From: Caulobacteraceae bacterium
GTDB lineage: Bacteria; Pseudomonadota; Alphaproteobacteria; Caulobacterales; Caulobacteraceae
Reading direction: 5' to 3'
Length of the DNA: 64,000 nucleotides
NCBI GenBank assembly: GCA_036388855.1
Contig: DASVRA010000011.1
Location: 38,253-102,252 of the forward strand
The notes under the pieces are model-generated. The model was not told the origin of the DNA, did not search any database, and saw nothing but the letters and a program-made list of their open reading frames with translations. How positions within the stretch are numbered: the stretch's first letter is position 1; the number at the start of each line of letters is the position of its first letter. Positions 1 to 64,000 of the stretch are shown here, in pieces. The position numbers were made by a program, and so were the translations under genes.

Positions 1-46
1 CGGCCGCGCCCTTGCCGTCCGGCGGCGCCGGCTGAGGAGACTGAAG

Positions 47-460
47 ATGAGCGACTACGAGCCCGGCACGTCCTACCATCCCGGAACGCCCGAGGTGCGC
101 GATCGCGCGGCCGCCAGCGCCGACGCCCAGCCGGCCGAGCCGGCGCGAGGCTTGGCCGAGCCGCCGCGCAAGGGCACGCGCAACCTGGCGCCTCTGGTGT
201 GGATCATCCTGCTGGCGCTGGCGGCCCTCGCCGCCTTCGCGGTGTTCCAGGCGCGGGGCAATATGAAGACGCCAACCGGCGGCGACATGCCGATGGCCAC
301 GCCACTGGAGCAGCCGGTGATGCCCAAGACCGACGCGCCGGCGGTGACCGGCGGCGACCAGCAAGGCAACGCCGAAGCGCTGCCGGGCGGGGCGTCCGGA
401 GCTTCGGTGGATGGGGCGGGACAGCCGGTCCCAGTCCCACCGGAAGCGAACCGCGGCTGA
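47..460 (+). CDS. hypothetical single-pass membrane protein with Pro/Ala/Gly-rich tail
   Basis: 137-aa ORF. GAGGAG Shine-Dalgarno-like sequence about 8 nt upstream of the ATG. Central hydrophobic helix LAPLVWIILLALAALAAFAVF. No family recognised. Confidence 0.45.
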   Translation: MSDYEPGTSYHPGTPEVRDRAAASADAQPAEPARGLAEPPRKGTRNLAPLVWIILLALAALAAFAVFQARGNMKTPTGGDMPMATPLEQPVMPKTDAPAVTGGDQQGNAEALPGGASGASVDGAGQPVPVPPEANRG

Positions 461-464
461 TTTC

Positions 465-611
465 ATGCGCCCCGAGCACTCCCGCGTACCCGAACCCGAG
501 GACGCCCGCGCGGACCGGACGGTGCGCGCGCCGCAGCTCGCCTGGGCGTTGATCGCGGTGATCGTGATCCTGGCCTTTGTCGGTTTGGCGATGCTGTTCA
601 GCCGCAGCTGA
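465..611 (+). CDS. possible small membrane protein (48 aa)
   Basis: Internal ATG of ORF 411..611. Contains one clear TM helix (LAWALIAVIVILAFVGLAMLF). No obvious SD, so weak. Confidence 0.25.
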   Translation: MRPEHSRVPEPEDARADRTVRAPQLAWALIAVIVILAFVGLAMLFSRS

Positions 612-664
612 GCCGAGGAAGCGGCAGCCCTTGACAGCCTGCGTCCGCTATTGCTGTATACAGT

Positions 665-1339
665 ATGCAACAGAAGCTGGTTCGTCAGAACATCAGCGAG
701 GCGGTCGCGACGGCGCTCCGCGACCGGATCGTGGGTGGTCGCCTCGCCGGAGGCGAGCGGATCAACGAGGTGCGGCTGGCCGCCGAGCTGGGGGTCAGCC
801 GCACGCCGTTGCGCGAAGCCCTGACCCGGCTGACCGGCGAAGGGGCGGTGACCAGTCTTCCCAGGCTGGGCTTCTATGTCTGCCCGCTGAGCGCCGAGGA
901 GGTGGAGCAACTCTATCCCATCCGGGCGATACTCGATCCCGCGGCCTTGCGGCTGGGGCGCATTCCTCCGGCCGGCCAGTTGCGCAAGCTGCGGACGCTG
1001 AATGGGCGGATGCGGCGGGAGCACGATCCCCGGCAGGTGATCGCGCTAGACGACGAATGGCACCTGGATTTAGTGGCGGCGTGCCCGAACACGATCCTGC
1101 TAGGGCTGATCGAGCAGTTCATCTGGCGCACGCGCCGCTATGAGCTGGCGCTGATGTCGGACGGCGGCAACGTCCGCAACGCGGCAGACGAGCACGACCT
1201 GATCCTCGACGCGCTGGAGGCGGGCGACCTCGAGGGTGGCTGCGAGGGCCTGCGCCGCAACATGCAGAGCGGCAAGGCGCCGGTGCTGGCATGGCTGGCG
1301 AAGCGCCAGCGGACCGACGCATGCGCCGGACCTTGCTGA
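665..1339 (+). CDS. GntR/FadR-family transcriptional regulator
   Basis: N-terminal winged-helix GntR signature (INEVRLAAELGVSRTPLREALTRLTGEGAV), followed by an all-helical FCD-type C-terminal domain. Confidence 0.85.
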   Translation: MQQKLVRQNISEAVATALRDRIVGGRLAGGERINEVRLAAELGVSRTPLREALTRLTGEGAVTSLPRLGFYVCPLSAEEVEQLYPIRAILDPAALRLGRIPPAGQLRKLRTLNGRMRREHDPRQVIALDDEWHLDLVAACPNTILLGLIEQFIWRTRRYELALMSDGGNVRNAADEHDLILDALEAGDLEGGCEGLRRNMQSGKAPVLAWLAKRQRTDACAGPC

Positions 1340-1355
1340 TCAGGGCGGCGGAACA

Positions 1356-3227
1356 ATGAACGGCGAGGACAGCTCCATGAGCCGCAACCGGGGGAAGCGC
1401 CGGCTGGAACGTTTCTGCGCCCTTGCCTTTGTGCTCGCCGCCGCCTCCGGCACGGCTGCGGAGGCGCCGGCGGACGAGGCGCTGATCGGCCTTTGGGTGG
1501 TCCGGACCGAGTTCAGCACTCGGCTTGACGGCGACCTCGTGGTGAGGCGCAACGGCCAGGGCTGGTTCGCTTCGCTGGGCGGCCGTCAAACGCGCTTCCA
1601 GTCCCCAAACGACCAAATCCGCTTCAGCTTCGCAGGCGAAGGCGGGTTCCGGGGCCGGCTGTCCGAAAGCGGCCGTCAGCTGGACGGCTTTTGGCTGCAG
1701 CCGGCGGGAGGCCCGCCTGATCGGCAGGATCCGGGCGGGGCGGGGCAGGCGTTCGCTTCGCCACTTACACTCAAGGCCGCGGGGCAAGGCACGTGGCGCG
1801 GCGAGGTGCGGCCGCTGAAGAACACGTTCAACCTCTATGTGAAGATCTACCGTGACCCGGAAGGCCATCTGGTCGGCGCCATCCGCAACCCGGAGATGAA
1901 CGCCAATGGCGGCGCCACGCTCTACCGCGTCACCCGCAAGGGCGATGCCGTCCACTTCGGCATCCGCGCCAGCGAGACCTCGCCCGAGATCGCGGTGGAG
2001 GGCGCCGTCCTCCATGGGCCGGAGCGGTTGCGTATCTTCCTGCCGGACGTGGAGCGCGCCTTCGAATTGACGCGGCGCGAACCGGCACAAGCGGGGGCCT
2101 TCTTTCCGAGGCCGCCGGGCGAGCCCGCATATGCCTATCGCCCGCCGGCCGCGCTTGGCGACGGCTGGACCACCGCGCGCGCGGGTGAGGTCGGGATGGA
2201 CGAGGCCGCCCTCAGCCGCCTGGTCCAACGGCTGATCGATGTGGATCCGGCGGTGCGGCGCGCCCCGCTGATGCACTCTCTCCTGGTGGCCCATCGCGGC
2301 AAGCTGGTGCTGGAGGAGTATTTCTTCGGCTACGGCCGCGACGATCCGCACGACCTGCGCTCAGCCGGCAAGACCTTCAGTTCGGTGATGCTGGGCGCGG
2401 CGATGATGAACGGAGCGCCCTTGTCCGCGCAGACATCGATCTACGGCGTGATGTCGGGCCTCGGTCCCTTCGCCAATCCCGATCCCCGCAAGGCGAGGAT
2501 CACGCTGGCGCATCTGATGACCCACACCTCCGGGCTGGATTGTGACGACAACGACGACAAGTCGCTGGGCAGGGAAGACGCCATGCAGTCGCAGACGCGG
2601 CAGCCGAATTGGTGGAAATACACGCTGGATCTGCCGATGAAGCACGATCCGGGCGCCCGCTACGCCTACTGCTCCGCCAACACCAACCTCGTGGGCGGGG
2701 CGCTGACGACGGCGACCGGTACCTGGCTGCCCGAGCTGTTCGACCGTACGGTGGCGCGTCCGCTGGAGTTCGGCCCCTACTACTGGAACCTGATGCCGAC
2801 CGGCGAAGGGTATCAGGGCGGCGGCGCCTTCCTGCGGCCGCGGGACTTCCTCAAGGTAGGCCAAGTCTACGCGGACGGGGGAATCTGGCGGGGCCGGCGC
2901 ATCGTCGGCAGCGACTGGGTGACGCTGTCGACGTCGCCGCACGTGGAGATTTCGCCAGAGACGACCGGATTGGGCGCCGAGGAGTTTCCCAACTTCTACA
3001 GCAAGGGCTTCGACGGCTATGCCTGGCACCTGAACACCATCGAGGTCGGCGGGAAGAGCTACCGCGCCTACGAGGCCAGCGGCAACGGCGGCCAGGTTCT
3101 GATCGTCGTACCGCAGGCGGAGCTGGTGGTGGCGTACACCGCCGGCAACTACGGCCAGGGAGGCATCTGGGGCCGCTGGCGCGACCAGATCGTGGGCGGG
3201 GAGATCATCCCGGCGATCGCACGTTAG
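1356..3227 (+). CDS. secreted serine hydrolase, beta-lactamase/PBP4*-like family
   Basis: S-x-x-K motif in SAGKTFSSV. Signal-like N-terminus FCALAFVLAAASGTAAEA. The ORF-track start 1236 overlaps the GntR gene, so ATG 1356 is preferred (1377 is also possible). Confidence 0.85.
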   Translation: MNGEDSSMSRNRGKRRLERFCALAFVLAAASGTAAEAPADEALIGLWVVRTEFSTRLDGDLVVRRNGQGWFASLGGRQTRFQSPNDQIRFSFAGEGGFRGRLSESGRQLDGFWLQPAGGPPDRQDPGGAGQAFASPLTLKAAGQGTWRGEVRPLKNTFNLYVKIYRDPEGHLVGAIRNPEMNANGGATLYRVTRKGDAVHFGIRASETSPEIAVEGAVLHGPERLRIFLPDVERAFELTRREPAQAGAFFPRPPGEPAYAYRPPAALGDGWTTARAGEVGMDEAALSRLVQRLIDVDPAVRRAPLMHSLLVAHRGKLVLEEYFFGYGRDDPHDLRSAGKTFSSVMLGAAMMNGAPLSAQTSIYGVMSGLGPFANPDPRKARITLAHLMTHTSGLDCDDNDDKSLGREDAMQSQTRQPNWWKYTLDLPMKHDPGARYAYCSANTNLVGGALTTATGTWLPELFDRTVARPLEFGPYYWNLMPTGEGYQGGGAFLRPRDFLKVGQVYADGGIWRGRRIVGSDWVTLSTSPHVEISPETTGLGAEEFPNFYSKGFDGYAWHLNTIEVGGKSYRAYEASGNGGQVLIVVPQAELVVAYTAGNYGQGGIWGRWRDQIVGGEIIPAIAR

Positions 3228-3430
3228 CCGCCGCGCCGCCACGACAACGCCGCCAACCTGCATGCGGAGGCCAGCGGCCTCAGCCCCCGCGTCTCGTCAA
3301 TGCGGCGCAGCAGGGCGGCCAGCGGCAGGGCGTCGGCGGCCGCCATCTCCTCCAGCACCGTCCAGAACTCCGACTCCAGCGCGATCGAGGTGGAATGGCC
3401 GGAGAGGTTGATCGAGCGCTTCTGCAGCAT
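3224..3430 (-). CDS. ribbon-helix-helix (RHH_4-type) small protein
   Basis: 68 aa. RSINLSGHSTSIALESEFWTVLEEMA is the typical RHH_4 pattern. 4-nt convergent overlap with the hydrolase gene. Confidence 0.7.
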   Translation of the reverse strand: MLQKRSINLSGHSTSIALESEFWTVLEEMAAADALPLAALLRRIDETRGLRPLASACRLAALSWRRGG

Positions 3431-3513
3431 GCGCGGCAGTTAGCGCTGATCGGCCGGCCCGGCGAGCCCACGCCGCGCTTGACCGGGCGGCGCGATTTGG
3501 CCACGCCAGCTGG

Positions 3514-4905
3514 ATGGAGATGATGATCAGCGCGGCGGAGGCGGGGCCGGGCGCGGCCGTGCCGGTGCGGTTCGCCGGTGAAGCCGGGCTGGCGGGCGAG
3601 CTGGAGCGCGCGGGCGGGGGAGCGGCGCGGCTGGCGGCGGATGCGGGCTTCAAGGGCAAGCGCGGTCAGGTGCTGGTGCTGAACGGCGCCGAGGGCGCTC
3701 CGCGCCTGGTGCTGGCGGGGCTGGGCAAGCCGCCGTTCGACGCCATGGCGGCGCGGCCGCTGCCGGCGAAGCTGCCGGCCGGCGACTACGCGGTCGAGGC
3801 GCCGCCGGAGGGTATCGACGAGGCGCGGCTGGCGCTGGGCTTCGCGCTCGGGAGCTACGGCTTCGACCGCTACAAGCCAAAGGCGGAGCCGAAGCGGGTG
3901 CGGCTGGCGGTGGCGTCGGAGGCGGCGCTGGCGGAGGCGCGGCGGATCGGCCACGCCTGTGCGCTGGCCCGCGACATGGTCAACACGCCGGCCAACGACA
4001 TGGGGCCGCTGCAGCTCGAGACGGTCGCGCGCGAGATCGCGGAGCAATACGGCGCGCAGATCGAGGTGACGGTCGGGGACGAGCTGCTGGAGGCGGGCTA
4101 TCCGGCTGTGCACGCGGTCGGGCGCGCGGCTGGGGCCGGGCGGGCGCCGCGGATGATCGAGATCGCCTGGGGCGAGGCGGGGCCGGTGGTCGCCGTGGTC
4201 GGCAAGGGGGTGGTGTTCGACACCGGCGGGTTGGACATCAAGACCTCCTCGGGCATGCGGCTGATGAAGAAGGACATGGGCGGGGCGGCCCATGCGCTGG
4301 CGCTGGGGCGGATGATCATGGACGCGGGGCTGCCGGTGCGGCTGAAGGTGCTGGTCCCGGCGGTGGAGAACGCAATCTCGGGCGAGGCCATGCGGCCCGG
4401 CGACGTCCTGCGCACCCGCAAGGGCCTGACCGTGGAGGTCGGCAACACCGACGCGGAGGGGCGGCTGATCCTGGCCGATGCCTTGGCCCGTGCGGCCGAG
4501 CACGAGCCGGAGCTGACCGTGGATCTGGCGACCCTCACCGGCGCGGCGCGGGTGGCGCTGGGGCCGCAGGTCGTGCCCTGCTACACTGACGACGACGAGG
4601 TTTGGCGCGGGCTGGAGGCGGCGGCGCGGGAGGTCTCCGATCCGCTGTGGCGGATGCCGCTGTGGCCGGGCTACGCCGAGGCGGTCGAGAGCGAGATCGC
4701 GGACCTGCGCAACGACGGCGACGCCTGGGCACAAGCCGGGTCGATCACCGCGGCGCTGTTCCTCAAGCGCTTCGCGCCCGAGCGGGGGTGGATCCACTTC
4801 GACATCTTCGCCTGGAACCCGAAGGGGCGGCCGGGCTGGCCGGTGGGCGCCGAGGCGCAGGCGATCCGGGCGCTCTACGCCTGGATTAAGGGCCGCTACG
4901 GATGA
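3514..4905 (+). CDS. M17 leucyl aminopeptidase family protein
   Basis: M17 catalytic motifs VGKGVVFDTGG and NTDAEGRLILADAL. Confidence 0.9.
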   Translation: MEMMISAAEAGPGAAVPVRFAGEAGLAGELERAGGGAARLAADAGFKGKRGQVLVLNGAEGAPRLVLAGLGKPPFDAMAARPLPAKLPAGDYAVEAPPEGIDEARLALGFALGSYGFDRYKPKAEPKRVRLAVASEAALAEARRIGHACALARDMVNTPANDMGPLQLETVAREIAEQYGAQIEVTVGDELLEAGYPAVHAVGRAAGAGRAPRMIEIAWGEAGPVVAVVGKGVVFDTGGLDIKTSSGMRLMKKDMGGAAHALALGRMIMDAGLPVRLKVLVPAVENAISGEAMRPGDVLRTRKGLTVEVGNTDAEGRLILADALARAAEHEPELTVDLATLTGAARVALGPQVVPCYTDDDEVWRGLEAAAREVSDPLWRMPLWPGYAEAVESEIADLRNDGDAWAQAGSITAALFLKRFAPERGWIHFDIFAWNPKGRPGWPVGAEAQAIRALYAWIKGRYG

Positions 4906-5744
4906 GCCCCGACGGCCGCACCACCCTGGCGCGGCCGGACCTCGCGGCGGCCTGGCTGGAGGGCCTGGTCCCGGCGCAGCGGTATGCGCCGATGAGGGCG
5001 CGCCGATGCCGCGTGACCTCCGCGCCTATCCGCGAGGCGCCCTCGGCGGAGGCCGTGCAGCAGGACCAGCTGCTGTTCGGCGAGCGGTTTGAAGTGCTGG
5101 AGACTCGCGACGGCTGGGCCTGGGGGCAAGCCGCGCGCGACGGCTACGTCGGCTACGTCCGCGCCGAGGCGCTGGACGGGGAACTGGCGGCGCCGACCCA
5201 CCGCGTGTCCGCCATCCGCACACTGGGCTTTGAGCGGCCGGACAAGAAGGCGCCCGTGATGCTGCCGCTGTCGATCAACAGCCTCGTGACGGCGGAGCGC
5301 GAGGCGGGCGGCTGGGTCGAGACATCCGGCGCCGGCTGGGTGTTCGCCGGCCATCTCGCGCCCGTGGGCGGGTTCGAGCGCGACCCGGCGGCGGTGGCGG
5401 AGCGGTTCCTGGGCGCGCCCTACCTGTGGGGCGGGCGGGAGATCACCGGCGTCGACTGCTCCGGGCTGGTGCAGCAGGCGCTGCTCGCCTGCGGGCGGGG
5501 ATGCCCGCGCGACGCGGACCAGCAGGCGGCGGCGCTGGGGCGGGAGATCGGCGAGAGCGAGCTGCGGCGGGGCGACCTGGTGTTCTGGCCGGGGCACGTG
5601 GCGATGATGCTGGATGAGGCGCGGGCGGTCCACGCCACCGGCTCCACGATGAGCGTGGTGGTCGAGCCGGTCGAGGCGATCACCTCGAGGCGGCTGGCGG
5701 CGGGGAGCGGCGGGCCGACGGTGTTCCGCCGTCCACTGTGCTGA
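4902..5744 (+). CDS. NlpC/P60 (C40) peptidoglycan peptidase with SH3b-like N-domain
   Basis: Catalytic Cys context GVDCSGLVQQA and His context WPGHVAMM. ATGA start/stop overlap with the M17 gene. Confidence 0.85.
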   Translation: MSPDGRTTLARPDLAAAWLEGLVPAQRYAPMRARRCRVTSAPIREAPSAEAVQQDQLLFGERFEVLETRDGWAWGQAARDGYVGYVRAEALDGELAAPTHRVSAIRTLGFERPDKKAPVMLPLSINSLVTAEREAGGWVETSGAGWVFAGHLAPVGGFERDPAAVAERFLGAPYLWGGREITGVDCSGLVQQALLACGRGCPRDADQQAAALGREIGESELRRGDLVFWPGHVAMMLDEARAVHATGSTMSVVVEPVEAITSRRLAAGSGGPTVFRRPLC

Positions 5745-5748
5745 AACG

Positions 5749-6525
5749 CTAGCCCGGCGAGCGGCCGGCGTCGCGGCGTTCCTGGGTCGGAGCCTTGGCG
5801 GCCCCCGCTTGGGGCGTCTGGCGGGGTCCGGCGACGTTGGTGGTGCTTTCCCCCGTGCCGACGACGGTGGGCGAGCCCTTGGGCTGGGGTGCGCCGGCTG
5901 TGGCGTCGCTGGCGGCGGCGGCGTCCGAACCGCCCGCGGCCGCGGCTGCCGCCACATCAGAACTGCCGGCGGCGGCGGCCGGATTCGGAGCGGGGATCGG
6001 GAAGCCGGTGGAGCCCAGGGTGCGCAGGAAGGCGATGATGTTGACGCGGTCCTCGGGCTTCTTCAGCCCGACGAAGGTCATCTTGGTGCCGTTGATGTGC
6101 TGCTGCGGCGACTTGAGGAATTCGCTGAGCTGCTCGTAATCCCAGACCGGGTGGTCACCGCCAAACTTGGTCATGGCTTCGGAATAGGCGAAGCCGGGGT
6201 GCGAACCGGGCTTGCGGCCCAGCACGCCGTAGAGGTTGGGGCCGGTGCCGTTGGGGCCGCCGGCCTCGAAGGTGTGGCAGGAGACGCACTTCTGGTGCAC
6301 CGCCTCGCCGGCGGTGACGTTGGCGACGGGGATCACCGTGCCCCAGTCGATCGGCGCCTCGGCGGCCGCCCCGCCCTCGGCGGTTTCTTGCACGGCGATG
6401 AAGTAGCCGGGCTTGGCCGGGGCTTCCTTGTGGAAGACCATCGAGGAGATCTCACGCAGGCCGAAGATGGCCAGGCCCGTCGCCAGCACGCCGGCGGCGA
6501 TCTTGTTGAACCCGAGGTCGCTCAT
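5749..6525 (-). CDS. membrane-anchored c-type cytochrome (CycM-like)
   Basis: N-terminal TM anchor AAGVLATGLAIFGL and haem site CVSCH. Ala/Gly/Pro-rich low-complexity C-terminal tail. Confidence 0.85.
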   Translation of the reverse strand: MSDLGFNKIAAGVLATGLAIFGLREISSMVFHKEAPAKPGYFIAVQETAEGGAAAEAPIDWGTVIPVANVTAGEAVHQKCVSCHTFEAGGPNGTGPNLYGVLGRKPGSHPGFAYSEAMTKFGGDHPVWDYEQLSEFLKSPQQHINGTKMTFVGLKKPEDRVNIIAFLRTLGSTGFPIPAPNPAAAAGSSDVAAAAAAGGSDAAAASDATAGAPQPKGSPTVVGTGESTTNVAGPRQTPQAGAAKAPTQERRDAGRSPG

Positions 6526-6560
6526 GTCAGACGGCAGGCCTTATCGAAGCCGTTGCGGAG

Positions 6561-6597
6561 AAGGAAAAGCCGCGCCGGAAGGGCCGGTTTTCGCGGG
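6561..6597 (-). terminator. putative intrinsic terminator after nudC
   Basis: Minus strand reads CCGCG-AAAA-CCGG CCCTT CCGG-CGCGG followed by CTTTTCCTT. This is an interrupted 9-bp stem plus a U-rich tract about 40 nt after the nudC stop. Confidence 0.4.
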
Positions 6598-6635
6598 CGT
6601 GTCTGTGGCACGGGCAGGGATGAGGCGCAACCGCC

Positions 6636-7556
6636 TCACCCCGCCGCCCAGGCGCGGATCAGCTGGTGGGCGATGGAGTGCGGCCAGGGGGCGGACAGGC
6701 CGGGCAATTCGCCGGCGATCAGGGCGCGCGCCTCGTTGCGGGTGAACCAGCGCACCGCCTCCAGCTCGGTTTGGTCAGGCCGCGCCTCGCCCTCGGCGAC
6801 CTGCGCGGTGAGGCCGATCATCAGTGAGGAGGGGAAGGGCCAAGGCTGGCTGGAGTGGTAGGCGACGGCGGTGACGGTCAGGCCGCACTCCTCGGCCACC
6901 TCGCGCGCGCAGGCCTCCTCGATCGACTCGCCGGGTTCGAGGAAGCCCGCCAGCGCGGAGAAGCGGCCGGGGTCCCAGGCCGCCTGGCGCCCCAGCAGGC
7001 AGCGGTCGCCGATCACCGGCAGCATGATCACCACCGGGTCGGTGCGGGGGAAGTGCTGCGTGTGGCAGGCGGGGCAGTCGCGCCGCCAGCCGGCGTCCGT
7101 GGCGAGCGTCGGCTGCCCGCAGTTGGCGCAGAAGCGGTGGCGGCTGCTCCACTCGAACAGCGCCCGCGCCGTGGCCGCCACCGCAGCGTCCCCCGCGCCG
7201 AGCAGCGGGGTCACCTTGCGGAAGTCCTCGAAACGGCCGCGGCCCTTCAGCGGCCCCTCCGACGGATCTGAGCCGCCGTCGAGATCGACGGCGAACACCG
7301 CCGTCTCGCCGTCGAGCCCAAGGAACAGCAGGTCGCGCTCGTCGCCGGCCAGCGACACCGCCGGCCCCGGCTCAAGCTCGGCCAGCCGAACGCCGCCCCC
7401 GCGCGTGGTGACCAGTGGCTGACCGCGCCACAGCGCATGCACCCGCGTGCCCGTCGCCTTCAGCCGCCCCGCCAGCCATTCTACGTCCCCGCGCCGCTCG
7501 CTGGCGCGGTCGAGCGGGCTCCCGGCGTAGGTGTTGATCAAGCCGCGCGGCGGCAC
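6636..7556 (-). CDS. nudC: NAD+ diphosphatase (NADH pyrophosphatase), Nudix family
   Basis: Zn-ribbon CANCG...CPACH followed by Nudix box GFLEPGESIEEACAREVAEECG. GTG start 14 nt after the aldolase stop. Confidence 0.85.
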   Translation of the reverse strand: MPPRGLINTYAGSPLDRASERRGDVEWLAGRLKATGTRVHALWRGQPLVTTRGGGVRLAELEPGPAVSLAGDERDLLFLGLDGETAVFAVDLDGGSDPSEGPLKGRGRFEDFRKVTPLLGAGDAAVAATARALFEWSSRHRFCANCGQPTLATDAGWRRDCPACHTQHFPRTDPVVIMLPVIGDRCLLGRQAAWDPGRFSALAGFLEPGESIEEACAREVAEECGLTVTAVAYHSSQPWPFPSSLMIGLTAQVAEGEARPDQTELEAVRWFTRNEARALIAGELPGLSAPWPHSIAHQLIRAWAAG

Positions 7557-7569
7557 GGCCGCGGCGGCT

Positions 7570-8589
7570 TTACGCCGCCTGCTCCAGCGGCGCGTCCCAC
7601 TGGCCGAGCGAGGCCAGGCCGTTCATGCGGGCGCGGTGGGCGAAGGCGCGTTGGCCGGCGGCGACGTTCTCGCGCTTGCCCGACCAAGCCTTCTGCGGCG
7701 CGGCCTGGAGGGCGCGGCCGTAGGAGAAGGTCATCTTCCAGGGGAAGCCGCCGATTTTGTTCATGGCGTTCAGGTGGGCGGTGGCCTCCTCGTCCGACTG
7801 GCCGCCGGAGAGGTAGGCGATGCCGGGCACGGCCGAGGGCACGGTGGCCTTGAGCGCGGCGATGGTGCGTTCGGCCACCTCGTCCACCGTAGACTTCTGC
7901 GGGCAGCCCTTGCCGCAGAGGACCATGTTGGGCTTGAGCACCATGCCTTCGAGCGCCACGCGCTGCTCGAACAGCTCCTCGAAGGTGGTCTGCAGCACCC
8001 AGCGGGTGACCTTGTCGCAGCGGTCGATGCCGTGGGCGCCGTCCATCAGCACCTCGGGCTCGACGATCGGCACGACGCCTTCCTGCTGGCAGATGGCGGC
8101 GTAGCGGGCCAGCGCGTGGGCGTTGGACTTGACCGCGCCCCAGGTGGGAATGCCCGGCGCGATGTCGATCACCGCCCGCCACTTGGCGAAACGCGCGCCG
8201 CGCTCGCGGTAGTTGGCCATCCGCTTGGACAGGCCGTCCAGGCCCTTGGTGATGTATTCGCCCGGGAAGCCGGCCATGCGGCTGGCGCCCCGGTCGACCT
8301 TGATGCCGGGGATGGCGCCGGCGGCGGTGATCAGCTCGACCAGGGGCGTGCCGTCCTCGGCGTCCTGGAACAGGGTCTCCTCGAACAGGATCACGCCGGA
8401 GATGTGCTTCATCCCCTCGGCCGAGCGGAACAGCATCTCGCGGTAATCGCGGCGGTTCTGTTCGGTGTTCTCCACCCCGATCGGGTCGAAGCGCTTCTGG
8501 ATGGTGCCCATCGACTCGTCGGCGGCAAGGATGCCCTTGCCGGGCGTCACCATCCGGTTGGCGATGTCGTTCAGTGCGTTCAGGTCCAT
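7570..8589 (-). CDS. fba: fructose-bisphosphate aldolase, class I
   Basis: N-terminus MDLNALNDIANRMVTPGKGILAADES is typical of class I aldolases. ATG at 8589 chosen inside ORF 7570..8649. Confidence 0.9.
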   Translation of the reverse strand: MDLNALNDIANRMVTPGKGILAADESMGTIQKRFDPIGVENTEQNRRDYREMLFRSAEGMKHISGVILFEETLFQDAEDGTPLVELITAAGAIPGIKVDRGASRMAGFPGEYITKGLDGLSKRMANYRERGARFAKWRAVIDIAPGIPTWGAVKSNAHALARYAAICQQEGVVPIVEPEVLMDGAHGIDRCDKVTRWVLQTTFEELFEQRVALEGMVLKPNMVLCGKGCPQKSTVDEVAERTIAALKATVPSAVPGIAYLSGGQSDEEATAHLNAMNKIGGFPWKMTFSYGRALQAAPQKAWSGKRENVAAGQRAFAHRARMNGLASLGQWDAPLEQAA

Positions 8590-8600
8590 GGTCCCAGCCT

Positions 8601-9791
8601 CTATGCTTGCAGCGCCGCCACCCCGGGCAGCGTCTTGCCTTCCATCCATTCCAGGAACGCGCCGCCGGCGGTGGAGACGAAGGTGAAGTCTCCCGCCACG
8701 CCCGCGTGGTTCAGCGCCGCCACCGTATCGCCGCCCCCGGCCACGGCGACAAGCCTGCCGCCCTTGGCTAGCTGCGCCGCGTACCGCGCGGCCTCGACCG
8801 TGGCGCGGTCGAAGGGCGGAACCTCGAACACGCCGAGCGGGCCGTTCCAGATCAGGGTCTTGCAGCGGTCCATGGTGTCGAGCAGCCGGCGCACGCTGTC
8901 AGGCCCCGCGTCGAGGATCTTGTCCTGGGGCCCCACCTCGCCGAGCCCGCAGGTGCGGCTCTCGGCGCCAGGCGCCACCTCGCGGGCGACCACCACATCC
9001 GTCGGCAGCAGGATTTCGCAGCCCTGCGCCTGCGCCTTGTCCAGGATTTCGCGCGCGGTGTCGGCCATCTCCCGCTCGGCCAGCGAGGCGCCGATGTCGT
9101 GCCCTTGGGCGAACAGTAAGGTGTTGGCCATGCCGCCGCCGATGGCGAGGTGCTGCAGCTTGCCGACCAGGTTGTTCAGCAGGTCGAGCTTGGTGGAGAC
9201 CTTGGCCCCGCCGACTATGCCGATCACCGGCCGCTGCGGGTTGCCCAGCGCCTTGTCCAGCGCCTCCAGCTCCGCCTGCATGGCCAGCCCCGGATAGGCG
9301 GGCAGCCGCCGCGCCAGCCCTTCGGTCGAGGCGTGCGCCCGGTGGGCGGCGGAGAAGGCGTCGTTCACGTAGAGGTCGCCGAGCCGGGCCAGTTGGTCAG
9401 CGAAGGCGGGGTCGTTCTGCTCCTCGCCAGCGTGGAAGCGCAGGTTCTCCAGCAGCGCCACGCCGCCGTCCTCCAGCGCGTTCACCACCCGCTCGGCCTC
9501 CGGGCCGACGCAGTCGGGGGCGAAAGCCACCGGCTGCTCCAGCAGCGCCGACAGCGGCTCCACCACGGGCTTGAGGCTCATCTCCCGGTTCGGCTTGCCC
9601 TTGGGCCGGCCGAAGTGGGCCAGCAGCACCACCTTGGCGCCGGCCACGCTCAGCGCTCGGATCGTCGGCAGCGCCGCCCGCAGGCGGGTGTCGTCGCCGA
9701 CCCGGCCGTCCGACATCGGCACGTTGAAGTCCACGCGGACGAGGGCGCGCTTGCCGGTCAGATCAGCGTTTGCGAGAGAGCGGAAGGTCAT
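8601..9791 (-). CDS. pgk: phosphoglycerate kinase
   Basis: [26 protein letters not shown] start, 397 aa, full-length Pgk-like. ATG at 9791 inside ORF 8601..10067. Confidence 0.95.
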
Positions 9792-9792
9792 T

Positions 9793-10350
9793 CTACCTGG
9801 TGCCTTGTTCAAGCTGGCATTCAATGCCTCGCAGGGCAAGTGAACGGCAGACCTTGTCCAACACCACGTTATTGTCCCTATGCGAGACGAAGTACTGCCC
9901 TGCGAGTATCGCCTCCAGGCCACTCGGCATCGCCCAAATCTTCGATCCAAAGTTCTGACTACCGCCTTCCAGGTAGTAGGCGTGCGGGTTCTCCACTCGT
10001 CGATTGTTTTCGAAGACCAGCGGCTTGGCTTCGATCCACTGCTTGAACGCTCGGTGCACGGCCTCAAACCGAGTTGCGACCGCCCTCAGGTTCGAAGCAA
10101 GGAAGTGAACTTCTCCAACACTCCAAAGTACACCGCGCCTGATGTTTGGTAGGGCGACCGTGATTACGGGGGACTTATTCGTATCGATTGAGCCGTCTGC
10201 GGCATGAGCCAAGGGCCCGAACTCACGGAAGTACAGAGTACGGCCAATTTTGTTCGCCACCTCTTCAGGCGGGGCATTAAGACTTCGAAACCAGCCTAGC
10301 ACTTCGCTTTCACCGGCGGGCGCTTCAACGAAATGGTAGGCTGCTGACAC
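9793..10350 (-). CDS. orphan hypothetical protein inserted between gap and pgk
   Basis: 185-codon open frame (tail of ORF 9793..11184) lying wholly between the gap stop (10371) and the pgk ATG (9791). The only plausible start is GTG 10350. The TAG stop is 1 nt before the pgk ATG. Hand-counted lines are 53-55 % G+C, against about 70 % in the flanks. Amino-acid composition is protein-like, not Arg/Pro-rich shadow. No family recognised. Confidence 0.55.
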
Positions 10351-10370
10351 GGTGGAGCCCTGCAGAAGCC

Positions 10371-11378
10371 TCAGATGAACTTGCCGAGCTGCAGGGCGGT
10401 ATCGGCCATCTTGGTCGAGAAGGCCCATTCGTTGTCGTACCAGCTCAGCACACGGGCCAGCTTGCCTTCGATCACCTGGGTCTGGGGCAGGGCGACGTTC
10501 GACGTGGTGGCGGTGTGGTTGAAGTCGCTGGAGACCAGCGGCTCGGTCCAAACCGCGAGGGTGCCCTTCATCGGCCCCTCGGCGGCGGCGCGCATGGCCT
10601 CGTTGATCTCGTCCTTGGAGACGTCGCGCGAGGGCGTGAACACCAGGTCGACCACCGAGACGTTCGGCGTGGGCACGCGGATCGAGGAGCCGTCGAGCTT
10701 GCCCGCAAGTTCGGGCAGCACCAGGCCCACGGCCTTGGCCGCGCCGGTGGAGGTGGGGATCATGTTCTGGGCCGCGGCGCGGGCGCGGTAGAGGTCCTTG
10801 TGCAGCTGGTCGAGCGAGGGCTGGTCGTTGGTGTAGCTGTGCACCGTCGTCATGTAGCCGCGCTCGATGCCGCAGAGTTCGTGCAGCACCTTGGCCACCG
10901 GCGCCAGGCAGTTGGTGGTGCACGACGCGTTGGAGATAATGTCGTCCTCGGCGGTGATGCTGTCGTGGTTGACGCCGAAGACGATGGTCTTGGACACCCC
11001 GTCCGCCGGCGCCGAAATCAGCACCTTCTTGGCCCCGGCCTCGATGTGCGCCCGCGCCTTGTCGGCGGAGGTGAAGATGCCGGTGCATTCCAGCGCGATG
11101 TCGACGCCGAGGTCGCGGTGCGGCAGTTCGGCCGGGTTGCGCACCGCCGTGCACCTGATCCGGCCCAGGCCGATGTCGATCCAATCCTCGCCCGCGTCTA
11201 CGTTGCCGGGGAAGCGGCCGTGGGTGGTGTCGTAGCGGAGCAGGTGGGCGTTGGTGGCCACCGGCCCCAGGTCATTGATCGCCACCACCTCGATGTCGCG
11301 CCGCCCGTGCTCGAAGATCGAGCGCAGCACCAGCCGGCCGATGCGGCCGAACCCGTTGATCGCGACTCTCAGGGCCAT
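10371..11378 (-). CDS. gap: glyceraldehyde-3-phosphate dehydrogenase
   Basis: INGFGRIGR Rossmann start and catalytic SCTTNCLAP motif. GGGAG SD upstream. Confidence 0.95.
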   Translation of the reverse strand: MALRVAINGFGRIGRLVLRSIFEHGRRDIEVVAINDLGPVATNAHLLRYDTTHGRFPGNVDAGEDWIDIGLGRIRCTAVRNPAELPHRDLGVDIALECTGIFTSADKARAHIEAGAKKVLISAPADGVSKTIVFGVNHDSITAEDDIISNASCTTNCLAPVAKVLHELCGIERGYMTTVHSYTNDQPSLDQLHKDLYRARAAAQNMIPTSTGAAKAVGLVLPELAGKLDGSSIRVPTPNVSVVDLVFTPSRDVSKDEINEAMRAAAEGPMKGTLAVWTEPLVSSDFNHTATTSNVALPQTQVIEGKLARVLSWYDNEWAFSTKMADTALQLGKFI

Positions 11379-11502
11379 GCCGTCAATCTCCCAATGGCGA
11401 AGCCGCCCGGCGCTGGCGCGGGGCGGCTGAAGGCTGCGTATCCGTGTGCGGCAGGGATGTCGCGGCGTGACGCCGCAGTGTCAACCCTGCCGCCAGGGTT
11501 CG

Positions 11503-13290
11503 TCAGTGGCGGACCCGGACGTAGGAGCCGGGGGCAGCTTCGAGCGCCGGGAGCTTGCCGTCGCCCGGCGTGCGGGCGGGAACCTGCTCCTGGCCTTCGG
11601 TCGCCCAGGCGCGCCAGAAGGGCCACCAGGAGCCGTCGTGGCGCTCGGCCCCGGCCATCCAATCGTCGGGGCTCGCCGGCTTCTCTGGGTTGGTCCAGTA
11701 GCCGTGCTTGCCCGCCGCCGGGGGGTTGATCACGCCGGCGTTGTGGCCCGAACCCCCGAGCGTGAAGGTCACCGGACCGCCGAACATCTGGAGGCCCTTG
11801 TAGGTCGCCTGCCAGCCGGACACGTGGTCCTCCTTCATCGAGATGAAGTGGATCGGCGTCTTCACTTTCTTCAAATCGATCGGCTTACCGTCGATGGTCA
11901 CCCCGCCGGGCCGCGACAGCCCGTTTCCGCGCACCACGTCCTTGAGGTAGCTGTTCAGCAGGCCCTCGGGCATGCGCGCGGCGTCGTCGAACCAGAACAG
12001 CAGGTCCGAGGCCGGCGACTGCTCGCCCATCAGGTAGTGCTGCACGAACGGCCCCCAGATCAGGTCGTTCGACCGCACCACGCTGAACAGCTTGGCCAAA
12101 TCCTTGGCCTCGACGTAGCCCTTGCCCGACAGGTAGCGGGCGAAGGCCTCGGTCTCCCGCTCGCCCATGAACCCCGACCATTCGCCGAGCGCGGTGAAGT
12201 CGATCAGCGCCCCGATCAGCGTCGCGCTGGCCACGCGGTCATCCTCGCCGATCGCCTGCAAATAACCCAGGCTGATCGCCAGCAGTGTCCCGCCCATGCA
12301 GAAGCTGGTGACGTCCACCGCCCGCTCGCCGGTCGCCTGCTCGATCGCGCGCAGCGCCTCGACCACGCCCTCCTTGACGAAGGCGGTCAGGTCTTTTTCC
12401 CGGTGCGCCTCGTCCGGGTTGGCCCAGGAGATCACGAACACCGTCTGCCCCTGGTCCACCAGCCACTTCAGCAGGCTGGAGCGCGGCTGCAGGTCGAACA
12501 GGTAATACTTGTTGACCATCGGCGGCACCATCAGCACCGGCCGCCGCGCCACCGTCTCGGTGGTGGGGCTGTACTGGATCAGCTCCATCAGATCGTTGCG
12601 GAACACCACCGCGCCGGGCGTCGCCGCGATGGTCTTGCCGATCTCGAAGCTCTCGGCCGGGCGGCGCTGCACCAGGCCGTGGCCCCCGGCGGCGTCCTCC
12701 AGCGCGTAGGCCGCGCCCTGGAGCAGGTTGACCCCGCCGGTCTCCAGCGTCTTGCGCACCACAGCAGGGTTTGTGGCGGCGAAGTTGGTCGGGCTGATCG
12801 CAGCGATGAACTGGCGAATCAGGAAGGAGGCGCGCACGCGCGTGTCCTCGTCCAACCCTTCAGCTCCGTCCACCAGCTGTTGCAGCCGCTCGGCGGTGAC
12901 CAGGTAGGACTGGCGCAGGAAGTCGAAGCCGGGCTGGTCCCAGCCGGAGTCCTTGAAGCGGCGGTCGCCCTTGGCGGGCTGCACGGCCGGGGCGATCTCC
13001 TCGCCCATCGCGCGGCGAGCGGTGTTCTCGGCCACCTCGCCAAAGGCGCGCCAGGTCTCCGCCTGGGCCTGCGCCAGCTTCAGCGGGTTCGACCACAAAG
13101 CCAGACCGAAGTCGGTCATGGTCTTCAGCGCGGCGGACGGGTCATAAGGCGCCTCGGCCGGCTTCAGCGCGCGCTCGGCCAAGCCCCGCTGCACGGCGGC
13201 GGCGTTCTCGACGATCTCGGCCATCGCCTTGCCGGCGGCGATGAAGTCGGGCGCCTGGGGTGCGGTGTTCCAGAGTTCGGTTTTGGTCAT
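11503..13290 (-). CDS. phaC: class I poly(R)-hydroxyalkanoate synthase
   Basis: Lipase-box FCMGGTL and length 595 aa. ATG 13290 is preceded by AGGAGG. The ORF track extends to 13686. Confidence 0.9.
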   Translation of the reverse strand: MTKTELWNTAPQAPDFIAAGKAMAEIVENAAAVQRGLAERALKPAEAPYDPSAALKTMTDFGLALWSNPLKLAQAQAETWRAFGEVAENTARRAMGEEIAPAVQPAKGDRRFKDSGWDQPGFDFLRQSYLVTAERLQQLVDGAEGLDEDTRVRASFLIRQFIAAISPTNFAATNPAVVRKTLETGGVNLLQGAAYALEDAAGGHGLVQRRPAESFEIGKTIAATPGAVVFRNDLMELIQYSPTTETVARRPVLMVPPMVNKYYLFDLQPRSSLLKWLVDQGQTVFVISWANPDEAHREKDLTAFVKEGVVEALRAIEQATGERAVDVTSFCMGGTLLAISLGYLQAIGEDDRVASATLIGALIDFTALGEWSGFMGERETEAFARYLSGKGYVEAKDLAKLFSVVRSNDLIWGPFVQHYLMGEQSPASDLLFWFDDAARMPEGLLNSYLKDVVRGNGLSRPGGVTIDGKPIDLKKVKTPIHFISMKEDHVSGWQATYKGLQMFGGPVTFTLGGSGHNAGVINPPAAGKHGYWTNPEKPASPDDWMAGAERHDGSWWPFWRAWATEGQEQVPARTPGDGKLPALEAAPGSYVRVRH

Positions 13291-13300
13291 GGGGCCTCCT

Positions 13301-13480
13301 TCAGGCGGCCAGCAGGGCGTCCAGCGCGGCGCACGGGCGCGGCGACACATAGAGGAACGCGAGAAGGCGCGAAGGGTCGCTTTGGGCCAGCTCCAGCGCT
13401 GGGTCGGCGGCTTCCACCACGGGGGCCGCGGCGGCTTGCGAAACAGTGATGTTGATCGGCAGTTCGGCGTCGAAGGGCAT
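13301..13480 (-). CDS. possible 59-aa upstream ORF of phaC (below ORF-track cutoff)
   Basis: My own translation: MPFDAELPINITVSQAAAAPVVEAADPALELAQSDPSRLLAFLYVSPRPCAALDALLAA. GC-rich third positions. The TGA is followed directly by the phaC AGGAGG SD. Confidence 0.3.
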   Translation of the reverse strand: MPFDAELPINITVSQAAAAPVVEAADPALELAQSDPSRLLAFLYVSPRPCAALDALLAA

Positions 13481-13570
13481 GGCGGGACCTCTTGAGTGAG
13501 ACGGTTATACCGTGCGCGGACGCCAAAATCCACGCGTGTATTCGCAGAGCGGCTGTGCAAGAATACCCAT

Positions 13571-14470
13571 ATGGCCGACTTCGACTGGGACGCGCTGAAG
13601 ACCTTCCTCGCCGTCGCCCGCACCGGCCGCCTGACCGCCGCCGCCCAGCGCCTGGGCGCCGACCACACCACCGTCTCGCGCCGCATCGCCGGGCTGGAGG
13701 CGGCGCTGAAGGCGGCGCTGTTCCACAGGGCGCCGACCGGCTACACCCTAACCGCCCACGGCGAGCGCCTGCTGCCCATCGCCGAGTCTATGGAGACCCT
13801 GTCGCTGTCCGCACAGGGCGAGGTCGGCGAGGCCGACCTGTCGCTCTCCGGGGCCGTGCGTATCGGCGCACCCGAAGGTTTCGGCAGCTACTTCCTGGCC
13901 CCCCGGCTAGGCGCTTTCGCCGACGCCCACCCCCAGCTGAAGGTCGAACTGGTCGCCATCGCCGGGCTGTTCAGCCTGTCCAAGCGCGAGGCCGACATTG
14001 CCATCCACCTGAGCGCCCCGCGCGAAGGGCGCCTGGTTGCGCGCAAGCTCACCGAATACCGCCTCGGCCTCTACGCCTCTCCCGCCTACCTCGCGTCCGC
14101 GCCGCCGCTGGAGCGCCGCGCCGATCTGCCCGCCCACCGCTTCATCGGCTACATCGAGGACCTGCTGCAGAGCCCGGAACTCGACTACCTGCGCCAGGGC
14201 GAGATCCCCATCGACGCGCAGATCAAGTCCAGCAACCTGATCGCGCAGCTTGGGGCCGCGCGTGCTGGCGCAGGCTTGTGCGTCCTGCCCCACTTCATCG
14301 CCGGAGCCGACCTGCGCCTCATGCGTGTGCTGCCCGACCAGGTGAGTCTGGAGCGGGCCTTTTGGCTGGTGATCCACGCGGACCTGAAAGGCCTCGCCCG
14401 GGTCCGCGAGACCGCCGATTTCATTGTCGAGCAGGTGGCGGCCCAGCGGCGGCTGTTCCTCGGGGATTGA
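13571..14470 (+). CDS. LysR-family transcriptional regulator
   Basis: LysR HTH: WDALKTFLAVARTGRLTAAAQRLGADHTTVSRRIAGLE. Divergent from phaC. ATG 13571 lies inside ORF 13496..14470. Confidence 0.9.
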   Translation: MADFDWDALKTFLAVARTGRLTAAAQRLGADHTTVSRRIAGLEAALKAALFHRAPTGYTLTAHGERLLPIAESMETLSLSAQGEVGEADLSLSGAVRIGAPEGFGSYFLAPRLGAFADAHPQLKVELVAIAGLFSLSKREADIAIHLSAPREGRLVARKLTEYRLGLYASPAYLASAPPLERRADLPAHRFIGYIEDLLQSPELDYLRQGEIPIDAQIKSSNLIAQLGAARAGAGLCVLPHFIAGADLRLMRVLPDQVSLERAFWLVIHADLKGLARVRETADFIVEQVAAQRRLFLGD

Positions 14471-14524
14471 GCGCCGGCCCCGAGCTTGAACCTAAGCCGG
14501 AGCGTAGCTAACTCGCCCGCCTCC

Positions 14525-16135
14525 ATGGCCAATCCACACATCGAGCGCGAGGCGGCGAGGCGGCGCACCTTCGCCATCATTTCGCACCCCGACGCCGGCA
14601 AGACCACGCTGACCGAGAACCTGCTGCTGGCCGGCGGCGCAATCCGCGCGGCGGGGCAGGTCCGCGCGCGCGGCGAGAACCGGCGCACGCGCTCGGACTG
14701 GATGAAGATCGAGCGCGAACGGGGGATCTCGGTTTCCGCCAGCGTGATGACCTTCGACCACGCCGGGCTGATGTTCAACCTGCTCGACACCCCGGGACAC
14801 GAGGATTTCTCCGAGGACACCTACCGCACGCTGACGGCCGCCGACGCGGCGGTGATGGTGCTGGACGCCGCCAAGGGGATCGAGCCGCAGACGCTGAAGC
14901 TGTTCGAGGTCTGCCGCCTGCGCGACATCCCGATCCTGACCTTCATCAACAAGATGGATCGCGAAGCCCAGGACCCGATCGAGCTGCTCGACGAGATCGC
15001 CTCCAAGCTCGCGCTTGACCCAGCGCCGCTCTACTGGCCGGCCGGCTCGGGGCGACAGTTCAAGGGCATGGTCGAACTCCAGACGGGCCGCTTCCTCCCC
15101 TTCGCCCACCGCACCGGCGGATCGACGGGACCCGACGAGGGTCACCCCGAGGCTGTTGCGCTCAAAGGCAACGCGGTGGTCCAGTTCCTGGACGAGGCGG
15201 AGCAGGCGGATCTCGAAGAGTCCGCCGAGCTGGTCCAGCACGGCTATCCCGCCTTCGAGCGCCGGTCGTTCCTCGAAGGCCACATGACCCCGGTCTTCTT
15301 CGGCTCGGCGCTCCGCCACTTCGGCGTCGACCAACTGCTGGGCGGGCTCGGCGGCCACGCGCCAGCGCCCAAACCGGCAAAGGCGGAGCGCGCCGGAGCC
15401 GAAGCCTGTATCGAACCGGGCGCGGACGAGGTCTCCGGCTTCGTGTTCAAGGTCCAGGCGAACATGGACCCCAACCACCGCGACCGCATCGCCATGCTGC
15501 GGCTGGCCTCGGGCGAGTTCCGGCGCGGCATGAAACTGAAGGTGCAGAACACGGGGCGGCAGCTGTCGGTGAACGCGCCAATCATGTTTTTCGCTTCGGA
15601 CCGGGAGCTGGCGCAGGACGCCTTCGCCGGTGACGTGATCGGCATTCCCAACCACGGCGTCCTGCGGGTGGGCGACAGCCTGTCGGAGAGCGGCCTCTAC
15701 CGCTTCGCCGGCCTGCCCAACTTCGCCCCCGAAATCCTCCAGCGCGTGCGGGTCAAGGATCCGCTCAAAGCCAAGCACCTGAAGAAGGCGCTGGAGGGCC
15801 TGGGCGAGGAAGGTGTGACCCAGCTGTTCCGCCCGCTGATCGGCTCCGATTTCATCGTCGGCGCCGTGGGGCAGCTGCAGTTCGAGGTGATGGCCGACCG
15901 GCTGGCCAACGAATACGCGCTGGAGGTGATCTTCGAACCCGCCCCCTACGCCGAAGCCCGCTGGCTCGGTGGCGACCCGGCCGCGATCGAGGACTTCGCG
16001 GGCAAGCACCGCACGGCGATTGCCGAGGACATCGACTCCGCCCCGGTGTTCCTGGCCAAGTCCGCCTGGGAGACCGGCTACGTCGCCGAGCGGTATCCCA
16101 AGGTGGCGTTCCTGCGCACCCGCGAGCGGGGCTGA
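14525..16135 (+). CDS. prfC: peptide chain release factor 3
   Basis: GTPase G1 AIISHPDAGKTTLTE and DTPGHEDF, with RF3-length C-terminal domains. Confidence 0.95.
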   Translation: MANPHIEREAARRRTFAIISHPDAGKTTLTENLLLAGGAIRAAGQVRARGENRRTRSDWMKIERERGISVSASVMTFDHAGLMFNLLDTPGHEDFSEDTYRTLTAADAAVMVLDAAKGIEPQTLKLFEVCRLRDIPILTFINKMDREAQDPIELLDEIASKLALDPAPLYWPAGSGRQFKGMVELQTGRFLPFAHRTGGSTGPDEGHPEAVALKGNAVVQFLDEAEQADLEESAELVQHGYPAFERRSFLEGHMTPVFFGSALRHFGVDQLLGGLGGHAPAPKPAKAERAGAEACIEPGADEVSGFVFKVQANMDPNHRDRIAMLRLASGEFRRGMKLKVQNTGRQLSVNAPIMFFASDRELAQDAFAGDVIGIPNHGVLRVGDSLSESGLYRFAGLPNFAPEILQRVRVKDPLKAKHLKKALEGLGEEGVTQLFRPLIGSDFIVGAVGQLQFEVMADRLANEYALEVIFEPAPYAEARWLGGDPAAIEDFAGKHRTAIAEDIDSAPVFLAKSAWETGYVAERYPKVAFLRTRERG

Positions 16136-16154
16136 GGGCATCCGCCGCGCCTGA

Positions 16155-18436
16155 TCACTGGAAGTGCGCCTTGACGTAGTCGGTGATCGAGCCGCCCGAG
16201 AGTTCGGCGGTTGAATTGGCCCCCCGGACGTAGAACCTCTGCACCCCGCCGTCCTTGACGAACGCCGGCTTGGGGCCGCGTTCGCAGCGCACCACCAGGA
16301 TGCGCTCCGCGTCCTGGTCCTCGAAGTGGGGGTGGACGTAGGGGAGGAACACCTCCCCGATGCGGTCACGGATCAGGTTGACCAGGTGAAGGCTCATCTT
16401 GTCTTCGCTCTCGAACGCGTCGGCGGCGAGCCCGAGCACCTGTCCGCCGTCCGAAACGCCGATGATCAACGCCCCGCCTTGGGCGTTGAGGAAGCCCGCG
16501 ATCGTCTTCAGCGCCGCCAGGTGCATCTTCTCGTCAGTCTGGCCGGTGTGGAGGTTGGTGCGCAGCGTCGACTTGAACTCCACGCCGCCGCTTTCACCCG
16601 CTGCGATCAGCGCGCTCACCGACACTGGCGCGGGGGCGGGGTCCTCGCCCCTTCCGGTCAGGTCTTCGTAGGCGCGGCGGATGACCTGGGCCATGCGCAG
16701 CCGGCGCGCCTTCAGGAACTCGGGGTAGGACAGCTCCCACCAGTGCTCCGGCAGGGCGTGCCAGAAGCGCGACCTTTCTCGCTCCGCCGGCGACATCGCC
16801 GCTTCAAGCGCGGGCGCGTAGTCGGCGGGCGCCTGGTCGCTGATGTGGAGGTTGTCCGGCCACTCCAGGACGGCGAAGTTGGCGATCTGGTTGACCTCTC
16901 GCACCTCGCTGACGCCGAGCTTGGCGAGATAGGCCTTGGGAAACAGGTGGTGCTGCTCGAACGCGGCGCGTGATCCCTTGACGGCGGGATCGACCATGTC
17001 GCCGATCTTCAGCGGGCTATAGAGGGCGCGCGCGCCTAGCTTGATCAAGGCCGCCTGGTAGGCGGAGCGCGAGGGGCTGCGGGCCGCCGAGGTGGCCAGC
17101 GCCGATGGCAGGGAGATTTCCCAGTAGTCCTTGGTCAGCACCGTCCCGCACATTCCGCGCAGCTTCTGCAGGAAAGCGGCGCCGGTGGTGACGCCGCGCA
17201 ACTGGGCGATGTCGAACTCGAAGATGGTCTCGGGCGAGCTGGTGTATCTCCCGGTGAGCGAGCACATGAAGAAGAACTCGGCGATCCCCTGGCGGATCTC
17301 CTGCTTGGGCAGGCCGTAGTCGCAGATGCCGATCAGGTAGAGCACGTAGGAATAGATCACCGCCGTATCGGAGGTGATCATGCCTTCGTGCCGGTAGCCC
17401 GCGAGCTGCAGCGCGCTGAGGAAGTGGTGCCAGTTCGACAGGTTGAGCGCGCGCTCCTGAGCCGATTTCAGGATGGCGAACTGCGACTCGCGCTTCTGCG
17501 GATCGACCTCTCCGGTCGCGGCGTCCCGGCCGCGCAGCACGCTGTAGACGTTCTGCAGGCGGGCCCGCTTGAGGCCGAGCCCGACGCCCACGCGCAGCAT
17601 CTGGTCCGGCGAGGGGCGGATGAAATGATTGTAGGGCGACGCGCCGCCCGCGCCCGGTCTGGCGGCTTCGCGGGCGAAGCGCTCCAGCTCGGCCCGGCCC
17701 TGGTCCCAGAAGACCGACATCAGGGTCATGATGAAGTCGGCCTGGTTCAGTTTCTTGCCTTCGCCGTTGATCCTGACGAAGACTTCGGCCACCGCCTCCG
17801 GGTCCACGGAAGAGGACAGCGTCAGGGCGGTGAAGCTGTACTGCAGCAGGCTGTGGAGGTGGCTGATGGCGTCCAGCGCCGCCTCCTCCTCGTCCTCGGT
17901 GAGGTCCGGCCGGACGCCCTTCAGCTCCTTGATGTAGCTCCGCCGAACTGGAAGAGCTTGGTCTCCGGATGCCACAGGACCGAGATGTCGGGGATGTAGG
18001 TCTTGTCCTTGGCGACCGAGGCGTCGTGCACGTCGAACCGCCTGGCCAGCGGATTGAAGGCGATGCGGATGCGTTCCTTTCGGAAATTGGCCCGCAGCAC
18101 CTCCTTGGCCCGGGTGACGGCGTAGAGGGAAGTGAGGCGCTGCTGGCCGTCGACGATGGCCAGTGAAGACGCCTTCTGCCCCGCATTGGCGCCGATCGCG
18201 CGCAGGGTGGCGTCCGCGCCGGTCTCCCAGAACAGCAGGTAGCCGGCCGGATAGCCGCGATAGAGGGAGTCGAACAGGTTGCGGACATTGACGTTGGGCC
18301 AGACGAAGGGCCGCTGAATCTCCGGCAGGCCGATCTTGCCGCTGTCGATATCCTCCACCAGCGAGGTCAAGGGATAGGCGGTGGTGGTGAACAGGGCCAC
18401 GGAGCGTCCTGAAAATTGCAACGGTTCGGCGAGCAT
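16155..18436 (-). pseudogene. frameshifted GmrSD-type (DUF262 + DUF1524 His-Me finger) nuclease with C-terminal AlbA_2/Schlafen-type domain
   Basis: ORF 17921..18616 (from ATG 18436) carries IGLPEIQRPFVW and DGQQRLTSL. ORF 16155..18461 continues the same domain in another frame (VFVRINGEGKKLNQADF), then FEQHHLFPKAYL...NQIANFAVLEWPDN, then ESGGVEFKSTL...AGFLNAQGGALIIGVSDGGQVLGL. The frame change is near 17942-17956. Confidence 0.75.
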
Positions 18437-18554
18437 GGCCGGTCTGGTCGCTTCGCCGCAAGAGCTTAACCTATCCCCTGAGCGGCAGCCGACGGTGCAA
18501 GCGTCGCTATGAACCTCGGCCCCTCCTGGCCGTTCAGGCCGGACGGAGGCGGGC

Positions 18555-19478
18555 GTGAGCGATATCCTCGACGCGGTGATCATCGGCGCCGGCCCCGGCG
18601 GCCTTTCCGGCGCCATCTACCTCGCTCGGTTCCAGCGGCGCTTCCTGGTGATCGACTCGGGCGAGAGCCGGCTCGACTGGATTCCCTGCACCCACAACCA
18701 CCCTGGCTTCCCCGATGGCGTCGAAGGCCCGGTGCTGCGTGGACGCATCCGCGAGCAGGCTGAGCGCTACGGCGCGCGGATCAGGCCCGGCCGTGTGGTG
18801 CGACTGGCCGGTGGGGACTGGAACTTCGAGTTGGCGCTGGAGGACGGGGAGACGTTGCGCGCCCGCAAGGTGCTGCTTGCCACCGGCGTTATCGACAACG
18901 AACCGGCCATCGAGGGTTTCCGCGAGGCGGTGCGACACACACAGATCCGCATCTGCCCGATCTGCGACGCCTACGAGGCGCGCGGAAAAGCCATCGGCAT
19001 CGTCGGCAATTCGGCCAAGGGCGCGCGCGAGGCGCTTTTCCTGCGGGGATACTCCGACAAGGTGACGCTCATCCACGTTGGCGCCGCCGAGACCTTGCCC
19101 GATCGGGAGCGGCGGGAGATCGCCGAAGCGGGCGTCGAGCTGATCGTGACGCCGATCGAGGGGCTGCTGATCGGCGAGGACGAGATCGCGGCGCTGGATT
19201 TCGGCTCGGGCGGCGTGCGGCGGTTCGACACCCTCTATTCCGCGCTCGGCACGACGCCGCGGGGCCAGCTGGCCGAGCAGATCGGCGCGCTCACCGATCC
19301 CGGCGGCTGTCTGCAGGTCAACGATCATCAGGAAACCGCCGTCCCCGGCTTGTATGCGGCGGGCGACCTGGTGCGCGGCTTAAACCAGATCAGCGTGGCC
19401 CAAGGCGAGGCTGCGATCGCGGCGACCGACATCCACAACAAGCTGAGGCAGGCGGGCCTCGCCCAACAGGCCCCCTAA
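18555..19478 (+). CDS. thioredoxin-reductase-like FAD/NAD(P) oxidoreductase
   Basis: GAGPGG dinucleotide motif (VIIGAGPGGLSGAIY), CxxC in ICPICDAYE, and C-terminal GLYAAGD. GTG start with GGAGG upstream. Confidence 0.85.
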   Translation: MSDILDAVIIGAGPGGLSGAIYLARFQRRFLVIDSGESRLDWIPCTHNHPGFPDGVEGPVLRGRIREQAERYGARIRPGRVVRLAGGDWNFELALEDGETLRARKVLLATGVIDNEPAIEGFREAVRHTQIRICPICDAYEARGKAIGIVGNSAKGAREALFLRGYSDKVTLIHVGAAETLPDRERREIAEAGVELIVTPIEGLLIGEDEIAALDFGSGGVRRFDTLYSALGTTPRGQLAEQIGALTDPGGCLQVNDHQETAVPGLYAAGDLVRGLNQISVAQGEAAIAATDIHNKLRQAGLAQQAP

Positions 19479-19479
19479 C

Positions 19480-19665
19480 TCAGGCGGCGTTCTCGCGCTC
19501 GACGCGGACCAGGCGGGTGGCGCGGTTCCAGATCTCCACCGCGGCGTGCTCGGCGGCGCGCTCGCGGGCGATCGCGCGCGCGTCCTCGGCATCCTTGCAC
19601 GCGATCCAGTCGCCGAACTTGATGCGTCCGTCTTCGCTGAAATAGTAGATGCGCGCGTCGGCCAT
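19480..19665 (-). CDS. small hypothetical protein (61 aa)
   Basis: MADARIYYFSEDGRIKFGDWIACKDAEDARAIARERAAEHAAVEIWNRATRLVRVERENAA. Balanced composition. It is the tail of a longer shadow ORF. No clear SD. Confidence 0.35.
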   Translation of the reverse strand: MADARIYYFSEDGRIKFGDWIACKDAEDARAIARERAAEHAAVEIWNRATRLVRVERENAA

Positions 19666-19849
19666 GGCTGAGCCGGTCCGTCTCCAAACTGCGGAGCGGA
19701 AGATGGCGCGGCGCTCCGGATATGGCCACGCGGCATCTCGTCCCAGCGGCGAGCCCGCCGCACCCGCGCAAGTTTTTTCGGGACTCACGGCTCCGCTTTT
19801 GCTCCAGTTGCGTTGTCCTCCCTGGCGGCCGTGCCGCCTTGGGACTGAC

Positions 19850-21187
19850 ATGATCGGAAGCGGGCGAATGTTCGAGATGGGACGGGAGCTGAAGCGGCTG
19901 TTCGGAGCCGCCGCCCCGCGTGATGGTCTCGCCCTCGGCGACGGCGCCCTGCTCGAACTCCTCGACCTCGAACTCCTCCGCCGCGAAGCCGGCCAGTCCG
20001 ACATCGCCGCCGGCCGCGTCTCCACCAGGGACCGCCCCATGCGCCGCCTGGAATCGGCCGCCGTGTGGCGCGAGCTCGCCCGCCGCACCGGCGACGCCGC
20101 GGCGCTGCGCAAAGCCGCCTCCGCCGCCGAACTGGCGCACCGGGGCTTCGCCGAAGAAGGGCGCGCCGACGAGGCCGCCACCGCTCAGGTGGAGCGCGCC
20201 CGCGCCGCGATGCTCGGCGCCGAACTGTTTGCCGAGGAGGGCCTGAACGCCGCCGCCGGCCATGTGCTGACCGAGGCGGCGGACGCCTCAGCCCCCGCCC
20301 AAGGTGGTCTGGCGGTGATCGGCGCGCGCATGACGCTCGCCTCCGGCGGGCTAGACGAGGCGCTGGAATGCGCCTCCGGCTTCGACATCGCGCTTCGCCA
20401 ACTGCAGGGCGACGAGCACCGCGCGCTGCGCTTCGAACGCGCCGAGGCGCTGGTCGCCTTCGGGGCGCGGCTGCATGACCCGCTGCTGCACAAGATGGCG
20501 CTGGGCGACCTGGAGGTGGCCGGGCACGAACTCGACCCCGCCTACCGTCCGCTCACCTGGGCCCGGGTTCAGGAATTGCGCGCCGCCGCGCTTGCCGGCA
20601 TCGGTGAGTGCCACGGCGACGCCACCCCGCTCGCGCAGGCGGTGAACCTGCTGAACGAGGCGGCCGAGCAGCTGAGCCCCGAGCACTCCCCCCTCGACTG
20701 GGCCCGGGTGCAGAACGGCCTGGCCGCCGCCCTGATGTCCCTGGCCGAAGCCTCCGGCTGCGAGAGCGGCTATGACGAAGCCCTTGAGCGGCTCGACGCC
20801 ACCATGCAGCTCCTGGCCGGGGGAACCCACCTCGCTCTACGTGCGGCGGTCGTCCAGAATCGCGCCGGCTGCCTGCTCCGCCGCGCGGAGGCGCTCAGCG
20901 ATGTGCGCGCGATCGACCGCGCCGAGGCGGCCTTCCGCGCCGAACTGGCCGCCCTGCCCCGTCCGGTGGAGCCGGTGGCCTGGGCGGTGCTGCAGCTGAA
21001 CCTGGCGCGGGTCTATACCGCCCGCGCCGTCCTGAACGGCCGCGACCGGGGCGAGCGCCTGCGCGCCTCGGAAGCCCTGCTTGCGGCGCTGGACGTGTTC
21101 GGCGAGCACGGCTGCCGCTCGCTCAGCGTCATTGGCCTCAACGAACTGGAGCGACTGCGCGAGGCGGCGCCCCGCGTCGCCCGCTGA
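19850..21187 (+). CDS. TPR-like helical repeat protein
   Basis: Reiterated P-x-x-W-A-x-x-Q-x-x-L/A units (PLTWARVQELRAAAL, PLDWARVQNGLAAAL, PVAWAVLQLNLARVY), as in TPR_12-type repeats. ATG 19850 lies inside ORF 19649..21187. Confidence 0.6.
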   Translation: MIGSGRMFEMGRELKRLFGAAAPRDGLALGDGALLELLDLELLRREAGQSDIAAGRVSTRDRPMRRLESAAVWRELARRTGDAAALRKAASAAELAHRGFAEEGRADEAATAQVERARAAMLGAELFAEEGLNAAAGHVLTEAADASAPAQGGLAVIGARMTLASGGLDEALECASGFDIALRQLQGDEHRALRFERAEALVAFGARLHDPLLHKMALGDLEVAGHELDPAYRPLTWARVQELRAAALAGIGECHGDATPLAQAVNLLNEAAEQLSPEHSPLDWARVQNGLAAALMSLAEASGCESGYDEALERLDATMQLLAGGTHLALRAAVVQNRAGCLLRRAEALSDVRAIDRAEAAFRAELAALPRPVEPVAWAVLQLNLARVYTARAVLNGRDRGERLRASEALLAALDVFGEHGCRSLSVIGLNELERLREAAPRVAR

Positions 21188-21190
21188 CGC

Positions 21191-22222
21191 CTATTGCGGG
21201 TCCGACGCCCGCCGCTCGGCGGCCCGGGCCTGGGCGGCCCGGATCTGGCCCTGGGTCTTGCCCTTTTCGTTGACCTTCGGCGGCAGGGGCGGCGGCGGCT
21301 CGGCCATGTCGGCCACGCCCTGTTCGAAGAATTCCTTGGGCATCTGGATCGGGTCGGGCGCCTCGCCGAACGCACGATGCACCGAGTAGCGGCGCGGCGC
21401 GGTCCCCGCGACCGAATAGCTGCTCACCGGCGCACCTCGGGCGTAGCGGGGGGTCAGCGGCGGCGGCGCCAGGGCGGCGGCTTGCGGCGATGCGGCTCGC
21501 GCGGCCGGAGCCGCGGCTAGGGGAGCGGGGGCGACGGCCGCGAGCGGGTCAGACTTGAGATCACCCGCGACAGGTGCGGCCCAGGGCCGGACCACCGGCT
21601 GCGCGGGCGCGGCGGCGACGGGAAGGCTGAGGAGCGTGTTGCCCACGGCCGGGGCCGGAAGCGGCGCCTGCCGGGCGGGCGCGGGCGGCGGCGCGGCATA
21701 GATGCTCGAAGGCAGAGCCGCCGGTCGCGTCGCCGGCATGGGTGCGCTGGCAAACCGCTGCGTCGCCTCCCGATCTGAAGGCTGGAGGTAGTCTGCGTCG
21801 GGCGGCGGGGCGGCAGAAACGGCTGGCGCTGGGGCCGGCCTGAATTGCGGCAGGGGCCGCGGCGCGCGCATCGGGGCGGGCGGCTGATAGACGGCGAGCC
21901 GCTCGGGCTCTGATGTGGCCATAGGCGCGGTTGGTGCGAGCGAGTGCACGGGCGTCCGCTCGGCTGGGCCGGCGACCTTGCCGGGCCAACTCAGCGTCCG
22001 CTGAACCCGGGGAGAAGCGCTGGTCGCGACGGCTTCCGGCCACACGGTGGCGCGGCTCACCTCCGGCGCCGGAGCGGGCGGAGGCGTGGCGGCTGGGGCC
22101 GAGACGAAGATGATGCCGCGTCCGGCGGGTCGGCCGGGCGAATAGCGGTCCTGGACCTGGGCTTGGGCGGCCGCCGACAAAGTGGCCGCGGCGGCGGCGA
22201 GAGCGAAGACGGCGGTGCGCAT
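21191..22222 (-). CDS. secreted Pro/Ala-rich hypothetical protein
   Basis: Clear signal peptide MRTAVFALAAAAATLSAAAQA, long Pro/Ala-rich body, and a conserved-looking C-terminal ~70 aa. Confidence 0.65.
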   Translation of the reverse strand: MRTAVFALAAAAATLSAAAQAQVQDRYSPGRPAGRGIIFVSAPAATPPPAPAPEVSRATVWPEAVATSASPRVQRTLSWPGKVAGPAERTPVHSLAPTAPMATSEPERLAVYQPPAPMRAPRPLPQFRPAPAPAVSAAPPPDADYLQPSDREATQRFASAPMPATRPAALPSSIYAAPPPAPARQAPLPAPAVGNTLLSLPVAAAPAQPVVRPWAAPVAGDLKSDPLAAVAPAPLAAAPAARAASPQAAALAPPPLTPRYARGAPVSSYSVAGTAPRRYSVHRAFGEAPDPIQMPKEFFEQGVADMAEPPPPLPPKVNEKGKTQGQIRAAQARAAERRASDPQ

Positions 22223-22824
22223 GCGAAGGAGCCTCCCGGTCCCGCCGCTGCAATAGCCGTGCCGCGCTTAACCCGCGCCTAATGAAGAGGAAAATTGGGG
22301 AGATCGGGAGCGCCAAACAGGCTTGAGGGGGCGGCGCTTCCGGCGTGAGCCATGGCGTCGTCCCCTCACCACGTCCGGATCGGACCTGGGCCTGAAGGCC
22401 GTCGGCGCACGGGCGGCTCTCGCCTCCCGAACGCTTCGGGTTGACCGTCAGGTTCGGCGGGGGTGACCCGGATCCTGACGGCCGTTCGCAGCCACGAAGC
22501 TCTGGGCTCTCGCCCTTTGCTTCGGCCTCCGAACCTCCAGCTTCGGCTTTCGCCTCCACTCTCGGCTCGATGGTTCCGGCTTCCGGAGTTTCCGGTCTTC
22601 CGCTTGCGCTTCCGACCGGCCTTTCCGTCCGCCGGGGCCTTGAATTCCCTCGGCAAGTGGAGGGTGGCTCAGGCCCGCACCGGGCGCAACAGCGCCCTTC
22701 GCCGGTGGTGTGCACAACATCGTTCGTCGCGGTGGACAAGGCTGTTGATGGAATCCGCCAGCCCTTGCGGGGCAAGGCGTCGGCGCTGTCCACATCATTT
22801 GCGAAGGCGGCGGGAACCGGCCCG

Positions 22825-24621
<1,797 letters not shown>

Positions 24622-24638
24622 GGCTCAGGCGAAAGGGC

Positions 24639-25301
24639 TCAGAGCGCGCGCACCGGCCGCTCGCGGCCATAGCGGATGCGGCCGAGCGCGGAGGCGAAAT
24701 CCGAGCCCCAGGTCTTGCCCTTGAACCGCGCCTTAAACTTCTCGTAGCGCATCACCGTCTCGATGCCGCGGTCGAGGTGCTTGGCCGCCGCGCTGGGGCT
24801 GCCCGACAGGCGCACCGCGAGCGTCGAGGTCAGCAGGCCCGACAGGATGGCGCGCTTGGAGTAGTGGTTCTCGTCGGTCGCCGTGTCGCCGGCCCAGCGC
24901 CAGATTGCGTCGGCGGCGGCCCAGTAGAGCCGCACGCCGAGTGGCAGGTTCTGGGGCAGGGACAGGAAGCCGACCCAACGGCGGGCGGCGGGTTCCTCCC
25001 GCATCACCTCTTCGATCCACAGCTGCACGCCCGTGCGGATGCGCTCGCGGATCTTCAACCCCGCGGCATCGACATCCGCCAGCCGCGCCATCAGCCGCGT
25101 CCGCACCCGCCGCGCGAACAAGGCCGCGAGATCCTGGCCGCCGTTCGGCAGCAGCAGCTCGGCTTCCGGCAGCGCCATCCCCGCCGCCCCGGCCGCCTTC
25201 CTCACCAGGGTGAAGGTCCAGCCCACGGCGGGCGCCAGCCGCAGCGCCTCGTCGAGCACCCGCTCCTCGGCGCCGCGCGCCCAATCCTCGGCCGAGCTCA
25301 T
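24639..25301 (-). CDS. COQ9-family protein (rpsU-divergently-transcribed-type)
   Basis: Overall pattern ...LDEALRLAP..GW...L..AA...G......LLPNG..DL..., with C-terminal HYSKRAILSGLLTSTL, typical of bacterial COQ9 homologues. Confidence 0.75.
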   Translation of the reverse strand: MSSAEDWARGAEERVLDEALRLAPAVGWTFTLVRKAAGAAGMALPEAELLLPNGGQDLAALFARRVRTRLMARLADVDAAGLKIRERIRTGVQLWIEEVMREEPAARRWVGFLSLPQNLPLGVRLYWAAADAIWRWAGDTATDENHYSKRAILSGLLTSTLAVRLSGSPSAAAKHLDRGIETVMRYEKFKARFKGKTWGSDFASALGRIRYGRERPVRAL

Positions 25302-25463
25302 GGCGTCAATCTAGGCTCCCGCGCCCGTGTGCGCCAGCTTTTCGGCAGGTTCCGCAAAGCTTGTTCATTGCCGGGTCACTGTTGCACGGCCAACAACAGC
25401 ATTCGCCGCCGGTCCCTCTATATTGAACGGCGATCAAAGGCTTTCGAGTCAGGACACCAGACC

Positions 25464-26966
25464 ATGCTCAACGTTCGCCTTGCCGCTCTGGGCCTGGCCG
25501 GACTCGCCGTCGGGCTTTCGCTCCCCGCATGGGCGCAGGAGCCGACGCCCCCGCTAGCCGGCGGACCGCCTGCCGAGGCCGCAATTCCGCAGCCGCGACG
25601 CGCGCCCGCGCCCGACGTGGCGCTGAGCCCCGGGCAGGTCGACCTGCTGCGCGCGACGCTGGAGCGCGCCCCGGCGCACGGTTTCGAGCCCGGCGAGTTC
25701 GGCGAGCGCCGCATCGACGAGCTGCTCGACTCCCCCGACCCTGCGGAACGGCGCGAGGGCGAGACGCGACTGATCGCCGCGACCCTGCGCTACGCCAAGG
25801 CGGTGAAGGTCGGCCGGCTGCCGGAAGATGGCTTCCTGGAAGAATGGGGCCTGCGCCCCGCCGCCTTCGATCCGGCGCCGGGCTTCGTCCGCGCCGCGGC
25901 CGACGACAGGCTGCAGGCGTGGCTGGCGACCCTGCCGCCGCCGTACTCCGGCTACGATTCCCTGCAGGGCGGCCTCGCCCGCTACCGCGCCCTCGCTGCC
26001 AAGGGCGGCTGGAAGCGCATCCCCGAGGGCGAGCCGCTGCAGCTGGGATCCTCGGGCGCGCGCGTCGCGGCCCTGCGCGCACGTCTTGCGGTGGAGGACC
26101 CCTCCGTCGCGGCCGGCGGCGCCACCTTCGACGCGCCGTTGCACGAGGCGGTGATCCGCGCCCAGAAGCGCTACGGCCTGCTGCCCGACGGCGTCGTGGC
26201 CGCCAACACGCTTACCGCCCTTAACCTCTCGGTCGAGCGCCGGGTCGAGCAGATCGTCGCCAACATGGAGCGCTGGCGCTGGATGCCTGCCGAACTCCCA
26301 GCCGACCGGGTCCAGGTGAACGTCGCCGCTGCCATCCTCACCATTTTCCGTGAGGACAAGCCGGTGATGTCGATGCGCGCGGTCACCGGCCGCCCGGGCG
26401 ACGAGACGCCCCTGCTGCAATCGCGCATCCATTCCATCGTGCTCAATCCGCCGTGGAACGTGCCGACCTCGATCGCCACCAAGGAGCTGTGGCCCAAGCA
26501 GAAGGCCAACCCCGGCTACTTCGCCGCCAATGACTTTATCGTGATCAAGAACGACGACGGCTCCACCCGCCTGCAGCAGAAGGCCGGCGACAAGGCCGCG
26601 CTCGGGCGGGTCAAGTTCGACTTCGCCAACCCCTACGGCGTCTACCTGCACGACACCCCGGCGCGCTCCAAGTTCGCCAGCTACAGCCGCTTGGCCAGCC
26701 ACGGTTGCGTGCGCCTGGAGAAGCCGGTCCCGCTGGCGAAACTGCTGCTCGGCGGCTCCGAAACCTGGACGCCCGAGGCCATCGAGGCGGCGCTGGAGGA
26801 GGGCAAGACCGTGCGCGCCCAGCTGCCGCGCGACGTCACCGTGCTGCTGTTCTACTGGACCGCCTACGTCACCCCCGATGGCCAGGTTAACTTCCGCGGC
26901 GACCCCTACGGCTGGGACAAGGAGCTGATGCAGCGTATCGCCGCAGGGCGGGGGGTGCAGGCTTGA
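25464..26966 (+). CDS. L,D-transpeptidase, YcbB/LdtD-like (PG-binding + YkuD domains)
   Basis: Signal peptide MLNVRLAALGLAGLAVGLSLPAWA. YkuD catalytic motif YLHDTP...SHGCVRLE. ATG 25464 lies inside ORF 24777..26966. Confidence 0.9.
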   Translation: MLNVRLAALGLAGLAVGLSLPAWAQEPTPPLAGGPPAEAAIPQPRRAPAPDVALSPGQVDLLRATLERAPAHGFEPGEFGERRIDELLDSPDPAERREGETRLIAATLRYAKAVKVGRLPEDGFLEEWGLRPAAFDPAPGFVRAAADDRLQAWLATLPPPYSGYDSLQGGLARYRALAAKGGWKRIPEGEPLQLGSSGARVAALRARLAVEDPSVAAGGATFDAPLHEAVIRAQKRYGLLPDGVVAANTLTALNLSVERRVEQIVANMERWRWMPAELPADRVQVNVAAAILTIFREDKPVMSMRAVTGRPGDETPLLQSRIHSIVLNPPWNVPTSIATKELWPKQKANPGYFAANDFIVIKNDDGSTRLQQKAGDKAALGRVKFDFANPYGVYLHDTPARSKFASYSRLASHGCVRLEKPVPLAKLLLGGSETWTPEAIEAALEEGKTVRAQLPRDVTVLLFYWTAYVTPDGQVNFRGDPYGWDKELMQRIAAGRGVQA

Positions 26967-27028
26967 CCTTCCGCTAACCACGAACAGTTAATCTCCGTGA
27001 AGAGTCGGGGACGCCCGCTTGCGGGCGC

Positions 27029-27637
27029 GTGTGTGGCGTGGACAGACGGAACCTCCTCAGGTGCGGCCTCGGCGCGGCCGCGGCCGCCAGCTTCGGCATC
27101 GGCGGCGGGGCCCAGGCGGAGCCGGTGCCCTACCTCGCCTATCTGGGCCTGGATCCGGTGGTCCCCGATGCCCAGGGTTACGGCGTGCGCCGCGTGTCGC
27201 TGATCAACACCCACACCGACGAGCGCATCGACGCGGTCTACTGGGAGAACGGCCGCTACCTGCCCGACGCCATGGCCGAGGTGAACCACGTGATGCGCGA
27301 CCACAGGAACGGCGAAGTCCACCAGATCCACGGCCGCCTGCTCGACTATCTCGACCGCATCGCCGGACGTCTGGAGATCGACCGGCCATTCCATCTGATC
27401 TCCGGCTACCGCTCGCCCCACACCAACGCCATGCTGCGCGAGCGCGGCGGCGGCGGGGTGGCCAAGCGCAGCCTGCACATGGAAGGGATGGCCTCGGACA
27501 TCCGCGCCGAGCGCGTCGACCTCGATCGCCTGCACGCGGCCGCGGCAAGCCTGGGCCGGGGCGGTGTCGGCTACTATCCGGTTTCCAACTTCGTCCATGT
27601 GGACGTGGGCGCCGTGCGCCGCTGGCGGGGCGTCTGA
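27029..27637 (+). CDS. DUF882/YcbK (MepK-like) M15-family peptidoglycan endopeptidase
   Basis: Tat-type signal RRNLLRCGLGAAAAASF. Motifs ISGYRSPHTN and SLHMEGMASD...FVHVD. GTG start (27029, or 27038). Next to a YcbB-like gene, as in E. coli ldtD-mepK. Confidence 0.85.
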   Translation: MCGVDRRNLLRCGLGAAAAASFGIGGGAQAEPVPYLAYLGLDPVVPDAQGYGVRRVSLINTHTDERIDAVYWENGRYLPDAMAEVNHVMRDHRNGEVHQIHGRLLDYLDRIAGRLEIDRPFHLISGYRSPHTNAMLRERGGGGVAKRSLHMEGMASDIRAERVDLDRLHAAAASLGRGGVGYYPVSNFVHVDVGAVRRWRGV

Positions 27638-27807
27638 CCGCGCCCGGCGAGCCCCGGGAGCCGCGCTATCCCCTGCGCTGGCTGATCCTGGCCCTGGCGC
27701 TGGCCGTCGCGGGCCTGGTCGCCTTCATGCTCTACCTGCGCCCGCCCGCGCCGGCCCGTGCAGTCGCCCCGATCGAGCCGGCGTCGAGCCGGCGCTAGCT
27801 GCCCCGA

Positions 27808-28857
27808 TCACGGCTCGTCGGCGTAGATCGCCACGACCGGCTTTTGCCCCGCCGCCACCTTCGCGCGGTACATGCCCGAAGTGTTGAAGCTCCAGGCCAT
27901 GGTCCCGTCGGGGGCGAGCGCGACGACTCCGCCGTCCTTGCCCATCAGCGCGGGCATGCGCTTCTGGATCACCTCGTCGGCGGCGGCCTGCAGGCTCATG
28001 CCCTTGTACTGGACCAGCGCGCAGATCTCGCGCGCGACCATCAGGCGGATGAAGTATTCGCCCTTGCCGGTGCCGGAGACGGCGCAGCTGTCGTTCGAGG
28101 CGTAGTTGCCGGCGCCGATCACCGGGGTGTCGCCGACCCGGCCCCAGCGCTTGGCCGTGGTGCCGCCGGTGGAGGTGCCCGCGGCGATGTCGCCGGCGGA
28201 GTCCAGCGCCACCACGCCGACGGTGCCGTAGCGGTGGTCATCGGGCTGACGTTCGTTGGCGGCGCTGGGCCGCGGCAGGGCGGCGGGGCGAGGCGGGAGG
28301 GGATCGCCGCGCTTCCTCAGCTCGTCCTCCAGCGCCTGCCAGCGCCGCTCGGTGAGGAAGAAGCCGTTATCGACCTGCTCCAGCCCCTGCGCCTTGGAGA
28401 AGGCCTCCGCGCCCTCGCCGATCAGCATGACGTGGCCGGACTTCTCCATCACCCGGCGGGCCAGGGAGATCGGGTGGCGCGTCGTCGTGACGCCCGCGAC
28501 CGCGCCGGCGTTCAGGCTCTTGCCGTCCATGATCGAGGCGTCGAGCTCGGCCTTGCCCTGGGCGGTCAGCACCGCGCCCTTGCCGGCGTTGAACAGCGGG
28601 TCGTCCTCCATCTGGCGGATCACCGCCTCGATGGCGTCCAGGGAAGAGCCGCCTTTCTGGAGGACGGCTGAGCCGGTAGTGACCGCGCGAGTCAGGGCGG
28701 CGCGGTAGGCGGCCTCGACTTCGGGCTTCATCTCGGCGCGTTCGATCACGCCGGCGCCGCCGTGGATCACGATAGCCCAGCGGGGGCGTTCGGCGTGGGC
28801 GGCGGAGGCGAGCGCGGCTCCGGTCAGCACCGCCATCAAAGCGAGCTTCACGCCCAT
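27808..28857 (-). CDS. isoaspartyl peptidase / L-asparaginase (Ntn hydrolase)
   Basis: HGGAG near the N-terminus and autoprocessing site GTVGVVALD. Signal peptide present. Confidence 0.9.
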
Positions 28858-29891
28858 TCCAGCACCACCTTTCCCGACTGCCCTGACTTCATCGCCTCGA
28901 AGCCCTCGCGGTAGCGGTCGTAGGAGAGGCGGTGGGTGATCAGGGGTTCGAGGTCGAGGCCGGCGCGGATCAGGCCCAGCGCCTTGCGCCAGGTCTCGAA
29001 CATCTCGCGGCCGTAGACGCCCTTGATGGTCAGCGCCTTGAGGATGATCTTGCCCCAGTCGGTCTCCATCGGCTTGGCCGGAATGCCGAGCAGGGAGAGC
29101 TTGCCGCCCATCAGCAGGGCGTCGATGGCCTGGTTGAACGCCGAGGGCGCACCGGACATCTCCAGGCAGACATCGAAGCCGACCTCGATGCCGAGTTCGT
29201 CCATCACCTGGCGCAGGTCCTCGTTTGCGACGTTGACGGCGCGCACGTCCGACAGCTTGGCGGCCAGGCCGAGCCGGTAGTCGTTCACGTCAGTCAGCAC
29301 CACGGCGCGGGCCCCGGCGTGGCGGGCGACGGCGGCGGCCATGATGCCGATTGGGCCGGCGCCGGTGATCAGCACGTCTTCGCCGAGCAGGTCGAACTGC
29401 TGGGCAGTGTGCACGGCGTTGCCGAAGGGATCGAGAAATGAGGCGACATCGTCGCTCACCTCGTCCGGCAGCGGGATCACGTTGAAGGCGGGCAGCGCCA
29501 GGTATTCGGCGAAGCAGCCTTGGCGGTTCACGCCGATGCCGCGGGTGTTCGGATCAAGGTGGAAGTGGCCGGCGCGGGCGGCGTGGCTGTTCAGGTCGAT
29601 GATGTGGCCCTCGCCCGAAACCCGCTGACCGAGCTTCAGCGGCCGGTCGACCTCCTTGCCGACCTCGACGATCTCTCCGGCGAACTCGTGGCCGGTGATC
29701 AGGGGGACGGGCACGGTCTTCTGGGACCACTCGTCCCAGTTCCAGATGTGGATGTCGGTGCCGCAGACGGCGGTCCGCTTGATGCGGATCAGCACGTCCT
29801 CGGGGCCAGGCTCTGGGATCGGCGCCTCGATGAGCTCCAGCCCCTCGGCGGGCGCGGTCTTGGCTAGCGCCTTCATGGTGGAGTTGCTCAC
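28848..29891 (-). CDS. tdh: L-threonine 3-dehydrogenase
   Basis: Zn-ADH motifs VCGTDIHIW and [12 protein letters not shown]. Overlaps the kbl stop by 4 nt (the classic kbl-tdh operon). Confidence 0.95.
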
Positions 29892-31105
29892 GCCGCGCCT
29901 CCGATGCGGTTGTGGACGCGGCGGAAGGCGTCGATGGCCTGGTCGACGTGCTCGGGCGTGTGCGCCGCCGAGAGCTGGGTGCGGATGCGGGCCTGGCCGC
30001 GCGGGACCACGGGGAAGGAGAAGCCGATCACGTAGATACCTTCGTCGAGGAGGGCGGCGGCCATCTGCTGGGCCACGCGAGCGTCGCCGAGCATCACCGG
30101 CACGATCGGGTGCTGGCCCTGGAGCAGGTTGAAGCCGGCCCCCTCCATGCCGGTGCGGAAGCGTTCGGCGTTGGCGAAGATCTGGTTGCGGCGCTGGTCG
30201 CCCTCGTCGGAGCGGGCAATGCGGATGGCTTCCAGCGTGGCGCCGCAGACTGAAGGGGCCAGCGCGTTGGAGAACAGGTAGGGGCGGGCCCGCTGGCGCA
30301 GCAGCTCGACCACTTCCTTGGAGGCGCAGATGTAGCCGCCCATGGCGCCGCCGAGCGCCTTACCGAAGGTGCCGGTGAGGATGTCGACCTTGTCCTGGAC
30401 GCCGCGGAAGGCCGGGGAGCCCATTCCCTGGGGGCCGAGGAAGCCGGTGGCGTGGGCGTCGTCGACCAGCACCAGCGCCTCATAGCGCTCGGCCAGATTG
30501 GTGATCGCCGGCAGGTTGGAGATGTAGCCGTCCATGGAGAAGACGCCGTCGGTGGCGATCATGATCGTGCGGGCGCCGCCCTCGCGCGCGGCCTTCAGCT
30601 GCGCCTCCAGGTCGTCCATGTCGTTGTTGGCGAAGCGGAAGCGTTTAGCCTTGCTGAGGCGCACGCCGTCGATGATCGAGGCGTGGTTCAGGGAGTCGGA
30701 GACGATGGCGTCCTCTTCGCCCAGCAGGGGTTCGAACACCCCACCGTTGGCGTCGAAGGCGGCCGCGAACAGGATGGCGTCCTTGTAGCCGAGGTAGTCG
30801 GCGATCTCCGCCTCCAGCCGTTTATGGATTTCCTGGGTGCCGCAGATGAAGCGCACCGAGGCCAGGCCCGCGCCCCATTCGGCAGCGGCCTGGGCGGCGG
30901 CGGCGGCCACGCGCTCGTCGCCGGCCAGGCCGAGGTAGTTGTTGGCGCAGAAGTTCAGGGCGCGGGTGACGCGGCCGTCGGCGCGGCGCACCTCGATCTC
31001 CACGCCCTGGCGAGTGGTGATCACGCGCTCGGGCTTGGTCAGGCCCTGGCTCTCGATGTCGTCCAGCGTGGCGCACACGCGGGCATAGAAGTCGTCTCGC
31101 TGCAT
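29888..31105 (-). CDS. kbl: glycine C-acetyltransferase (2-amino-3-ketobutyrate CoA ligase)
   Basis: PLP-dependent alpha-oxoamine synthase pattern ([24 protein letters not shown]). ATG 31105 lies inside ORF 29888..31234. Confidence 0.95.
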
Positions 31106-31269
31106 GGCGTGCCTGTAGCGCGGGCGCGCCCTGCGACAAAGCCTTGCTGCGCCGGAAAGTCGCAGGCCCTCGGAGGCCCGACCGCTCGATAGTTGTTGCG
31201 GAAAGCGCCGCCGTGGGCGTTCTGTGCCTGCCAAGACTTGCGGGCGGGGAAGGTTTGCTTCGAGGCTGG

Positions 31270-32574
31270 GTGAGGCGCGTGCCGCTGCGGCGGCGGTCCT
31301 GGTGGGCCGACCAGCTGGTCGCGCTCGCCTGCGTGGCGGCGGCCACCCTCGTCGCGGCCACCATCCAAACCCTGATCGACCAGGACATCCGCTACCTCAC
31401 TTTCTACCCGGCAATCCTGGTGGCTGCGGTGCTGGGGGGCTGGCGGGCCGGACTGACGGCGCTCGTCCTGGCCTCGATCCTCGGCCAATGGCTGTTCATC
31501 ACGCCCCACGGCCGCCTTTCGATGAGCCAATCGGACCTGATCGTCACCGCCGCCTTCCTGATCGCAGGCGGGGCCATCGCGGCGGTGGGCAACGGCCTGA
31601 CGGAAACGCTCAGGCTGCGCGCGCGCAGCGAGCACCGCTTCCGCTCGCTGGCGCAGGCGACCTCGCAAATCGTCTTCCGGCTGAACGCGGAGGGCAAGGC
31701 GCTGGAGCGCAACGAAGAGTTCCGCGCCTTCACCGGCATGGCGGCGGACGACGAAGGCGGCATGGCCTGGTCCAAGCTGGTGCACCCGGACGACCTGCGG
31801 CGGCTGGCCTTCCTCACGCCCGAGCAGGCGCAGCGCAAGCAGCCGGTGTCCGTGGAGTTCCGCCTGCACCACGCCCCCTCGGGCGACTTCCGCTGGGTGC
31901 GCGCCAACGCGGTGCCGGTGGTGGAGGCCGACGGGCGCGCGCGCGAATGGGTGGGCGCCATCGAGGACATCCACGACCGGCGCTTGGCCGAGGAGCAGAC
32001 GCGCACCGTGGCGCGCGAGCTGGAGCACCGGGTCAAGAACATCTTCGGCCTGATGCAGGCCTTGGTGCGCCAGTCCGCCCGCTCAGCGGAAAGCGTAGGC
32101 CAATACCAGGAGACGCTGGAGGCGCGGCTGCAGGCGCTGTCCCAGGCGCAGAACCTGCTGACCGCCGCGACGGGCGACGGCGTAGTCGACCTGCGGGCGC
32201 TGGTGGGGGCGGCGCTGGAGCCGTTCGGGATCGAGCGCAACGGCGGCGGCGCGCGCGGGCCTGACGTGGCGGTAAAGTCGAACCTGGCGGTGCCGCTGGC
32301 CCTGATGCTGCACGAACTCGGCACCAACGCCGCCAAATACGGCGCGCTCTCGGGTCCGGAGGGGCGGGTGGATGTGGACTGGGAGGCGGAGGCCGGGCAG
32401 GTGCGGCTGCGCTGGCGTGAGCGCGATGGCCCGCCGGTTTTGCCGCCGCAGTCTAAGGGCTTCGGCTCGCGCCTGATCGGTACGGCGCTTGGCGGCCACG
32501 GCGGGAGGGCGGAACTGCGTTTCGAGCCCGGCGGGGTGTGCTGCGACATGTCCTTCCCGGCGGCGGCGGCGTGA
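31270..32574 (+). CDS. PAS-domain sensor histidine kinase, HWE/HisKA_2 type
   Basis: H-box ELEHRVKNIFGLMQALVRQS and N-box HELGTNAAKYGAL. N-terminal TM segments. The start is uncertain (GTG 31270 or 31279; the ORF track begins at TTG 31144). Confidence 0.8.
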   Translation: MRRVPLRRRSWWADQLVALACVAAATLVAATIQTLIDQDIRYLTFYPAILVAAVLGGWRAGLTALVLASILGQWLFITPHGRLSMSQSDLIVTAAFLIAGGAIAAVGNGLTETLRLRARSEHRFRSLAQATSQIVFRLNAEGKALERNEEFRAFTGMAADDEGGMAWSKLVHPDDLRRLAFLTPEQAQRKQPVSVEFRLHHAPSGDFRWVRANAVPVVEADGRAREWVGAIEDIHDRRLAEEQTRTVARELEHRVKNIFGLMQALVRQSARSAESVGQYQETLEARLQALSQAQNLLTAATGDGVVDLRALVGAALEPFGIERNGGGARGPDVAVKSNLAVPLALMLHELGTNAAKYGALSGPEGRVDVDWEAEAGQVRLRWRERDGPPVLPPQSKGFGSRLIGTALGGHGGRAELRFEPGGVCCDMSFPAAAA

Positions 32575-33038
32575 CCCGTCGGCGGCTGCTCGCGGGCGTG
32601 GCGTCGGCCGCAGCGTTCGGGGTAGGAGCTGCCACGGCGGCCGGCGAGGCGGGACCCGTGCTCTACAAGGGAATGACGCTGATTGATGGCTCGGGCGCGG
32701 CGCCGCGCCCGGACATGGCGCTGATCCTCGAGGGCGAGCGGATCGCCATGGTGTTCCCCGCCAAGCAGCTCGAGATCATGAAGCTGGCGCGGATGGAGGT
32801 AATCGACGCCGTCGGCCTGACGGCGTTGCCGGGGCCGCTCGCGGCGGAAGAGGCCGAGGCGCGCGTGCGGAGCGGCGAGCCGCTGAAGAAGGCGGTGATA
32901 GCCGCGCTGGGCGGCCGGTGCATCCGCGGCGGCGTGTTGGCCGACCTGGTTTTCCTGAAGGGCGATCCTTTGGTCGACGCCGCCGCGTTGCGGCGCGTGG
33001 CGTTCACCGTCCAGCGCGGCGTCCGCTCAGGCGCCTAG
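32571..33038 (+). pseudogene. amidohydrolase-family remnant lacking the catalytic barrel (Tat signal retained)
   Basis: 155 codons from the GTG in the GTGA overlap with the kinase stop. Tat motif TRRRLLAGVASAAAFG. The N-terminal segment YKGMTLIDGSGAAPRPDMALILEGERIAMV and the C-terminal segment GVLADLVFLKGDPLVDAAALRRV resemble the two ends of ~400-aa amidohydrolases, but the metal-binding TIM barrel is absent. Confidence 0.45.
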
Positions 33039-33136
33039 GCTCGCCGCGGCGCTTCCGCTCGCGCGTTCAGCCTCTATATCTGCGGCGATCTCCATCCGGG
33101 GCGGCCCCGCCCCACCATGCGAGAGGACCATAGGAC

Positions 33137-33769
33137 ATGACCGACGAGACCACGCCGGCGCAAACCGACGGCTCCGGCGCGACGGCCGAGGAGCTGGGCT
33201 CGGCCGCGAGCGTCGAGCAGCTGCAGGCCGAGATCGCCGAGTGGCGCGACAAGGCGATGCGCGCCGCCGCCGAAGCCGAGAACACCCGCCGCCGCGCCGA
33301 GCGCGAGATGAACGACGCCCGCGCCTTCGCCATCCAGCGCTTCGCCCGCGAGCTGTTCGCCGCCGCCGACAACCTGGAGCGCGCCCTGGCCGCCGCGCCG
33401 CGCGAGGATGAAGACGCGGCGGTGAAGGGTTTCGTCACCGGCATCGAGATGACCGAGAAGGCGCTGCAGGGCGCTTTCGAGCGCAACGGGCTGAAGAAGA
33501 TCGCGCCGGAGAAGGGCGGCAAGTTCGACCCGCACCTGCACCAGGCGATGATGGAGCAACCCTCGGAAGACGCGCCTCCAGGCTCGGTGATCCAGGTGAT
33601 GCAGACCGGCTACGAACTGTTCGGCCGGGTGCTGCGCCCCGCCATGGTGATCGTCGCGGCCAAGGGAGCGCCGTCCCAGCCGCAGGCGGCCAATGATCAG
33701 AGCGGGGGCGGCTACGCTACGGGCGACGGGGCGGCGGCCGCCGGCGCATCGGTGGACACCAAGGCCTAA
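33137..33769 (+). CDS. grpE: nucleotide exchange factor GrpE
   Basis: Coiled-coil N-terminus and core AEAENTRRRAEREMNDARAFAIQRFARELFAAADNLERAL. Confidence 0.95.
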   Translation: MTDETTPAQTDGSGATAEELGSAASVEQLQAEIAEWRDKAMRAAAEAENTRRRAEREMNDARAFAIQRFARELFAAADNLERALAAAPREDEDAAVKGFVTGIEMTEKALQGAFERNGLKKIAPEKGGKFDPHLHQAMMEQPSEDAPPGSVIQVMQTGYELFGRVLRPAMVIVAAKGAPSQPQAANDQSGGGYATGDGAAAAGASVDTKA

Positions 33770-34662
33770 GCCGCGCCCGGCGGCACACCGTTGGCGCGGA
33801 AGTGGGCGAGCATCCGCGCCCAGCCGCTTTCGGCGGCGGCCTTGTCGTAGCTGTCGCGGTAGTCGGCATGGAAACCATGCTGCACGCCGGGGTAGACGAC
33901 GATCTCGTCCCTGCGGCCGGCGGCCTTCAGCGCCGTCCGCATCGCTTCGATGTCGGAGGGCGGGATGCCCTTGTCCTCGCCGGCGTAGAGGCCGAGCACC
34001 GGCGCCTTCAGCTCGCCCGCCACATCCACCGGCCAGGGCCGCTCCTCCTTGCCGAGGAAGCCGTCGGGGGCGGGGTGGGTCAGCTTGCCGTACCAGGCGG
34101 CGCCGGCCTTGATCTGGGGGAAGCGGGCGGCCGCCATCCACACCACCGCCCCGCCCCAGCAAAAGCCGGTGATGGCGATCCGCCTGGCGTCGGCAAACTT
34201 CTGGCCCTCCGCCCAGCGCAGGGTGGCGGCGATGTCGTCCATCACCTGCTCGTGCGTGGCGGTCTCGACGATCTTGCGCACTTCGGCGAAGTCGGTGAGC
34301 GGCGCCGGGTCCCCCGCCCGGAAGAAGAAGGCGGGCGCGACGGCCACATAGCCGAGCTTGGCCAGGCGGCGGCAAACGTCGCGGATGTATTCATGGACGC
34401 CGAACACCTCGGACACCACCAGCACCACCGGATGGCGGCCGCGCCCCTTTGGCCGCGCCACATACGCCGGCAGCTGGGCGCCCGCGGCGATGGAGATCTT
34501 CACTTCGCCGGTGACCAGTCCTTCGGCGCTGGTGCGGGTGGGCTCGGCGGCGGCGGAAACCGAAGCGAGGGCGTAGCCGGCGAAGAACAGGCCGGCGACG
34601 GCGCGGCGGGTGTGGACGAAGTCCTCGGGCTCGGGGCCTCCAGGGCGGTGCAGGGCGGCCAT
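33766..34662 (-). CDS. dienelactone hydrolase family protein (secreted)
   Basis: Nucleophile elbow ITGFCWGG and alpha/beta-hydrolase length. ATG 34662 lies inside ORF 33766..34689. Confidence 0.85.
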   Translation of the reverse strand: MAALHRPGGPEPEDFVHTRRAVAGLFFAGYALASVSAAAEPTRTSAEGLVTGEVKISIAAGAQLPAYVARPKGRGRHPVVLVVSEVFGVHEYIRDVCRRLAKLGYVAVAPAFFFRAGDPAPLTDFAEVRKIVETATHEQVMDDIAATLRWAEGQKFADARRIAITGFCWGGAVVWMAAARFPQIKAGAAWYGKLTHPAPDGFLGKEERPWPVDVAGELKAPVLGLYAGEDKGIPPSDIEAMRTALKAAGRRDEIVVYPGVQHGFHADYRDSYDKAAAESGWARMLAHFRANGVPPGAA

Positions 34663-34714
34663 GGGCGCGTCTCCTCTCACGCAAGCCATAGCGCCGAGCC
34701 GACGGCAGATGAAG

Positions 34715-35357
34715 TCACGCAGCGCGCCGGAGGGTCAGGTTCAGCCGGCCGCCGCCGGGGATCAAGCGGGAAGAGCCGGGGATGACGCGGTCGATGCCGT
34801 GGTGGGCCAGGCGGGCGGGGCCGGAGAGTACGCAGACGTCGCCCGAGGCCAGGCGAATGGTGCGGGTCGGGTCAGCGCGCCTGGGGCCGCCGATGCGGAA
34901 GACCGCCGTGTCGCCCAGCGACACCGACAGCACCGGAAAGGCGAAGTCGGCCTCGTCGCGGTCCTGGTGCAGGCCCATTCTGGCGTCGCCGCCGTAGAGG
35001 TTTACCAGGCAGGCGTCCGGCGGTCCGGGCGCATCGGCCAGCCGGTCCCACAGCTCCAGAAGCCGGGCCGGCATCGGCGGCCAGGGGCGGCCGGTGACGG
35101 GATGGAGGGGCTCATAGCGATAACCGGCGGGGCCGGTGACCCATCCGAGCGCGCCGAGATTGGTCATCTGGACTGACATCGGCTTTCCGCCCGGGGTGAC
35201 GGGGCGGTAGAACGGGGCCGCCTCCGCCGCCGCCAGAACTTCGTCCACCAGCGAGCCCTGTTCTTGCGGGGACAGGGCGGCGGGATACATCCGGAAACCC
35301 TCCGCTGGCGCGGCGGCGGCGGCTCGCCTAGGTTCGGCGCCGGTTTCGGGGATCGTA

Positions 35358-35374
<17 letters not shown>
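34715..35374 (-). CDS. alkB: Fe(II)/2-oxoglutarate-dependent DNA dioxygenase AlkB
   Basis: Collinear with E. coli AlkB: MSVQMTNLGALGW, PDACLVNLY, LHQDRDE, VSVSLG, RLAHHGI, RLNLTLR. The start is ATG 35374 or 35290. Confidence 0.85.
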
Positions 35375-38156
<2,782 letters not shown>

Positions 38157-38160
38157 GCCG

Positions 38161-40227
38161 TCACCAGATGCGCACGCGCTCGGCGGGGGCGACGTACAGC
38201 CTGTCGCCCGGCTTCACCCCGAAAGCGGCGTACCAGTCGTCGATGTTGCGCACCGGCCCGTTGACCCTGAACGGGCGCGGCGAGTGCGGGTCGCTGGTCA
38301 CCTGTTTCTTCAGCGCATCGGTGGTCAGCGCCCCACGCCACGCCTGTGCCCAGCCCAGGAACACGCGCTGGTCGCCCGTGAGCCCGTCCAGCACCGGCGC
38401 CGGCCTGCCCTTCAGCGAGGTGCGGTACGCCTCCAGCGCCAGGGTGACTCCGCCGAGGTCGGCGATGTTCTCGCCCATGGTCAGCTCGGCGTTGACGTGC
38501 ATCCCCGGCAGCGGCTCGAACGCCGCGTATTGCGCGCCCAGTCGCCTGGCCCGCTCGTCGAATACCTTAGCGTCCCGCGGCGCCCACCAGTCGCGCAGCT
38601 TTCCCTCCGCGTCGAACTTGCGCCCCTGGTCGTCGAAGCCGTGGGTCAGCTCGTGCCCGATCACGCCTCCAACCGCGCCATAGTTGATCGCATCGTCCGC
38701 AAGGGGATCAAAGATCGGCGGCGTCAGGATCGCGGCAGGGAAGGCGATGTCGTTGAACGAGCCGTTGTAGGCGTTGTTCATCTGCGGCGTCATCAGCCAC
38801 TCGGACCGGTCCACCGGCTCCGCCAGCCGGCCGCCGTAGAAGCGCCAGTCGAGTTCGGCGGTGCGCAGCACGTTGCCGACCAGGTCGTCGCGGCGGATCA
38901 CCAGCGAGGCATAGTCGCGCGGCTTGTCCGGATAGCCGACCTTCACGGTGATCCGGTCGAGCTTCTTCAGCGCCTCGGCCTTGGTCGCCGGACTCATCCA
39001 GTCGAGCTTCTGGATTCGCGCGCGGTAGGCGGCCTTGAGGTTGGCGACTAAAGCCTCGACCTTGGCCTTCGACGCTGGGGGGAAACGTTTGGCCGTGTAG
39101 AGCTCGCCCACGGCCCAGCCCATGTTGCCGAACACGTCCACCCGCTCGAAATTCTGCCCATTGCCGCCGGAGACCGCGCGCACAGCCCGCTTCCACCGCG
39201 GCGCCTGCTCCTGCAGCCCGTTCAGCGTGCGTCCGTGCAACTCAAACCAGGCGTCATCGAACGCCTTGGACAGATAGGGCGCGGCGTTGTCGCCGGCCTG
39301 GAACGCCGCCCAGGCCTTGAGCGTGTCGAGTGGCGTGGCCGCATAGACCGCCGCCAGCTTCGGAAACGCGCTCTTCTCGCCGATCACCACGCGCTGCGCG
39401 CCCGCCAGATCGCCACCGGCCAGATAGGGCCGCCAGGCGAAGCCCGGCGCCAGCGCCTCCAGCTCGGCCACGGTCATGGCGTTGTAGGTCTTGTCCGGGT
39501 CGCGCCGCTCCGCCAATGGCCAGCTCGCCTCGGCGATCTTCGTCTCCAGCGCCATCACCTCTGCGGCGCGCGCCTGCGCGTCCGGCCACCCCTCCAGCTT
39601 CAGGATCGTGGCGATGTAGGCCTGGTACTTGGCCCGGGCGTCGGCGAACTCCGGCTTCAGGTAGTAGTCCCGGTCGGGCAGCCCCAGCCCGCCCTGGCTG
39701 ATGTAGGCGGCGTAGCGGTCGACCTGCTTCACGTCGACGTTGACGTTCAGATTAAACAGCGAGCCGTAGAAGGTCTTGTTGCCGCTCCCCATCAGCCGCG
39801 CCAGCTCGTCTCGGGAGGACGCGGCGCGGATCGCCTGCAGCGTCGGCTCCAGCGGCTTGGCGCCCAGCGCCTCGATTCGCGCCTCGTCCATGAACGAGGC
39901 GTAGAAGGCGCCGACCTTTGCCTCGACACCGGGGCTTTGACCGTCTTTGGCCGCCGCCTGCTCGAGGATGTCGTGGATGTCGGACTCGGTCTGCTGCGCA
40001 GCGGCCAGCCGAAGCGACCAGCCTGGCCTGTCCGCCGGGATCTTCAGCGCCCGCTGGTAGCGGCCGCCGGCGTACATGAAGAAGTCGTCGCCAGGCTTCA
40101 CCGACGGGTCCATGCCGCCGAGGTCGAAGCCCCAAGGCCCCAGCTGCGCCTTCGCCGGCTGCGCCAGCGCTGGGCAGGTCAAGCTGAACGCGACCGCCGC
40201 CACGGCGGCTAGCCAGATACTTTTCAT
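38161..40227 (-). CDS. M13-family metalloendopeptidase (PepO/ECE-like), copy 1
   Basis: HELTHGFDDQG zinc site and GENIADLGG. Signal peptide MKSIWLAAVAAVAFSLTCPALA. Confidence 0.9.
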   Translation of the reverse strand: MKSIWLAAVAAVAFSLTCPALAQPAKAQLGPWGFDLGGMDPSVKPGDDFFMYAGGRYQRALKIPADRPGWSLRLAAAQQTESDIHDILEQAAAKDGQSPGVEAKVGAFYASFMDEARIEALGAKPLEPTLQAIRAASSRDELARLMGSGNKTFYGSLFNLNVNVDVKQVDRYAAYISQGGLGLPDRDYYLKPEFADARAKYQAYIATILKLEGWPDAQARAAEVMALETKIAEASWPLAERRDPDKTYNAMTVAELEALAPGFAWRPYLAGGDLAGAQRVVIGEKSAFPKLAAVYAATPLDTLKAWAAFQAGDNAAPYLSKAFDDAWFELHGRTLNGLQEQAPRWKRAVRAVSGGNGQNFERVDVFGNMGWAVGELYTAKRFPPASKAKVEALVANLKAAYRARIQKLDWMSPATKAEALKKLDRITVKVGYPDKPRDYASLVIRRDDLVGNVLRTAELDWRFYGGRLAEPVDRSEWLMTPQMNNAYNGSFNDIAFPAAILTPPIFDPLADDAINYGAVGGVIGHELTHGFDDQGRKFDAEGKLRDWWAPRDAKVFDERARRLGAQYAAFEPLPGMHVNAELTMGENIADLGGVTLALEAYRTSLKGRPAPVLDGLTGDQRVFLGWAQAWRGALTTDALKKQVTSDPHSPRPFRVNGPVRNIDDWYAAFGVKPGDRLYVAPAERVRIW

Positions 40228-40251
40228 GCACCCCTTCCCCATCAACTGTTT

Positions 40252-40388
40252 CCCTCCCCTTCATGGGGAGGGGTAGGCGGCGAAGCCGCCGAGGTGGGGA
40301 AGTGAGTATCAGACGCGGGCGCTTGTAGTCGCCCCACTTCCCCACCGCGAGCGCTGACGCGCTCTATCCCTCCCCATGAAGGGGGGGA
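40252..40388. repeat. string of G/C-rich hairpins (REP-like) filling the spacer between the two M13 genes
   Basis: Hairpins: CCCTCCCC-TTCAT-GGGGAGGG (40252-40272); GGCGGC-GAA-GCCGCC (40276-40290); perfect 12-bp inverted repeat GGTGGGGAAGTG/CACTTCCCCACC (40294-40346); GAGCGC-TGAC-GCGCTC (40349-40364); CCCTCCCC-ATGAA-GGGGGG (40367-40388). Confidence 0.8.
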
Positions 40389-40396
40389 GACGCCAC

Positions 40397-42454
40397 CTAC
40401 CAGATCCGAACGCGTTCTTCCGGCTTCAGGTACAGCTTGTCGCCCGGCTTGACATTGAACGCCACGTACCAGGCGTCGATGTTACGCATCGGCGCCTGGG
40501 CGCGGAAGCGCGAGGGCGAGTGCGGATCGGACGCCACCTGCTGCTTGACCGCGTCCTCGCGCTGCTTGGCGCGCCAAGCCTGGGCCCAGCCCAGGAACAC
40601 GCGCTGGTCGCCGGACAGTCCGTCGATCACCGGCGCCGGCCTGCCCTTCAGCGAGGCGTGGTAGGCATCTAGCGCGATGGTCAGACCGGCCAGGTCGCCG
40701 ATGTTCTCGCCCATGGTCAGCTTGCCGTTGACGTGCAGGCCCGGGGCGACCTCGTAGGCGTCGAACTGGGCCCCGAGCTTGGCGGCTTCCACCTCGAACC
40801 GCGCCGCATCCTCCTTGGTCCACCAGTCGCGCAGGCGGCCCTGGGCGTCGAACTTGCGCCCCTGGTCGTCGAAGCCGTGGCTGATCTCGTGGCCGATCAC
40901 GCCGCCGATGGCGCCGTAGTTCACCGCCATGTCGGCTTTGGGATCGAAGTAGGGCGCCTGCAGGATCGCCGCCGGGAACACGATCACGTTGCGGCTGCCG
41001 TCGGAATAGGCGTTCACCGTCTGGGGAGTCATGTACCACTCCTCCTGGTCCACCGGCTTGCCGAGCTTGCCGGTGTTGTAGGCCCACTCGAAGGCGTTCG
41101 AGCGCTGCTTGGAGCCGTAGAGGTCGGCGGCGTCCACGCGCAGGCCCGAGTACTCGCGCCACTTGTTTGGATAGCCGACGCGCACGCGCATCTTGTCGAG
41201 CTTGTCGAGCGCCTGGGCCTTGGTCGCCGGACTCATCCACTCCAGGCCCTTGATGCGCGCGGCCATGGCGAGTTTCAGGTTGGCGACCAGCTCCTCCATC
41301 TTGGCCTTGGACTCAGGGGGGAAGTACTTCTTCACATACTCCTGCCCCACCGCCTCGCCGATCGAGGTGTCCACCAGGGTGGTCGCCCGCTTCCAGCGCG
41401 GCCGGTTCTCCTCCAGCCCCTGCAGCGCGGTGCCGCGGAAGGCGAAGCGATTGTCGACGAAGCGCTTGGACAGGTAAGGCGAGGCTTGGTCCACCGTCTG
41501 TAGCGCCTCCCAGGCCTTCAGCGTCTCCAGAGGCGTCTCGGCATAGATCTGCGCGATCTTCGGGAAGGCGCTCTTCTCGTTGATCACCACCTTCTGCACC
41601 CGCGCCACGCCCGCCCCGCGCATCCAGGCGTCCCACGGGAAAGCCGGCGCCAGCGCCTTCAGCTCCGCCACGGTCATCGGGTTATAGGTCTTGTCCGGGT
41701 CGCGCCGCTCGGCGATCGGCCAGCTGGCCTCGGCGATCCTGGTCTCCATCGCCAGGATGTCGTCGGCGGCCTTTTCGGCGTTCGGCCAGCCGATCATCTT
41801 CAGCGTACGCGCGGCGTAGTCGCGGTAGGCCGCCTTCTTCTCCTTGAACGGCTCGGTCAGGTAGTAGTCGCGCTCGGGCAGCCCTAGCCCGGCCTGGCTG
41901 AGGATGAAGGCGTACTGGGTCGGGTCCTTGGCGTCCGGATCGACATAGGCGCCGAACACAGAGCCGCCGAAGGCGCCCTGGGTGGCGCCCATCAGCTCGG
42001 CCAGCTGCTCCTTGGTGGTCACCGCGCGGATGCGGGCGAGGTCGGGTTGCAGCGGCTTGTCGCCCAGCTGCTCGATCCGCGCCTCGTCCATGAAGCCGTT
42101 GTAGACGGCGGCGATCTTTTGCGCGGTCTCGGTCTTGGGGTTGCGCGCGCTGGTTTCGATCACATCGCGCAGCTGCGCCTGCGACAGGTTGAACACGTCG
42201 TAGCCGACGCTCAGCGAGGGCTGGTCGGCCGGGATGACCGCCGTCTTGTACCAGGCCCCGTTGGCGTAATCGAAAAAGCTGTCGCCCGGCTTGGCGCTCG
42301 TGTCGCGCGCCGTCAGGTCCACGCCCCATGCGCCGTACTGCTTCGGTTGGGTGGCGCTGGCCGAGGCGGCGGTCTGCTGGACCCCCTGGGCCAGGGCGGG
42401 AACGGCGGTAAGGAGCGCGGCGGTCGAGGCTGCGGCGAGGGCGATGGCTTTCAT
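40397..42454 (-). CDS. M13-family metalloendopeptidase (PepO/ECE-like), copy 2
   Basis: HEISHGFDDQG and GENIGDLAG. Signal peptide MKAIALAAASTAALLTAVPALA. Clear paralogue of copy 1 (same C-terminus ...NIDxWYxAFxVKPGDxLYxxPEERVRIW). Confidence 0.9.
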   Translation of the reverse strand: MKAIALAAASTAALLTAVPALAQGVQQTAASASATQPKQYGAWGVDLTARDTSAKPGDSFFDYANGAWYKTAVIPADQPSLSVGYDVFNLSQAQLRDVIETSARNPKTETAQKIAAVYNGFMDEARIEQLGDKPLQPDLARIRAVTTKEQLAELMGATQGAFGGSVFGAYVDPDAKDPTQYAFILSQAGLGLPERDYYLTEPFKEKKAAYRDYAARTLKMIGWPNAEKAADDILAMETRIAEASWPIAERRDPDKTYNPMTVAELKALAPAFPWDAWMRGAGVARVQKVVINEKSAFPKIAQIYAETPLETLKAWEALQTVDQASPYLSKRFVDNRFAFRGTALQGLEENRPRWKRATTLVDTSIGEAVGQEYVKKYFPPESKAKMEELVANLKLAMAARIKGLEWMSPATKAQALDKLDKMRVRVGYPNKWREYSGLRVDAADLYGSKQRSNAFEWAYNTGKLGKPVDQEEWYMTPQTVNAYSDGSRNVIVFPAAILQAPYFDPKADMAVNYGAIGGVIGHEISHGFDDQGRKFDAQGRLRDWWTKEDAARFEVEAAKLGAQFDAYEVAPGLHVNGKLTMGENIGDLAGLTIALDAYHASLKGRPAPVIDGLSGDQRVFLGWAQAWRAKQREDAVKQQVASDPHSPSRFRAQAPMRNIDAWYVAFNVKPGDKLYLKPEERVRIW

Positions 42455-42576
42455 GTAACGGAATCCCGAGGTGGTTTGCGAACCTTCTGCCCCAAGATGG
42501 GTCCGCGCGCCCCTTAACAAAATTTCATGCGGCGAAGCGCCGCGCAGCCCGCCCCCGAGTCGGGCTAAGCTGCGCC

Positions 42577-44463
42577 ATGGCCGCGGCCCTCATCATTGAC
42601 TTTGACTCTACTTTGGTGGCGGCCGAGACGCTGGAGGTGCTGGCAGAGGTCGCCCTGGCCGATGACCCGGAGCGGGAGGCGAAGACCGCTGAGATCGCCC
42701 GCCTTACCGATCTGGCAATGGCCGGCGAACTGGAGTTCGGGGAGGCGCTCGGCTTTCGGCTCGCCCTGCTGCGCCCGACCCGCGAACAGGTCGCCCAAGC
42801 GGCCGAACGGCTCAAACGCCGCGTCACCCCGTCCGTCCGCCGCAACCGCGCCGCTCTCGCCGCCCACGCGGACCGGATCTGGATCATCTCCGGCGGCTTC
42901 CAGGAGGTGGTCGAGCCGGTGGCGGCCGAACTCGGCCTTCGTCCAGACCATGTGCTGGCCAATCGCCTGGTGTTCGGCCCCGACGGCCGCGCGGCGGGCG
43001 TGGACCCCGCCGTCCCGCTCGCGCGGAGCGGCGGCAAGGCCGAGGCCGTGCGCGCGCTCGCTCTGGAGGGCCGCGTCGCCGTGGTCGGCGACGGCTGGAC
43101 CGACTACGAAATCCGCCAGGACGGCGCCGCCGACGCCTTCCACGCCTTCACCGAAGTCGTGCGGCGGGAGAAGGTGGCGGCCGTGGCGGACCGTGTGGCG
43201 AACTCACTCGACGAGGTGCTGGAGGCGGAAGGGCTGAAGCCCCGCTTCTCCTACCCGCGCGAGAAGATGCGCGTGCTGCTGCTGGAGAACATCCACCCGG
43301 CCGCCGCCGAACGCTTCGCCGCCGAAGGCTACCGCGTGGAAACGCTCAAGGGCGCGCTGGACGAGCCGGAGCTGGCCGAGCGGCTGAAAGGCGTCCACGT
43401 GCTCGGCCTGCGCTCCAAGACCCGCCTGAGCGCCCGGGCATTAGAGGGCGCCGACCGCTTGCTGGCCGCGGGCGCCTTCTGCATCGGCGTCAACCAGATC
43501 GACCTGCGGGCGGCCGGCGAGCGCGGGGTGGCGGTGTTCAACGCCCCCTACGCCAACACCCGCTCTGTCGTGGAACTGGCGGTCGGGCTGATCGTCTCGC
43601 TGATGCGAGGCGTGGCGGAGAAGAACGCCCTGCTGCACGCCGGCCGCTGGGACAAGTCGGCTTCCGGCGCGCGCGAGGTGCGGGGAAAGACGCTCGGCAT
43701 CGTCGGCTACGGCGCGATCGGCTCGCAGCTCTCGGTGCTGGCCGAGGCGCTCGGCATGCGCGTGGTGTTCCACGACACGGGCGAGAAGCTCACCCTAGGC
43801 AACGCCGTGCGCCGCCGCACGCTGGACGAGGTGCTGGCGGAGGCCGACGTGGTCTCCCTCCACGTGGACGGGCGGCCCGAGAACCGCGACCTGATCGGCC
43901 CCCGCGAGCTCCAGCGGATGAAGCCCGGCGCCTACCTGATCAACCTTTCGCGCGGGCACGTGGTGGACCTGGGCGCGACCGCTCAGGCGCTGGGCTCCGG
44001 CCGGCTCGGCGGCGCGGCCTTCGACGTCTTCCCCAAGGAACCGAACTCCAACGACGAGCCGTTCGACAGCCCGCTCCGCGGCCTGCCCAACGTCATCCTC
44101 ACCCCTCACATCGGCGGCTCCACCGAGGAGGCGCAGGAGAGCATAGGCGAGTTCGTCGCCGAGCGCCTGCTGGCCTTCCTCCACCGCGGCGACACCAGTC
44201 ATTCGGTAAACCTGCCCAACCTGCAGATGGCCGAGGTCGGCGGCGCCCACCGCTTCCTGCACATCCACAGGAACCAGCCGGGCGTGCTGGCGGCGATCAA
44301 CGGCGCGCTGGCCGAGCACGGCCTCAACATCCTGGCCCAGCACCTGAAGACGGGAGAGCAGACCGGCTACGTCATCGTCGACGTCGACCACGCTTACCCC
44401 CGCGAGGTCATCGCGGCGCTGCGCGCCGTCCCTGGCGCCCTGAAGTTCCGGGTGCTCTATTGA
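42577..44463 (+). CDS. serA: fusion of HAD-IB phosphoserine-phosphatase-like domain and D-3-phosphoglycerate dehydrogenase (with ACT domain)
   Basis: N-terminal ~215 aa carry HAD motifs IIDFDSTLV and VVGDGWTD. The remainder is collinear with E. coli-type SerA (MRVLLLENIH..., GIVGYGAIG, LTPHIGGST, C-terminal ACT region RFLHIHRNQPGVLAAIN). Confidence 0.85.
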   Translation: MAAALIIDFDSTLVAAETLEVLAEVALADDPEREAKTAEIARLTDLAMAGELEFGEALGFRLALLRPTREQVAQAAERLKRRVTPSVRRNRAALAAHADRIWIISGGFQEVVEPVAAELGLRPDHVLANRLVFGPDGRAAGVDPAVPLARSGGKAEAVRALALEGRVAVVGDGWTDYEIRQDGAADAFHAFTEVVRREKVAAVADRVANSLDEVLEAEGLKPRFSYPREKMRVLLLENIHPAAAERFAAEGYRVETLKGALDEPELAERLKGVHVLGLRSKTRLSARALEGADRLLAAGAFCIGVNQIDLRAAGERGVAVFNAPYANTRSVVELAVGLIVSLMRGVAEKNALLHAGRWDKSASGAREVRGKTLGIVGYGAIGSQLSVLAEALGMRVVFHDTGEKLTLGNAVRRRTLDEVLAEADVVSLHVDGRPENRDLIGPRELQRMKPGAYLINLSRGHVVDLGATAQALGSGRLGGAAFDVFPKEPNSNDEPFDSPLRGLPNVILTPHIGGSTEEAQESIGEFVAERLLAFLHRGDTSHSVNLPNLQMAEVGGAHRFLHIHRNQPGVLAAINGALAEHGLNILAQHLKTGEQTGYVIVDVDHAYPREVIAALRAVPGALKFRVLY

Positions 44464-44475
44464 GCGAGCACGACC

Positions 44476-45567
44476 TCAAACCGCCTCGGGCCGCCGTTCG
44501 TCCTTGCCCTGTGCGCCGGCGCCGGGGACATCGACCTCCTCGCCCAGCACGTCACGCACATAGAGGACCTTGATCAACACGAACGCCGTCACCGCTAGCG
44601 GCGTGGCCAGGAGCACGCCCAGCGCGCCGAGCAGCATCCCGAAAGCCACCACGGAGAACAGCGACACGGCGAGCGGGATGGACACCATCCGGCGCTGCAC
44701 GAATGGGGTGACCAGGTTGCTCTCGATCTGCTGGACGCCGAAGTAGACCAGGAAGGTCCACAGCAGCATCTGCGGTCCGCCCGAGGCGGCGATCACCAGG
44801 CCCGGAATGGCCGAGACGATGGGGCCTACGATCGGCACGAACTGCGCCAGCCCCGCGAACAGCCCGAGCGCCAGCGGCGAGGGCACCCCCACGACAGCCA
44901 GGCCTATGCCGGTCAGTACGCCGATCACCGTCATCGACACCAGCGTGCCGAGCAGCCAGCGGTGCAACGCCACGCCGCTGGCGTCGAGCGCCTCCTTCAG
45001 CCGCGGGCGCAGGCCGCGCGGGAACAGCATCAGCAGGCCGTCGCGGTAGGCGCGCGGCTGGATCGCCAGCATGATGCCGGCCACGATCACCAGCAGCAGG
45101 TTGGTGAGCGCCCCCGCCACCCCGGCGGCGATCCGGGGCGCGGCGGCCAGCGCCTTGGCCGCCTGGCCGCTCGCCTGCTGGGCGTCGTCGAGCAGGCGCG
45201 AGCCGACCGGGGTGGCGCGCAGCTGCTCCTGCACCCGAGCCCAGGCGCGCGGCAAGGTTTCGGTCAGGTTGGCGATCTGCACGTCGAGCTGGCGGCCGAA
45301 CAGCCAGCCGGCCAGCGCCAGTGCCGCCGCGACCGTCAGCAGTGCGATCAGCACCGCCGGCACGTTGGGGATATGGGTGCGCCTGCGGAGGGGATCGGCG
45401 ATGGCGCGCAGCAGCACCGCCACCACCACCGCGCCGAACACCAGCAGGAAGACGTCGATCAGCCGGTAGAGCAGGAAGGCCACCGCGATCAGCGCCAGCA
45501 CGAACAGCGCCCGCTTGACGAAGGCGGCGTCGAGGCCGAGCGCGCCGGCGGGATCGGGCTTGGTCAT
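44476..45567 (-). CDS. AI-2E family transporter (PerM/UPF0118)
   Basis: Multi-TM protein with the characteristic LGLFAGLAQFVPIVGPIVSAIPGLVIA segment. Confidence 0.85.
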   Translation of the reverse strand: MTKPDPAGALGLDAAFVKRALFVLALIAVAFLLYRLIDVFLLVFGAVVVAVLLRAIADPLRRRTHIPNVPAVLIALLTVAAALALAGWLFGRQLDVQIANLTETLPRAWARVQEQLRATPVGSRLLDDAQQASGQAAKALAAAPRIAAGVAGALTNLLLVIVAGIMLAIQPRAYRDGLLMLFPRGLRPRLKEALDASGVALHRWLLGTLVSMTVIGVLTGIGLAVVGVPSPLALGLFAGLAQFVPIVGPIVSAIPGLVIAASGGPQMLLWTFLVYFGVQQIESNLVTPFVQRRMVSIPLAVSLFSVVAFGMLLGALGVLLATPLAVTAFVLIKVLYVRDVLGEEVDVPGAGAQGKDERRPEAV

Positions 45568-45717
45568 GCCCCTGCAACGCCCGCGCGCTCCACCGGTTCA
45601 GGCGCGCAGGTCGCGGCGCTCCGCGGCAATAGCTGGCACGGCTTCGTGGTCGCCGCGGCCGGAATCCATTTCGCCGCCGTCCTCACCGGAGTGGTGCTGG
45701 CTCGCTAGCGCGCCCGT

Positions 45718-46500
45718 CTAGCGCTCCAGCCCCAGCACATCGTCCATGCCGTAGAGCCCCGGCGGCTTGTCCTTGAGCCATAGGGCGGCGGTCACCGCGC
45801 CCCGGGCGAACAGGGCCCGGTCGCGGGCGGAGTGGGAGAGGGTGAGGACCTCGTCCTCTGAGGCCAGGACCACGCTGTGCTCACCGACGATGCCGCCCGC
45901 CCGCATCACCGAAAAGCCGATGGCGCCGTCGGGGCGGGGACCGGTCTGGCCGTCGCGGGCGCGCACCTCGGCGTCGGCAAGGTGGACACACCGGGCTTCG
46001 GCGGCGGCGGCGGCTAGCATCAGGGCCGTGCCCGAGGGCGCGTCGGCTTTGCGCCGGTGGTGCGCCTCGAACACCTCGATGTCGTAATCGGGCAGGGCGC
46101 GGGCCGCTTGGCGCACCAGCCCGAGCAGCAGGCTCACGCCGAGCGAGAAGTTGCCGCTCTTCACGATCGCCAACCGCTCCGCGCAGGCGCGGATCTCCGC
46201 CTCCTGCCCGGGCGTGAAGCCGGTCGAGCCGATCACCAGGGCGGGGCCGGCGCTCTTGGCGAACCGGCGCGCCAACTGGGTGGAGGCCTCCGCGGTGGTG
46301 AAGTCGATAACCACGTCCGCCGCGTCCGCCGCGTCCGCCGCGCGTCCAAGCGGCCGGCCGCCGGCCGCATGGCCCTTCGTGCCAGGACGGTCGAACAGCA
46401 AGGCTGCTTCGGCCTCCTCGCTTGCATCGACGGCCGCCGCTACCGCCTGGCCCATGCGCCCGAGCGCGCCGGCGATCCCCACGCGCAGGCGCCCGCTCAC
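45718..46500 (-). CDS. dapB: 4-hydroxy-tetrahydrodipicolinate reductase
   Basis: [15 protein letters not shown] site and [16 protein letters not shown] signature. 4-nt overlap with the scoB stop. Confidence 0.9.
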
Positions 46501-47147
46501 GCCGGTTCCAGCGCCGTCTCGAAGGTCGCCTCGGTCTTGGCCCAGACTTCATCGAGCGTGACGCCGTCGGCGAGTTCGATCAGCGCGAGTCCGGAACCAT
46601 CCTCCTTCACGTCGAACACGGCGAGGTCGGTGATGATCCGGTCCACCACTCCCGTCCCGGTCAAGGGCAGGGTGCATCGCTTCAAGACCTTCGACTGGCC
46701 GTGCTTGTTCGCGTGCTCCATCACCACCACGACCTTCTGCACCCCCGCCACCAGGTCCATGGCCCCGCCCATGCCCTTCACCATCTTGCCCGGGATCATC
46801 CAGTTGGCGATGTCGCCGTTCTCGGCCACCTCCATCGCCCCCAGGATCGACAGGTCGATGTGGCCGCCCCGGATCATGGCGAAGCTGTCGGCGCTGCTGA
46901 AATAGCTGGTCTTATCGAGCTCGGTGATGGTCTGCTTGCCGGCGTTGATCAGGTCCGGGTCAACCTCGTCGTCGTAGGGGAACGGGCCCATGCCCAGCAT
47001 GCCGTTCTCCGACTGCAGGGTGACCTCCATCCCCTCCGGGATGTGGTTGGCCACCAGCGTCGGGATGCCGATGCCGAGGTTGACGTAGAAGCCGTCGCGC
47101 AGCTCGCGGGCGGCGCGTGCCGCGAGCTGGTCCCTAGTCCAGGGCAT
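46497..47147 (-). CDS. scoB: 3-oxoacid CoA-transferase subunit B
   Basis: [30 protein letters not shown]... and [10 protein letters not shown] motif. ATG 47147 lies inside ORF 46497..47348. Confidence 0.9.
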
Positions 47148-47388
47148 GGGCGTCCTTTCGCATGGCGGCGGGCGCCGCGTGGCGGGCATGAAAGTCGGCC
47201 ATCTGGCGCAGCACGGCGTCCACGCGCCGGGCGCAGGCATCGGGCCCTTTCGCCTCGGCGACGTGCTCGGCGTAACGCTTCTGGCACGAGGGCCGCGCCC
47301 GCGCCCAATGCGCCTCGCACTCGAAGTCGCCGTCAATGGCGCACGCAAGGTCTTCGGGAACCGGCAAGCCCGCCTTGGTCCGCATCAC
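47134..47388 (-). CDS. small YdeI/OmdA-like protein
   Basis: 84 aa. [11 protein letters not shown]....[32 protein letters not shown] follows the P-x-DL...PS-x-rr-Y..wI.eAK.pETR.RRI pattern of the OmdA domain. Sits between scoA and scoB. Confidence 0.55.
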
Positions 47389-47389
47389 C

Positions 47390-48127
47390 TCACACCTCCG
47401 TTCCCACGGCCGCCGGCGCCGCCCGTTCAGGCCGTTTCCTCACCGTGCGCTGCTCGATGCGCTTCTCGAAGGCCCCGTGGATGATGCGGTCGACGTAAAT
47501 GCCGGGCGTGTGGATGCAGTCCGGATCGAGCGAACCGGTCGGCACGATCTCCTCCACCTCGACTACGCACCGCTTCCCGGCCGCGGCCATCATCGGCGAG
47601 AAGTTGCGCGCGGTCTTGCGGAACACGAGGTTGCCTTCGGCATCCGCCTTCCAGGCCTTGATGATCGACAGGTCGGCGCGCAGCCACGTCTCCATCACGT
47701 AGTCGCGGCCCTCGAAATTCCTCACCTCCTTGCCCTCCGCCACCAGGGTGCCCACGCCGGTGGGGGTGAAGAAGGCGGGGATGCCCGCGCCGCCGGCGCG
47801 GATGCGCTCGGCCAAGGTGCCTTGCGGATTGAACTCCAGCTCCAGTTCGCCGGAGAGGTATTGCCGCTCGAACTCCTTGTTCTCGCCGACGTAGGAGGAG
47901 ACCATCTTCTTGATCTGGCGGGTCCAGAGCAGCAGGCCCAGCCCAAAATTGTCCACTCCGGCGTTGTTGGAGATCACCGTCAGGTCCTTGACGCCGGAGT
48001 CGCGCAAGGCGGTGATCAGGTTCTCCGGAATCCCGCAAAGGCCGAAGCCCCCGCTCATCACCGTCATGCCGTCGAACAGCAGACCCTCGAGCGCGCTCCT
48101 GGCATCGGGGCGGACCTTGTCGGCCAT
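47390..48127 (-). CDS. scoA: 3-oxoacid CoA-transferase subunit A
   Basis: [19 protein letters not shown] and VISNNAG motifs. ATG 48127 lies inside ORF 47390..48277. Confidence 0.9.
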
Positions 48128-48276
48128 CGGGGCTCCTTGCGGCTGCGCCCGTTCTCTAGCCGAGCGGGCGGGGTTTTCAATCCGGCGCGGCCGCACCCGT
48201 GTCCGAGCTTGACCAAAGCTTCCGTTTGGCTCTGGGTTGGACGCGGCTCGGCCGCGCAACGAGGCGGGGAACCGCA

Positions 48277-49902
48277 ATGTTGAGACCCAAGCTTGCCATC
48301 CGCTCCTCGCGCGCCGTCCTGCTCATTCTGAGCGTGCTGCTGCTCGGCGCGGCGGCCTCCGGAACGGTCGAGCGCACCTACGGCGGCGGCTACGGCGGCC
48401 CCGGCGCCTTCACCGTCACCTCTCTCGTCCTGACAGAGACGGCAGGCGTGGTCTCGGGCAAGATGCGCCAGCCCGACGAGCGGCCCGACGAGCCGCCGCT
48501 CCGCAACATCAAAAGCTCCAGCGACCGCCTCAGCTTCGACGCTGACACGCTGCGTTTCGACCTGCGCCGCACCCCCCACGGCTACGCCGGCCAAGTCCGC
48601 GACGCGCGCGGCGCGCGTCATCCCGCCGCCTTCGTCATTCGTCCCGGCGGCGTTCCGCCGGAGATCCTCGCCGCCTACGAGGGCAGCTACGGCCTCGGCG
48701 ATGGCCGCATCCTCACCCTGTCGCGCAACAACGCCGGATCGGGCTTTTGGTACCTGGAGCTGCCGTCGGGACGGACCGGGTTCCTGTTCAACCTGTCCAA
48801 CACCGAGTTCACCGCCGGACCGTGCATCTACTGCGCCGGCCCAGAACGCCTCCACGTCAGCTTCGCCCCGGGCGCCGATGGCCCGGCCCCGGCCGTCTCC
48901 CTCAGGCTCGAAGGCCGCCCCTACGCCGCCCGCCGCCTGACCGGCTACACCGAGCAGGAGGTCGCCTTCACCAGCCGCGACGGCGCGCGCTTGGCCGGCT
49001 CGCTGTTCCTGCCCACAGACCCAGGCCCGCATCCGGCAGTGGTGTTCGCCCATGGATCGGGCGCCCAGTCGCGCAATGGCTATTACGGCCACATCCGCTT
49101 CCTCGCCGAGGCCTACGCCCGGCGTGGCGTCGCCGCCCTCGCCTTCGACAAGCGCGGCGTCGGCAAGTCCCAGGGCGACTGGGAGAAGGCCGGCTTCGCC
49201 ACCCTGGCCGACGACGTCGCCGCGGGCGTGGGCTACCTGCGCACCCGGCCCGACATCCGCCCCGACCGCATCGGCCTGACCGGCGGCAGCCAGGCCGGCT
49301 GGATCATGCCGATGGCCGCCAGCCGCGTTCCCGGCCTCCGCTTCATCCAGCATTTCTCCGCCGCCTCGCCCATGGGCGTGCGCGAGCAGGAGCGCCGGCG
49401 CCTGGTCCTGCAGATGCAGGCCGAAACCTATCCCCCGGCCGAGATCGACCGCGCGCTGAAGGTCCGCGACTTGATGGACGACTACGCCGTCACCGGCCAA
49501 GGCTGGGAGGCGCTGGAGGCGGCGGCCAAGGCGGTGGAGACGGAACGCTGGATGACCCAGTTCATCGGCGGCCTGCCCGCGCGCGACGCCCCCGACTGGC
49601 CTTGGCTGCGCGAGGCGATGAGCTACGACACCCGCCCCGACTTCACCCGCTTCGCCGGCGCCTGGCACGTGCTCTACGGCGAGCGCGACGTGATCGCCCC
49701 GATCAGGGAGGGCCGCGTCATGCTCGAAGCGGCGATCGCCAAGGGCCCCTCGCGCGATGTCACCATCGAGGTCGTGCCCGGCGCCACCCACAACTTCCTG
49801 CTGGCCAGAACCGGCAGCGACAAGGAGTTCTCCGGCCTCACCCGCTTCGTCCCCGGCTTCCACGACAAGGTGACGGCGTGGGCGGCGCGGCGGGTGCGCT
49901 GA
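48277..49902 (+). CDS. secreted alpha/beta hydrolase (S9/acyl-peptide-hydrolase-like)
   Basis: Signal peptide, N-terminal beta-rich region, and nucleophile elbow GLTGGSQAG in the C-terminal hydrolase fold. ATG 48277 lies inside ORF 48199..49902. Confidence 0.8.
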
Positions 49903-49946
49903 ACGCATCCGTCTGCCGCCATCAGTATCAGAAGGAGCCGCGCGTC

Positions 49947-50615
49947 ATGCCTAGCGCCACCACCCTCGTCGACCTCAGCCACGCCATCGAACCCGGCATG
50001 ACCACCTACAAGGGCCTGCCGGGGCCGGTGATCTGCGACTACTGGAGCCGCGAGGCCTCGCGCGCCAACTACGACGACGGCTCCAGCTTCCAGATCGGCC
50101 GCATCGACATGGTCGCCAACACCGGCACCTACCTCGACAGCCCCTTCCACCGCTACGAAGACGGCGCCGACCTGGCGGAGCTCGACCTCGCCGCCCTGGC
50201 CGCGCTCGACGGCGTGGTCGTGCGCCAACCGGCCGTAGAAGGCCTCGCCGTGGAAGCCCAGGCGTTCGCCGGCCTCGACCTGCGCGGCAAGGCGGTGCTG
50301 GTCGCCACCGGCTGGGACCGCCACTGGCGCACCCCGGCTTATTTCGAGGACCACCCGTTCCTCACGGAAGCCGCCGCGCGCGCCCTGGCAGACGCCGGCG
50401 CCCGGCTGGTCGGCATCGACTCCCACAACATCGACGACACCCGCGCCCGCGCCCGCCCGGTGCACACCATCCTGCTGGGCGCGGGGATCCCGATCTGCGA
50501 GCACCTGTGCAACCTCCAGGCCCTGCCCGACGCCGGCTTCCGCTTCACCGCGGCGCCGCCGAAGATCCGCGGCATGGGCACCTTCCCCGTGCGGGCGTTC
50601 GCGGAGATCGACTAG
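49947..50615 (+). CDS. cyclase-family protein (kynurenine-formamidase-like)
   Basis: VDLSHAIEPGMTTY...DSPFH...GIDSHNID pattern of the putative-cyclase family. GAAGGAG SD before ATG 49947 (tail of ORF 48747..50615). Confidence 0.8.
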   Translation: MPSATTLVDLSHAIEPGMTTYKGLPGPVICDYWSREASRANYDDGSSFQIGRIDMVANTGTYLDSPFHRYEDGADLAELDLAALAALDGVVVRQPAVEGLAVEAQAFAGLDLRGKAVLVATGWDRHWRTPAYFEDHPFLTEAAARALADAGARLVGIDSHNIDDTRARARPVHTILLGAGIPICEHLCNLQALPDAGFRFTAAPPKIRGMGTFPVRAFAEID

Positions 50616-50630
50616 GCCGTGGAGACCGCC

Positions 50631-51458
50631 ATGCACATCGAACGCATCGCCGCCTTCTCCGACGGCGAGACCGGAGGCAACCCCGCCGGCGTCGTCCTGT
50701 GCGAAGCCCTTCCCAGCCCCCAGGCCATGCAGGCCCTCGCCGCCGAGGTCGGCTATTCCGAGACCGCCTTCGCCGCGCCGCAGGGGGACGGCTGGCGCGT
50801 GCGCTATTTCGCGCCGGCGATGGAGGTGCCGTTCTGCGGCCACGCCACCATCGCGCTGGGTGCGGCGCTGGCCGAGAAGCACGGCGACGGCGTCTTCGCC
50901 CTGCACCTGAACGCGGCGGAGATCACCGTCGAAGGCTGGTGCGAGGACGGCGCGCTGATGGCGGCCCTGCAGTCGCCCCCGACCCGCAGCGCCCCCGCGC
51001 CCGCCGGCCTGACCGCCGCCGCGCTGGACCTGTTCGGCTACGCCCCCGCCGATCTCGACCCCCGCCTGCCGCCCGCGATCATCGAGGCCGGGGCGCGCCA
51101 CCTGCTGCTGGCGTTACGCAGCCGAGAGCGGCTGGCGGCGATGGCCTACGACCTGGAGCAGGGACGCGCCCTGATGACCGCCGCCGGCCTCGTCACCATC
51201 AGCCTGGTGCAGGCCGAGACCCCCGCCCGCTTCCACGCCCGCAACCCCTTCGCCGCGGGCGGCGTCTACGAGGACCCGGCCACCGGCGCCGCCGCCGCAG
51301 CCCTGGCCGGCTACCTGCGCGACCTCCGCTGGCCCCACGGCGGGGAGATCGAGGTGCTGCAAGGCGCCGACATGGGCGTGCCGTGCCGCCTGCGGGCGGA
51401 GATCACCAATGAGGCGGGGGCGAGCGTGCGGGTGTGGGGGCGGACGCGGGGGATTTGA
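50631..51458 (+). CDS. PhzF-family isomerase
   Basis: AAFSDGETGGNPAGVV, SETAF and VPFCGHATIA motifs. ATG 50631 (GTG 50619 is possible). Confidence 0.85.
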   Translation: MHIERIAAFSDGETGGNPAGVVLCEALPSPQAMQALAAEVGYSETAFAAPQGDGWRVRYFAPAMEVPFCGHATIALGAALAEKHGDGVFALHLNAAEITVEGWCEDGALMAALQSPPTRSAPAPAGLTAAALDLFGYAPADLDPRLPPAIIEAGARHLLLALRSRERLAAMAYDLEQGRALMTAAGLVTISLVQAETPARFHARNPFAAGGVYEDPATGAAAAALAGYLRDLRWPHGGEIEVLQGADMGVPCRLRAEITNEAGASVRVWGRTRGI

Positions 51459-51627
51459 GTGGGCACGCCCTCTTTGACGATGAAGTTAGGTATGGTGTCC
51501 CTCCAAGCCCCCTCCCCACAATGGCCGCTACACTCTGCCTCGGCCGGGGTTATCGACCTTGCGTGCGAGGTGGTGGTAGGCTCCCTAACCGGCGATTGGC
51601 TCCGGAGGGAGAAGCGAGGCTTCGCTT

Positions 51628-52488
51628 GTGACCGCATCGCAACCGAGCATTCCCACGATGCGTTCGGTGTCGCCGTTTCGGTATCCGGGCGGGAAGGCCT
51701 TTCTCTACAGGTATCTTAACGATCGACTCAATTCGTTACCGGAAGGCCGACGCATCTATGCCGAGCCATACTGCGGCGGGGCGGGGGCTGCGGTCATTCT
51801 CCTTAAGTTAGGTGCTGTCGAAGAAATCCATCTCAATGATGCTGATCTCAAAGTATATTCGGCTTGGGAAGCCATTCTTACTGAGTCGGAGCGATTTGCT
51901 TCGCAGATCATGTCAACACCTGTGGACATGTTCACTTGGTATGCGTGCCGAGAGTTAGTCGAAGGTGCGACTGAGCCGAGCTTTGAGCTGGGTTTCGCAA
52001 CGTTCTTTCTAAATCGGACGAGCCGGTCTGGCATTGTGGTCGGCGCAGGGCCGATCGGTGGGTATGAACAGCGAGGGACTTGGAAGATCGACGCGAGATT
52101 CAATAGAGAGGCATTGGCGGATCGAGTTCGATGGCTAGGATCAGTTCGTCATTCCATCAAGTTGACTCAAGAAGACGCGTTGACTTTCTTATCTCGCTCT
52201 ACCGCCCGCCTCTCGTTGGACCGAACGCTCTTTTTTGTAGACCCACCGTACGTCACCGCTGGCGGGCGGCTTTATTTGAACGCGATGGACGAGGGAAAGC
52301 ACATCGCCTTAAGTGATGTCCTCCAGGGCGGTACGCTGCCCCACTGGGTTCTGACTTACGACAATCACCCGCTTATTCTGGACCTATACAGCCGTCAAAC
52401 AATCCGTGACCTCTGCGTAAGCTACAGCCTTCAGAACAAGCGAAAGGAGCGCGAAGTACTCATTGGCGATCATGCCGCCTGCGCATAA
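51628..52488 (+). CDS. D12-class (Dam-like) N6-adenine DNA methyltransferase
   Basis: SPFRYPGGKAFL, EPYCGGAGA (SAM site), FFLNRTSRSG and catalytic FVDPPY. The start is GTG 51628 or ATG 51658. Confidence 0.85.
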   Translation: MTASQPSIPTMRSVSPFRYPGGKAFLYRYLNDRLNSLPEGRRIYAEPYCGGAGAAVILLKLGAVEEIHLNDADLKVYSAWEAILTESERFASQIMSTPVDMFTWYACRELVEGATEPSFELGFATFFLNRTSRSGIVVGAGPIGGYEQRGTWKIDARFNREALADRVRWLGSVRHSIKLTQEDALTFLSRSTARLSLDRTLFFVDPPYVTAGGRLYLNAMDEGKHIALSDVLQGGTLPHWVLTYDNHPLILDLYSRQTIRDLCVSYSLQNKRKEREVLIGDHAACA

Positions 52489-53450
52489 GCGCAGTAGCCG
52501 TAGACCCACGCCCGAACATCATCGATGAGATCGGCACCGTCGACCGGTACCCCTGCTGCGGATAGTTGGAGCCCCTGCCACGCCCTGAGCGGCAATCTGG
52601 AACGCTCGAGAATCGCGCGATGGTATTGGTGCATGAGATTCCAATGTCGCTGATCAATCACTCGAAACGGGATTAGAGTGACATGAGTAATGTTACCCGT
52701 CGCGTGATCCTGAATGTAGGCGGCAGTGAACGTGTCGGCTCGGTTTGCTACGGGCTTGTCTTCCCAGTTTCGTCCGCTAGCCGTTTGCCCAAAATAAAAC
52801 ACTGTCGGTGGCGGCTGCCCGTCAAGGGTAAAGGCGATGACGTCGATGCCGCCATCCTTCTCTTTGGGTGGGGTGTAAGCGCCCGGGGGATTTCGAACCG
52901 TGAACCCTGCGCCCGCGGCTGCGGCACGGTTCAGCAGTTCGACGATGGCCTCTCCCGATTGACGAGGCCATCCAACGCTGAATGCCGGTCCACCGGCTAG
53001 ACCAGCAACACCTAGGGTAGCGACGATCTGAAATACCTTGTTCCGGAGCTCCAACAGCATTTCGTCGGTAGGAGGTTTATCCAGTATTGAGGATCCCGTA
53101 GCGTGAGCCGCCACAAGGCAGACGATGTAGAACACCAATTTGGGTTCATCCCGCCAACTCAGGTTGATGGTGACCTCGTCACCAGACTCGGATAGCTGGT
53201 AGGGGTACGTGTCTTCGAGGGTTTTCTGCCGGAATGAAACCTCAGCCTCGATGCGCTCAACGAGCTGCTCGCGCCCCTGATCCCGCCGCCCTATGTCATC
53301 TTCCGCAGTCGGTTCTAGTTCCGCCAGCGAACCTAGGAGCGCATCCAGTCTGGACACCCCGTACGGGTCGAAAAGCGCGGCGAGCTCTAGCCAGTCGACA
53401 AGGTCATCAACTTCAAGGGCAAGATTAGGCGCGTTGACTACCTGGGACAT
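52470..53450 (-). CDS. orphan 326-aa protein, possible degenerate nuclease-like core
   Basis: Full ORF with ATG, starting 8 nt after the upstream stop. The segment KDGGIDVIAF...FYFGQTASGRNW is only loosely reminiscent of Mrr-cat/PD-(D/E)xK. No family recognised. Low-GC codon usage matches the island. Confidence 0.6.
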   Translation of the reverse strand: MSQVVNAPNLALEVDDLVDWLELAALFDPYGVSRLDALLGSLAELEPTAEDDIGRRDQGREQLVERIEAEVSFRQKTLEDTYPYQLSESGDEVTINLSWRDEPKLVFYIVCLVAAHATGSSILDKPPTDEMLLELRNKVFQIVATLGVAGLAGGPAFSVGWPRQSGEAIVELLNRAAAAGAGFTVRNPPGAYTPPKEKDGGIDVIAFTLDGQPPPTVFYFGQTASGRNWEDKPVANRADTFTAAYIQDHATGNITHVTLIPFRVIDQRHWNLMHQYHRAILERSRLPLRAWQGLQLSAAGVPVDGADLIDDVRAWVYGYCAYAQAA

Positions 53451-53458
53451 TTCGCTTG

Positions 53459-54610
53459 CTATGACAGCGTAGCGCTAGCGACCGCCGAATCCACCTGGGT
53501 CTTGACGATGCCTGCTCTCTTTGCCGCCGAATCCGCGATCATTTGAAGCTCCGGCTGCGCAATAGGGTCGAAGCCTTCAAGCGTCGTCAAGGCATGTTGT
53601 AGCTCGGCATTGGCGCTGATGAGGTGGCGTTGAAAGCGAATATCTACTGGCGTAGCCGTGATGATCGCTTCATCCAGGTTGTTTCGCTCTGTTAACACGC
53701 TGATGGCCGCCGGTGAGGACAACACTTCCCGTAACCTACCAAGATCAGGGTTTTGGCTCTTAACGGCGGGCTCTAAGTCCCGATCTTTAGAGCCGTACAG
53801 CCATATCAGTAGGTTACGAAGTTCGCTAAACTTGCCTTCTGGCACCGGATCCAAACTTGGATCGGCCGATCGGTCCGCTCTTGGCATTCCGAGATAGGCC
53901 GTGAATTCCTCATAGGCCAGGCCGGTATAAAGGTGGGAGAAGCTGAAAGATTTCCGCTTTCGGTCTGAAAGATCATAGATGCGGTTCTTCTCGGCCTGAT
54001 TCAGAACATAGAGCGCAGCGACCATGCGGTGCATCGTCATGTGCTGATCGCCCATCCGACTGGCAATCTGACTAAGGTTCATGCTGGGCTGGCCAGACGC
54101 CCGTTTCCGGTTTTCATCATCTAACCAGCGCGCGGCGAAACGAGCTTTGGCGAAGGCGTCCCACGATTGAGGTCCGTTGATGTGCTTGAATCCAATTAGA
54201 TCCCGCGCGTCGTCCTCGCGTTCAACACGAAACACCAGCAGCTCATTGAGCGTTGCTGCTTTGTCTGGCTCCATCGGTGGAACCGTCGTTCGCGCCGCCC
54301 GAGCAAGTTCTGGGTCACGCAAAACCTTTACCGCTGCCAAGCGGCGGTTTCCCTCCAGGACTGCTAATCGACTATCGCGCTCGATAACAATCAATGGCTC
54401 GATATTGATATAGCCGCTAGTCGAAATGGACTGGATCAATTCGGACAAATCCGCGGACGCAGCCAACGTGGCAATGATCGCGCTGTCGGTCGATTCCGCA
54501 GGCCGTTTGTCCGGAGTAAATCGGGGATTATTCTCATCGAAATCTAGGAGTTCAACGGGAACTTTCGCGGCCTCACCGATCGGAGGCAGAAGCACGCTAC
54601 CGTCGGCCAT
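53459..54610 (-). CDS. ParB/Srx-fold N-terminal domain + HTH protein (stand-alone, no ParA)
   Basis: ParB N-domain box VLEGNRRLAAVKVL. HTH-like NLSQIASRMGDQHMTMHRMVAALYVL. GGGGA SD 6 nt before the ATG. The C-terminal ~170 aa are unassigned. Confidence 0.7.
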   Translation of the reverse strand: MADGSVLLPPIGEAAKVPVELLDFDENNPRFTPDKRPAESTDSAIIATLAASADLSELIQSISTSGYINIEPLIVIERDSRLAVLEGNRRLAAVKVLRDPELARAARTTVPPMEPDKAATLNELLVFRVEREDDARDLIGFKHINGPQSWDAFAKARFAARWLDDENRKRASGQPSMNLSQIASRMGDQHMTMHRMVAALYVLNQAEKNRIYDLSDRKRKSFSFSHLYTGLAYEEFTAYLGMPRADRSADPSLDPVPEGKFSELRNLLIWLYGSKDRDLEPAVKSQNPDLGRLREVLSSPAAISVLTERNNLDEAIITATPVDIRFQRHLISANAELQHALTTLEGFDPIAQPELQMIADSAAKRAGIVKTQVDSAVASATLS

Positions 54611-54757
54611 TTGTATCCCCTAGCTTACAGATGAAATGGCAGCTTCACACTGTCGTAGCTGTTTGAGCCTTCCGGGCAGGGAGTCAACCGCTCGGCCTGC
54701 TTGTCCACCGGCTTGCGCTTCCAGGAAGCTTCGCGGCAGTCGCACCTGGCCGCAGCG

Positions 54758-55372
54758 TCACTTCGGACCGGGCGCCCCATGCCCCGAGTGGTCATGCCCC
54801 CCGCCGTCGGCCTTCGGCGCCGCCTTCGGGTACCGCCCCGCGGCCCCCGGCACGGTGACCAGGCCGCTGATCTCGCCGGGGTTATGGGCGTCAGTGTGGA
54901 TGTTGAGGACGATCAGGCCTTCGCGCAGGGCGCTGACGAAATCCTCGAAGCTCAGGGTGGAGTTCACCAGCCTGGCGCCGGCTGCGTAGTCCATGTCGGT
55001 CGCGGTCACGTGCATGCCGCGCGCGGTGGCGTGGTAGTCCGCGCCGTAGGGCAGCGGCACGACCAGGACCGAGGCGCCGCCGGCGGGGGTGGCGTACTTG
55101 TGCAGGTGGATGGGGCCGATCGGGGCGGCGACCAGCTTGTCCCACAGGGCCTCGGTGGTGATGCCCTCGACCGTCAGGTCCACCGAGACGCGCTGGCGCT
55201 CGGTGTCGACCTTGATCTTCGCCGCGCCCGTGGCCTTCGAACCGGTGGGCGCCGAGCCGTACTTGCCGTCGAGCGCGGCGTCGAAGCTGAGGATCTCCGC
55301 CCGCAGGGGCGTGGCCGAGGCGCTGGCCGCGAGCGCGAGGATGGCGCCGAGCACCGCCTGTTGGATACGCAT
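54758..55372 (-). CDS. CHRD domain-containing secreted protein
   Basis: Signal peptide MRIQQAVLGAILALAASASA. Motifs GPIHLH...G and LNIHTDAHNPGEISG, typical of CHRD. His/Gly-rich tail. ATG 55372 lies inside ORF 54758..55879. Confidence 0.8.
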   Translation of the reverse strand: MRIQQAVLGAILALAASASATPLRAEILSFDAALDGKYGSAPTGSKATGAAKIKVDTERQRVSVDLTVEGITTEALWDKLVAAPIGPIHLHKYATPAGGASVLVVPLPYGADYHATARGMHVTATDMDYAAGARLVNSTLSFEDFVSALREGLIVLNIHTDAHNPGEISGLVTVPGAAGRYPKAAPKADGGGHDHSGHGAPGPK

Positions 55373-56052
55373 GCGTTCGTCCCCGGAGCTGTCCGAACGC
55401 GAGCGTCGCATGGGATCGGCTGCATGAAAAGCTGCGGCCGACGAGCGCCCGCCTCCCCACTCCCCAAACCCTCCGCGGCCGCCTCCGCTGCCATCCCCGC
55501 CTGCCGCTTCTGCATGAGCTCTTTGTGCCGCTCGGAGTCGCGGCGTTGGACTTCCTGCCAATAGCGGACCTTGACCGGGTCCGGATCGGGGTCGTCCCAG
55601 ACGGCCATCAGCTCGGTCGCGTAGGCCGGCTCGAGCAGGGCGCGCGAAACGATCTCCAGGTTGCTCTGGGGCCGCTTGGCCGCAATCCGGGTCAGCACGT
55701 CGGCCAGCTGGGCCAGCTGCCGGGCTTCGTCGAAGCGGCTCTGGCGCATGGCCGAGGCCACCCCCTGCAGCGCCGCGCGGGCCAGCTCGGCCGCCTCGCC
55801 GGCGTCCGGCTCCAGCCCCGCGGTCAGCGAGCCGAGCGGCGGCGGCGGCGGCGGTTCGACCCGGTCCTGCTTGGTCCATTTCTCGCGCCAGGCCCGCCGC
55901 CAGATGGCCCAGGTGGTGACGTCGTAGCGCTCGGCCAGCACCTTGGCCGGCGCCCCGGCCAGATAGCTTTCGCGGATCAGCGCCCAGGTCTCCGGCCCCC
56001 TGATCTTGTAGGCCTTGCGCGGCGGCCGGGCCTTCGTCGCACCCTCATCCAT
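55174..56052 (-). CDS. hypothetical protein with N-terminal HTH-like segment; 3' end uncertain
   Basis: The N-terminal 200 aa are protein-like (YKIRGPETWALIRESYLAGAPAKVLAERYDVTTWAIWRRAW...). The last ~65 codons are Arg/Ser/Pro-rich and overlap the CHRD gene by 199 nt. Confidence 0.5.
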   Translation of the reverse strand: MDEGATKARPPRKAYKIRGPETWALIRESYLAGAPAKVLAERYDVTTWAIWRRAWREKWTKQDRVEPPPPPPLGSLTAGLEPDAGEAAELARAALQGVASAMRQSRFDEARQLAQLADVLTRIAAKRPQSNLEIVSRALLEPAYATELMAVWDDPDPDPVKVRYWQEVQRRDSERHKELMQKRQAGMAAEAAAEGLGSGEAGARRPQLFMQPIPCDARVRTAPGTNACVSNRRCSAPSSRSRPAPRPRPCGRRSSASTPRSTASTARRPPVRRPRARRRSRSTPSASASRWT

Positions 56053-56085
56053 GCGCTGAAGGTGGCGAGCCGACCGCGCATTGTC

Positions 56086-56123
56086 AAGATAATATTCCTA
56101 GAACACCGCTTGTCAAGCGGTGT
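56086..56123 (-). terminator. putative intrinsic terminator after lepA
   Basis: Minus strand reads ACACCGCTT-GAC-AAGCGGTGT (perfect 9-bp stem) followed by TCTAGGAATATTATCTT, about 35 nt after the lepA stop. Confidence 0.5.
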
Positions 56124-56157
56124 CCAGCGCCCGTGTCCAAGCTTGTGCAGCCGACGC

Positions 56158-57963
56158 CTAATCCCCCTCCATCTTCAGCGCCGCGATGAACGCCTCCTGA
56201 GGGATCTCCACCCGGCCGAACTGGCGCATCCGCTTCTTGCCCTCCTTCTGCTTGTCCAGCAGCTTGCGCTTGCGGCTGGCGTCGCCACCGTAGCACTTGG
56301 CGGTGACGTCCTTGCGCAGGGCGCGCACGGTTTCGCGGGCGATGATCTTGCCGCCGATGGCGGCCTGGATCGGGATCTGGAACAGGTGGGGGGGGATCAG
56401 CTCCTTCATCTTCTCGACCATGCCGCGGCCGCGGGTCTCGGCGCGGGCGCGGTGGACCAGCATCGACAGGGCGTCGACCGGCTCGGCGTTGACCAGGATC
56501 GACATCTTCACCAGATCGCCCTCGCGGTAGCCCTCGATCGAGTAGTCGAAGGAGGCGTAGCCCTTGGAGATGGATTTCAGCCGGTCGTAGAAGTCGAACA
56601 CCACCTCGTTCAGCGGCAGGTCGTAGACCACCATGGCGCGGGCGCCGACGTAGGAGAGCTCGCGCTGCTCGCCGCGGCGGTCCTGGCACAGCTTGATCAC
56701 CGCGCCGAGGTAGTCGTCGGGCGTGATGATGGTGGCCTTGATCCACGGCTCCTCGATGTGGTCGATCTTCACCGGGTCGGGCAGGTCGGCGGGGTTGTGC
56801 AGCTCGATCAGGTCGCCGTTGGTCAGGGTGACGCGGTAGATCACGCTGGGGGCGGTGGCGATCAGGTCGAGGTCGAACTCGCGCGACAGGCGCTCCTGGA
56901 TGATCTCCAGGTGCAGCAGGCCAAGGAACCCGCAGCGGTAGCCGAAGCCGAGGGCGGCGGAGGTCTCCATTTCGTAGGTGAATGAAGCGTCGTTCAGGCG
57001 CAGGCGCCCGACCGCGGCGCGCAGGGCCTCGAAGTCGGCGGCGTCCACCGGGAACAGGCCGCAGAACACCACCGGCTGGGCGGGGCGGAAGCCCGGCAGG
57101 GCGGTGGCGGTGGGGCGGCGCTCGTCGGTGATGGTGTCGCCGACGGCGGCGTCGGCCACCTCCTTGATCTGGGCGGTGATGAAGCCGATCTCGCCGGGGC
57201 CCAGCGCATCGACCGCCTCGATCTTGGGGCGGAAGACGCCGACGCGGTCGATGCCGTGGACCGCGCCGGTCTGCATCATCTTGACCTTCTGGCCGGCGCG
57301 CAGGGAGCCGTCGAACACCCGCACCAGCACGATCACGCCCAGGTACGCGTCGTACCAGGCGTCAACCAGCAGCGCCTTGAGCGGCGCGCCGGGGTCGCCC
57401 TTGGGCGCGGGCAGGCGGGTGACAATGGCCTCCAGCACGTCCTCGATGCCGACGCCCGACTTGGCCGAGGCCAGGACGGCGTCGGAAGCGTCGAGCCCGA
57501 TCACGTTCTCGATCTGCTGTCGCACCCGCTCGGGCTCGGCCGCGGGCAGGTCGATCTTGTTGAGCACCGAGACAATTTCGTGATTGTTGTCGATCGCCTG
57601 ATAGACGTTGGCGAGCGTCTGCGCCTCCACCCCCTGCGACGCATCCACCACCAGGATCGACCCCTCGCACGCCGCCAGGCTCCGGCTCACCTCATACGCG
57701 AAGTCCACATGCCCCGGCGTGTCCATCAGGTTGAGCACATACGTCTCCCCATCCCGCGCCCGGTATTCCAGCCGCACCGTCTGCGCCTTGATGGTGATCC
57801 CCCGCTCCCGCTCGATCTCCATCGAGTCGAGCACCTGCTCCTTCATCTCCCTTTCGGTGAGCCCGCCCGTCACCTGAATCAGCCGATCGGACAGTGTGGA
57901 TTTGCCGTGATCGATATGCGCGACGATCGAAAAGTTACGGATTCGGTCCAGCGGCGCGGTCAT
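56158..57963 (-). CDS. lepA: elongation factor 4
   Basis: [28 protein letters not shown], and LepA-specific C-terminal domain. ATG 57963 lies inside ORF 56158..58056. Confidence 0.95.
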
Positions 57964-58113
57964 GGGGGCGGCGTCTAGCACACTCGGGTGCAGCGGCGAG
58001 GCGACAAGCCGCCGAAAGCCCATGCTTAACCCGGTCTTAAAGCGGCGGTGGCTCACTTGCGAGGGGGGACTGTCGCCGGGCTCCGCGCCCGCGCATGAGT
58101 GGAGTTTGACGCC

Positions 58114-58770
58114 ATGGACCGCCGCACCTTAATTCTCGCCGCCGCCGCGGGCGCCGGTCTGCTGGCCCGCCCGGGCTGGGCGCAGACGACGGCTGCTTCC
58201 GCCGAACTGCCGGAGGACGGCCAGCTCACGGGCGCGCCGCCGCCGCCCTCGCCCAGGATGACGGTGGAGCCGTCCTACGCCACGCCAGAGACCTTCAGCC
58301 GTGAGGAGATCAGCCGCTCGGTGTCCGATTTCATGGGCGTCACGGCCGAGGGCGCGGGCGCGGTGGTCGAACGGCTGTTCCGCGAGAACGGGCGGCCCAC
58401 CGGGTACATCGCCGGCGAGGAAGGCTCGGCCGCCTTCGCGCTCGGCCTGCGCTACGGCAAGGGCCTGCTCCACATGAAGGGGCGCGAGCCCCAGGTGGTC
58501 TACTGGCGCGGCGGCTCGATCGGCTGGGACTTCGGGGGCAACGCCAGCCGGGTGCTGACGCTGGTTTACGGCATGCACGTGCCGGAGATGCTCTACCGCC
58601 ACTTCCCGGGCGTGGAGGGCTCGGCCTACCTGATCGGCGGCATGGGGGTGAACTACCAGCGCGCCGAGGGCGTGACCCTGGCGCCGATGCGGGCGGGGGT
58701 GGGCGTGCGGCTGGGCGCCAACGTCGGCTGGTTGGCCTACAGCGCCAAGCGGAGCTTCCTGCCGGTCTAG
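58114..58770 (+). CDS. DUF1134 (EipA-like) periplasmic protein
   Basis: Tat/Sec-like signal [38 protein letters not shown] and [11 protein letters not shown] repeats are characteristic of DUF1134. Confidence 0.8.
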
Positions 58771-59363
58771 GCGGCGCGGCCCTCGCCGGTGTTTCCGTTG
58801 GTCTGGGTCCGCACGGAGATCCAGTCCATCAGGGCGAACAGCACGCCCGACAGCACGAACACGGCGTGGAGGATGACCATCCACATGATCTGGTCGTAGT
58901 GCACCTCGACCGGCTGGCCGCCGTGCGCCTCGCCGCCCGCCTGCGCCAGCCGCATGAAAGAGCGCAGCAACGAGATCGCGCTGATGGCGACGATGGAGCC
59001 GATCAGCTTCAGCTTCATGCCGGTGAAATCGACGGTGCCCATCCACTCGGGCCGGTCCTCGTGGCCGCGGGTGTCGATCTTGGAGACGAAGTTCTCGTAG
59101 CCGGAGAAGATCACGATCAGCAGCAGGTTGCCGGCCAGCGACAGGTCGATCAGCGACAGCACCAGCATAATCGCCTCTTCCGGCTGCCGCAGGGCGGGGA
59201 CCACGCCGTGGGCGAACTCGACGCCGAACACGACCAGCAGCACGCCAAGCATCACGATCAGGCCGAGGTAGAAGGGCGCCATCAACCAGCGGGCGCCGAA
59301 CACGCCCATCTCGATCAGGTGCTCGACGGCGTTGCGCGCGCGCGGGGAGACGGGGTCGGCCAT
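58767..59363 (-). CDS. UPF0114/YqhA-family membrane protein
   Basis: RWLMAPFYLGL...LIDLSLAGNLLLIV...FSGYENFVSK pattern of the YqhA (TIGR00645) family. Confidence 0.8.
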   Translation of the reverse strand: MADPVSPRARNAVEHLIEMGVFGARWLMAPFYLGLIVMLGVLLVVFGVEFAHGVVPALRQPEEAIMLVLSLIDLSLAGNLLLIVIFSGYENFVSKIDTRGHEDRPEWMGTVDFTGMKLKLIGSIVAISAISLLRSFMRLAQAGGEAHGGQPVEVHYDQIMWMVILHAVFVLSGVLFALMDWISVRTQTNGNTGEGRAA

Positions 59364-59405
59364 GCCGCCGGGTGCGCGAGCGGTGCGGTGGAGTCAAGCA
59401 ATGAT

Positions 59406-59540
59406 CCTCCCCCGTTCCGCAGAGAACGGGGGAGGTGGCGCGGCGCACAGCGCCGTAACTGAGGGGCGCTGCGGCGGCCGAGCGCCCCCTCAGTCATCCG
59501 GGCTGCGCCCCGGCTGACAGCTCCCCCGCAAGCGGGGGAG
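59406..59540. repeat. cluster of G/C-rich hairpins downstream of pheT
   Basis: CCTCCCCCGTTC-CGCAGA-GAACGGGGGAGG (59406-59435, perfect 12 bp); CTGAGGGGCGCT-N10-AGCGCCCCCTCAG (59459-59493, one bulge); CTCCCCCGC-AA-GCGGGGGAG (59521-59540). Confidence 0.8.
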
Positions 59541-59551
59541 TATCCTGTTGG

Positions 59552-61996
59552 TTAGGCCCGCAGGCGTGCGCCCGCCTTCTCCGCGGCGGCGACGACCCTG
59601 GCCGACAGCGCCTCGATCTCCGCATCCGCCAGGGTGTGGTCACGGGGCTGTAAGGTGACCTCCAGCGCCACCGACTTCTGGCCTTCCGGCACGCCCGCGC
59701 CGGCATAGACGTCGAAGACGTGCACGCCCGCGATCAGCGCCTTGTCGACGCCGGCCACGGCGCGGGCGAGGTCGTCGGCGGGGCGGGCGGCGTCGAGCAG
59801 GAAGGCGAAGTCGCGGCGGAGCGGCATCAACGGCGAGAGCGCGAGCGCCGGGCGCGTCTTGGCGGCCTTGCGCTTGGGCGCCGGCAGCAGGTCGAGCGTC
59901 AGCTCGAAGCCGTAGAGCGGCCCGTCGAGATCGAGCACCTTGAGCACGCGCGGATGAAGCTCCCCGAATTCGGCGAGCATTGTCTTCGGCCCGAGGTGAA
60001 CTCGGGCTGAACGGCCGGGGTGGAACCAGGGGGAGGCCTGGCCCTGCACCAGTCGGAGCGAGGATGTGGGCGCGCCGAGTTCGGCGAGCAGGGCCATCAG
60101 GTCGCCCTTCAGCTCGAACAGCGGGTCGGGCCTGGCGCCGTCCCAGCGGCGGGGCGGGTGCGAAGAGAGCACGGCGGTGATCGCGGTGCGCTGGTCGTTC
60201 GGCCGGTCGCCTAGAAAGACGGGGCCGATCTCGAACAGGGCGGCGTCGGGGAAGCCGCGCTTGGCGTTGCGATCCGCCGCCTGCAGCAGGTTGGGCACAA
60301 TCGACGGGCGCATGCAGTCCAGGTCGGCGGCTATGGGGTTGGCCAGCACCAGTTCCGCCTTGCCGCCGCCGAACAATTCGGCCGTTGCTTTAGAGGTGAA
60401 GGACCACGTCACCGCCTCGCGCCAACCCCAGGCGGCGAGCGCGCGGCGGGCGGCGCGGGCGCGGGCCTGCTGGGGGGTGAGCACGCCGCCGGGACGGTAG
60501 GGCGTATCGGGCAGCGGCGTGGAGGGGATGGCCGGGTAGCCGGCGATGCGGGCGACCTCCTCGACCAGGTCGGCCTTGCCTTCAACGTCGCGCCGCCAGG
60601 AGGGGGGGCGCAGCAGCACCTCGGCGCCGTGGTGGTCCTGTTCCTCGAAGCCTAGGTTGCGCAGGATCTCGAGCGCGCCCTCGCGGCCGATGGAGAGGCC
60701 GGCGAGGCGGTGCACGTAGGCGGGGTCGAAGGCGATCGGCTCGCGCCGCTCCGGCGCCTGGCCGGCCAGCACCACGTCGGAGGGTTCGCCGCCGCAAAGG
60801 TCGAGGATCAGCCGGGTGGCGAGCTCGATGCCGGGAACGAGGCTCTCAGGATCGACACCGCGAGCGAAGCGGTACTGGGCGTCCGAGGCGATGCCGGTGG
60901 CGCGACCGGTGCGGGCGGTGCGGATCGGGTCGAACCAAGCCGACTCGATGAATACGTCCGTCGTCTCCTCCGAGCAGGCGGTGGACATGCCGCCCATCAC
61001 GCCGCCGAGGCCGATCGGGCGCTCGCCGCCGGCGTCGGCGATCACGCACATCTCCGCGCCCAGGTCGTAGGTCTTGCCGTCGAGCGCGATCAGCTGCTCG
61101 TCGTGGTGCGGCGCGGGCGAGGGTTCATCGCCGCTGGGCTCGGCCGGGGTGCGGCCGAGGCGGGCGACGATCACGTTTCCAACCAGCTTGGTGGCGTCGT
61201 AGACGTGCAGCGGGCGGGCGCGGTCGTGGGTGATCAGGTTGGTTACGTCCACGAGCGCGTTTATCGGGCGCAGTCCGATGGAGCGCAGCCTGGCCTGCAG
61301 CCACTCCGGCGAGGGGCCGTTGCGCACGCCCTGGATCAGGCGGCCGGCGAACACCGGACAGGCTTCAGGGCTCGGCAGGAGGATCTCGATCGGGCAGGGA
61401 AAGCGGCCGGGGACGGGCTCGGGCGTGCGGTCGATGCGCCGGCCGACGCCGGCGGCGGCGAGGTCGCGGGCGATGCCTTCCACGCCCAGCCAGTCGGGGC
61501 GGTTGGGGGTGACCTCGAAGTCGATCACCGGATCGGCGGCGCCCAGCGCCGGGGCCACGGGCGCGCCGACCGCCAGGTCGCCGGGCAGCTCCAGGATGCC
61601 ATCGGACTCCTCGGCGACCTCCAGTTCGGCGGCCGAGCAGAGCATCCCGTTGGAGACCACGCCCCGTACCGCGCGCGGCTCCAGCGTGATGCCCGTGCCG
61701 GGGATGTAGGTCCCGATCGGAGCGTAGACGGTGGTCAGCCCCGGGCGGGCGTTGGGGGCGCCGCAGACGATCTCCTTGCGGCCGTCCACAGTGTCCACCT
61801 GGCAGACGCGCAGGCGGTCGGCGTTGGGGTGCTGAACCGCCTCGACCACCTTGGCGACCGTGAAGGCGCGAAGCTTGGCGGAGGGGTCGATCACCTCCTC
61901 GACCTCCAGGCCGGCCATGGTCATGGCCTCGGCGATCTGATCGATCGAGCAGGAGGTCTCCAGGTGCTCCTTGAGCCAGGAGAGGGTGAACTTCAT
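59552..61996 (-). CDS. pheT: phenylalanine--tRNA ligase beta subunit
   Basis: [14 protein letters not shown] start, tRNA-binding domain, B3/4 and B5 regions, 814 aa. ATG 61996 lies inside ORF 59552..62077. Confidence 0.95.
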
Positions 61997-62010
61997 GACC
62001 TCGTCCTTCT

Positions 62011-62168
62011 CCCTTCCCCCTTGATGGGGGAAGGGCCGGGGATGGGGGTGTTCGCTCCAAACTCGCCAGGCAAGCACGAGAGGAAAGGCGTTTTTCCTCT
62101 CGCGCCGTCTGCGTTCAGGCTTAGGGCCACACCCTCACCCCTGCCCCTCTCCCATCGAGGGAGAGGGG
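62011..62168. repeat. three G/C-rich hairpins occupying the pheS-pheT spacer
   Basis: CCCTTCCCCC-TTGAT-GGGGGAAGGG (62011-62035); GAGAGGAAA-GGCGTT-TTTCCTCTC (62078-62101); CCCCTCTCCC-ATCGA-GGGAGAGGGG (62144-62168). Confidence 0.8.
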
Positions 62169-62186
62169 TTCCTAGCGCCCTCCTCA

Positions 62187-63260
62187 TCAACTCAGCCCCG
62201 TCGCCTGGTTCGGCGCGGCGAACGCGCTGAAGCCGTAGTGCGCCAGCCAGCGGGTGTCGGCGGCGAACATGTCGCGCAGGTCGGGGATGCCGTACTTGAG
62301 CATCGCCAGACGGTCGGCGCCCATGCCGAAGGCGAAGCCCTGCCATTCGTCCGGGTCCAGGTCGCAGTTGCGCAGCACGTTCGGGTGCACCATCCCCGAG
62401 CCCAGGATCTCCAGCCAATCGTCGCCGGTGTTCAGTTTCAGCTCCCCTGCGGAGCAATCGCAGCGGATGTCCATCTCCGCGGACGGTTCGGTGAAGGGGA
62501 AGTGGTGGGGGCGGAAGCGGGCGTCGACGTGGTCCATCTCGAAGAACCGGGCGACGAAGGTCTCCAGCGTCCCCTTCAGGTGGCCCATGTGGATGCCGCG
62601 GTCGATCACCAGCCCCTCGACCTGGTGGAACATCGGCGTGTGGGTCTGGTCGGAGTCCTTCCGGTAGGTGCGGCCGGGCGCGATGATCCGGATCGGCGGC
62701 GCCTTGCTCATCATGGTGCGTACCTGCACCGGCGAGGTGTGGGTGCGCAGCACCATCCGCTCCCCGTCCGGGCGGGGGTGGAAGAAGAAGGTGTCGTGGG
62801 TTTCCCGCGCGGGGTGCTCGGGCGGGAAGTTCAGGGCGGTGAAGTTGTGGAAGTCGTCCTCGATGTCCGGCCCCTCGGCCACCTCGAAGCCGAGGTCGGC
62901 GAAGATGGCGATCATCTCGTCCATCACCTGCATGGTCGGATGGACCGACCCACGCCGGCGCGGCGGGGCCGGCAGGGAGAGGTCGACGCGCTGAGAGGCC
63001 AGCTGCGCCTCCAGCGCCGCCTCCTCGAGCTCCGCCTTGCGCGCGGCGATGGCGGTGGCGATGCGGTCGCGCAGGGCGTTGATTTGGGGACCCCGCTCGC
63101 GGCGTTCCTCGGGGCTCATGGCGCCGAGCGTCTTGAGCAGGGCCGAGACCGATCCGGACTTACCGAGCGCCCCCACGCGCGCGGCGTCGAGCGCCGCGAG
63201 ATCGGTGGCGGCGGCGATCTGGGCCGCCAGACCGGCCTCAAGGGAATTCAGGTCGCTCAT
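62187..63260 (-). CDS. pheS: phenylalanine--tRNA ligase alpha subunit
   Basis: Class II motifs: [45 protein letters not shown]. Confidence 0.95.
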
Positions 63261-63289
63261 GGCGCGCTTCTAGGCAGGCTGTCCCCCAC

Positions 63290-63387
63290 TGTCATCCCGG
63301 CCGGAGCGCGCGAGCGCGGAGAGCCGGGACCCAGCCCAGCCGCAGCACTGGGTCCCGGGTAGCCGCTGCGCGGCTCCCGGGATGACA
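63290..63387. repeat. 98-bp nested palindromic element in the rplT-pheS spacer
   Basis: Outer inverted repeat TGTCATCCCGG (63290-63300) / CCGGGATGACA (63377-63387). Inner inverted repeat CCGGGACCCAG (63324-63334) / CTGGGTCCCGG (63348-63358). Confidence 0.8.
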
Positions 63388-63406
63388 CGGTGTGCGATCG
63401 TGGGCC

Positions 63407-63763
63407 TTAGCCCAGCGCCGCGCGCGCCTGGTCGGCGATGGCGCGGAAGGCGACGGGGTCGTTGCCGGCGATGTCCGCCAACACCTTGCGGTCGATGTCG
63501 ATCCCGGCCTTGTCCAGCCCGCCCATAAATCGCGAGTAGGTCATCCCCTCCAGCCGCGCCGCCGCGTTGATCCGCTGGATCCATAAAGCCCGGAATGAGC
63601 GCTTCTTGTTGCGCCGGTCGCGGTAGGCGTACTGGCCCGCCCGGTCGACGGCCTGCTTGGCGATGCGGATGGTGTTCTTGCGCCGGCCGTAGAAGCCCTT
63701 GGCCTGCTCCAGCACCTTCTTGTGGCGGGCGTGGGCGACGACGCCCCGTTTCACTCTAGCCAT
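63407..63763 (-). CDS. rplT: 50S ribosomal protein L20
   Basis: [30 protein letters not shown]... Confidence 0.95.
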
Positions 63764-63781
63764 GTGTCACCTGTGTCCTGA

Positions 63782-63982
63782 TCAGCCGCCGTAGGGGAAG
63801 TAGGCCTTGATGGTCTTAGCGTCGGATTCCGACATGACCTTCGTGCCCCGCCGCTGGCGGATGTATTTGCCGTTGTGGCTGATCAGCCGGTGGCGCTTGC
63901 CCGCGACGCCGGCCTTGATCCTGCCGGACGCGGTGAGTTTGAAGCGCTTCTTGGCGCCCGATTTGGTCTTCAGTTTCGGCAT
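63782..63982 (-). CDS. rpmI: 50S ribosomal protein L35
   Basis: [23 protein letters not shown]... Confidence 0.95.
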
Positions 63983-64000
63983 TTCCCTGCGGGCGTGAGC

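Follow-up and report, generated by a model that had tools for sequence, protein, structure and literature searches.

A complete gene of foreign composition, here called X, separates gap from pgk in the glycolytic operon of a Caulobacteraceae bacterium, and the protein family to which it belongs is undescribed as far as the libraries Pfam, NCBIfam, PADLOC and PHROGs show. The explanation that fits the data best, and to which a probability of about 0.7 can be given as a whole, is that X is an intact, horizontally acquired and promoterless accessory gene, which became a fixed passenger of the gap-pgk-fba operon, and that its partly cassette-borne family of soluble single-domain proteins moves among bacteria as a bare single gene. 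One sublineage of this family would then be confined to the gap-pgk slot and occur in a few rare lineages of Caulobacteraceae-like bacteria. All coordinates refer to the window, i.e. the whole analysed stretch of DNA with a length of 64,000 nucleotides.

The frame of X consists of 185 codons on the minus strand, runs from GTG at 10350-10348 to TAG at 9795-9793 and fills the spacer between the gap stop codon (TGA, 10373-10371, same strand) and the ATG of pgk (Table 1). The original prediction, which had placed this GTG 20 nt past the gap stop and the TAG 1 nt before the pgk start with 185 codons in between, proved exact in all these coordinates, and its statement that the ribosome-binding region of pgk lies within X was right as well, since a Shine-Dalgarno-like AGG is found in X codons 184-185. 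The spacer upstream of X offers only one weak and badly spaced AGG as a Shine-Dalgarno candidate, so that X is probably translated by re-initiation after gap. The first six bases of this spacer, GGCTTC, are also present at the homologous locus L074. The gap stop codon is bracketed by a 9-nt inverted repeat, which was not found at the homologous loci L064, L074 and L075 and may be either a footprint of the junction or chance. Neither promoter-like nor terminator-like sites were seen on the minus strand from gap to fba, and the region 8400-11800 contained no sigma-70-like site in a weak consensus test. The Rfam search of the locus gave no match, and the junction RNA folded no better than its shuffled versions (z = -0.56 for the local fold at the X-pgk boundary and z = -1.01 for the second junction fold).

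Table 1. Features of the gap-X-pgk-fba region in the window
Feature	Position	Strand	Basis
gap (GAPDH, 335 aa), upstream gene of the operon	10371..11378	-	ORF list; Pfam Gp_dh_N/Gp_dh_C on identical ENA contig; GC3 0.95
9-nt inverted repeat: GCCCTGCAG (10397-10389, in gap) and CTGCAGGGC (10365-10357, in spacer)	10357..10397	-	centroid fold and sequence
gap-X spacer, 20 nt, GGCTTCTGCAGGGCTCCACC	10351..10370	-	sequence
gene X, 185 aa, GTG start, TAG stop, foreign composition	9793..10350	-	ORF, homologue alignment, composition
single base between X stop and pgk start, TAG-A-ATG	9792..9792	-	sequence
pgk (396 aa), downstream gene, ATG at 9791	8601..9791	-	ORF list; Pfam PGK; GC3 0.93
fba (class I aldolase, 339 aa), same operon, 11 nt past pgk	7570..8589	-	gene call; Pfam Glycolytic

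The same 6.2 kb were found with 100% identity in a second (ENA) assembly, where the contig is 323 kb long compared with 124 kb for the one analysed here, and the same X protein is encoded on a 330-kb contig of a third assembly. Since the sequence is identical in further assemblies, the arrangement is not an artefact of the assembler or a chimera.

The low G+C content of X, claimed from hand-counted lines, persisted in a proper sliding-window calculation: 200-nt windows give 54-59% inside the gene and 66-77% in its flanks. X as a whole contains 56.1% G+C against a genome mean of 69.7% (2.73-Mb assembly; sd 3.9% for 558-nt windows) and falls into the lowest 1% of 54,124 genome windows. The contrast with the neighbours is concentrated at third codon positions, where the G+C fraction (GC3) is 0.63 in X versus 0.95 in gap, 0.93 in pgk and 0.96 in fba. 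Codons rare in the host make up 35% of X and 2-9% of the neighbouring genes, and the CAI-like index is 0.275 compared with 0.66-0.83. Periodicity by codon position is that of an ordinary coding region. Thus, the view of X as a foreign gene within the gap-pgk operon was borne out: it is complete, compositionally foreign and devoid of its own promoter-like or terminator-like sites on its strand. The family as a whole behaves similarly, as most members lie below the flanks of their hosts in G+C (for instance, 0.54 versus 0.69 in Frateuria and 0.53 versus 0.65-0.67 in Sphingopyxis). Phage morons and other operon hitch-hikers resemble X in being lone genes of deviant composition among conserved co-transcribed genes. 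Morons usually come with a promoter and a terminator of their own and are found in prophages. Unlike them X, without a promoter-like or terminator-like site, sits in a chromosomal glycolytic operon, and none of 50,697 phage records contained a copy of it.

From this geometry it may be supposed that X is transcribed by read-through from the gap promoter and that its weak GTG is used by ribosomes just leaving gap, whose stop codon lies 0-20 nt away in the four known loci of this type. Translation of pgk would depend on coupling across TAG-A-ATG together with its own AGG, and X would thereby hand ribosomes over to the next gene. The GTG start, the poor Shine-Dalgarno sequence and the high share of rare codons all suggest that X is translated at a low level; the weak start and the rare codons would keep the amount of protein small on a very abundant mRNA. 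Neither a signal peptide nor a membrane segment was recognised by eye in the product, which probably acts in the cytoplasm and would do so without a dedicated partner.

X had been taken for an orphan belonging to no recognised family, and in this respect the original prediction failed. A word-indexed search returned 34 full-length homologues of 163-295 aa with 32-57% identity, an exhaustive HMMER search 160 clusters at the 50% level, and a profile search at least 264 protein clusters with members of about 180 aa from several phyla. Where the proteins of the profile search are named at all, the name is "hypothetical protein", and none of them has a Pfam domain. X itself gave no match in Pfam, NCBIfam, PADLOC or PHROGs, and no consistent Pfam or NCBIfam match was obtained over 73 aligned family members. 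In the alignment of these 73 sequences conserved blocks are evident (WFR, SPxV, PxxRRGVLWTVGEVHF, an invariant W105, YYLEGSxxN, LPSGxxALxxGQYFV and LRLRG), the N-termini line up at the GTG proposed as the start of X, and X can be aligned with homologues of 175-190 aa over the full length of both, retaining all near-invariant positions except for the conservative replacement T77S. Conservation across phyla amounts to 86-95% of members for nine polar residues (S60, R72, T77, E80, Y125, E128, N133, Y153 and R174); in P0004, one of the closest relatives of X, S replaces E80. The ratio dN/dS was 0.07-0.30 in eight homologue pairs, which indicates, as judged from sequence comparison, that the family is under purifying selection.

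AlphaFold2 supplied with the family alignment predicted a compact alpha/beta domain with very high confidence (mean pLDDT 95.6, pTM 0.90). Foldseek found no match to this model at E<=0.001 either in the PDB (best E 0.78, TM <=0.27) or in BFVD, and the profile search of PDB sequences returned noise (best E 0.79). The SRPBCC/Bet v 1 fold appeared in a few chains at E>3 with TM about 0.2 and was rejected as chance. If the family is what it appears to be, an unstudied group of at least 264 clusters has a confidently predicted structure with no relative among the solved and viral structures searched, and it would make a good target for structural and functional work within the "dark matter" of integrons. 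The longer homologues (P0072, P0155, P0024 and others) contained no Pfam domains, also when their C-terminal extensions were searched alone. The tail of P0155 resembles a frameshifted read-through.

A scan with one genome per species located 25 loci in Alpha-, Beta- and Gammaproteobacteria, Verrucomicrobia, Acidobacteria and Actinobacteria, and the profile search added a planctomycete member. All-against-all comparison of the neighbours of 28 loci disclosed no conserved partner or neighbour family, and synteny was limited to two Undibacterium species. The contexts are mixed: an ECF sigma factor with a PBP, a cold-shock protein with a VOC protein, a methyltransferase, or an ICE-like region. Homologues occupy different loci in three Sphingopyxis species and likewise in three Asticcacaulis-like genomes, and the DNA shared by these copies comprises just the ORF with about 45 nt upstream and 25-35 nt downstream, being 97% identical in two of the Sphingopyxis. 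Among 72,556 plasmid records one, an 880-kb Burkholderia replicon, contained a copy.

A part of the family is borne on integrons. The homologue of Lysobacter defluvii is surrounded on both sides by imperfect 60-nt palindromes with the ends GCCTAAC...GTTAGGC, five in number and spaced by 340-609 nt, which are textbook attC sites. Sites with RYYYAAC...GTTRRRY ends flank the homologue at locus L047, intact or decayed ones those at L035, L046, L048 and L049. In a Stenotrophomonas MAG the homologue lies in an array of at least 17 attC-type sites that decay with distance, and the same array pattern was registered in a Frateuria MAG and in two gammaproteobacterial MAGs. Cassette homologues are single ORFs without a promoter, start 9-15 nt past the GTTRRRY core and are followed by an attC of about 60 nt. 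The integrase IntI is encoded in all five cassette genomes with scores of 388-502 bits (NCBIfam cut-off 265), and in two of them, G936 and G938, intI lies, to judge by its coordinates, just upstream of the array with the X homologue and seems to share its contig. Thus, in five gammaproteobacterial genomes the homologue of X is a cassette of a chromosomal integron.

The gene in the window gave a different result. No attC was found near it either with a covariance model (R1, E<=1), which was built from 13 attC sites and covers the Xanthomonadales type only, or in a scan combining regular expressions with folding; R1 gave no match over the whole 2.73-Mb genome (95.5% complete) as well. The best TIGR02249 match in this genome scored 81.6 bits against the cut-off of 265; scores in 14 integron-free control genomes were likewise below the cut-off, and the match is within the range of ordinary tyrosine recombinases. 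X of the window fits a promoterless single ORF with a very short leader of 20 nt, the promoter scan being a weak consensus test. It fails the tests that define an integron cassette, attC and IntI, and the family is only partly cassette-borne. Similarly to the cassettes of sedentary chromosomal integrons of the Xanthomonadales type, X is a bare ORF, preceded by 20 nt and followed by 1 nt; unlike them, it lacks attC and is placed in a core metabolic operon rather than in an array, in a genome without IntI. Insertions by IntI at secondary sites, CALINs and fused cassettes devoid of attC are documented (Cury et al. 2016, PMC4889954; PMC4670013). X resembles such stranded cassettes as a cassette-type ORF that is remote from an integrase and depends on a host promoter. 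It differs from secondary-site insertions and CALINs, which keep attC, in having none, and no GTTRRRY or GNT-type junction is evident. If the proposed explanation is true, it ties the cassette gene pool concretely to stable residence in a highly expressed core operon of an integron-free genome, and bears on how cassette genes enter and leave integrons.

According to the original prediction, gap and pgk are normally adjacent. Comparison of the junction in 17 relatives of the same family supported this in part: the spacer does not exceed 15 nt in seven of them, while five have a spacer of 333-423 nt with an unrelated ORF; in three others it is 71-185 nt long and contains a hairpin or REP-like sequence. 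The slot ORFs of the five relatives encode small membrane proteins in four cases and, in the fifth, a soluble 110-aa protein with low G+C. Elsewhere in the order, other families have a cupin, a TPMT/TehB-like methyltransferase or a small membrane protein at this position. Common ancestry of the slot ORFs in the relatives was considered and rejected, as their pairwise similarity was not significant. Small genes of unrelated kinds have landed in this slot repeatedly.

X is also no isolated oddity, as it had seemed, since its three closest homologues all follow gap in other Caulobacteraceae-like bacteria. P0003 (57% identity to X) lies between the C-terminus of GAPDH and the N-terminus of PGK on a 1.8-kb metagenome contig; P0004 (52%) and P0007 (48%) each come directly after the GAPDH C-terminus on contigs that end just past X. 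The order is accordingly gap-X-pgk at locus L064 and gap-X at L074 and L075, three of the four slot carriers being known from short metagenome contigs. All four slot copies start with GTG 0-20 nt past the gap stop, and in the maximum-likelihood tree of 73 members they form one clade (ultrafast bootstrap 98, SH-aLRT 96) with branch lengths of 0.36-0.6, which is joined in the tree to alphaproteobacterial members that are not cassettes. Identity of the L064 flanks to those of two Caulobacteraceae genera amounts to 87-91%. X was absent from 60 relatives, from 400 genomes of the order and from each of the 276 species in the genus closest to L064; none of 400 sampled genomes of the family had it in the gap-pgk slot, and the two of these 400 that encode it, both Asticcacaulis, have it at another locus. 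Altogether about 950 sampled relatives lack X in the slot. This absence, together with the branch lengths, indicates that the slot clade is old but rare. A metagenome scan for the empty site, based on the initial 20 nt of pgk, yielded nothing but a chance hit to an unrelated gene.

The four slot copies have GC3 of 0.61-0.73, whereas gap and pgk of their hosts have 0.90-0.96. Divergence to about 50% identity should have allowed them to drift to the composition of the host, and none of the four did. Moreover, distances between X sequences in the clade (0.43-0.52) do not scale with distances between the gap genes (0.11-0.32): L064 and L074 share 89% over the last 56 residues of GAPDH and just 55% over X, while for the window and L064 these values are 70% and 57%. 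As the GAPDH fragments are short, this mismatch between X and host distances is suggestive only. Persistent low GC3 and untracked distances suggest either that old X alleles have been exchanged or replaced at the slot or that codon choice is under selection, and plain vertical descent of the slot copies does not fit well. If the passenger reading is true, GC3 of about 0.6 against 0.95 in four diverged carriers raises the question whether codon-choice selection, which could, for instance, throttle expression, or allele replacement is able to override amelioration.

These observations also admit a broader reading, which we consider unlikely. It says that the gap-pgk junction of Caulobacteraceae is a miniature variable locus, where divergent alleles of a conflict protein with a novel fold, serving defence, immunity or its own promotion, are swapped by recombination between the conserved glycolytic flanks, and that turnover of alleles or selection on codon choice may hold the foreign GC3 over evolutionary times. 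Low-GC variable loci exchanged between conserved flanks are familiar, O-antigen clusters between galF and gnd being an example. The likeness to them consists in atypical GC that persists, in deep alleles at one position and in distances that do not track the hosts; the difference is that X is a single gene of 0.56 kb with four known carriers, not a multi-gene cluster. If this variable-locus reading were true, integron-type single genes would have a new way of surviving outside integrons, as parasites of a core operon.

As to the function of a passenger gene of the kind preferred here, the nine conserved polar residues, lack of a partner gene and carriage on cassettes lead to the tentative proposal, possible rather than probable, that X is a stand-alone cytoplasmic enzyme or small-ligand-binding protein with a conditional benefit such as detoxification or resistance. 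As far as an alignment can tell, the conservation of these residues resembles that of an active or ligand-binding site more than that of a rapidly evolving interaction surface. Neither the fold searches nor the sequence searches yielded a relative of known function. Proteins of detoxification and resistance are typical of integron cassettes.

The candidates named in the original prediction for a gene of this kind, immunity or antitoxin proteins and defence factors, obtained nothing positive: no partner in 28 loci, no PADLOC match and no phage copy. It is doubtful that X is a single-gene protein of anti-phage defence kept in the slot for the sake of useful constitutive low expression. The family is carried as a cassette by five integrons, and there is a report of phage defence being encoded by integron cassettes whose function was unknown (bioRxiv 10.1101/2024.07.02.601719); the patchy distribution of X and its low GC would suit such a role, and distances of slot copies that do not track those of the hosts are expected under conflict-driven exchange. 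Opposed to this are the searches of PADLOC-DB 2.0, which gave no match for X at E<=10 and just four scattered single-member matches, all at E>0.01, among the 73 family members. Besides, homologues showed no clustering with defence genes in the gene neighbourhoods inspected, no nuclease, NTPase or other effector-type domain is recognisable in X, and the low dN/dS values denote strong conservation throughout the family.

An orphan immunity or antitoxin-type protein directed against a toxin delivered by competitors is rather improbable, even though X is small, soluble, solitary and horizontally mobile, its homologues sometimes occur in arrays of small unknown ORFs (L002 and L065), and fused or run-on longer forms with extra unannotated domains exist (P0024 and P0072). 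No toxin adjoins the gene in the 28 loci, any more than a conserved partner does, the immunity families Imm and SUKH of Pfam and the antitoxin families gave no match, and polar residues shared across phyla suit an active or ligand-binding site better than the fast-evolving interface with a toxin.

Site-specific self-promotion would explain why one position recurs with foreign composition in distant hosts. The slot clade would in that case be a selfish element promoting its own insertion or retention at gap-pgk, much as a free-standing homing gene does. Four deeply divergent alleles at one junction, the low GC3 persistent in all of them, X distances independent of those of gap and the absence of X from about 950 related genomes are in line with this. 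It is nevertheless very unlikely: Pfam disclosed no LAGLIDADG, GIY-YIG, HNH/His-Me or PD-(D/E)xK domain, no PDB fold matched, and the rest of the family is located at unrelated sites. The four gap-pgk carriers share one site but form one clade with a common junction motif, and the shared GGCTTC together with the GTG fits a single ancestral insertion equally well.

The reading of X as a non-functional remnant of a decaying insertion or as an assembly chimera, to which the GTG start, the weak Shine-Dalgarno sequence and a truncated gene call might lead, is effectively excluded, because X is full length with its conserved residues kept apart from the conservative T77S, the whole slot clade uses GTG, so that a non-ATG start is no sign of decay here, the family is under purifying selection, the sequence is identical on contigs of 124, 323 and 330 kb, and the same gene order exists in other organisms. 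The truncated call is an artefact of start choice by one gene caller, which annotated just the last 88 of the 185 codons. If the passenger reading is true, it serves as a warning that a GTG-started gene rich in rare codons is easily mis-called in a genome of high GC.

Two Sphingopyxis species (loci L050 and L052) have in common a unit of 610 bp with 96.7% identity (9956-10565 in each), which comprises the open reading frame of the gene X homologue together with the 45 nt that precede it and the 34 nt that follow it. Genomic surroundings of this unit are entirely unlike in the two species, and no integron recombination site attC was found at it in either of them. REP/MITE-like palindromes lie close by in L052 as well as in locus L056. 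Judged from the sequences, the unit common to both species points to a recent transfer of a bare gene.

Other homologues were registered in different surroundings. One of them is located in an ICE/plasmid-like region (L002, 1-12218) containing DUF932, Toprim_3/DUF7146, HATPase_c_3 and a fragment of an rve integrase, where it heads four closely packed unannotated small ORFs of the same strand. In Variovorax (L045) direct copies of the motif CTACAGTCGGCCA(A/T)AA are found on either side of the homologue (about 9930-9960 and 10640-10665), and the tandem repeat GACGTGGCGAC is located downstream of it. This arrangement could be a recombination site of a different type, or else a REP element. Two metagenomic homologues, P0072 (406 aa) and P0024 (295 aa), carry an in-frame C-terminal extension of 100-260 residues; no Pfam match was obtained for these extensions, and that of P0024 has the motif WDPIGV...DEY. 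They could be either genuine fusions or the result of read-through into an adjacent gene.

In Caulobacterales the gap-pgk junction of relatives is occupied by small genes, which differ between genomes and show no relatedness to each other. Their products include small membrane proteins, a cupin, a TPMT/TehB-like methyltransferase and a 110-aa soluble protein encoded by an ORF of low GC. This junction seems to serve as a landing site for accessory genes in general. In the relative whose Pgk most resembles that of the window (L006) no gene lies between gap and pgk; the GC-rich spacer of 185 nt consists of long inverted repeats of the GGGAGAAGGG...CCCTTCTCCC type and has the appearance of a REP-like element situated in this slot. 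The 9-nt inverted repeat around the gap stop codon of the window is missing from the other three slot carriers (L064, L074 and L075), and may therefore have arisen by chance.

Features registered at the gap-pgk junction and in the low-GC fraction of the genome
Feature	Location	Remark
9-nt inverted repeat GCCCTGCAG / CTGCAGGGC	window 10357-10397	flanks gap stop codon on both sides; left junction of the insertion
Occupied gap-pgk spacers	L009, L010, L016, L020, L026	same family as the window
Occupied gap-pgk spacers	L022/L023, L024, L034	same order as the window
Low-GC islands (examples)	C4:29351-31259, C17:88701-92059, C35:179251-180759	the window's own genome
Low-GC island	about 51399-54807	within the window

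Approximately 75 islands with less than 60% G+C are dispersed over the window's own 2.7-Mb genome, many of them only about 1 kb long, which is the size of a single gene. Further single-gene insertions resembling gene X may be present among them.

Follow-up and report, generated by a model that had tools for sequence, protein, structure and literature searches.

A BrxU-like GmrSD-family gene with a C-terminal Schlafen domain, one base short, on a Caulobacteraceae metagenome contig

In a 64-kb stretch of Caulobacteraceae DNA (hereafter the window), a gene related to the GmrSD family of restriction enzymes lies across two reading frames and ends in a Schlafen-type domain. This raises two questions, i.e., whether the gene is truly broken and whether the fusion is a peculiarity of this locus. 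Our reading is that the locus is probably a horizontally acquired single-gene anti-phage gene of the GmrSD family, nearest to BrxU and extended by a Schlafen domain, of which this copy is one base short.

Reading frames and the frameshift

As written, the gene (18400-16155, minus strand, as for all of its features below) is spread over two frames; once one base is restored, it encodes a 748-aa enzyme of the GmrSD family that is BrxU-like and has a Schlafen domain at its C-terminus. Frame A (17921..18436) holds the N-terminal half of a DUF262/ParB-like NTPase domain and ends in ..HPETKLFQFGGATSRS*, the last seven codons (GGATSRS) being out of frame and the TGA lying at 17923-17921. Frame B stays open over 18461-16155 and reads ..RRSYIKELKG.. 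at the junction. The GTG at 18400 is likely the true start rather than the ATG at 18436, because it is preceded by AGGA and gives a product beginning MALFTTT.. as in the homologues, whose N-termini read MA(L/I)FTTT. The first product as written is a 159-aa N-terminal stub (171 aa from the ATG at 18436), and the second is at best an N-terminally truncated protein without NTPase motifs. In windows of 500 nt, G+C is 65-68% within the gene, slightly less than the 68-70% of the directly adjoining sequence.

The DUF262 domain is truly split by the frame change, because the Pfam GmrSD_N profile (PF03235) is matched at positions 2-93 in frame A (E 6.7e-22) and at positions 135-196 in frame B (17724..17903, containing ..VFVRINGEGKKLNQADF..; E 9.2e-5); an intact homologue matches the same profile with E 9.8e-29. 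Alignment with intact homologues sets the 1-nt deletion in the interval bounded by TTC (17947-17945) and AGC (17939-17937), i.e., the site ..TTC GGCGG AGC.. (17938..17945; about 63252-63259 on contig Ga0334935_000006) is one base short compared with the F-x-F-A-x-x-Y-I of the homologues. With one base restored, the junction reads FQF-(G/R)-(R/G)-SYIKELKG and has the same spacing as in the homologues. The initial annotation had described the two frames (18436-17921 for A, and through 16155 for B), a DUF262 domain interrupted by a frameshift at this place with its halves in different frames, and a slightly lowered G+C content; all of these were recovered here.

In the repaired protein, 0 of 161 invariant and one of 286 near-invariant columns are broken (rank 88 among 118), and the catalytic and invariant residues outside the frameshift are all intact in the window copy. 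Because no invariant column is broken, either the gene would have been inactivated very recently or the metagenome assembly contains an indel error, and with no decay visible in the repaired protein we give a real mutation and an indel from assembly or sequencing about equal odds. The full form of the artefact reading, in which the organism's own gene is an intact, working ORF of 748 aa, is given slightly less than an even chance. The window derives from a JGI metagenome contig (3300034781, Ga0334935_000006), and the lesion is a lone 1-nt loss in a GGCGG context, in a protein that is otherwise conserved as well as its intact homologues and keeps every catalytic motif; the site, however, has no long homopolymer, and the contig is not riddled with indels, as the 20 further gene calls up to 10 kb to each side look intact. 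Three of the 36 homologue loci with full coverage in metagenomes are also disrupted, at positions other than that of the window, which speaks against an artefact as well. Genuine pseudogenisation of defence genes is frequent. A precedent for the artefact exists within the family itself, since EcoCT GmrS and GmrD were reported as two genes and later recognized as one polypeptide (PMC4619093, 10.1101/2024.01.29.577857), and Machnicka et al. cautioned that sequencing errors may lie behind neighbouring, split calls of GmrS and GmrD (PMC4619093). The exact DNA pattern AAGCTCTTCCAGTTC-N{5,11}-CTACATCAAGGAGCTG gave no match in metagenome contigs, the source contig included, and no near-identical intact allele was found among the 53 loci of a protein-guided metagenome scan, where the closest is 74% identical.

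Domain architecture and comparison with known enzymes

The N-terminal DUF262/ParB-like NTPase domain contains QRPFVW, RNLFDS, and DGQQR. RNLFDS (18266..18283), read directly in the translation, is the counterpart of RLFDS in BrxU, where this motif serves in nucleotide binding and as a dimer switch (PMC8565348). Among 118 close relatives, a set that includes the window copy and is used for all motif counts here, its R, L, D, and S are kept in every member, the F in 115, and the N in 93. DGQQR (18137..18151), the motif for NTP hydrolysis in DUF262 domains (PMC8565348, 10.1101/2024.01.29.577857), is kept in 117-118 of the 118. From the NTPase to the nuclease runs an alpha-helical linker or middle region (16953..17723), as in BrxU, modeled by AF2 as helices 201-469 with pLDDT above 90.

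The core of the putative DUF1524-type His-Me finger (16851..16952) reads HHLFP ... NQIANFAVLEWPDN, with its first two residues being H484 and H485 of the 748-aa protein, and the H, H, P, N, N, and N of HHLFP..N..N...N are kept in 118/118 close relatives and are nearly invariant in diverse relatives too. Pfam DUF1524 (PF07510) matches neither the window region nor an intact homologue even at E<=10, and only six of 52 relatives weakly (best E 0.012); NCBIfam likewise gave no match for a DUF1524 nuclease, and the nuclease region alone is not significant against the PDB with a profile (BrxU, E 0.27). A first model built from a 10-sequence alignment was unusable (pLDDT 46), while an 82-sequence alignment gave pLDDT 93 and places a strand at 481-485, a second strand at 509-513, and a helix at 514-520 in the finger. 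This region is collinear with the C-terminal domain of BrxU, the HMM segment aligning with BrxU residues 481-579. A divergent His-Me finger is therefore predicted to be present, because the pLDDT-93 model matches BrxU and HH..N..N is kept in 118/118. Of the DUF1524-type finger proposed in the initial annotation, the fold and the conserved motif hold, whereas the assignment by the Pfam profile does not.

The overall GmrSD-type architecture that was proposed, a DUF262 NTPase followed by a His-Me nuclease, is supported by Pfam for DUF262 and by a full-length structural match to BrxU. Briefly, BrxU (7p9k) is matched in the PDB profile search with E 4e-24, including a weak collinear C-terminal segment; Foldseek with the pLDDT-93 model gives E 2.7e-13 over 670 columns, where the low TM-scores (0.31/0.39) are due to differing domain orientations; and the best PADLOC match of an intact homologue is HEC-05 (= BrxU), E 1.8e-33. 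The window protein shares with BrxU the N-terminal DUF262 with RLFDS-like and DGQQR motifs, the long helical linker, and the C-terminal His-Me nuclease, in which (D/H)H-hydrophobic-aromatic-P of the family corresponds to DHIYP of BrxU and N..N(L/F)..(L/V)LE...N to NKLPNLQLLEGTINN. It differs in being only ~18% identical, in having His in place of Asp as the first motif residue, in failing the Pfam DUF1524 profile, and in carrying an extra C-terminal Schlafen domain of ~150 aa; the window gene also lies outside BREX and is frameshifted. The founding members Eco94GmrSD and EcoCT GmrSD likewise combine DUF262 with an HNH-type nuclease in one polypeptide and were once mis-called as a gene pair, but they are without the RLFDS motif shared by BrxU and the window protein. 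SspE and HEC-06 have an N-terminal DUF262 with DGQQR and a C-terminal HNH-type nuclease as well; their matches are far weaker (SspE, E 0.089 against the PDB), neither has a Schlafen domain, and SspE relies on phosphorothioate sensing.

The C-terminal AlbA_2/Schlafen domain (16206..16595, frame B) noted in the initial annotation is confirmed by Pfam SLFN_AlbA_2 (PF04326, E 1.6e-14). Profile matches of this domain include SLFN11 (6.4e-4), SLFN14, and Slfn8, with SLFN11/SLFN14 spanning 6e-4 to 2e-3, and Foldseek matches include 3lmm, SAMD9, SLFN13, SLFN14, and SLFN11. ESGGVEFK (16571..16594) aligns to ESQSIEFK of SLFN11, and its E603, E608, and K, present in 118/118, form E-x4-E-x-K; the pattern E-x4-(E/D)-x-K is the catalytic motif of prokaryotic Schlafens (PMC13056530, 10.1101/2025.07.24.666596). 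The third acidic residue of the active site is the Asp of GVSD (16449..16451), also kept in 118/118 and aligned to GVDD of SLFN11 and Slfn8. The likeness to the AlbA_2 domains of SLFN11/13/14 and SAMD9/9L thus covers the fold and the catalytic E-x4-E-x-K...D residues, and it extends to the general plan, in which an antiviral tRNase is joined to an NTPase module that depends on nucleic acid. The eukaryotic SLFNs, in contrast, combine a pair of AlbA_2-like lobes with a C-terminal helicase, whereas the window protein has one AlbA_2 domain placed after a ParB-like NTPase and an HNH nuclease.

The Schlafen-bearing family and its possible function

The fusion is no oddity of this locus but the normal state of the family, because 119 of the 120 best matches carry PF03235 and PF04326 together in a single ORF of ~747 aa. 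The family is large and rich in alphaproteobacteria, with WP_047822214.1 of Croceicoccus naphthovorans as one intact homologue, and of the 36 metagenome loci with full coverage, 33 form a single open frame or end at a contig edge (30 are complete). The expectation that both domains belong to one intact protein therefore stands; the accompanying claim that an AlbA_2 fusion is undescribed does not, as DUF262-Schlafen fusions have been published as class pSlfn7, with 109 proteins or 1.8% of prokaryotic Schlafens (Nat Microbiol 2026, PMC13056530). Six accessions of our family were not found among the rows listed in the supplementary tables of that study. Accessory C-terminal domains are known in the GmrSD family (DUF4268, DUF4357, and DNA_binding_1), and AlbA_2/Schlafen is missing from the extra domains of that 2015 survey (PMC4619093). 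The architecture is known, i.e., catalogued and partly validated as pSlfn7, and the window copy is one ordinary, possibly broken example of it. Little is at stake for the window itself, which holds a common accessory defence gene of a soil-type Caulobacteraceae genome.

The tested member of pSlfn7, EcoSlfn7 from E. coli UC4224, lowers the plating of T7 and other phages in E. coli (PMC13056530). It resembles the window protein in the order PF03235 then PF04326, in the Ex4ExK motif, and in being a single-gene system. It differs in size (589 aa vs 748 aa, with 28% identity over 69 aa), in having DGLQR rather than DGQQR, and in lying within a P2 prophage hotspot; by eye, its sequence shows no His-Me motif of the HH..N..N type, so that EcoSlfn7 appears to be without a DNase, whereas in the window family a complete GmrSD nuclease is retained beside the Schlafen domain. 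Owing to this remote relation and the missing HH..N..N, the EcoSlfn7 phenotype is not simply transferable.

For intact relatives we infer the enzymatic activities and their coupling by analogy. The DUF262/ParB-like NTPase would gate activity through nucleotide binding and hydrolysis in a dimer-monomer cycle, as in BrxU; the His-Me finger (HHLFP...N..N...N) would cut modified phage DNA; and the Schlafen domain, with its Ex4ExK and Asp, may act as a second nuclease, most likely by cleaving tRNA or other RNA and shutting down translation. Taken together, the ~747-aa family could tentatively be viewed as a two-layer immune enzyme in a single polypeptide, i.e., an NTP-gated His-Me DNase with a Schlafen RNase as backup, a proposal to which we give less than an even chance by some distance. 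The RNase would fire once the DNase is engaged or inhibited, leading to abortive infection through tRNA cleavage, and two AlbA_2 domains within a BrxU-type intertwined dimer could pair and mimic the two-lobed clamp of eukaryotic Schlafens. Among characterised type IV restriction enzymes, we know of none that includes an RNase effector of its own. With a complete DNase of the GmrSD type next to an intact active site of the Schlafen type, both predicted, the ~747-aa family would be a good model for the coupling of DNA- and RNA-targeting effectors within a single protein.

A different role for the AlbA_2 domain has to be weighed here, in which it is no RNase effector but a nucleic-acid-binding module that senses or targets for the His-Me DNase and might recognise modified DNA, ssDNA, or phage RNA; we consider this possible but rather unlikely. 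The ~590-aa core appears to serve type IV enzymes as a modular platform, because in sister proteins it pairs with a C-terminal DUF4268 or RAMA/DUF4357, or with an N-terminal Mrr_N, a typical DNA-recognition add-on of type IV enzymes, instead of the Schlafen domain, and some sister proteins are without any extra domain. A sensor would fit this exchange of modules, and the best structural matches of the domain include the DNA-binding AlbA_2 domain of SAMD9 (7ksp) and 3lmm. Binding of nucleic acid without cleavage is known for some AlbA_2 domains. The conservation of E-x4-E-x-K and the Asp in 118/118, aligned to the SLFN11 active site, is, however, not expected if the module served for binding alone; a weak match to a HEPN RNase family (E 4.7e-4) lies somewhere within one sister protein, and the prokaryotic Schlafen domains that have been assayed act as tRNases (PMC13056530).

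Genomic setting and the nature of the split

In this Caulobacteraceae genome, the gene is accessory and sits as an insertion in a variable spot next to prfC. It is present in 0 of the 80 relatives found by prfC, and the gap from prfC to the downstream conserved gene ranges from 0.3 to 5.8 kb in those relatives where the latter gene is seen. Between 15800 and 19900, no convincing flanking repeats, direct or inverted, were found, and the 64-kb window has no tRNA genes. The neighbourhoods of homologues are of mobile or defence character and include IS elements, an Eco57I-like gene with AbiE and an integrase, and type I R-M with Zorya-like genes; no partner gene is conserved, as even the commonest cluster of neighbours occurs in four of 29 loci. 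Such contexts, together with the DUF262-Schlafen precedent (PMC13056530), support the defence reading of the locus.

The initial annotation had further linked the frameshift to an extra Dam-class methyltransferase 33 kb away, in that the gene would have been silenced under selection after the newly gained modification made it self-toxic to the host. An ORF with a DPPY motif is indeed found at 51628-52488; its match to the D12-class (Dam-type) profile is weak (PF02086, E 8.3e-6) and spans profile positions 1-76 only. Loss of type IV enzymes when a clashing modification is acquired is a known phenomenon. We nevertheless regard this scenario as highly improbable, and the claim is not upheld: the characterised GmrSD/BrxU enzymes are reported to cut DNA with 5mC, 5hmC, and glc-5hmC rather than N6-methyladenine (PMC8565348, PMC12409352), the two genes are unlinked with unrelated genes between them, and nothing sets the scenario apart from neutral loss or artefact.

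That two separate genes or a programmed frameshift are the normal functional state, as the JGI calls of two overlapping genes (171 aa and 606 aa) could suggest, is hardly credible and was rejected, since the homologues are single ORFs (119 of the 120 best matches, and 33 of 36 metagenome loci if those ending at a contig edge are counted), the break lies inside DUF262, between positions 93 and 135 of the profile, and neither a slippery heptamer nor a homopolymer is present at the site. In the annotation, the 171-aa and 606-aa calls should become one merged (pseudo)gene.

A gene read in two frames

Two ORFs in different frames overlap on the minus strand, in the interval from prfC (14525-16135, plus strand) to a thioredoxin-reductase-like gene (18555-19478, plus strand). 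The frame A ORF (18436-17921, minus strand) ends in ..DISVLWHPETKLFQFGGATSRS*, and the frame B ORF, also on the minus strand, reads ..RRSYIKELKGVRPDL.. across the junction, is open through it and stops at 16155. In Pfam searches, frame A matches GmrSD_N (DUF262, PF03235; E 6.7e-22) over profile positions 2-93 only; frame B carries the remainder (positions 135-196, E 9.2e-5) and, at its C-terminus, SLFN_AlbA_2 (PF04326, E 1.6e-14). The coordinates, peptide strings and frame change of the initial annotation are all correct by ORF reading and Pfam, and its C-terminal AlbA_2/Schlafen domain is confirmed. The JGI annotation (metagenome sample 3300034781, contig Ga0334935_000006, 330 kb, which includes the window) treats the two pieces as distinct genes, one of 171 aa and one of 606 aa.

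When the joined protein, repaired by one base to 748 aa, is aligned with nine homologues, the homology is collinear from MA(L/I)FTTT to the C-terminus, and therefore GTG 18400, with AGGA in front, is the likely start. At the junction, homologues read F-x-F-A-x-x-Y-I, of which frame A of the window still holds FQF and frame B SYI. The initial annotation had proposed locating the indel by such an alignment, which places it between TTC (17947-17945) and AGC (17939-17937): one base restored here gives FQF-(G/R)-(R/G)-SYI with the homologue spacing, which makes the lesion the loss of 1 nt within ..TTCGGCGGAGC...

Searching with the joined protein, we obtained 7,912 matches at E<=1e-5 among 8,000 candidates scored. 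Among the best 120 of these, 119 carry PF03235 and PF04326 together in one protein of about 745-790 aa; they are 65-75% identical and come from Bradyrhizobium, Mesorhizobium, Sinorhizobium, Acidisoma, Croceicoccus, Sphingomonadaceae and many metagenomes. Likewise, 30 of the 36 full-coverage metagenome loci have one complete open frame across both domains; three run off the contig end and three are disrupted at positions other than that of the window. A fusion in one ORF is thus normal for these genes and the split abnormal, which answers the possibility, raised in the initial annotation, that two separate genes are normal.

Origin of the frameshift

In an alignment of 118 sequences, the repaired protein breaks none of the 161 columns invariant in all others and one of the 286 columns at least 95% conserved (ranking 88th of 118 by such violations), and every catalytic motif of the window copy is intact. 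By this sequence measure there is no relaxation of constraint, which, together with the intact motifs, is compatible with a very recent mutation as well as with an assembly indel. A protein-guided scan of metagenome collections found no near-identical intact allele (the closest is 74% identical), and the exact DNA pattern spanning the junction had no match in metagenome contigs, where the source contig itself was also unmatched.

We lean slightly towards a real mutation. There is close to an even chance that the frameshift is an indel artefact of assembly and the gene is intact in the organism, for which GmrSD enzymes offer a precedent: GmrS/GmrD of EcoCT was mis-split, i.e., reported as two genes and later shown to be one polypeptide (PMC4619093, 10.1101/2024.01.29.577857), and the 2015 GmrSD survey cautions that neighbouring split GmrS/GmrD calls may be sequencing errors (PMC4619093). 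On the other hand, the 20 other JGI gene calls within 10 kb on each side appear intact, and therefore the contig is not generally error-ridden. We exclude a programmed frameshift and a naturally two-gene state, the homologues being single ORFs and the inspected 17938-17945 region holding no slippery heptamer or homopolymer.

As written, the window can yield only a 159-aa stub (171 aa from ATG 18436) and perhaps also an N-terminally truncated product without QRPFVW, RLFDS and DGQQR; the system therefore does not function if the indel is genuine. The initial annotation had suggested that inactivation would fit self-toxicity after gain of a new DNA modification, and pointed to a Dam-class methyltransferase 33 kb away. 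The ORF in question (51628-52488, plus strand) contains FFVDPPYV and matches the D12-class N6-adenine methyltransferase profile PF02086 weakly, at E 8.3e-6 and over profile positions 1-76 alone; a PhzF-like gene (50619-51458) lies upstream, and the adjacent ORFs 52470-53450 and 53459-54610 have no Pfam match. BrxU/GmrSD enzymes reportedly target modified cytosines (PMC8565348, PMC12409352), and with so weak a match the methyltransferase as driver of inactivation is unsupported.

Of the three disrupted homologue loci, L036 and L040 are frameshifted near residues 200-211 and 335-348, and L013 is broken in frame near residue 290. The identity between L013 and L040 is 99.5%, with 11 gaps. Such disruption means either that pseudogenes are fairly frequent in this family of ~747-aa homologues (hereafter the window family) or that the assemblies are indel-prone.

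Domains of the repaired protein

The closest characterised protein is BrxU, the top match in PADLOC and in sequence and fold searches against the PDB; an intact homologue matches HEC-05 (= BrxU) in PADLOC at E 1.8e-33. The DUF262 module has QRPFVW, RNLFDS (RLFDS in BrxU) and DGQQR, conserved in 115-118 of 118 relatives except for the N of RNLFDS. In BrxU, motifs of these types serve nucleotide binding and hydrolysis and govern the switch between dimer and monomer (PMC8565348).

The DUF1524-type His-Me finger of the initial annotation is supported by fold, conserved residues and collinearity with BrxU, but not by the Pfam profile. PF07510 has no match to the window protein even at E<=10 in Pfam and matches 6 of 52 diverse relatives weakly (best E 0.012); a profile of the nuclease region alone reaches E 0.27 against BrxU, and DUF1524 membership is not obtained by a strict profile search. 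A profile of 82 relatives, however, matches BrxU (7p9k) at E 4e-24, and the third segment of this match, query 486-579 versus BrxU 481-579, is collinear. The AlphaFold2 model from this alignment (mean pLDDT 93, pTM 0.79) aligns with BrxU in Foldseek over 670 columns at E 2.7e-13; the TM-scores (0.31/0.39) are low, in line with what flexible multi-domain proteins usually give. It predicts a strand at 481-485 (..FEQHH), a strand at 509-513 and a helix at 514-520 (WPDNLHI). H484, H485, P488, N504, N508 and N517 (numbered along the 748-aa protein) are conserved in 118 of 118 close relatives and nearly invariant in relatives down to ~30% identity; HHLFP corresponds to DHIYP of BrxU, and NQIANFAVLEWPDN to NKLPNLQLLEGTINN. 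Sequence and model together support a predicted divergent GmrSD-type His-Me finger.

For the Schlafen domain, a profile search against the PDB gave SLFN11 (6.4e-4), SLFN14 (1.7e-3) and Slfn8 (8.8e-3), and Foldseek gave 3lmm, SAMD9 AlbA_2, SLFN13, SLFN14, SLFN11, SLFN5 and SLFN12. ESGGVEFK (16594-16571, minus strand) aligns with ESQSIEFK of SLFN11 and has the published Schlafen catalytic motif E-x4-(E/D)-x-K (PMC13056530); GVSD, which supplies the Asp, is aligned to GVDD of SLFN11 and Slfn8. All four active-site residues (E, E, K, D) are conserved in 118 of 118 relatives.

In intact relatives, by analogy with BrxU, the DUF262 NTPase probably controls a His-Me DNase that attacks modified phage DNA, and the Schlafen domain, with its intact active site, would most likely add RNA or tRNA cleavage; that it is a nucleic-acid sensor instead is a possible but less likely reading. 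The gene belongs to a known kind of defence gene, in a copy that may be broken; its own interest is modest, and the interpretation in the initial annotation is partly supported. Some potential for novelty lies only in the window family as a whole, i.e., a predicted DNase and a predicted Schlafen RNase in one GmrSD-type protein.

Relatives and genomic setting

The 2015 GmrSD survey lists the extra domains DUF4268, DUF4357 and DNA_binding_1, and AlbA_2 is absent from its list (PMC4619093). The fusion, thought undescribed in the initial annotation, has nevertheless been published: Perez Taboada et al. (bioRxiv 2025; Nat Microbiol 2026) catalogued 5,930 prokaryotic Schlafens, 1.8% of them DUF262 fusions (class pSlfn7, 109 proteins), and EcoSlfn7 of E. 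coli UC4224 cuts T7 plating ~540-fold (PMC13056530). EcoSlfn7 (589 aa, PF03235 + PF04326) is encoded at 9001-10770 of our locus from NZ_CP104472.1, inside a P2-like prophage, with the portal gene on one side and DinI-like and replication genes on the other, at the classic P2 defence hotspot. It shares 28% identity with the window family over 69 aa only, and has DGLQR where the family has DGQQR; by eye, it is without the recognisable HH..N..N His-Me motif that the family has. Judged from sequence, the window family thus appears to be a distinct, larger branch retaining a complete GmrSD DNase plus the Schlafen domain.

An exhaustive search of 50%-identity cluster representatives found the ~590-aa BrxU-like core also alone, with DUF4268 or RAMA/DUF4357 replacing the Schlafen domain, or with an N-terminal Mrr_N, and such variation points to a putative modular type IV platform. 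Add-on modules are carried by the relatives P0122, P0125, P0128, P0140 and P0143; P0122 (1194 aa) has RAMA, DUF4357 and DUF4268 after the Schlafen domain. One sister protein also matches a HEPN RNase family weakly (E 4.7e-4).

Phenylobacterium and Caulobacter supply the best prfC relatives (79-83% identity), which places the host in the Caulobacteraceae. The GmrSD-Schlafen gene is absent from all 80 prfC loci of relatives, and the distance from prfC to the downstream conserved ORF (19649-21187 in the window) is 0.3-5.8 kb in the nine close Caulobacterales relatives where this ORF was seen and 3.5 kb in the window. In the relatives' loci with both prfC and this ORF, the thioredoxin-reductase-like gene was not detected either. 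Both genes therefore sit in a variable spot of Caulobacteraceae (16136-19648). The split gene is slightly below its flanks in G+C; no repeats around the locus or tRNA genes in the window mark island borders. The conserved ORF (512 aa, no Pfam match) adjoins prfC across Caulobacteraceae at 33-46% identity and lies in a stretch (19649-22500) of unusually high G+C, 73-77% versus ~69% nearby.

Intact homologues are in typical defence or mobile contexts: flanked by IS elements in Bradyrhizobium, adjoining an Eco57I-like giant gene, AbiE and an integrase in Croceicoccus, and directly 3' of hsdR-hsdM-hsdS beside Zorya-like genes in a Rhizobiaceae MAG. No partner gene is conserved, the commonest neighbour occurring in 4 of 29 loci; the gene is a stand-alone module. 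Two neighbourhoods recur in four of the 29 loci each, one with an Eco57I-like protein of ~1,350 aa upstream and one with a downstream small-gene pair, a gene for ~223 aa (no Pfam match) followed by a REase-ARP gene; together they are L003/L004/L005, L021, L022, L024, L027 and L038, and these neighbours may be sub-lineage-specific partners.

Follow-up and report, generated by a model that had tools for sequence, protein, structure and literature searches.

A GC-poor three-gene island in a Caulobacteraceae genome that looks like a restriction-modification-type defence system

A 64-kb stretch of Caulobacteraceae DNA (the window) carries, at positions 51459-54757, a sharp compositional island with exactly three genes, one on the plus strand and two on the minus strand. 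One encodes a DNA methyltransferase (MTase), one a ParB-like protein, and one a protein that belongs to no annotated family. What do these genes do together? The initial annotation proposed that an acquired MTase and its two partners form a restriction-modification (R-M)-like or defence module. Comparative analysis supports this proposal through the linkage of the genes, the swapping of MTase families, low GC and a phage defence hotspot. We consider it probable that the island was acquired horizontally as a self-contained R-M-like cassette, and that it represents a widespread, unnamed family with the gp98-gp96-mth locus of phage Wphi as its phage prototype. A literature search found no paper describing this gene family, and to judge from its sequences the trio looks like an R-M-type defence system without prior characterisation. 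The features of the island are as follows.

51459..51627: left border, from the PhzF stop to the MTase start; GC begins to fall here
51628..52488, plus strand: D12-class (alpha-type) N6-adenine DNA MTase, 286 aa (PF02086, PADLOC, motifs)
52470..52488: the convergent MTase and 326-aa genes overlap by 19 nt at their 3' ends (ORF coordinates)
52470..53450, minus strand: 326-aa "orphan" protein (ORF; phrog_14650, AF2, hhalign to gp96)
53451..53458, minus strand: 8-nt spacer from the ParB-like stop to the start of the 326-aa gene (ORF coordinates, junction alignment)
53459..54610, minus strand: ParB-CTPase-fold protein, 383 aa (ORF, PADLOC, AF2/Foldseek)
54611..54757: right border, from the ParB-like start to the CHRD stop; GC is back at host level

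Composition and layout of the island

A sharp fall in GC between the PhzF-like and CHRD genes had been noted from hand counts, and both sliding-window GC and tetranucleotide deviation agree with it. GC is 0.558 for the module (51628-54610) versus 0.704 elsewhere in the window; in 300-nt windows it is 0.73-0.77 over 50200-51549, 0.51-0.60 over 51550-54699 and 0.67-0.72 after 54550. The 3-kb window with the lowest GC of all 64 kb starts at 51701 (z = -8.1 versus windows outside the island), and the tetranucleotide distance of the island is 0.528, compared with 0.252 +/- 0.036 (maximum 0.362) for other 3.3-kb segments. Furthermore, GC3 is 0.585, 0.615 and 0.604 in the three island genes versus 0.91-0.95 in the PhzF, CHRD, LepA and S9 peptidase genes. 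The island is foreign in composition and was probably acquired horizontally.

The PhzF gene ends at 51458 and the CHRD stop lies at 54758; a Pfam search confirmed both flank identities. No tRNA gene was found within the window, and no integrase or transposase family within +/-10 kb of the island, where the neighbours are housekeeping genes. There was no credible flanking repeat: the sole perfect repeat spanning the borders is 11 nt long, has one copy inside the CHRD gene, and was discounted because a match of this length is expected by chance. Searches of the window and of the +/-10 kb region thus gave the same result as the first inspection, which had seen no integrase, transposase, tRNA or flanking direct repeat. 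The copy in the window lies outside any defence island.

The three-gene content and arrangement first described agree with the ORF coordinates, and the 19-nt overlap, the 8-nt spacer and the GGGGA Shine-Dalgarno sequence (6 nt upstream of the ATG at 54610, before the ParB-like gene) are all borne out by coordinates and sequence. The convergent 19-nt overlap is also present in the called gene coordinates of Alsobacter (8960-8978) and B. intermedia (10933-10951), and the corresponding overlap in Rhizobium R635 is 9 nt (10970-10978). Translational coupling across the 8-nt operon junction is likely. The promoter of the MTase is presumably located in the left border and that of the two-gene operon in the right border. 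A search of 51459..51627 gave no sigma-70-like site beyond chance expectation, and one of 54611..54757 no promoter-like site; the single site found lies within the ParB-like ORF, and the count does not exceed that in shuffled sequences.

The three proteins

The plus-strand protein matches PF02086 above the cut-off, and its translation contains FRYPGGK, FLNRTSRSG and DPPY, with the DPPY and FxGxG-like catalytic/AdoMet motifs intact. Pfam and all three motifs therefore agree with the D12-class identity initially assigned. PADLOC classifies the protein as PD-Lambda-5_B (PDLC04018; E 2.5e-86, profile positions 3-270 of 291) and also matches it to MTase_II (9e-57), and among solved structures it is closest to the adenine MTase 7m6b (E 3.5e-12). 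Public gene callers use an alternative start at Met11 (51658; 276 aa); tblastn alignments to homologues reach residue 1. By sequence, the MTase is predicted to be the protective (modification) component of the module.

The ParB-like protein consists of an N-domain, a ParB-type HTH and a C-terminal helical domain without a recognised fold. Its AF2 model (pLDDT 88.2) retrieved ParB-CDP/CTPgammaS (7bnk, 7bnr), KorB (8qa9), Noc (7ol9) and Srx with a Foldseek probability of 1.0, supporting the ParB/Srx fold with HTH that had been read from the sequence. Box I/II residues, including GNRRLAA, are conserved in an alignment to Spo0J (4umk), and the GxRR P-motif is intact in the family, where G87-N88-R89-R90 are invariant. 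No ParB C-terminal dimerisation domain was matched in this protein, neither minus-strand protein matched DUF262 or DUF1524 in Pfam or PADLOC, and no ParA-family gene was present in the neighbourhoods with precomputed Pfam annotation. In PADLOC, 24 PD-Lambda-5_A models match residues ~15-162 (best E 1.9e-19), with every such match ending at ~160-175 of 440-500 profile positions; PDC-M38A is matched as well. The protein also matches phrog_3694 (E 4e-74), and its family aligns with Wphi gp98 over 306 columns (hhalign probability 99.7%, E 1.3e-26). On the basis of the model, it is predicted to be an NTP-gated DNA-binding/sensor subunit.

The 326-aa protein was initially described as an orphan that could be placed in no family. 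This description holds in that it has no match in Pfam, NCBIfam or PADLOC and no counterpart in any defence library searched, and no PDB or Pfam sequence match even at lax thresholds. It does not hold as to rarity, since the protein has 104 close homologues and belongs to a superfamily of 1,707 clusters at 50% identity (E<=1e-3), for which there is no Pfam, NCBIfam or PADLOC model. The protein matches phrog_14650 (E 2e-25), and its family aligns by hhalign with Wphi gp96 (probability 88%, E 2.9e-6) and a protein of Pseudomonas phage D14A (84%); hmmsearch recovered the gp96 and D14A proteins at E 3e-7 and 2e-6, respectively.

The AF2 model of the 326-aa protein (pLDDT 90.8, pTM 0.91) has a winged-helix-like/helical N-terminal region and a C-terminal alpha/beta domain with a Mrr-like D...D...Q...K signature. 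Across 133 divergent members (50%-identity clusters), R74, P83, Y108, D199, D203, Q222, K232 and R283 are 100% conserved, a set that includes the DGGxD...Q...K block. As in Mrr and MspJI, the DGG[IV]D ... Q motif lies on a pair of beta-strands, and with two independent libraries Foldseek retrieved weak matches to MspJI, AspBHI, N.BspD6I, Card1/Can2 and Mrr-like proteins; for the alpha/beta core, the top matches were MspJI, AspBHI and proteins of the Mrr-like type. These matches are below significance, however, with the best E at about 0.009-0.028, TM 0.25-0.28 and none at E <= 0.001, and PF04471 (Mrr) matched none of 51 family members. Additionally, the lysine position of Q-x-K is Ala in 98% of the family (A224 after Q222), so that catalysis would need the invariant K232, ten residues downstream of Q222. 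Mrr and MspJI also differ in cutting modified DNA and in having no cognate MTase. The D199/D203/Q222/K232 motif and the fold matches point weakly to Mrr/MspJI-type nucleases, and we tentatively predict from the model that the protein is the nuclease (or DNA-recognition) subunit of a restriction arm.

Linkage across genomes and phages

The trio recurs in bacteria and in P2-like phages. In each of the 25 informative loci the orphan-like gene is immediately preceded by a ParB-like gene, always on the same strand and separated by a few nt or overlapping; the two minus-strand genes of the island, which were to be looked for together elsewhere, are thus found as a pair in 25/25 neighbourhoods. A DNA MTase directly adjoins the pair in 24/24 informative loci. 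This partner is a convergent D12 enzyme (orthologues with 52-82% identity) in 17 loci, a co-directional D12 enzyme in 1, a co-directional PF01555 N6/N4 enzyme in 4 and a convergent C5 enzyme in 2 (phage). That three unrelated MTase families occur beside one conserved pair suggests that the pair needs a cognate MTase, but not one from a particular lineage. Among alphaproteobacterial loci, identity is 40-77% for the orphan versus 55-84% for the ParB-like protein.

In 20 of 20 loci the GC content of the module is below that of its flanks. It lies among housekeeping genes in the window, B. intermedia, a Holophagales MAG and one further locus (L030), beside RecT-containing, phage-like genes in Alsobacter, and on two IMG/VR viral contigs. 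In the P2-like phage Wphi it is located between gene A and the genome end, which we take to be the position where P2 carries tin and old, a defence hotspot.

The gp98-gp96-mth locus of Wphi has the same three-gene order with a convergent MTase and is GC-poor relative to the phage, and both gp96 and the D14A protein carry the DGGxD...Q..S...W..K...DRLRL signature of the orphan family. It differs from the island in that its MTase is a C5-cytosine enzyme (DruM-like in PADLOC) and not D12, in low identity to the island proteins (about 26-29% for gp98), and in its prophage hotspot location, whereas the island is a bare chromosomal unit. Loci of the Wphi type also occur in L-413C, HQ103 and Pseudomonas phage D14A, and 104 complete E. 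coli genomes out of 5,426 have one. A point against a restriction role is that E. coli W, a host of the phage version, has been called "restriction minus", although this label is based solely on its lack of hsd, mcr and mrr.

Known systems and alternative readings

The nearest relative with an experimental test is PD-λ-5 ("ParB/HEPN, methyltransferase"), which gives E. coli broad protection against many phages, needed an mrr-deleted host, and has been described as a compacted RM+Abi system; the cloned protection was demonstrated for the ECOR7 system only (PMC9519451, Vassallo et al. 2022). The island shares with it an MTase of the PD-Lambda-5_B family, a ParB N-terminal domain type limited to ~150 aa of the partner protein, and the character of a small mobile cassette found in prophages. 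The initial annotation had recognised in neither partner a type I-III R-M subunit or a GmrSD, BREX, DISARM or Dnd component. The module does have known relatives: PADLOC assigns the MTase to PD-Lambda-5_B and the ParB N-domain to PD-Lambda-5_A, so a well-described system is partly hit, but HEPN is absent and the 326-aa partner is unmatched.

Could the island then be an ordinary PD-λ-5 member, in which a ParB-HEPN protein and an MTase combine RM with abortive infection via a HEPN RNase? The top PADLOC matches, PD-Lambda-5_B over its full length and the 24 PD-Lambda-5_A models, would fit. However, in PD-λ-5_A the ParB domain is accompanied by HEPN, either in one fused protein or as a split gene, and its match in the island is N-terminal only, whereas a true PD-Lambda-5_A used as positive control is matched over profile positions 1-464 of 466. 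When aligned by hhalign to the HEPN half of the split PD-Lambda-5_A of phage ValB1MD-2, the ParB-like family gave a probability of 0.1% and the orphan family 0.2%. The C-terminal 220 aa of the island ParB-like protein are unlike PD-λ-5_A and are held in common with gp98, to which it is homologous over its full length. PD-λ-5 has two co-directional genes, whereas the island has three with a convergent MTase; the third, for a putative nuclease-like protein, is absent from PADLOC, and the island-type pair is found with C5 and N6/N4 MTases too. In C. endophyticus, the source of the control, a full PD-Lambda-5_A adjoins the pair, with one MTase only for both. Membership of PD-λ-5, largely refuted by the missing HEPN half and the full-length gp98 homology, is in our estimate extremely improbable; by sequence, the island system is related to PD-λ-5 and not identical to it.

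Other systems share single traits with the island. As in Type II/III R-M systems, a cognate MTase is tightly linked to non-MTase genes, R and M units are convergent, and the cassette is minimal and mobile, with foreign composition and a tentatively predicted PD-(D/E)xK-type partner. Unlike them, the island has a restriction arm of two predicted subunits, one with a ParB-NTPase fold, which to our knowledge is a component of no Type I-III enzyme, and it lacks a helicase, Res-type ATPase, specificity subunit and controller protein. GmrSD, BrxU and SspE also couple a ParB/Srx-fold nucleotide-binding domain to a DNA nuclease in defence, but these are single-chain, modification-dependent (Type IV) proteins that use a His-Me nuclease and lack a cognate MTase. 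In contrast to these enzymes (DUF262 ParB-like NTPase + DUF1524 HNH), the GxRR motif of the island matches classical ParB, the candidate nuclease is separate and an MTase is present. The ParB, KorB and Noc clamps share the N-domain and HTH fold and the Box I/II residues; the island pair differs in having no parA or known parS, its partners being an MTase and a nuclease-like protein.

For an R-M-like cassette we propose the following scheme. The D12 MTase would methylate adenines at cognate sites in host DNA. The ParB-fold/HTH protein would bind unmethylated DNA, with NTP binding at GxRR as a possible switch for clamping, sliding or oligomerisation, as in other ParB-CTPase-fold proteins. It may then recruit or activate the 326-aa partner, whose D199/D203/Q222/K232 centre, in a restriction-endonuclease-like domain, would cut unmodified (invading) DNA. 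Loss of the cassette might also be punished: such addiction is proposed on the grounds that the convergent R and M arms have separate transcripts, and it would explain spread as a bare three-gene unit. In this scheme, which subunit cuts and what is recognised are both our inference.

The roles of the two partners might be reversed, with the ParB/Srx domain nicking or cutting and the 326-aa protein serving as a catalytically dead, REase-like/winged-helix specificity reader. The missing Q-x-K lysine, the winged-helix-like N-terminus and the faster divergence of the orphan, as a specificity subunit might show, would agree with this, as would the nuclease or nicking activity of ParB/Srx-superfamily proteins reported in work cited by PMC10853773 and PMC12839542. 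Yet D199, D203, Q222 and K232 are invariant in 133 sequences, as would be expected of an active site more than of a variable reader, and in structure the ParB-like domain most closely resembles NTP-switch clamps (ParB, KorB and Noc) rather than nucleases; we regard a reversal as rather unlikely. Alternatively, the module may have no part in defence, the MTase being an epigenetic or anti-restriction enzyme that belongs to a mobile element and the pair a regulatory or maintenance module (a KorB/VirB/BisD-like switch, or partition). Proteins of the ParB-CTPase fold do regulate transcription and act in partition (KorB, VirB, BisD, Noc), phage-borne ParB-MTase associations have been suggested to act in anti-defence (PMC12704722), and phage copies could methylate phage DNA and so evade host restriction. 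We think this improbable, as the bare three-gene unit among housekeeping genes has no element to regulate or partition, no locus examined has an adjacent parA, invariance of an acidic/Lys centre in a nuclease-like fold would be unexpected for a regulator, and PD-λ-5 is a defence system. Finally, there is very little chance that the window copy is what is left of an acquired element that is decaying or inactive and now serves no function in its host. In favour of that reading are the solitary position of this copy, the lack of promoter-like signals above chance and a host known only as a MAG. Against it, the three ORFs are intact and full length, their proteins keep every invariant residue of the ParB-like and orphan families, in whose alignments they stand first and supply the numbering of the invariant columns, and the same island sequence was assembled identically in three independent data sets.

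A low-GC island between phzF and the CHRD gene

The initial annotation described a sharp drop in G+C content between the genes for a PhzF-like protein and a CHRD protein, and each compositional measure applied here supports that claim. In 300-nt windows, GC content was 0.73-0.77 over 50200-51549 and 0.51-0.60 over 51550-54699, with recovery beyond 54550. Across all 64 kb, GC content is lowest in the 3-kb window beginning at 51701 (z = -8.1), and the module itself (51628-54610) has a GC content of 0.558 compared with 0.704 for the remainder of the window. The tetranucleotide distance from the island to the remaining window was 0.528, against 0.252 +/- 0.036 for other segments, while GC3 was 0.59-0.62 in the three island genes and 0.91-0.95 in the genes for PhzF, CHRD, LepA and the S9 peptidase. 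We conclude that the island is real and that the original observation was correct. The sole other GC dip of the window, at 9500-11000 (0.61-0.63), coincides with the phosphoglycerate kinase and glyceraldehyde-3-phosphate dehydrogenase genes; it is ordinary and not an island.

The ORF coordinates reproduced exactly the three-gene layout reported previously, including the 19-nt convergent overlap and the 8-nt spacer.

Genes of the island
51628-52488, plus strand, D12-class DNA methyltransferase (MTase), 286 aa
52470-53450, minus strand, orphan protein, 326 aa
53459-54610, minus strand, ParB-like protein (ParB fold and HTH), 383 aa

The ATG of the ParB-like gene is preceded by GGGGA, 6 nt upstream, as had been proposed for its Shine-Dalgarno sequence, and the reported absence of a tRNA and of flanking repeats also held, with no tRNA and no credible terminal repeat found. 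There was no Rfam match in the window, and searches for promoters and terminators gave nothing above chance. The genes within +/-10 kb of the island are housekeeping genes (pheST, lepA, dapB and a CoA transferase), and the window copy sits outside any defence island. The window is contained in a JGI MAG contig (Ga0334935_000006, 330 kb, Caulobacteraceae), and exactly the same 326-aa protein occurs in the same gene context on contigs from two other sources, ENA and Logan.

An empty-site and synteny test covered 80 metagenomic PhzF loci, where identity was at most 77% and CHRD was adjacent in 0; an exact-sequence look-up of PhzF, with the start codon as chosen in this analysis, returned no match. 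One PhzF relative (metagenome contig Ga0116227_10008405, 5046-7825) has lepA directly upstream of phzF in the same orientation, whereas in the window lepA lies beyond the island and the CHRD gene, on the strand opposite to phzF. Relatives at ~73% identity therefore do not conserve the local gene order at phzF. At the other border, the CHRD ORF was called mechanically at 54758-55879 (minus strand, 373 aa), and public annotations give 204 aa, at about 54758-55372. Translation probably starts internally, since the 373-aa ORF reaches its CHRD domain and a signal-peptide-like stretch only near residue 180. A further candidate gene, a 292-aa ORF (55174-56052, minus strand) without a Pfam match and with an HTH-like-looking N-terminus, shares ~200 nt with the 5' part of the long CHRD ORF; it is called in the JGI annotation and is absent from that of ENA.

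Linkage of the three genes and their phage relatives

Two strict peptide patterns, run against 185,579 species genomes, identified 19 loci, 18 alphaproteobacterial and one from Holophagales, and the addition of metagenomic, viral and phage loci gave 26 distinct loci besides the window. A ParB-like gene was directly upstream of the orphan-like gene in all 25 loci having upstream sequence (hmmsearch E 1e-34 to 1e-219), and a DNA MTase was directly adjacent in all 24 having downstream sequence. The co-occurrence proposed as a check in the initial annotation is therefore found, with the pair and an MTase recurring elsewhere. The class of the MTase varies: the adjacent gene encodes a D12 enzyme in convergent (17 loci) or co-directional (1 locus) orientation, a co-directional PF01555 N6/N4 enzyme (4 loci) or a convergent C5 enzyme (2 loci, both in phages). 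Module GC was below that of the flanks in 20/20 loci, by 4-18 points. The module is often a bare insertion amid housekeeping genes, as at carB/hbd in Holophagales, glnD-FKBP/mutS (locus L030) and Fer2-terminase-like/sdh in B. intermedia; it was also found beside phage-like genes in Alsobacter and on IMG/VR viral contigs.

In tblastn searches the ParB-like protein matched the P2-like phages Wphi, L-413C and HQ103, a P2 isolate and Pseudomonas phage D14A. The orphan protein had no tblastn match in 50,697 phage records, although relatives at the HMM level occur there. In phage Wphi, gp98 (401 aa) and then gp96 (369 aa) are followed by mth, which encodes a C5-cytosine MTase and is convergent with them. 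The locus occupies the stretch from replication gene A to the genome end, where P2 carries tin and old; the gene layout of D14A is the same. An alignment of the ParB-like family matched gp98 over 306 columns (probability 99.7%, E 1.3e-26), and one of the orphan family matched gp96 (probability 88%, E 2.9e-6) and the middle protein of D14A (84%, E 7.6e-6), with the blocks DGG[IL]D..AW, Q[CT][AG]xS...W..K and DRLRL common to all three. Of 5,426 complete E. coli genomes, 104 carry the Wphi module at >=99% identity; in E. coli W (NC_017635.1 4338703-4341873) and its derivatives KO11FL and LY180 the identity is 100%. PGAP names its products 'ParB N-terminal domain-containing protein', 'hypothetical protein' and 'DNA cytosine methyltransferase'.

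The partner proteins and kinship with PD-λ-5

The initial annotation recognised neither partner of the MTase as a type I-III R-M subunit or as a GmrSD, BREX, DISARM or Dnd component. The orphan protein had no match in Pfam, NCBIfam or PADLOC. The N-terminus of the ParB-like protein matches PD-Lambda-5_A, the ParB-HEPN component of the anti-phage system PD-λ-5. Vassallo et al. described this system, which needed an mrr-/mcr- host, as 'ParB/HEPN, methyltransferase' (PMC9519451). The island MTase is a full-length member of the PADLOC family PD-Lambda-5_B (E 2.5e-86), and the ParB-like protein matches 24 PD-Lambda-5_A models over residues ~15-162 only, against profiles of 440-500 positions.

We rejected a canonical PD-λ-5 because the HEPN half is absent. 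Vibrio phage ValB1MD-2 (NC_055862.1, record 31046-33485) encodes PD-Lambda-5_A as a pair of separate genes, with gp42 (ParB half) covering profile positions 4-238 and gp41 (HEPN half) 250-502, of 503; gp42, gp41 and then the MTase gp40 are co-directional beside the integrase end of the phage, which is P2-like. Compared by profile, this HEPN half matched the ParB-like family at a probability of 0.1% and the orphan family at 0.2%. A true PD-Lambda-5_A in Caulobacter endophyticus (locus L009) spans positions 1-464 of 466, indicating that the method detects the HEPN half where it is present. Unlike PD-λ-5, the window has a separate nuclease-like protein in place of the HEPN effector. PDC-M38A, a 715-aa PADLOC profile on which we found no literature, was dropped as a fused version of the pair, as the ParB-like family matches only its first ~350 positions.

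The L009 locus (NZ_JARQWV010000002.1, 599-10310) is composite. A TnsA-like gene is followed by the full PD-Lambda-5_A (E 7e-122), an Mrr_N-domain protein, a ParB-like gene, an orphan-like gene, a convergent PD-Lambda-5_B MTase (E 1e-89), the only one in the cluster, and a 717-aa HTH_31 protein. From this gene content, one MTase serves both the ParB-HEPN arm and the ParB-like/orphan arm. Such an arrangement agrees with the characterisation of PD-λ-5 as 'RM+Abi', and it suggests two effector arms that depend on a single modification and either substitute for each other or cooperate. The cluster may represent an 'uncompacted' RM+Abi arrangement. Since this composite occurs in 1 of ~25 loci, it is a lead and not a rule. 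Kinship of the orphan with the adjacent Mrr_N protein was rejected (hhalign probability 18%, non-significant).

The ParB-like structural model (pLDDT 88.2) matched ParB-CDP/CTPgammaS, KorB, B. subtilis ParB, Noc and sulfiredoxin over its N-domain and HTH, with probability 1.0. The residues of Box I/II, G87-N88-R89-R90 among them, do not vary across 48 homologues and can be aligned to Spo0J. Residues ~258-383 are helical and had no structural match. Nearly the full length of the protein matches phrog_3694 (E 4e-74), and the orphan likewise matches phrog_14650 (E 2e-25), both of which are PHROGs families annotated as function unknown.

Family scans with all 51 orphan family members (E <= 5), which included Pfam, and a PDB profile search (E <= 10) gave nothing meaningful. 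The orphan model (pLDDT 90.8, pTM 0.91) had no significant fold neighbour in PDB or BFVD (best E 0.028 and 0.009); the sub-threshold top matches were mostly PD-(D/E)xK enzymes (MspJI, AspBHI, N.BspD6I, VC1899, Card1, Can2, Cdn1, Mrr-like proteins and Rpb5), and winged-helix domains matched the N-terminus. Among 133 divergent members, R74, P83, Y108, D199, D203, Q222, K232 and R283 are 100% conserved, and the expected site of the Mrr-type Q-x-K lysine is Ala in 98%. We infer, from these weak fold matches and the conserved residues, a putative restriction-endonuclease-like domain with a relocated lysine.

A word index returned 104 orphan homologues, mostly alphaproteobacterial, and an exhaustive profile search gave 1,707, 635 and 170 clusters at 50% identity (E <= 1e-3, 1e-10 and 1e-30, respectively), nearly all of them stand-alone proteins of 320-360 aa. 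No Rosetta-stone fusion was found among 148 representatives. In the Brevundimonas sp. SSC2 MAG (CP059260.1, 4852-6975), ParB-like and orphan-like sequences form one 707-aa in-frame ORF, which arises because the sequence ahead of the stop differs in length by 2 nt from that of B. intermedia and may be a natural fusion or an indel error of the MAG assembly.

A restriction-modification-like reading of the island

Most likely, in our moderately confident judgement, the island is a restriction-modification (R-M)-like defence or addiction cassette, an interpretation in keeping with that offered initially. This reading draws on the three-way linkage, the swapping of MTase families, the mobile-cargo signature, the position in a defence hotspot of phages and the relationship to a defence system that has been validated. 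Methylation would protect self DNA, the ParB-fold/HTH subunit would sense unmodified DNA via an NTP switch, and the nuclease-like partner would cut it. Alternatively, the roles could be reversed, with the ParB domain cutting and the orphan protein reading DNA. Counted against an R-M-like function are the weakness of the nuclease-fold matches, the location of the window copy outside a defence island, and the description of E. coli W as 'restriction minus' in its genome paper, though that label is based only on the absence of hsd, mcr and mrr. On balance, the island is best filed as an R-M-like module related to PD-λ-5, in which the HEPN effector is replaced by a separate nuclease-like protein from a large unannotated family.

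A bolder version, which we regard as rather improbable, is that the ParB-fold subunit acts as an NTP-gated clamp that loads at unmethylated sites, slides, and delivers or activates the nuclease, with PD-λ-5 combining the same sensor with a HEPN abortive-infection effector. If true, the ParB CTPase switch would here do for restriction what helicase/translocase motors do in Type I and ISP enzymes and Res ATPases in Type III.

We found no paper describing the gp98/gp96-type module, including the P2/P4 hotspot study (PMC9122126), the ParB-CTPase fold survey (PMC12704722) and recent defence-system surveys. Judging from profile matches rather than finder output, current defence finders probably miss or mislabel it, since existing models cover only the MTase and, in one partner, the N-terminal third. 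Confirmation of the R-M-like function would give the ParB-CTPase fold a role outside segregation and transcription, and would hint at how PD-λ-5 senses DNA, with sensor and MTase in common and the effector alone differing (HEPN RNase versus DNase-like). It would also move at least ~1,700 protein clusters from 'hypothetical' to a defined restriction/defence system, whose genes are carried by many Alphaproteobacteria and by P2-like prophages in ~2% of complete E. coli genomes, among them that of the industrial strain W.
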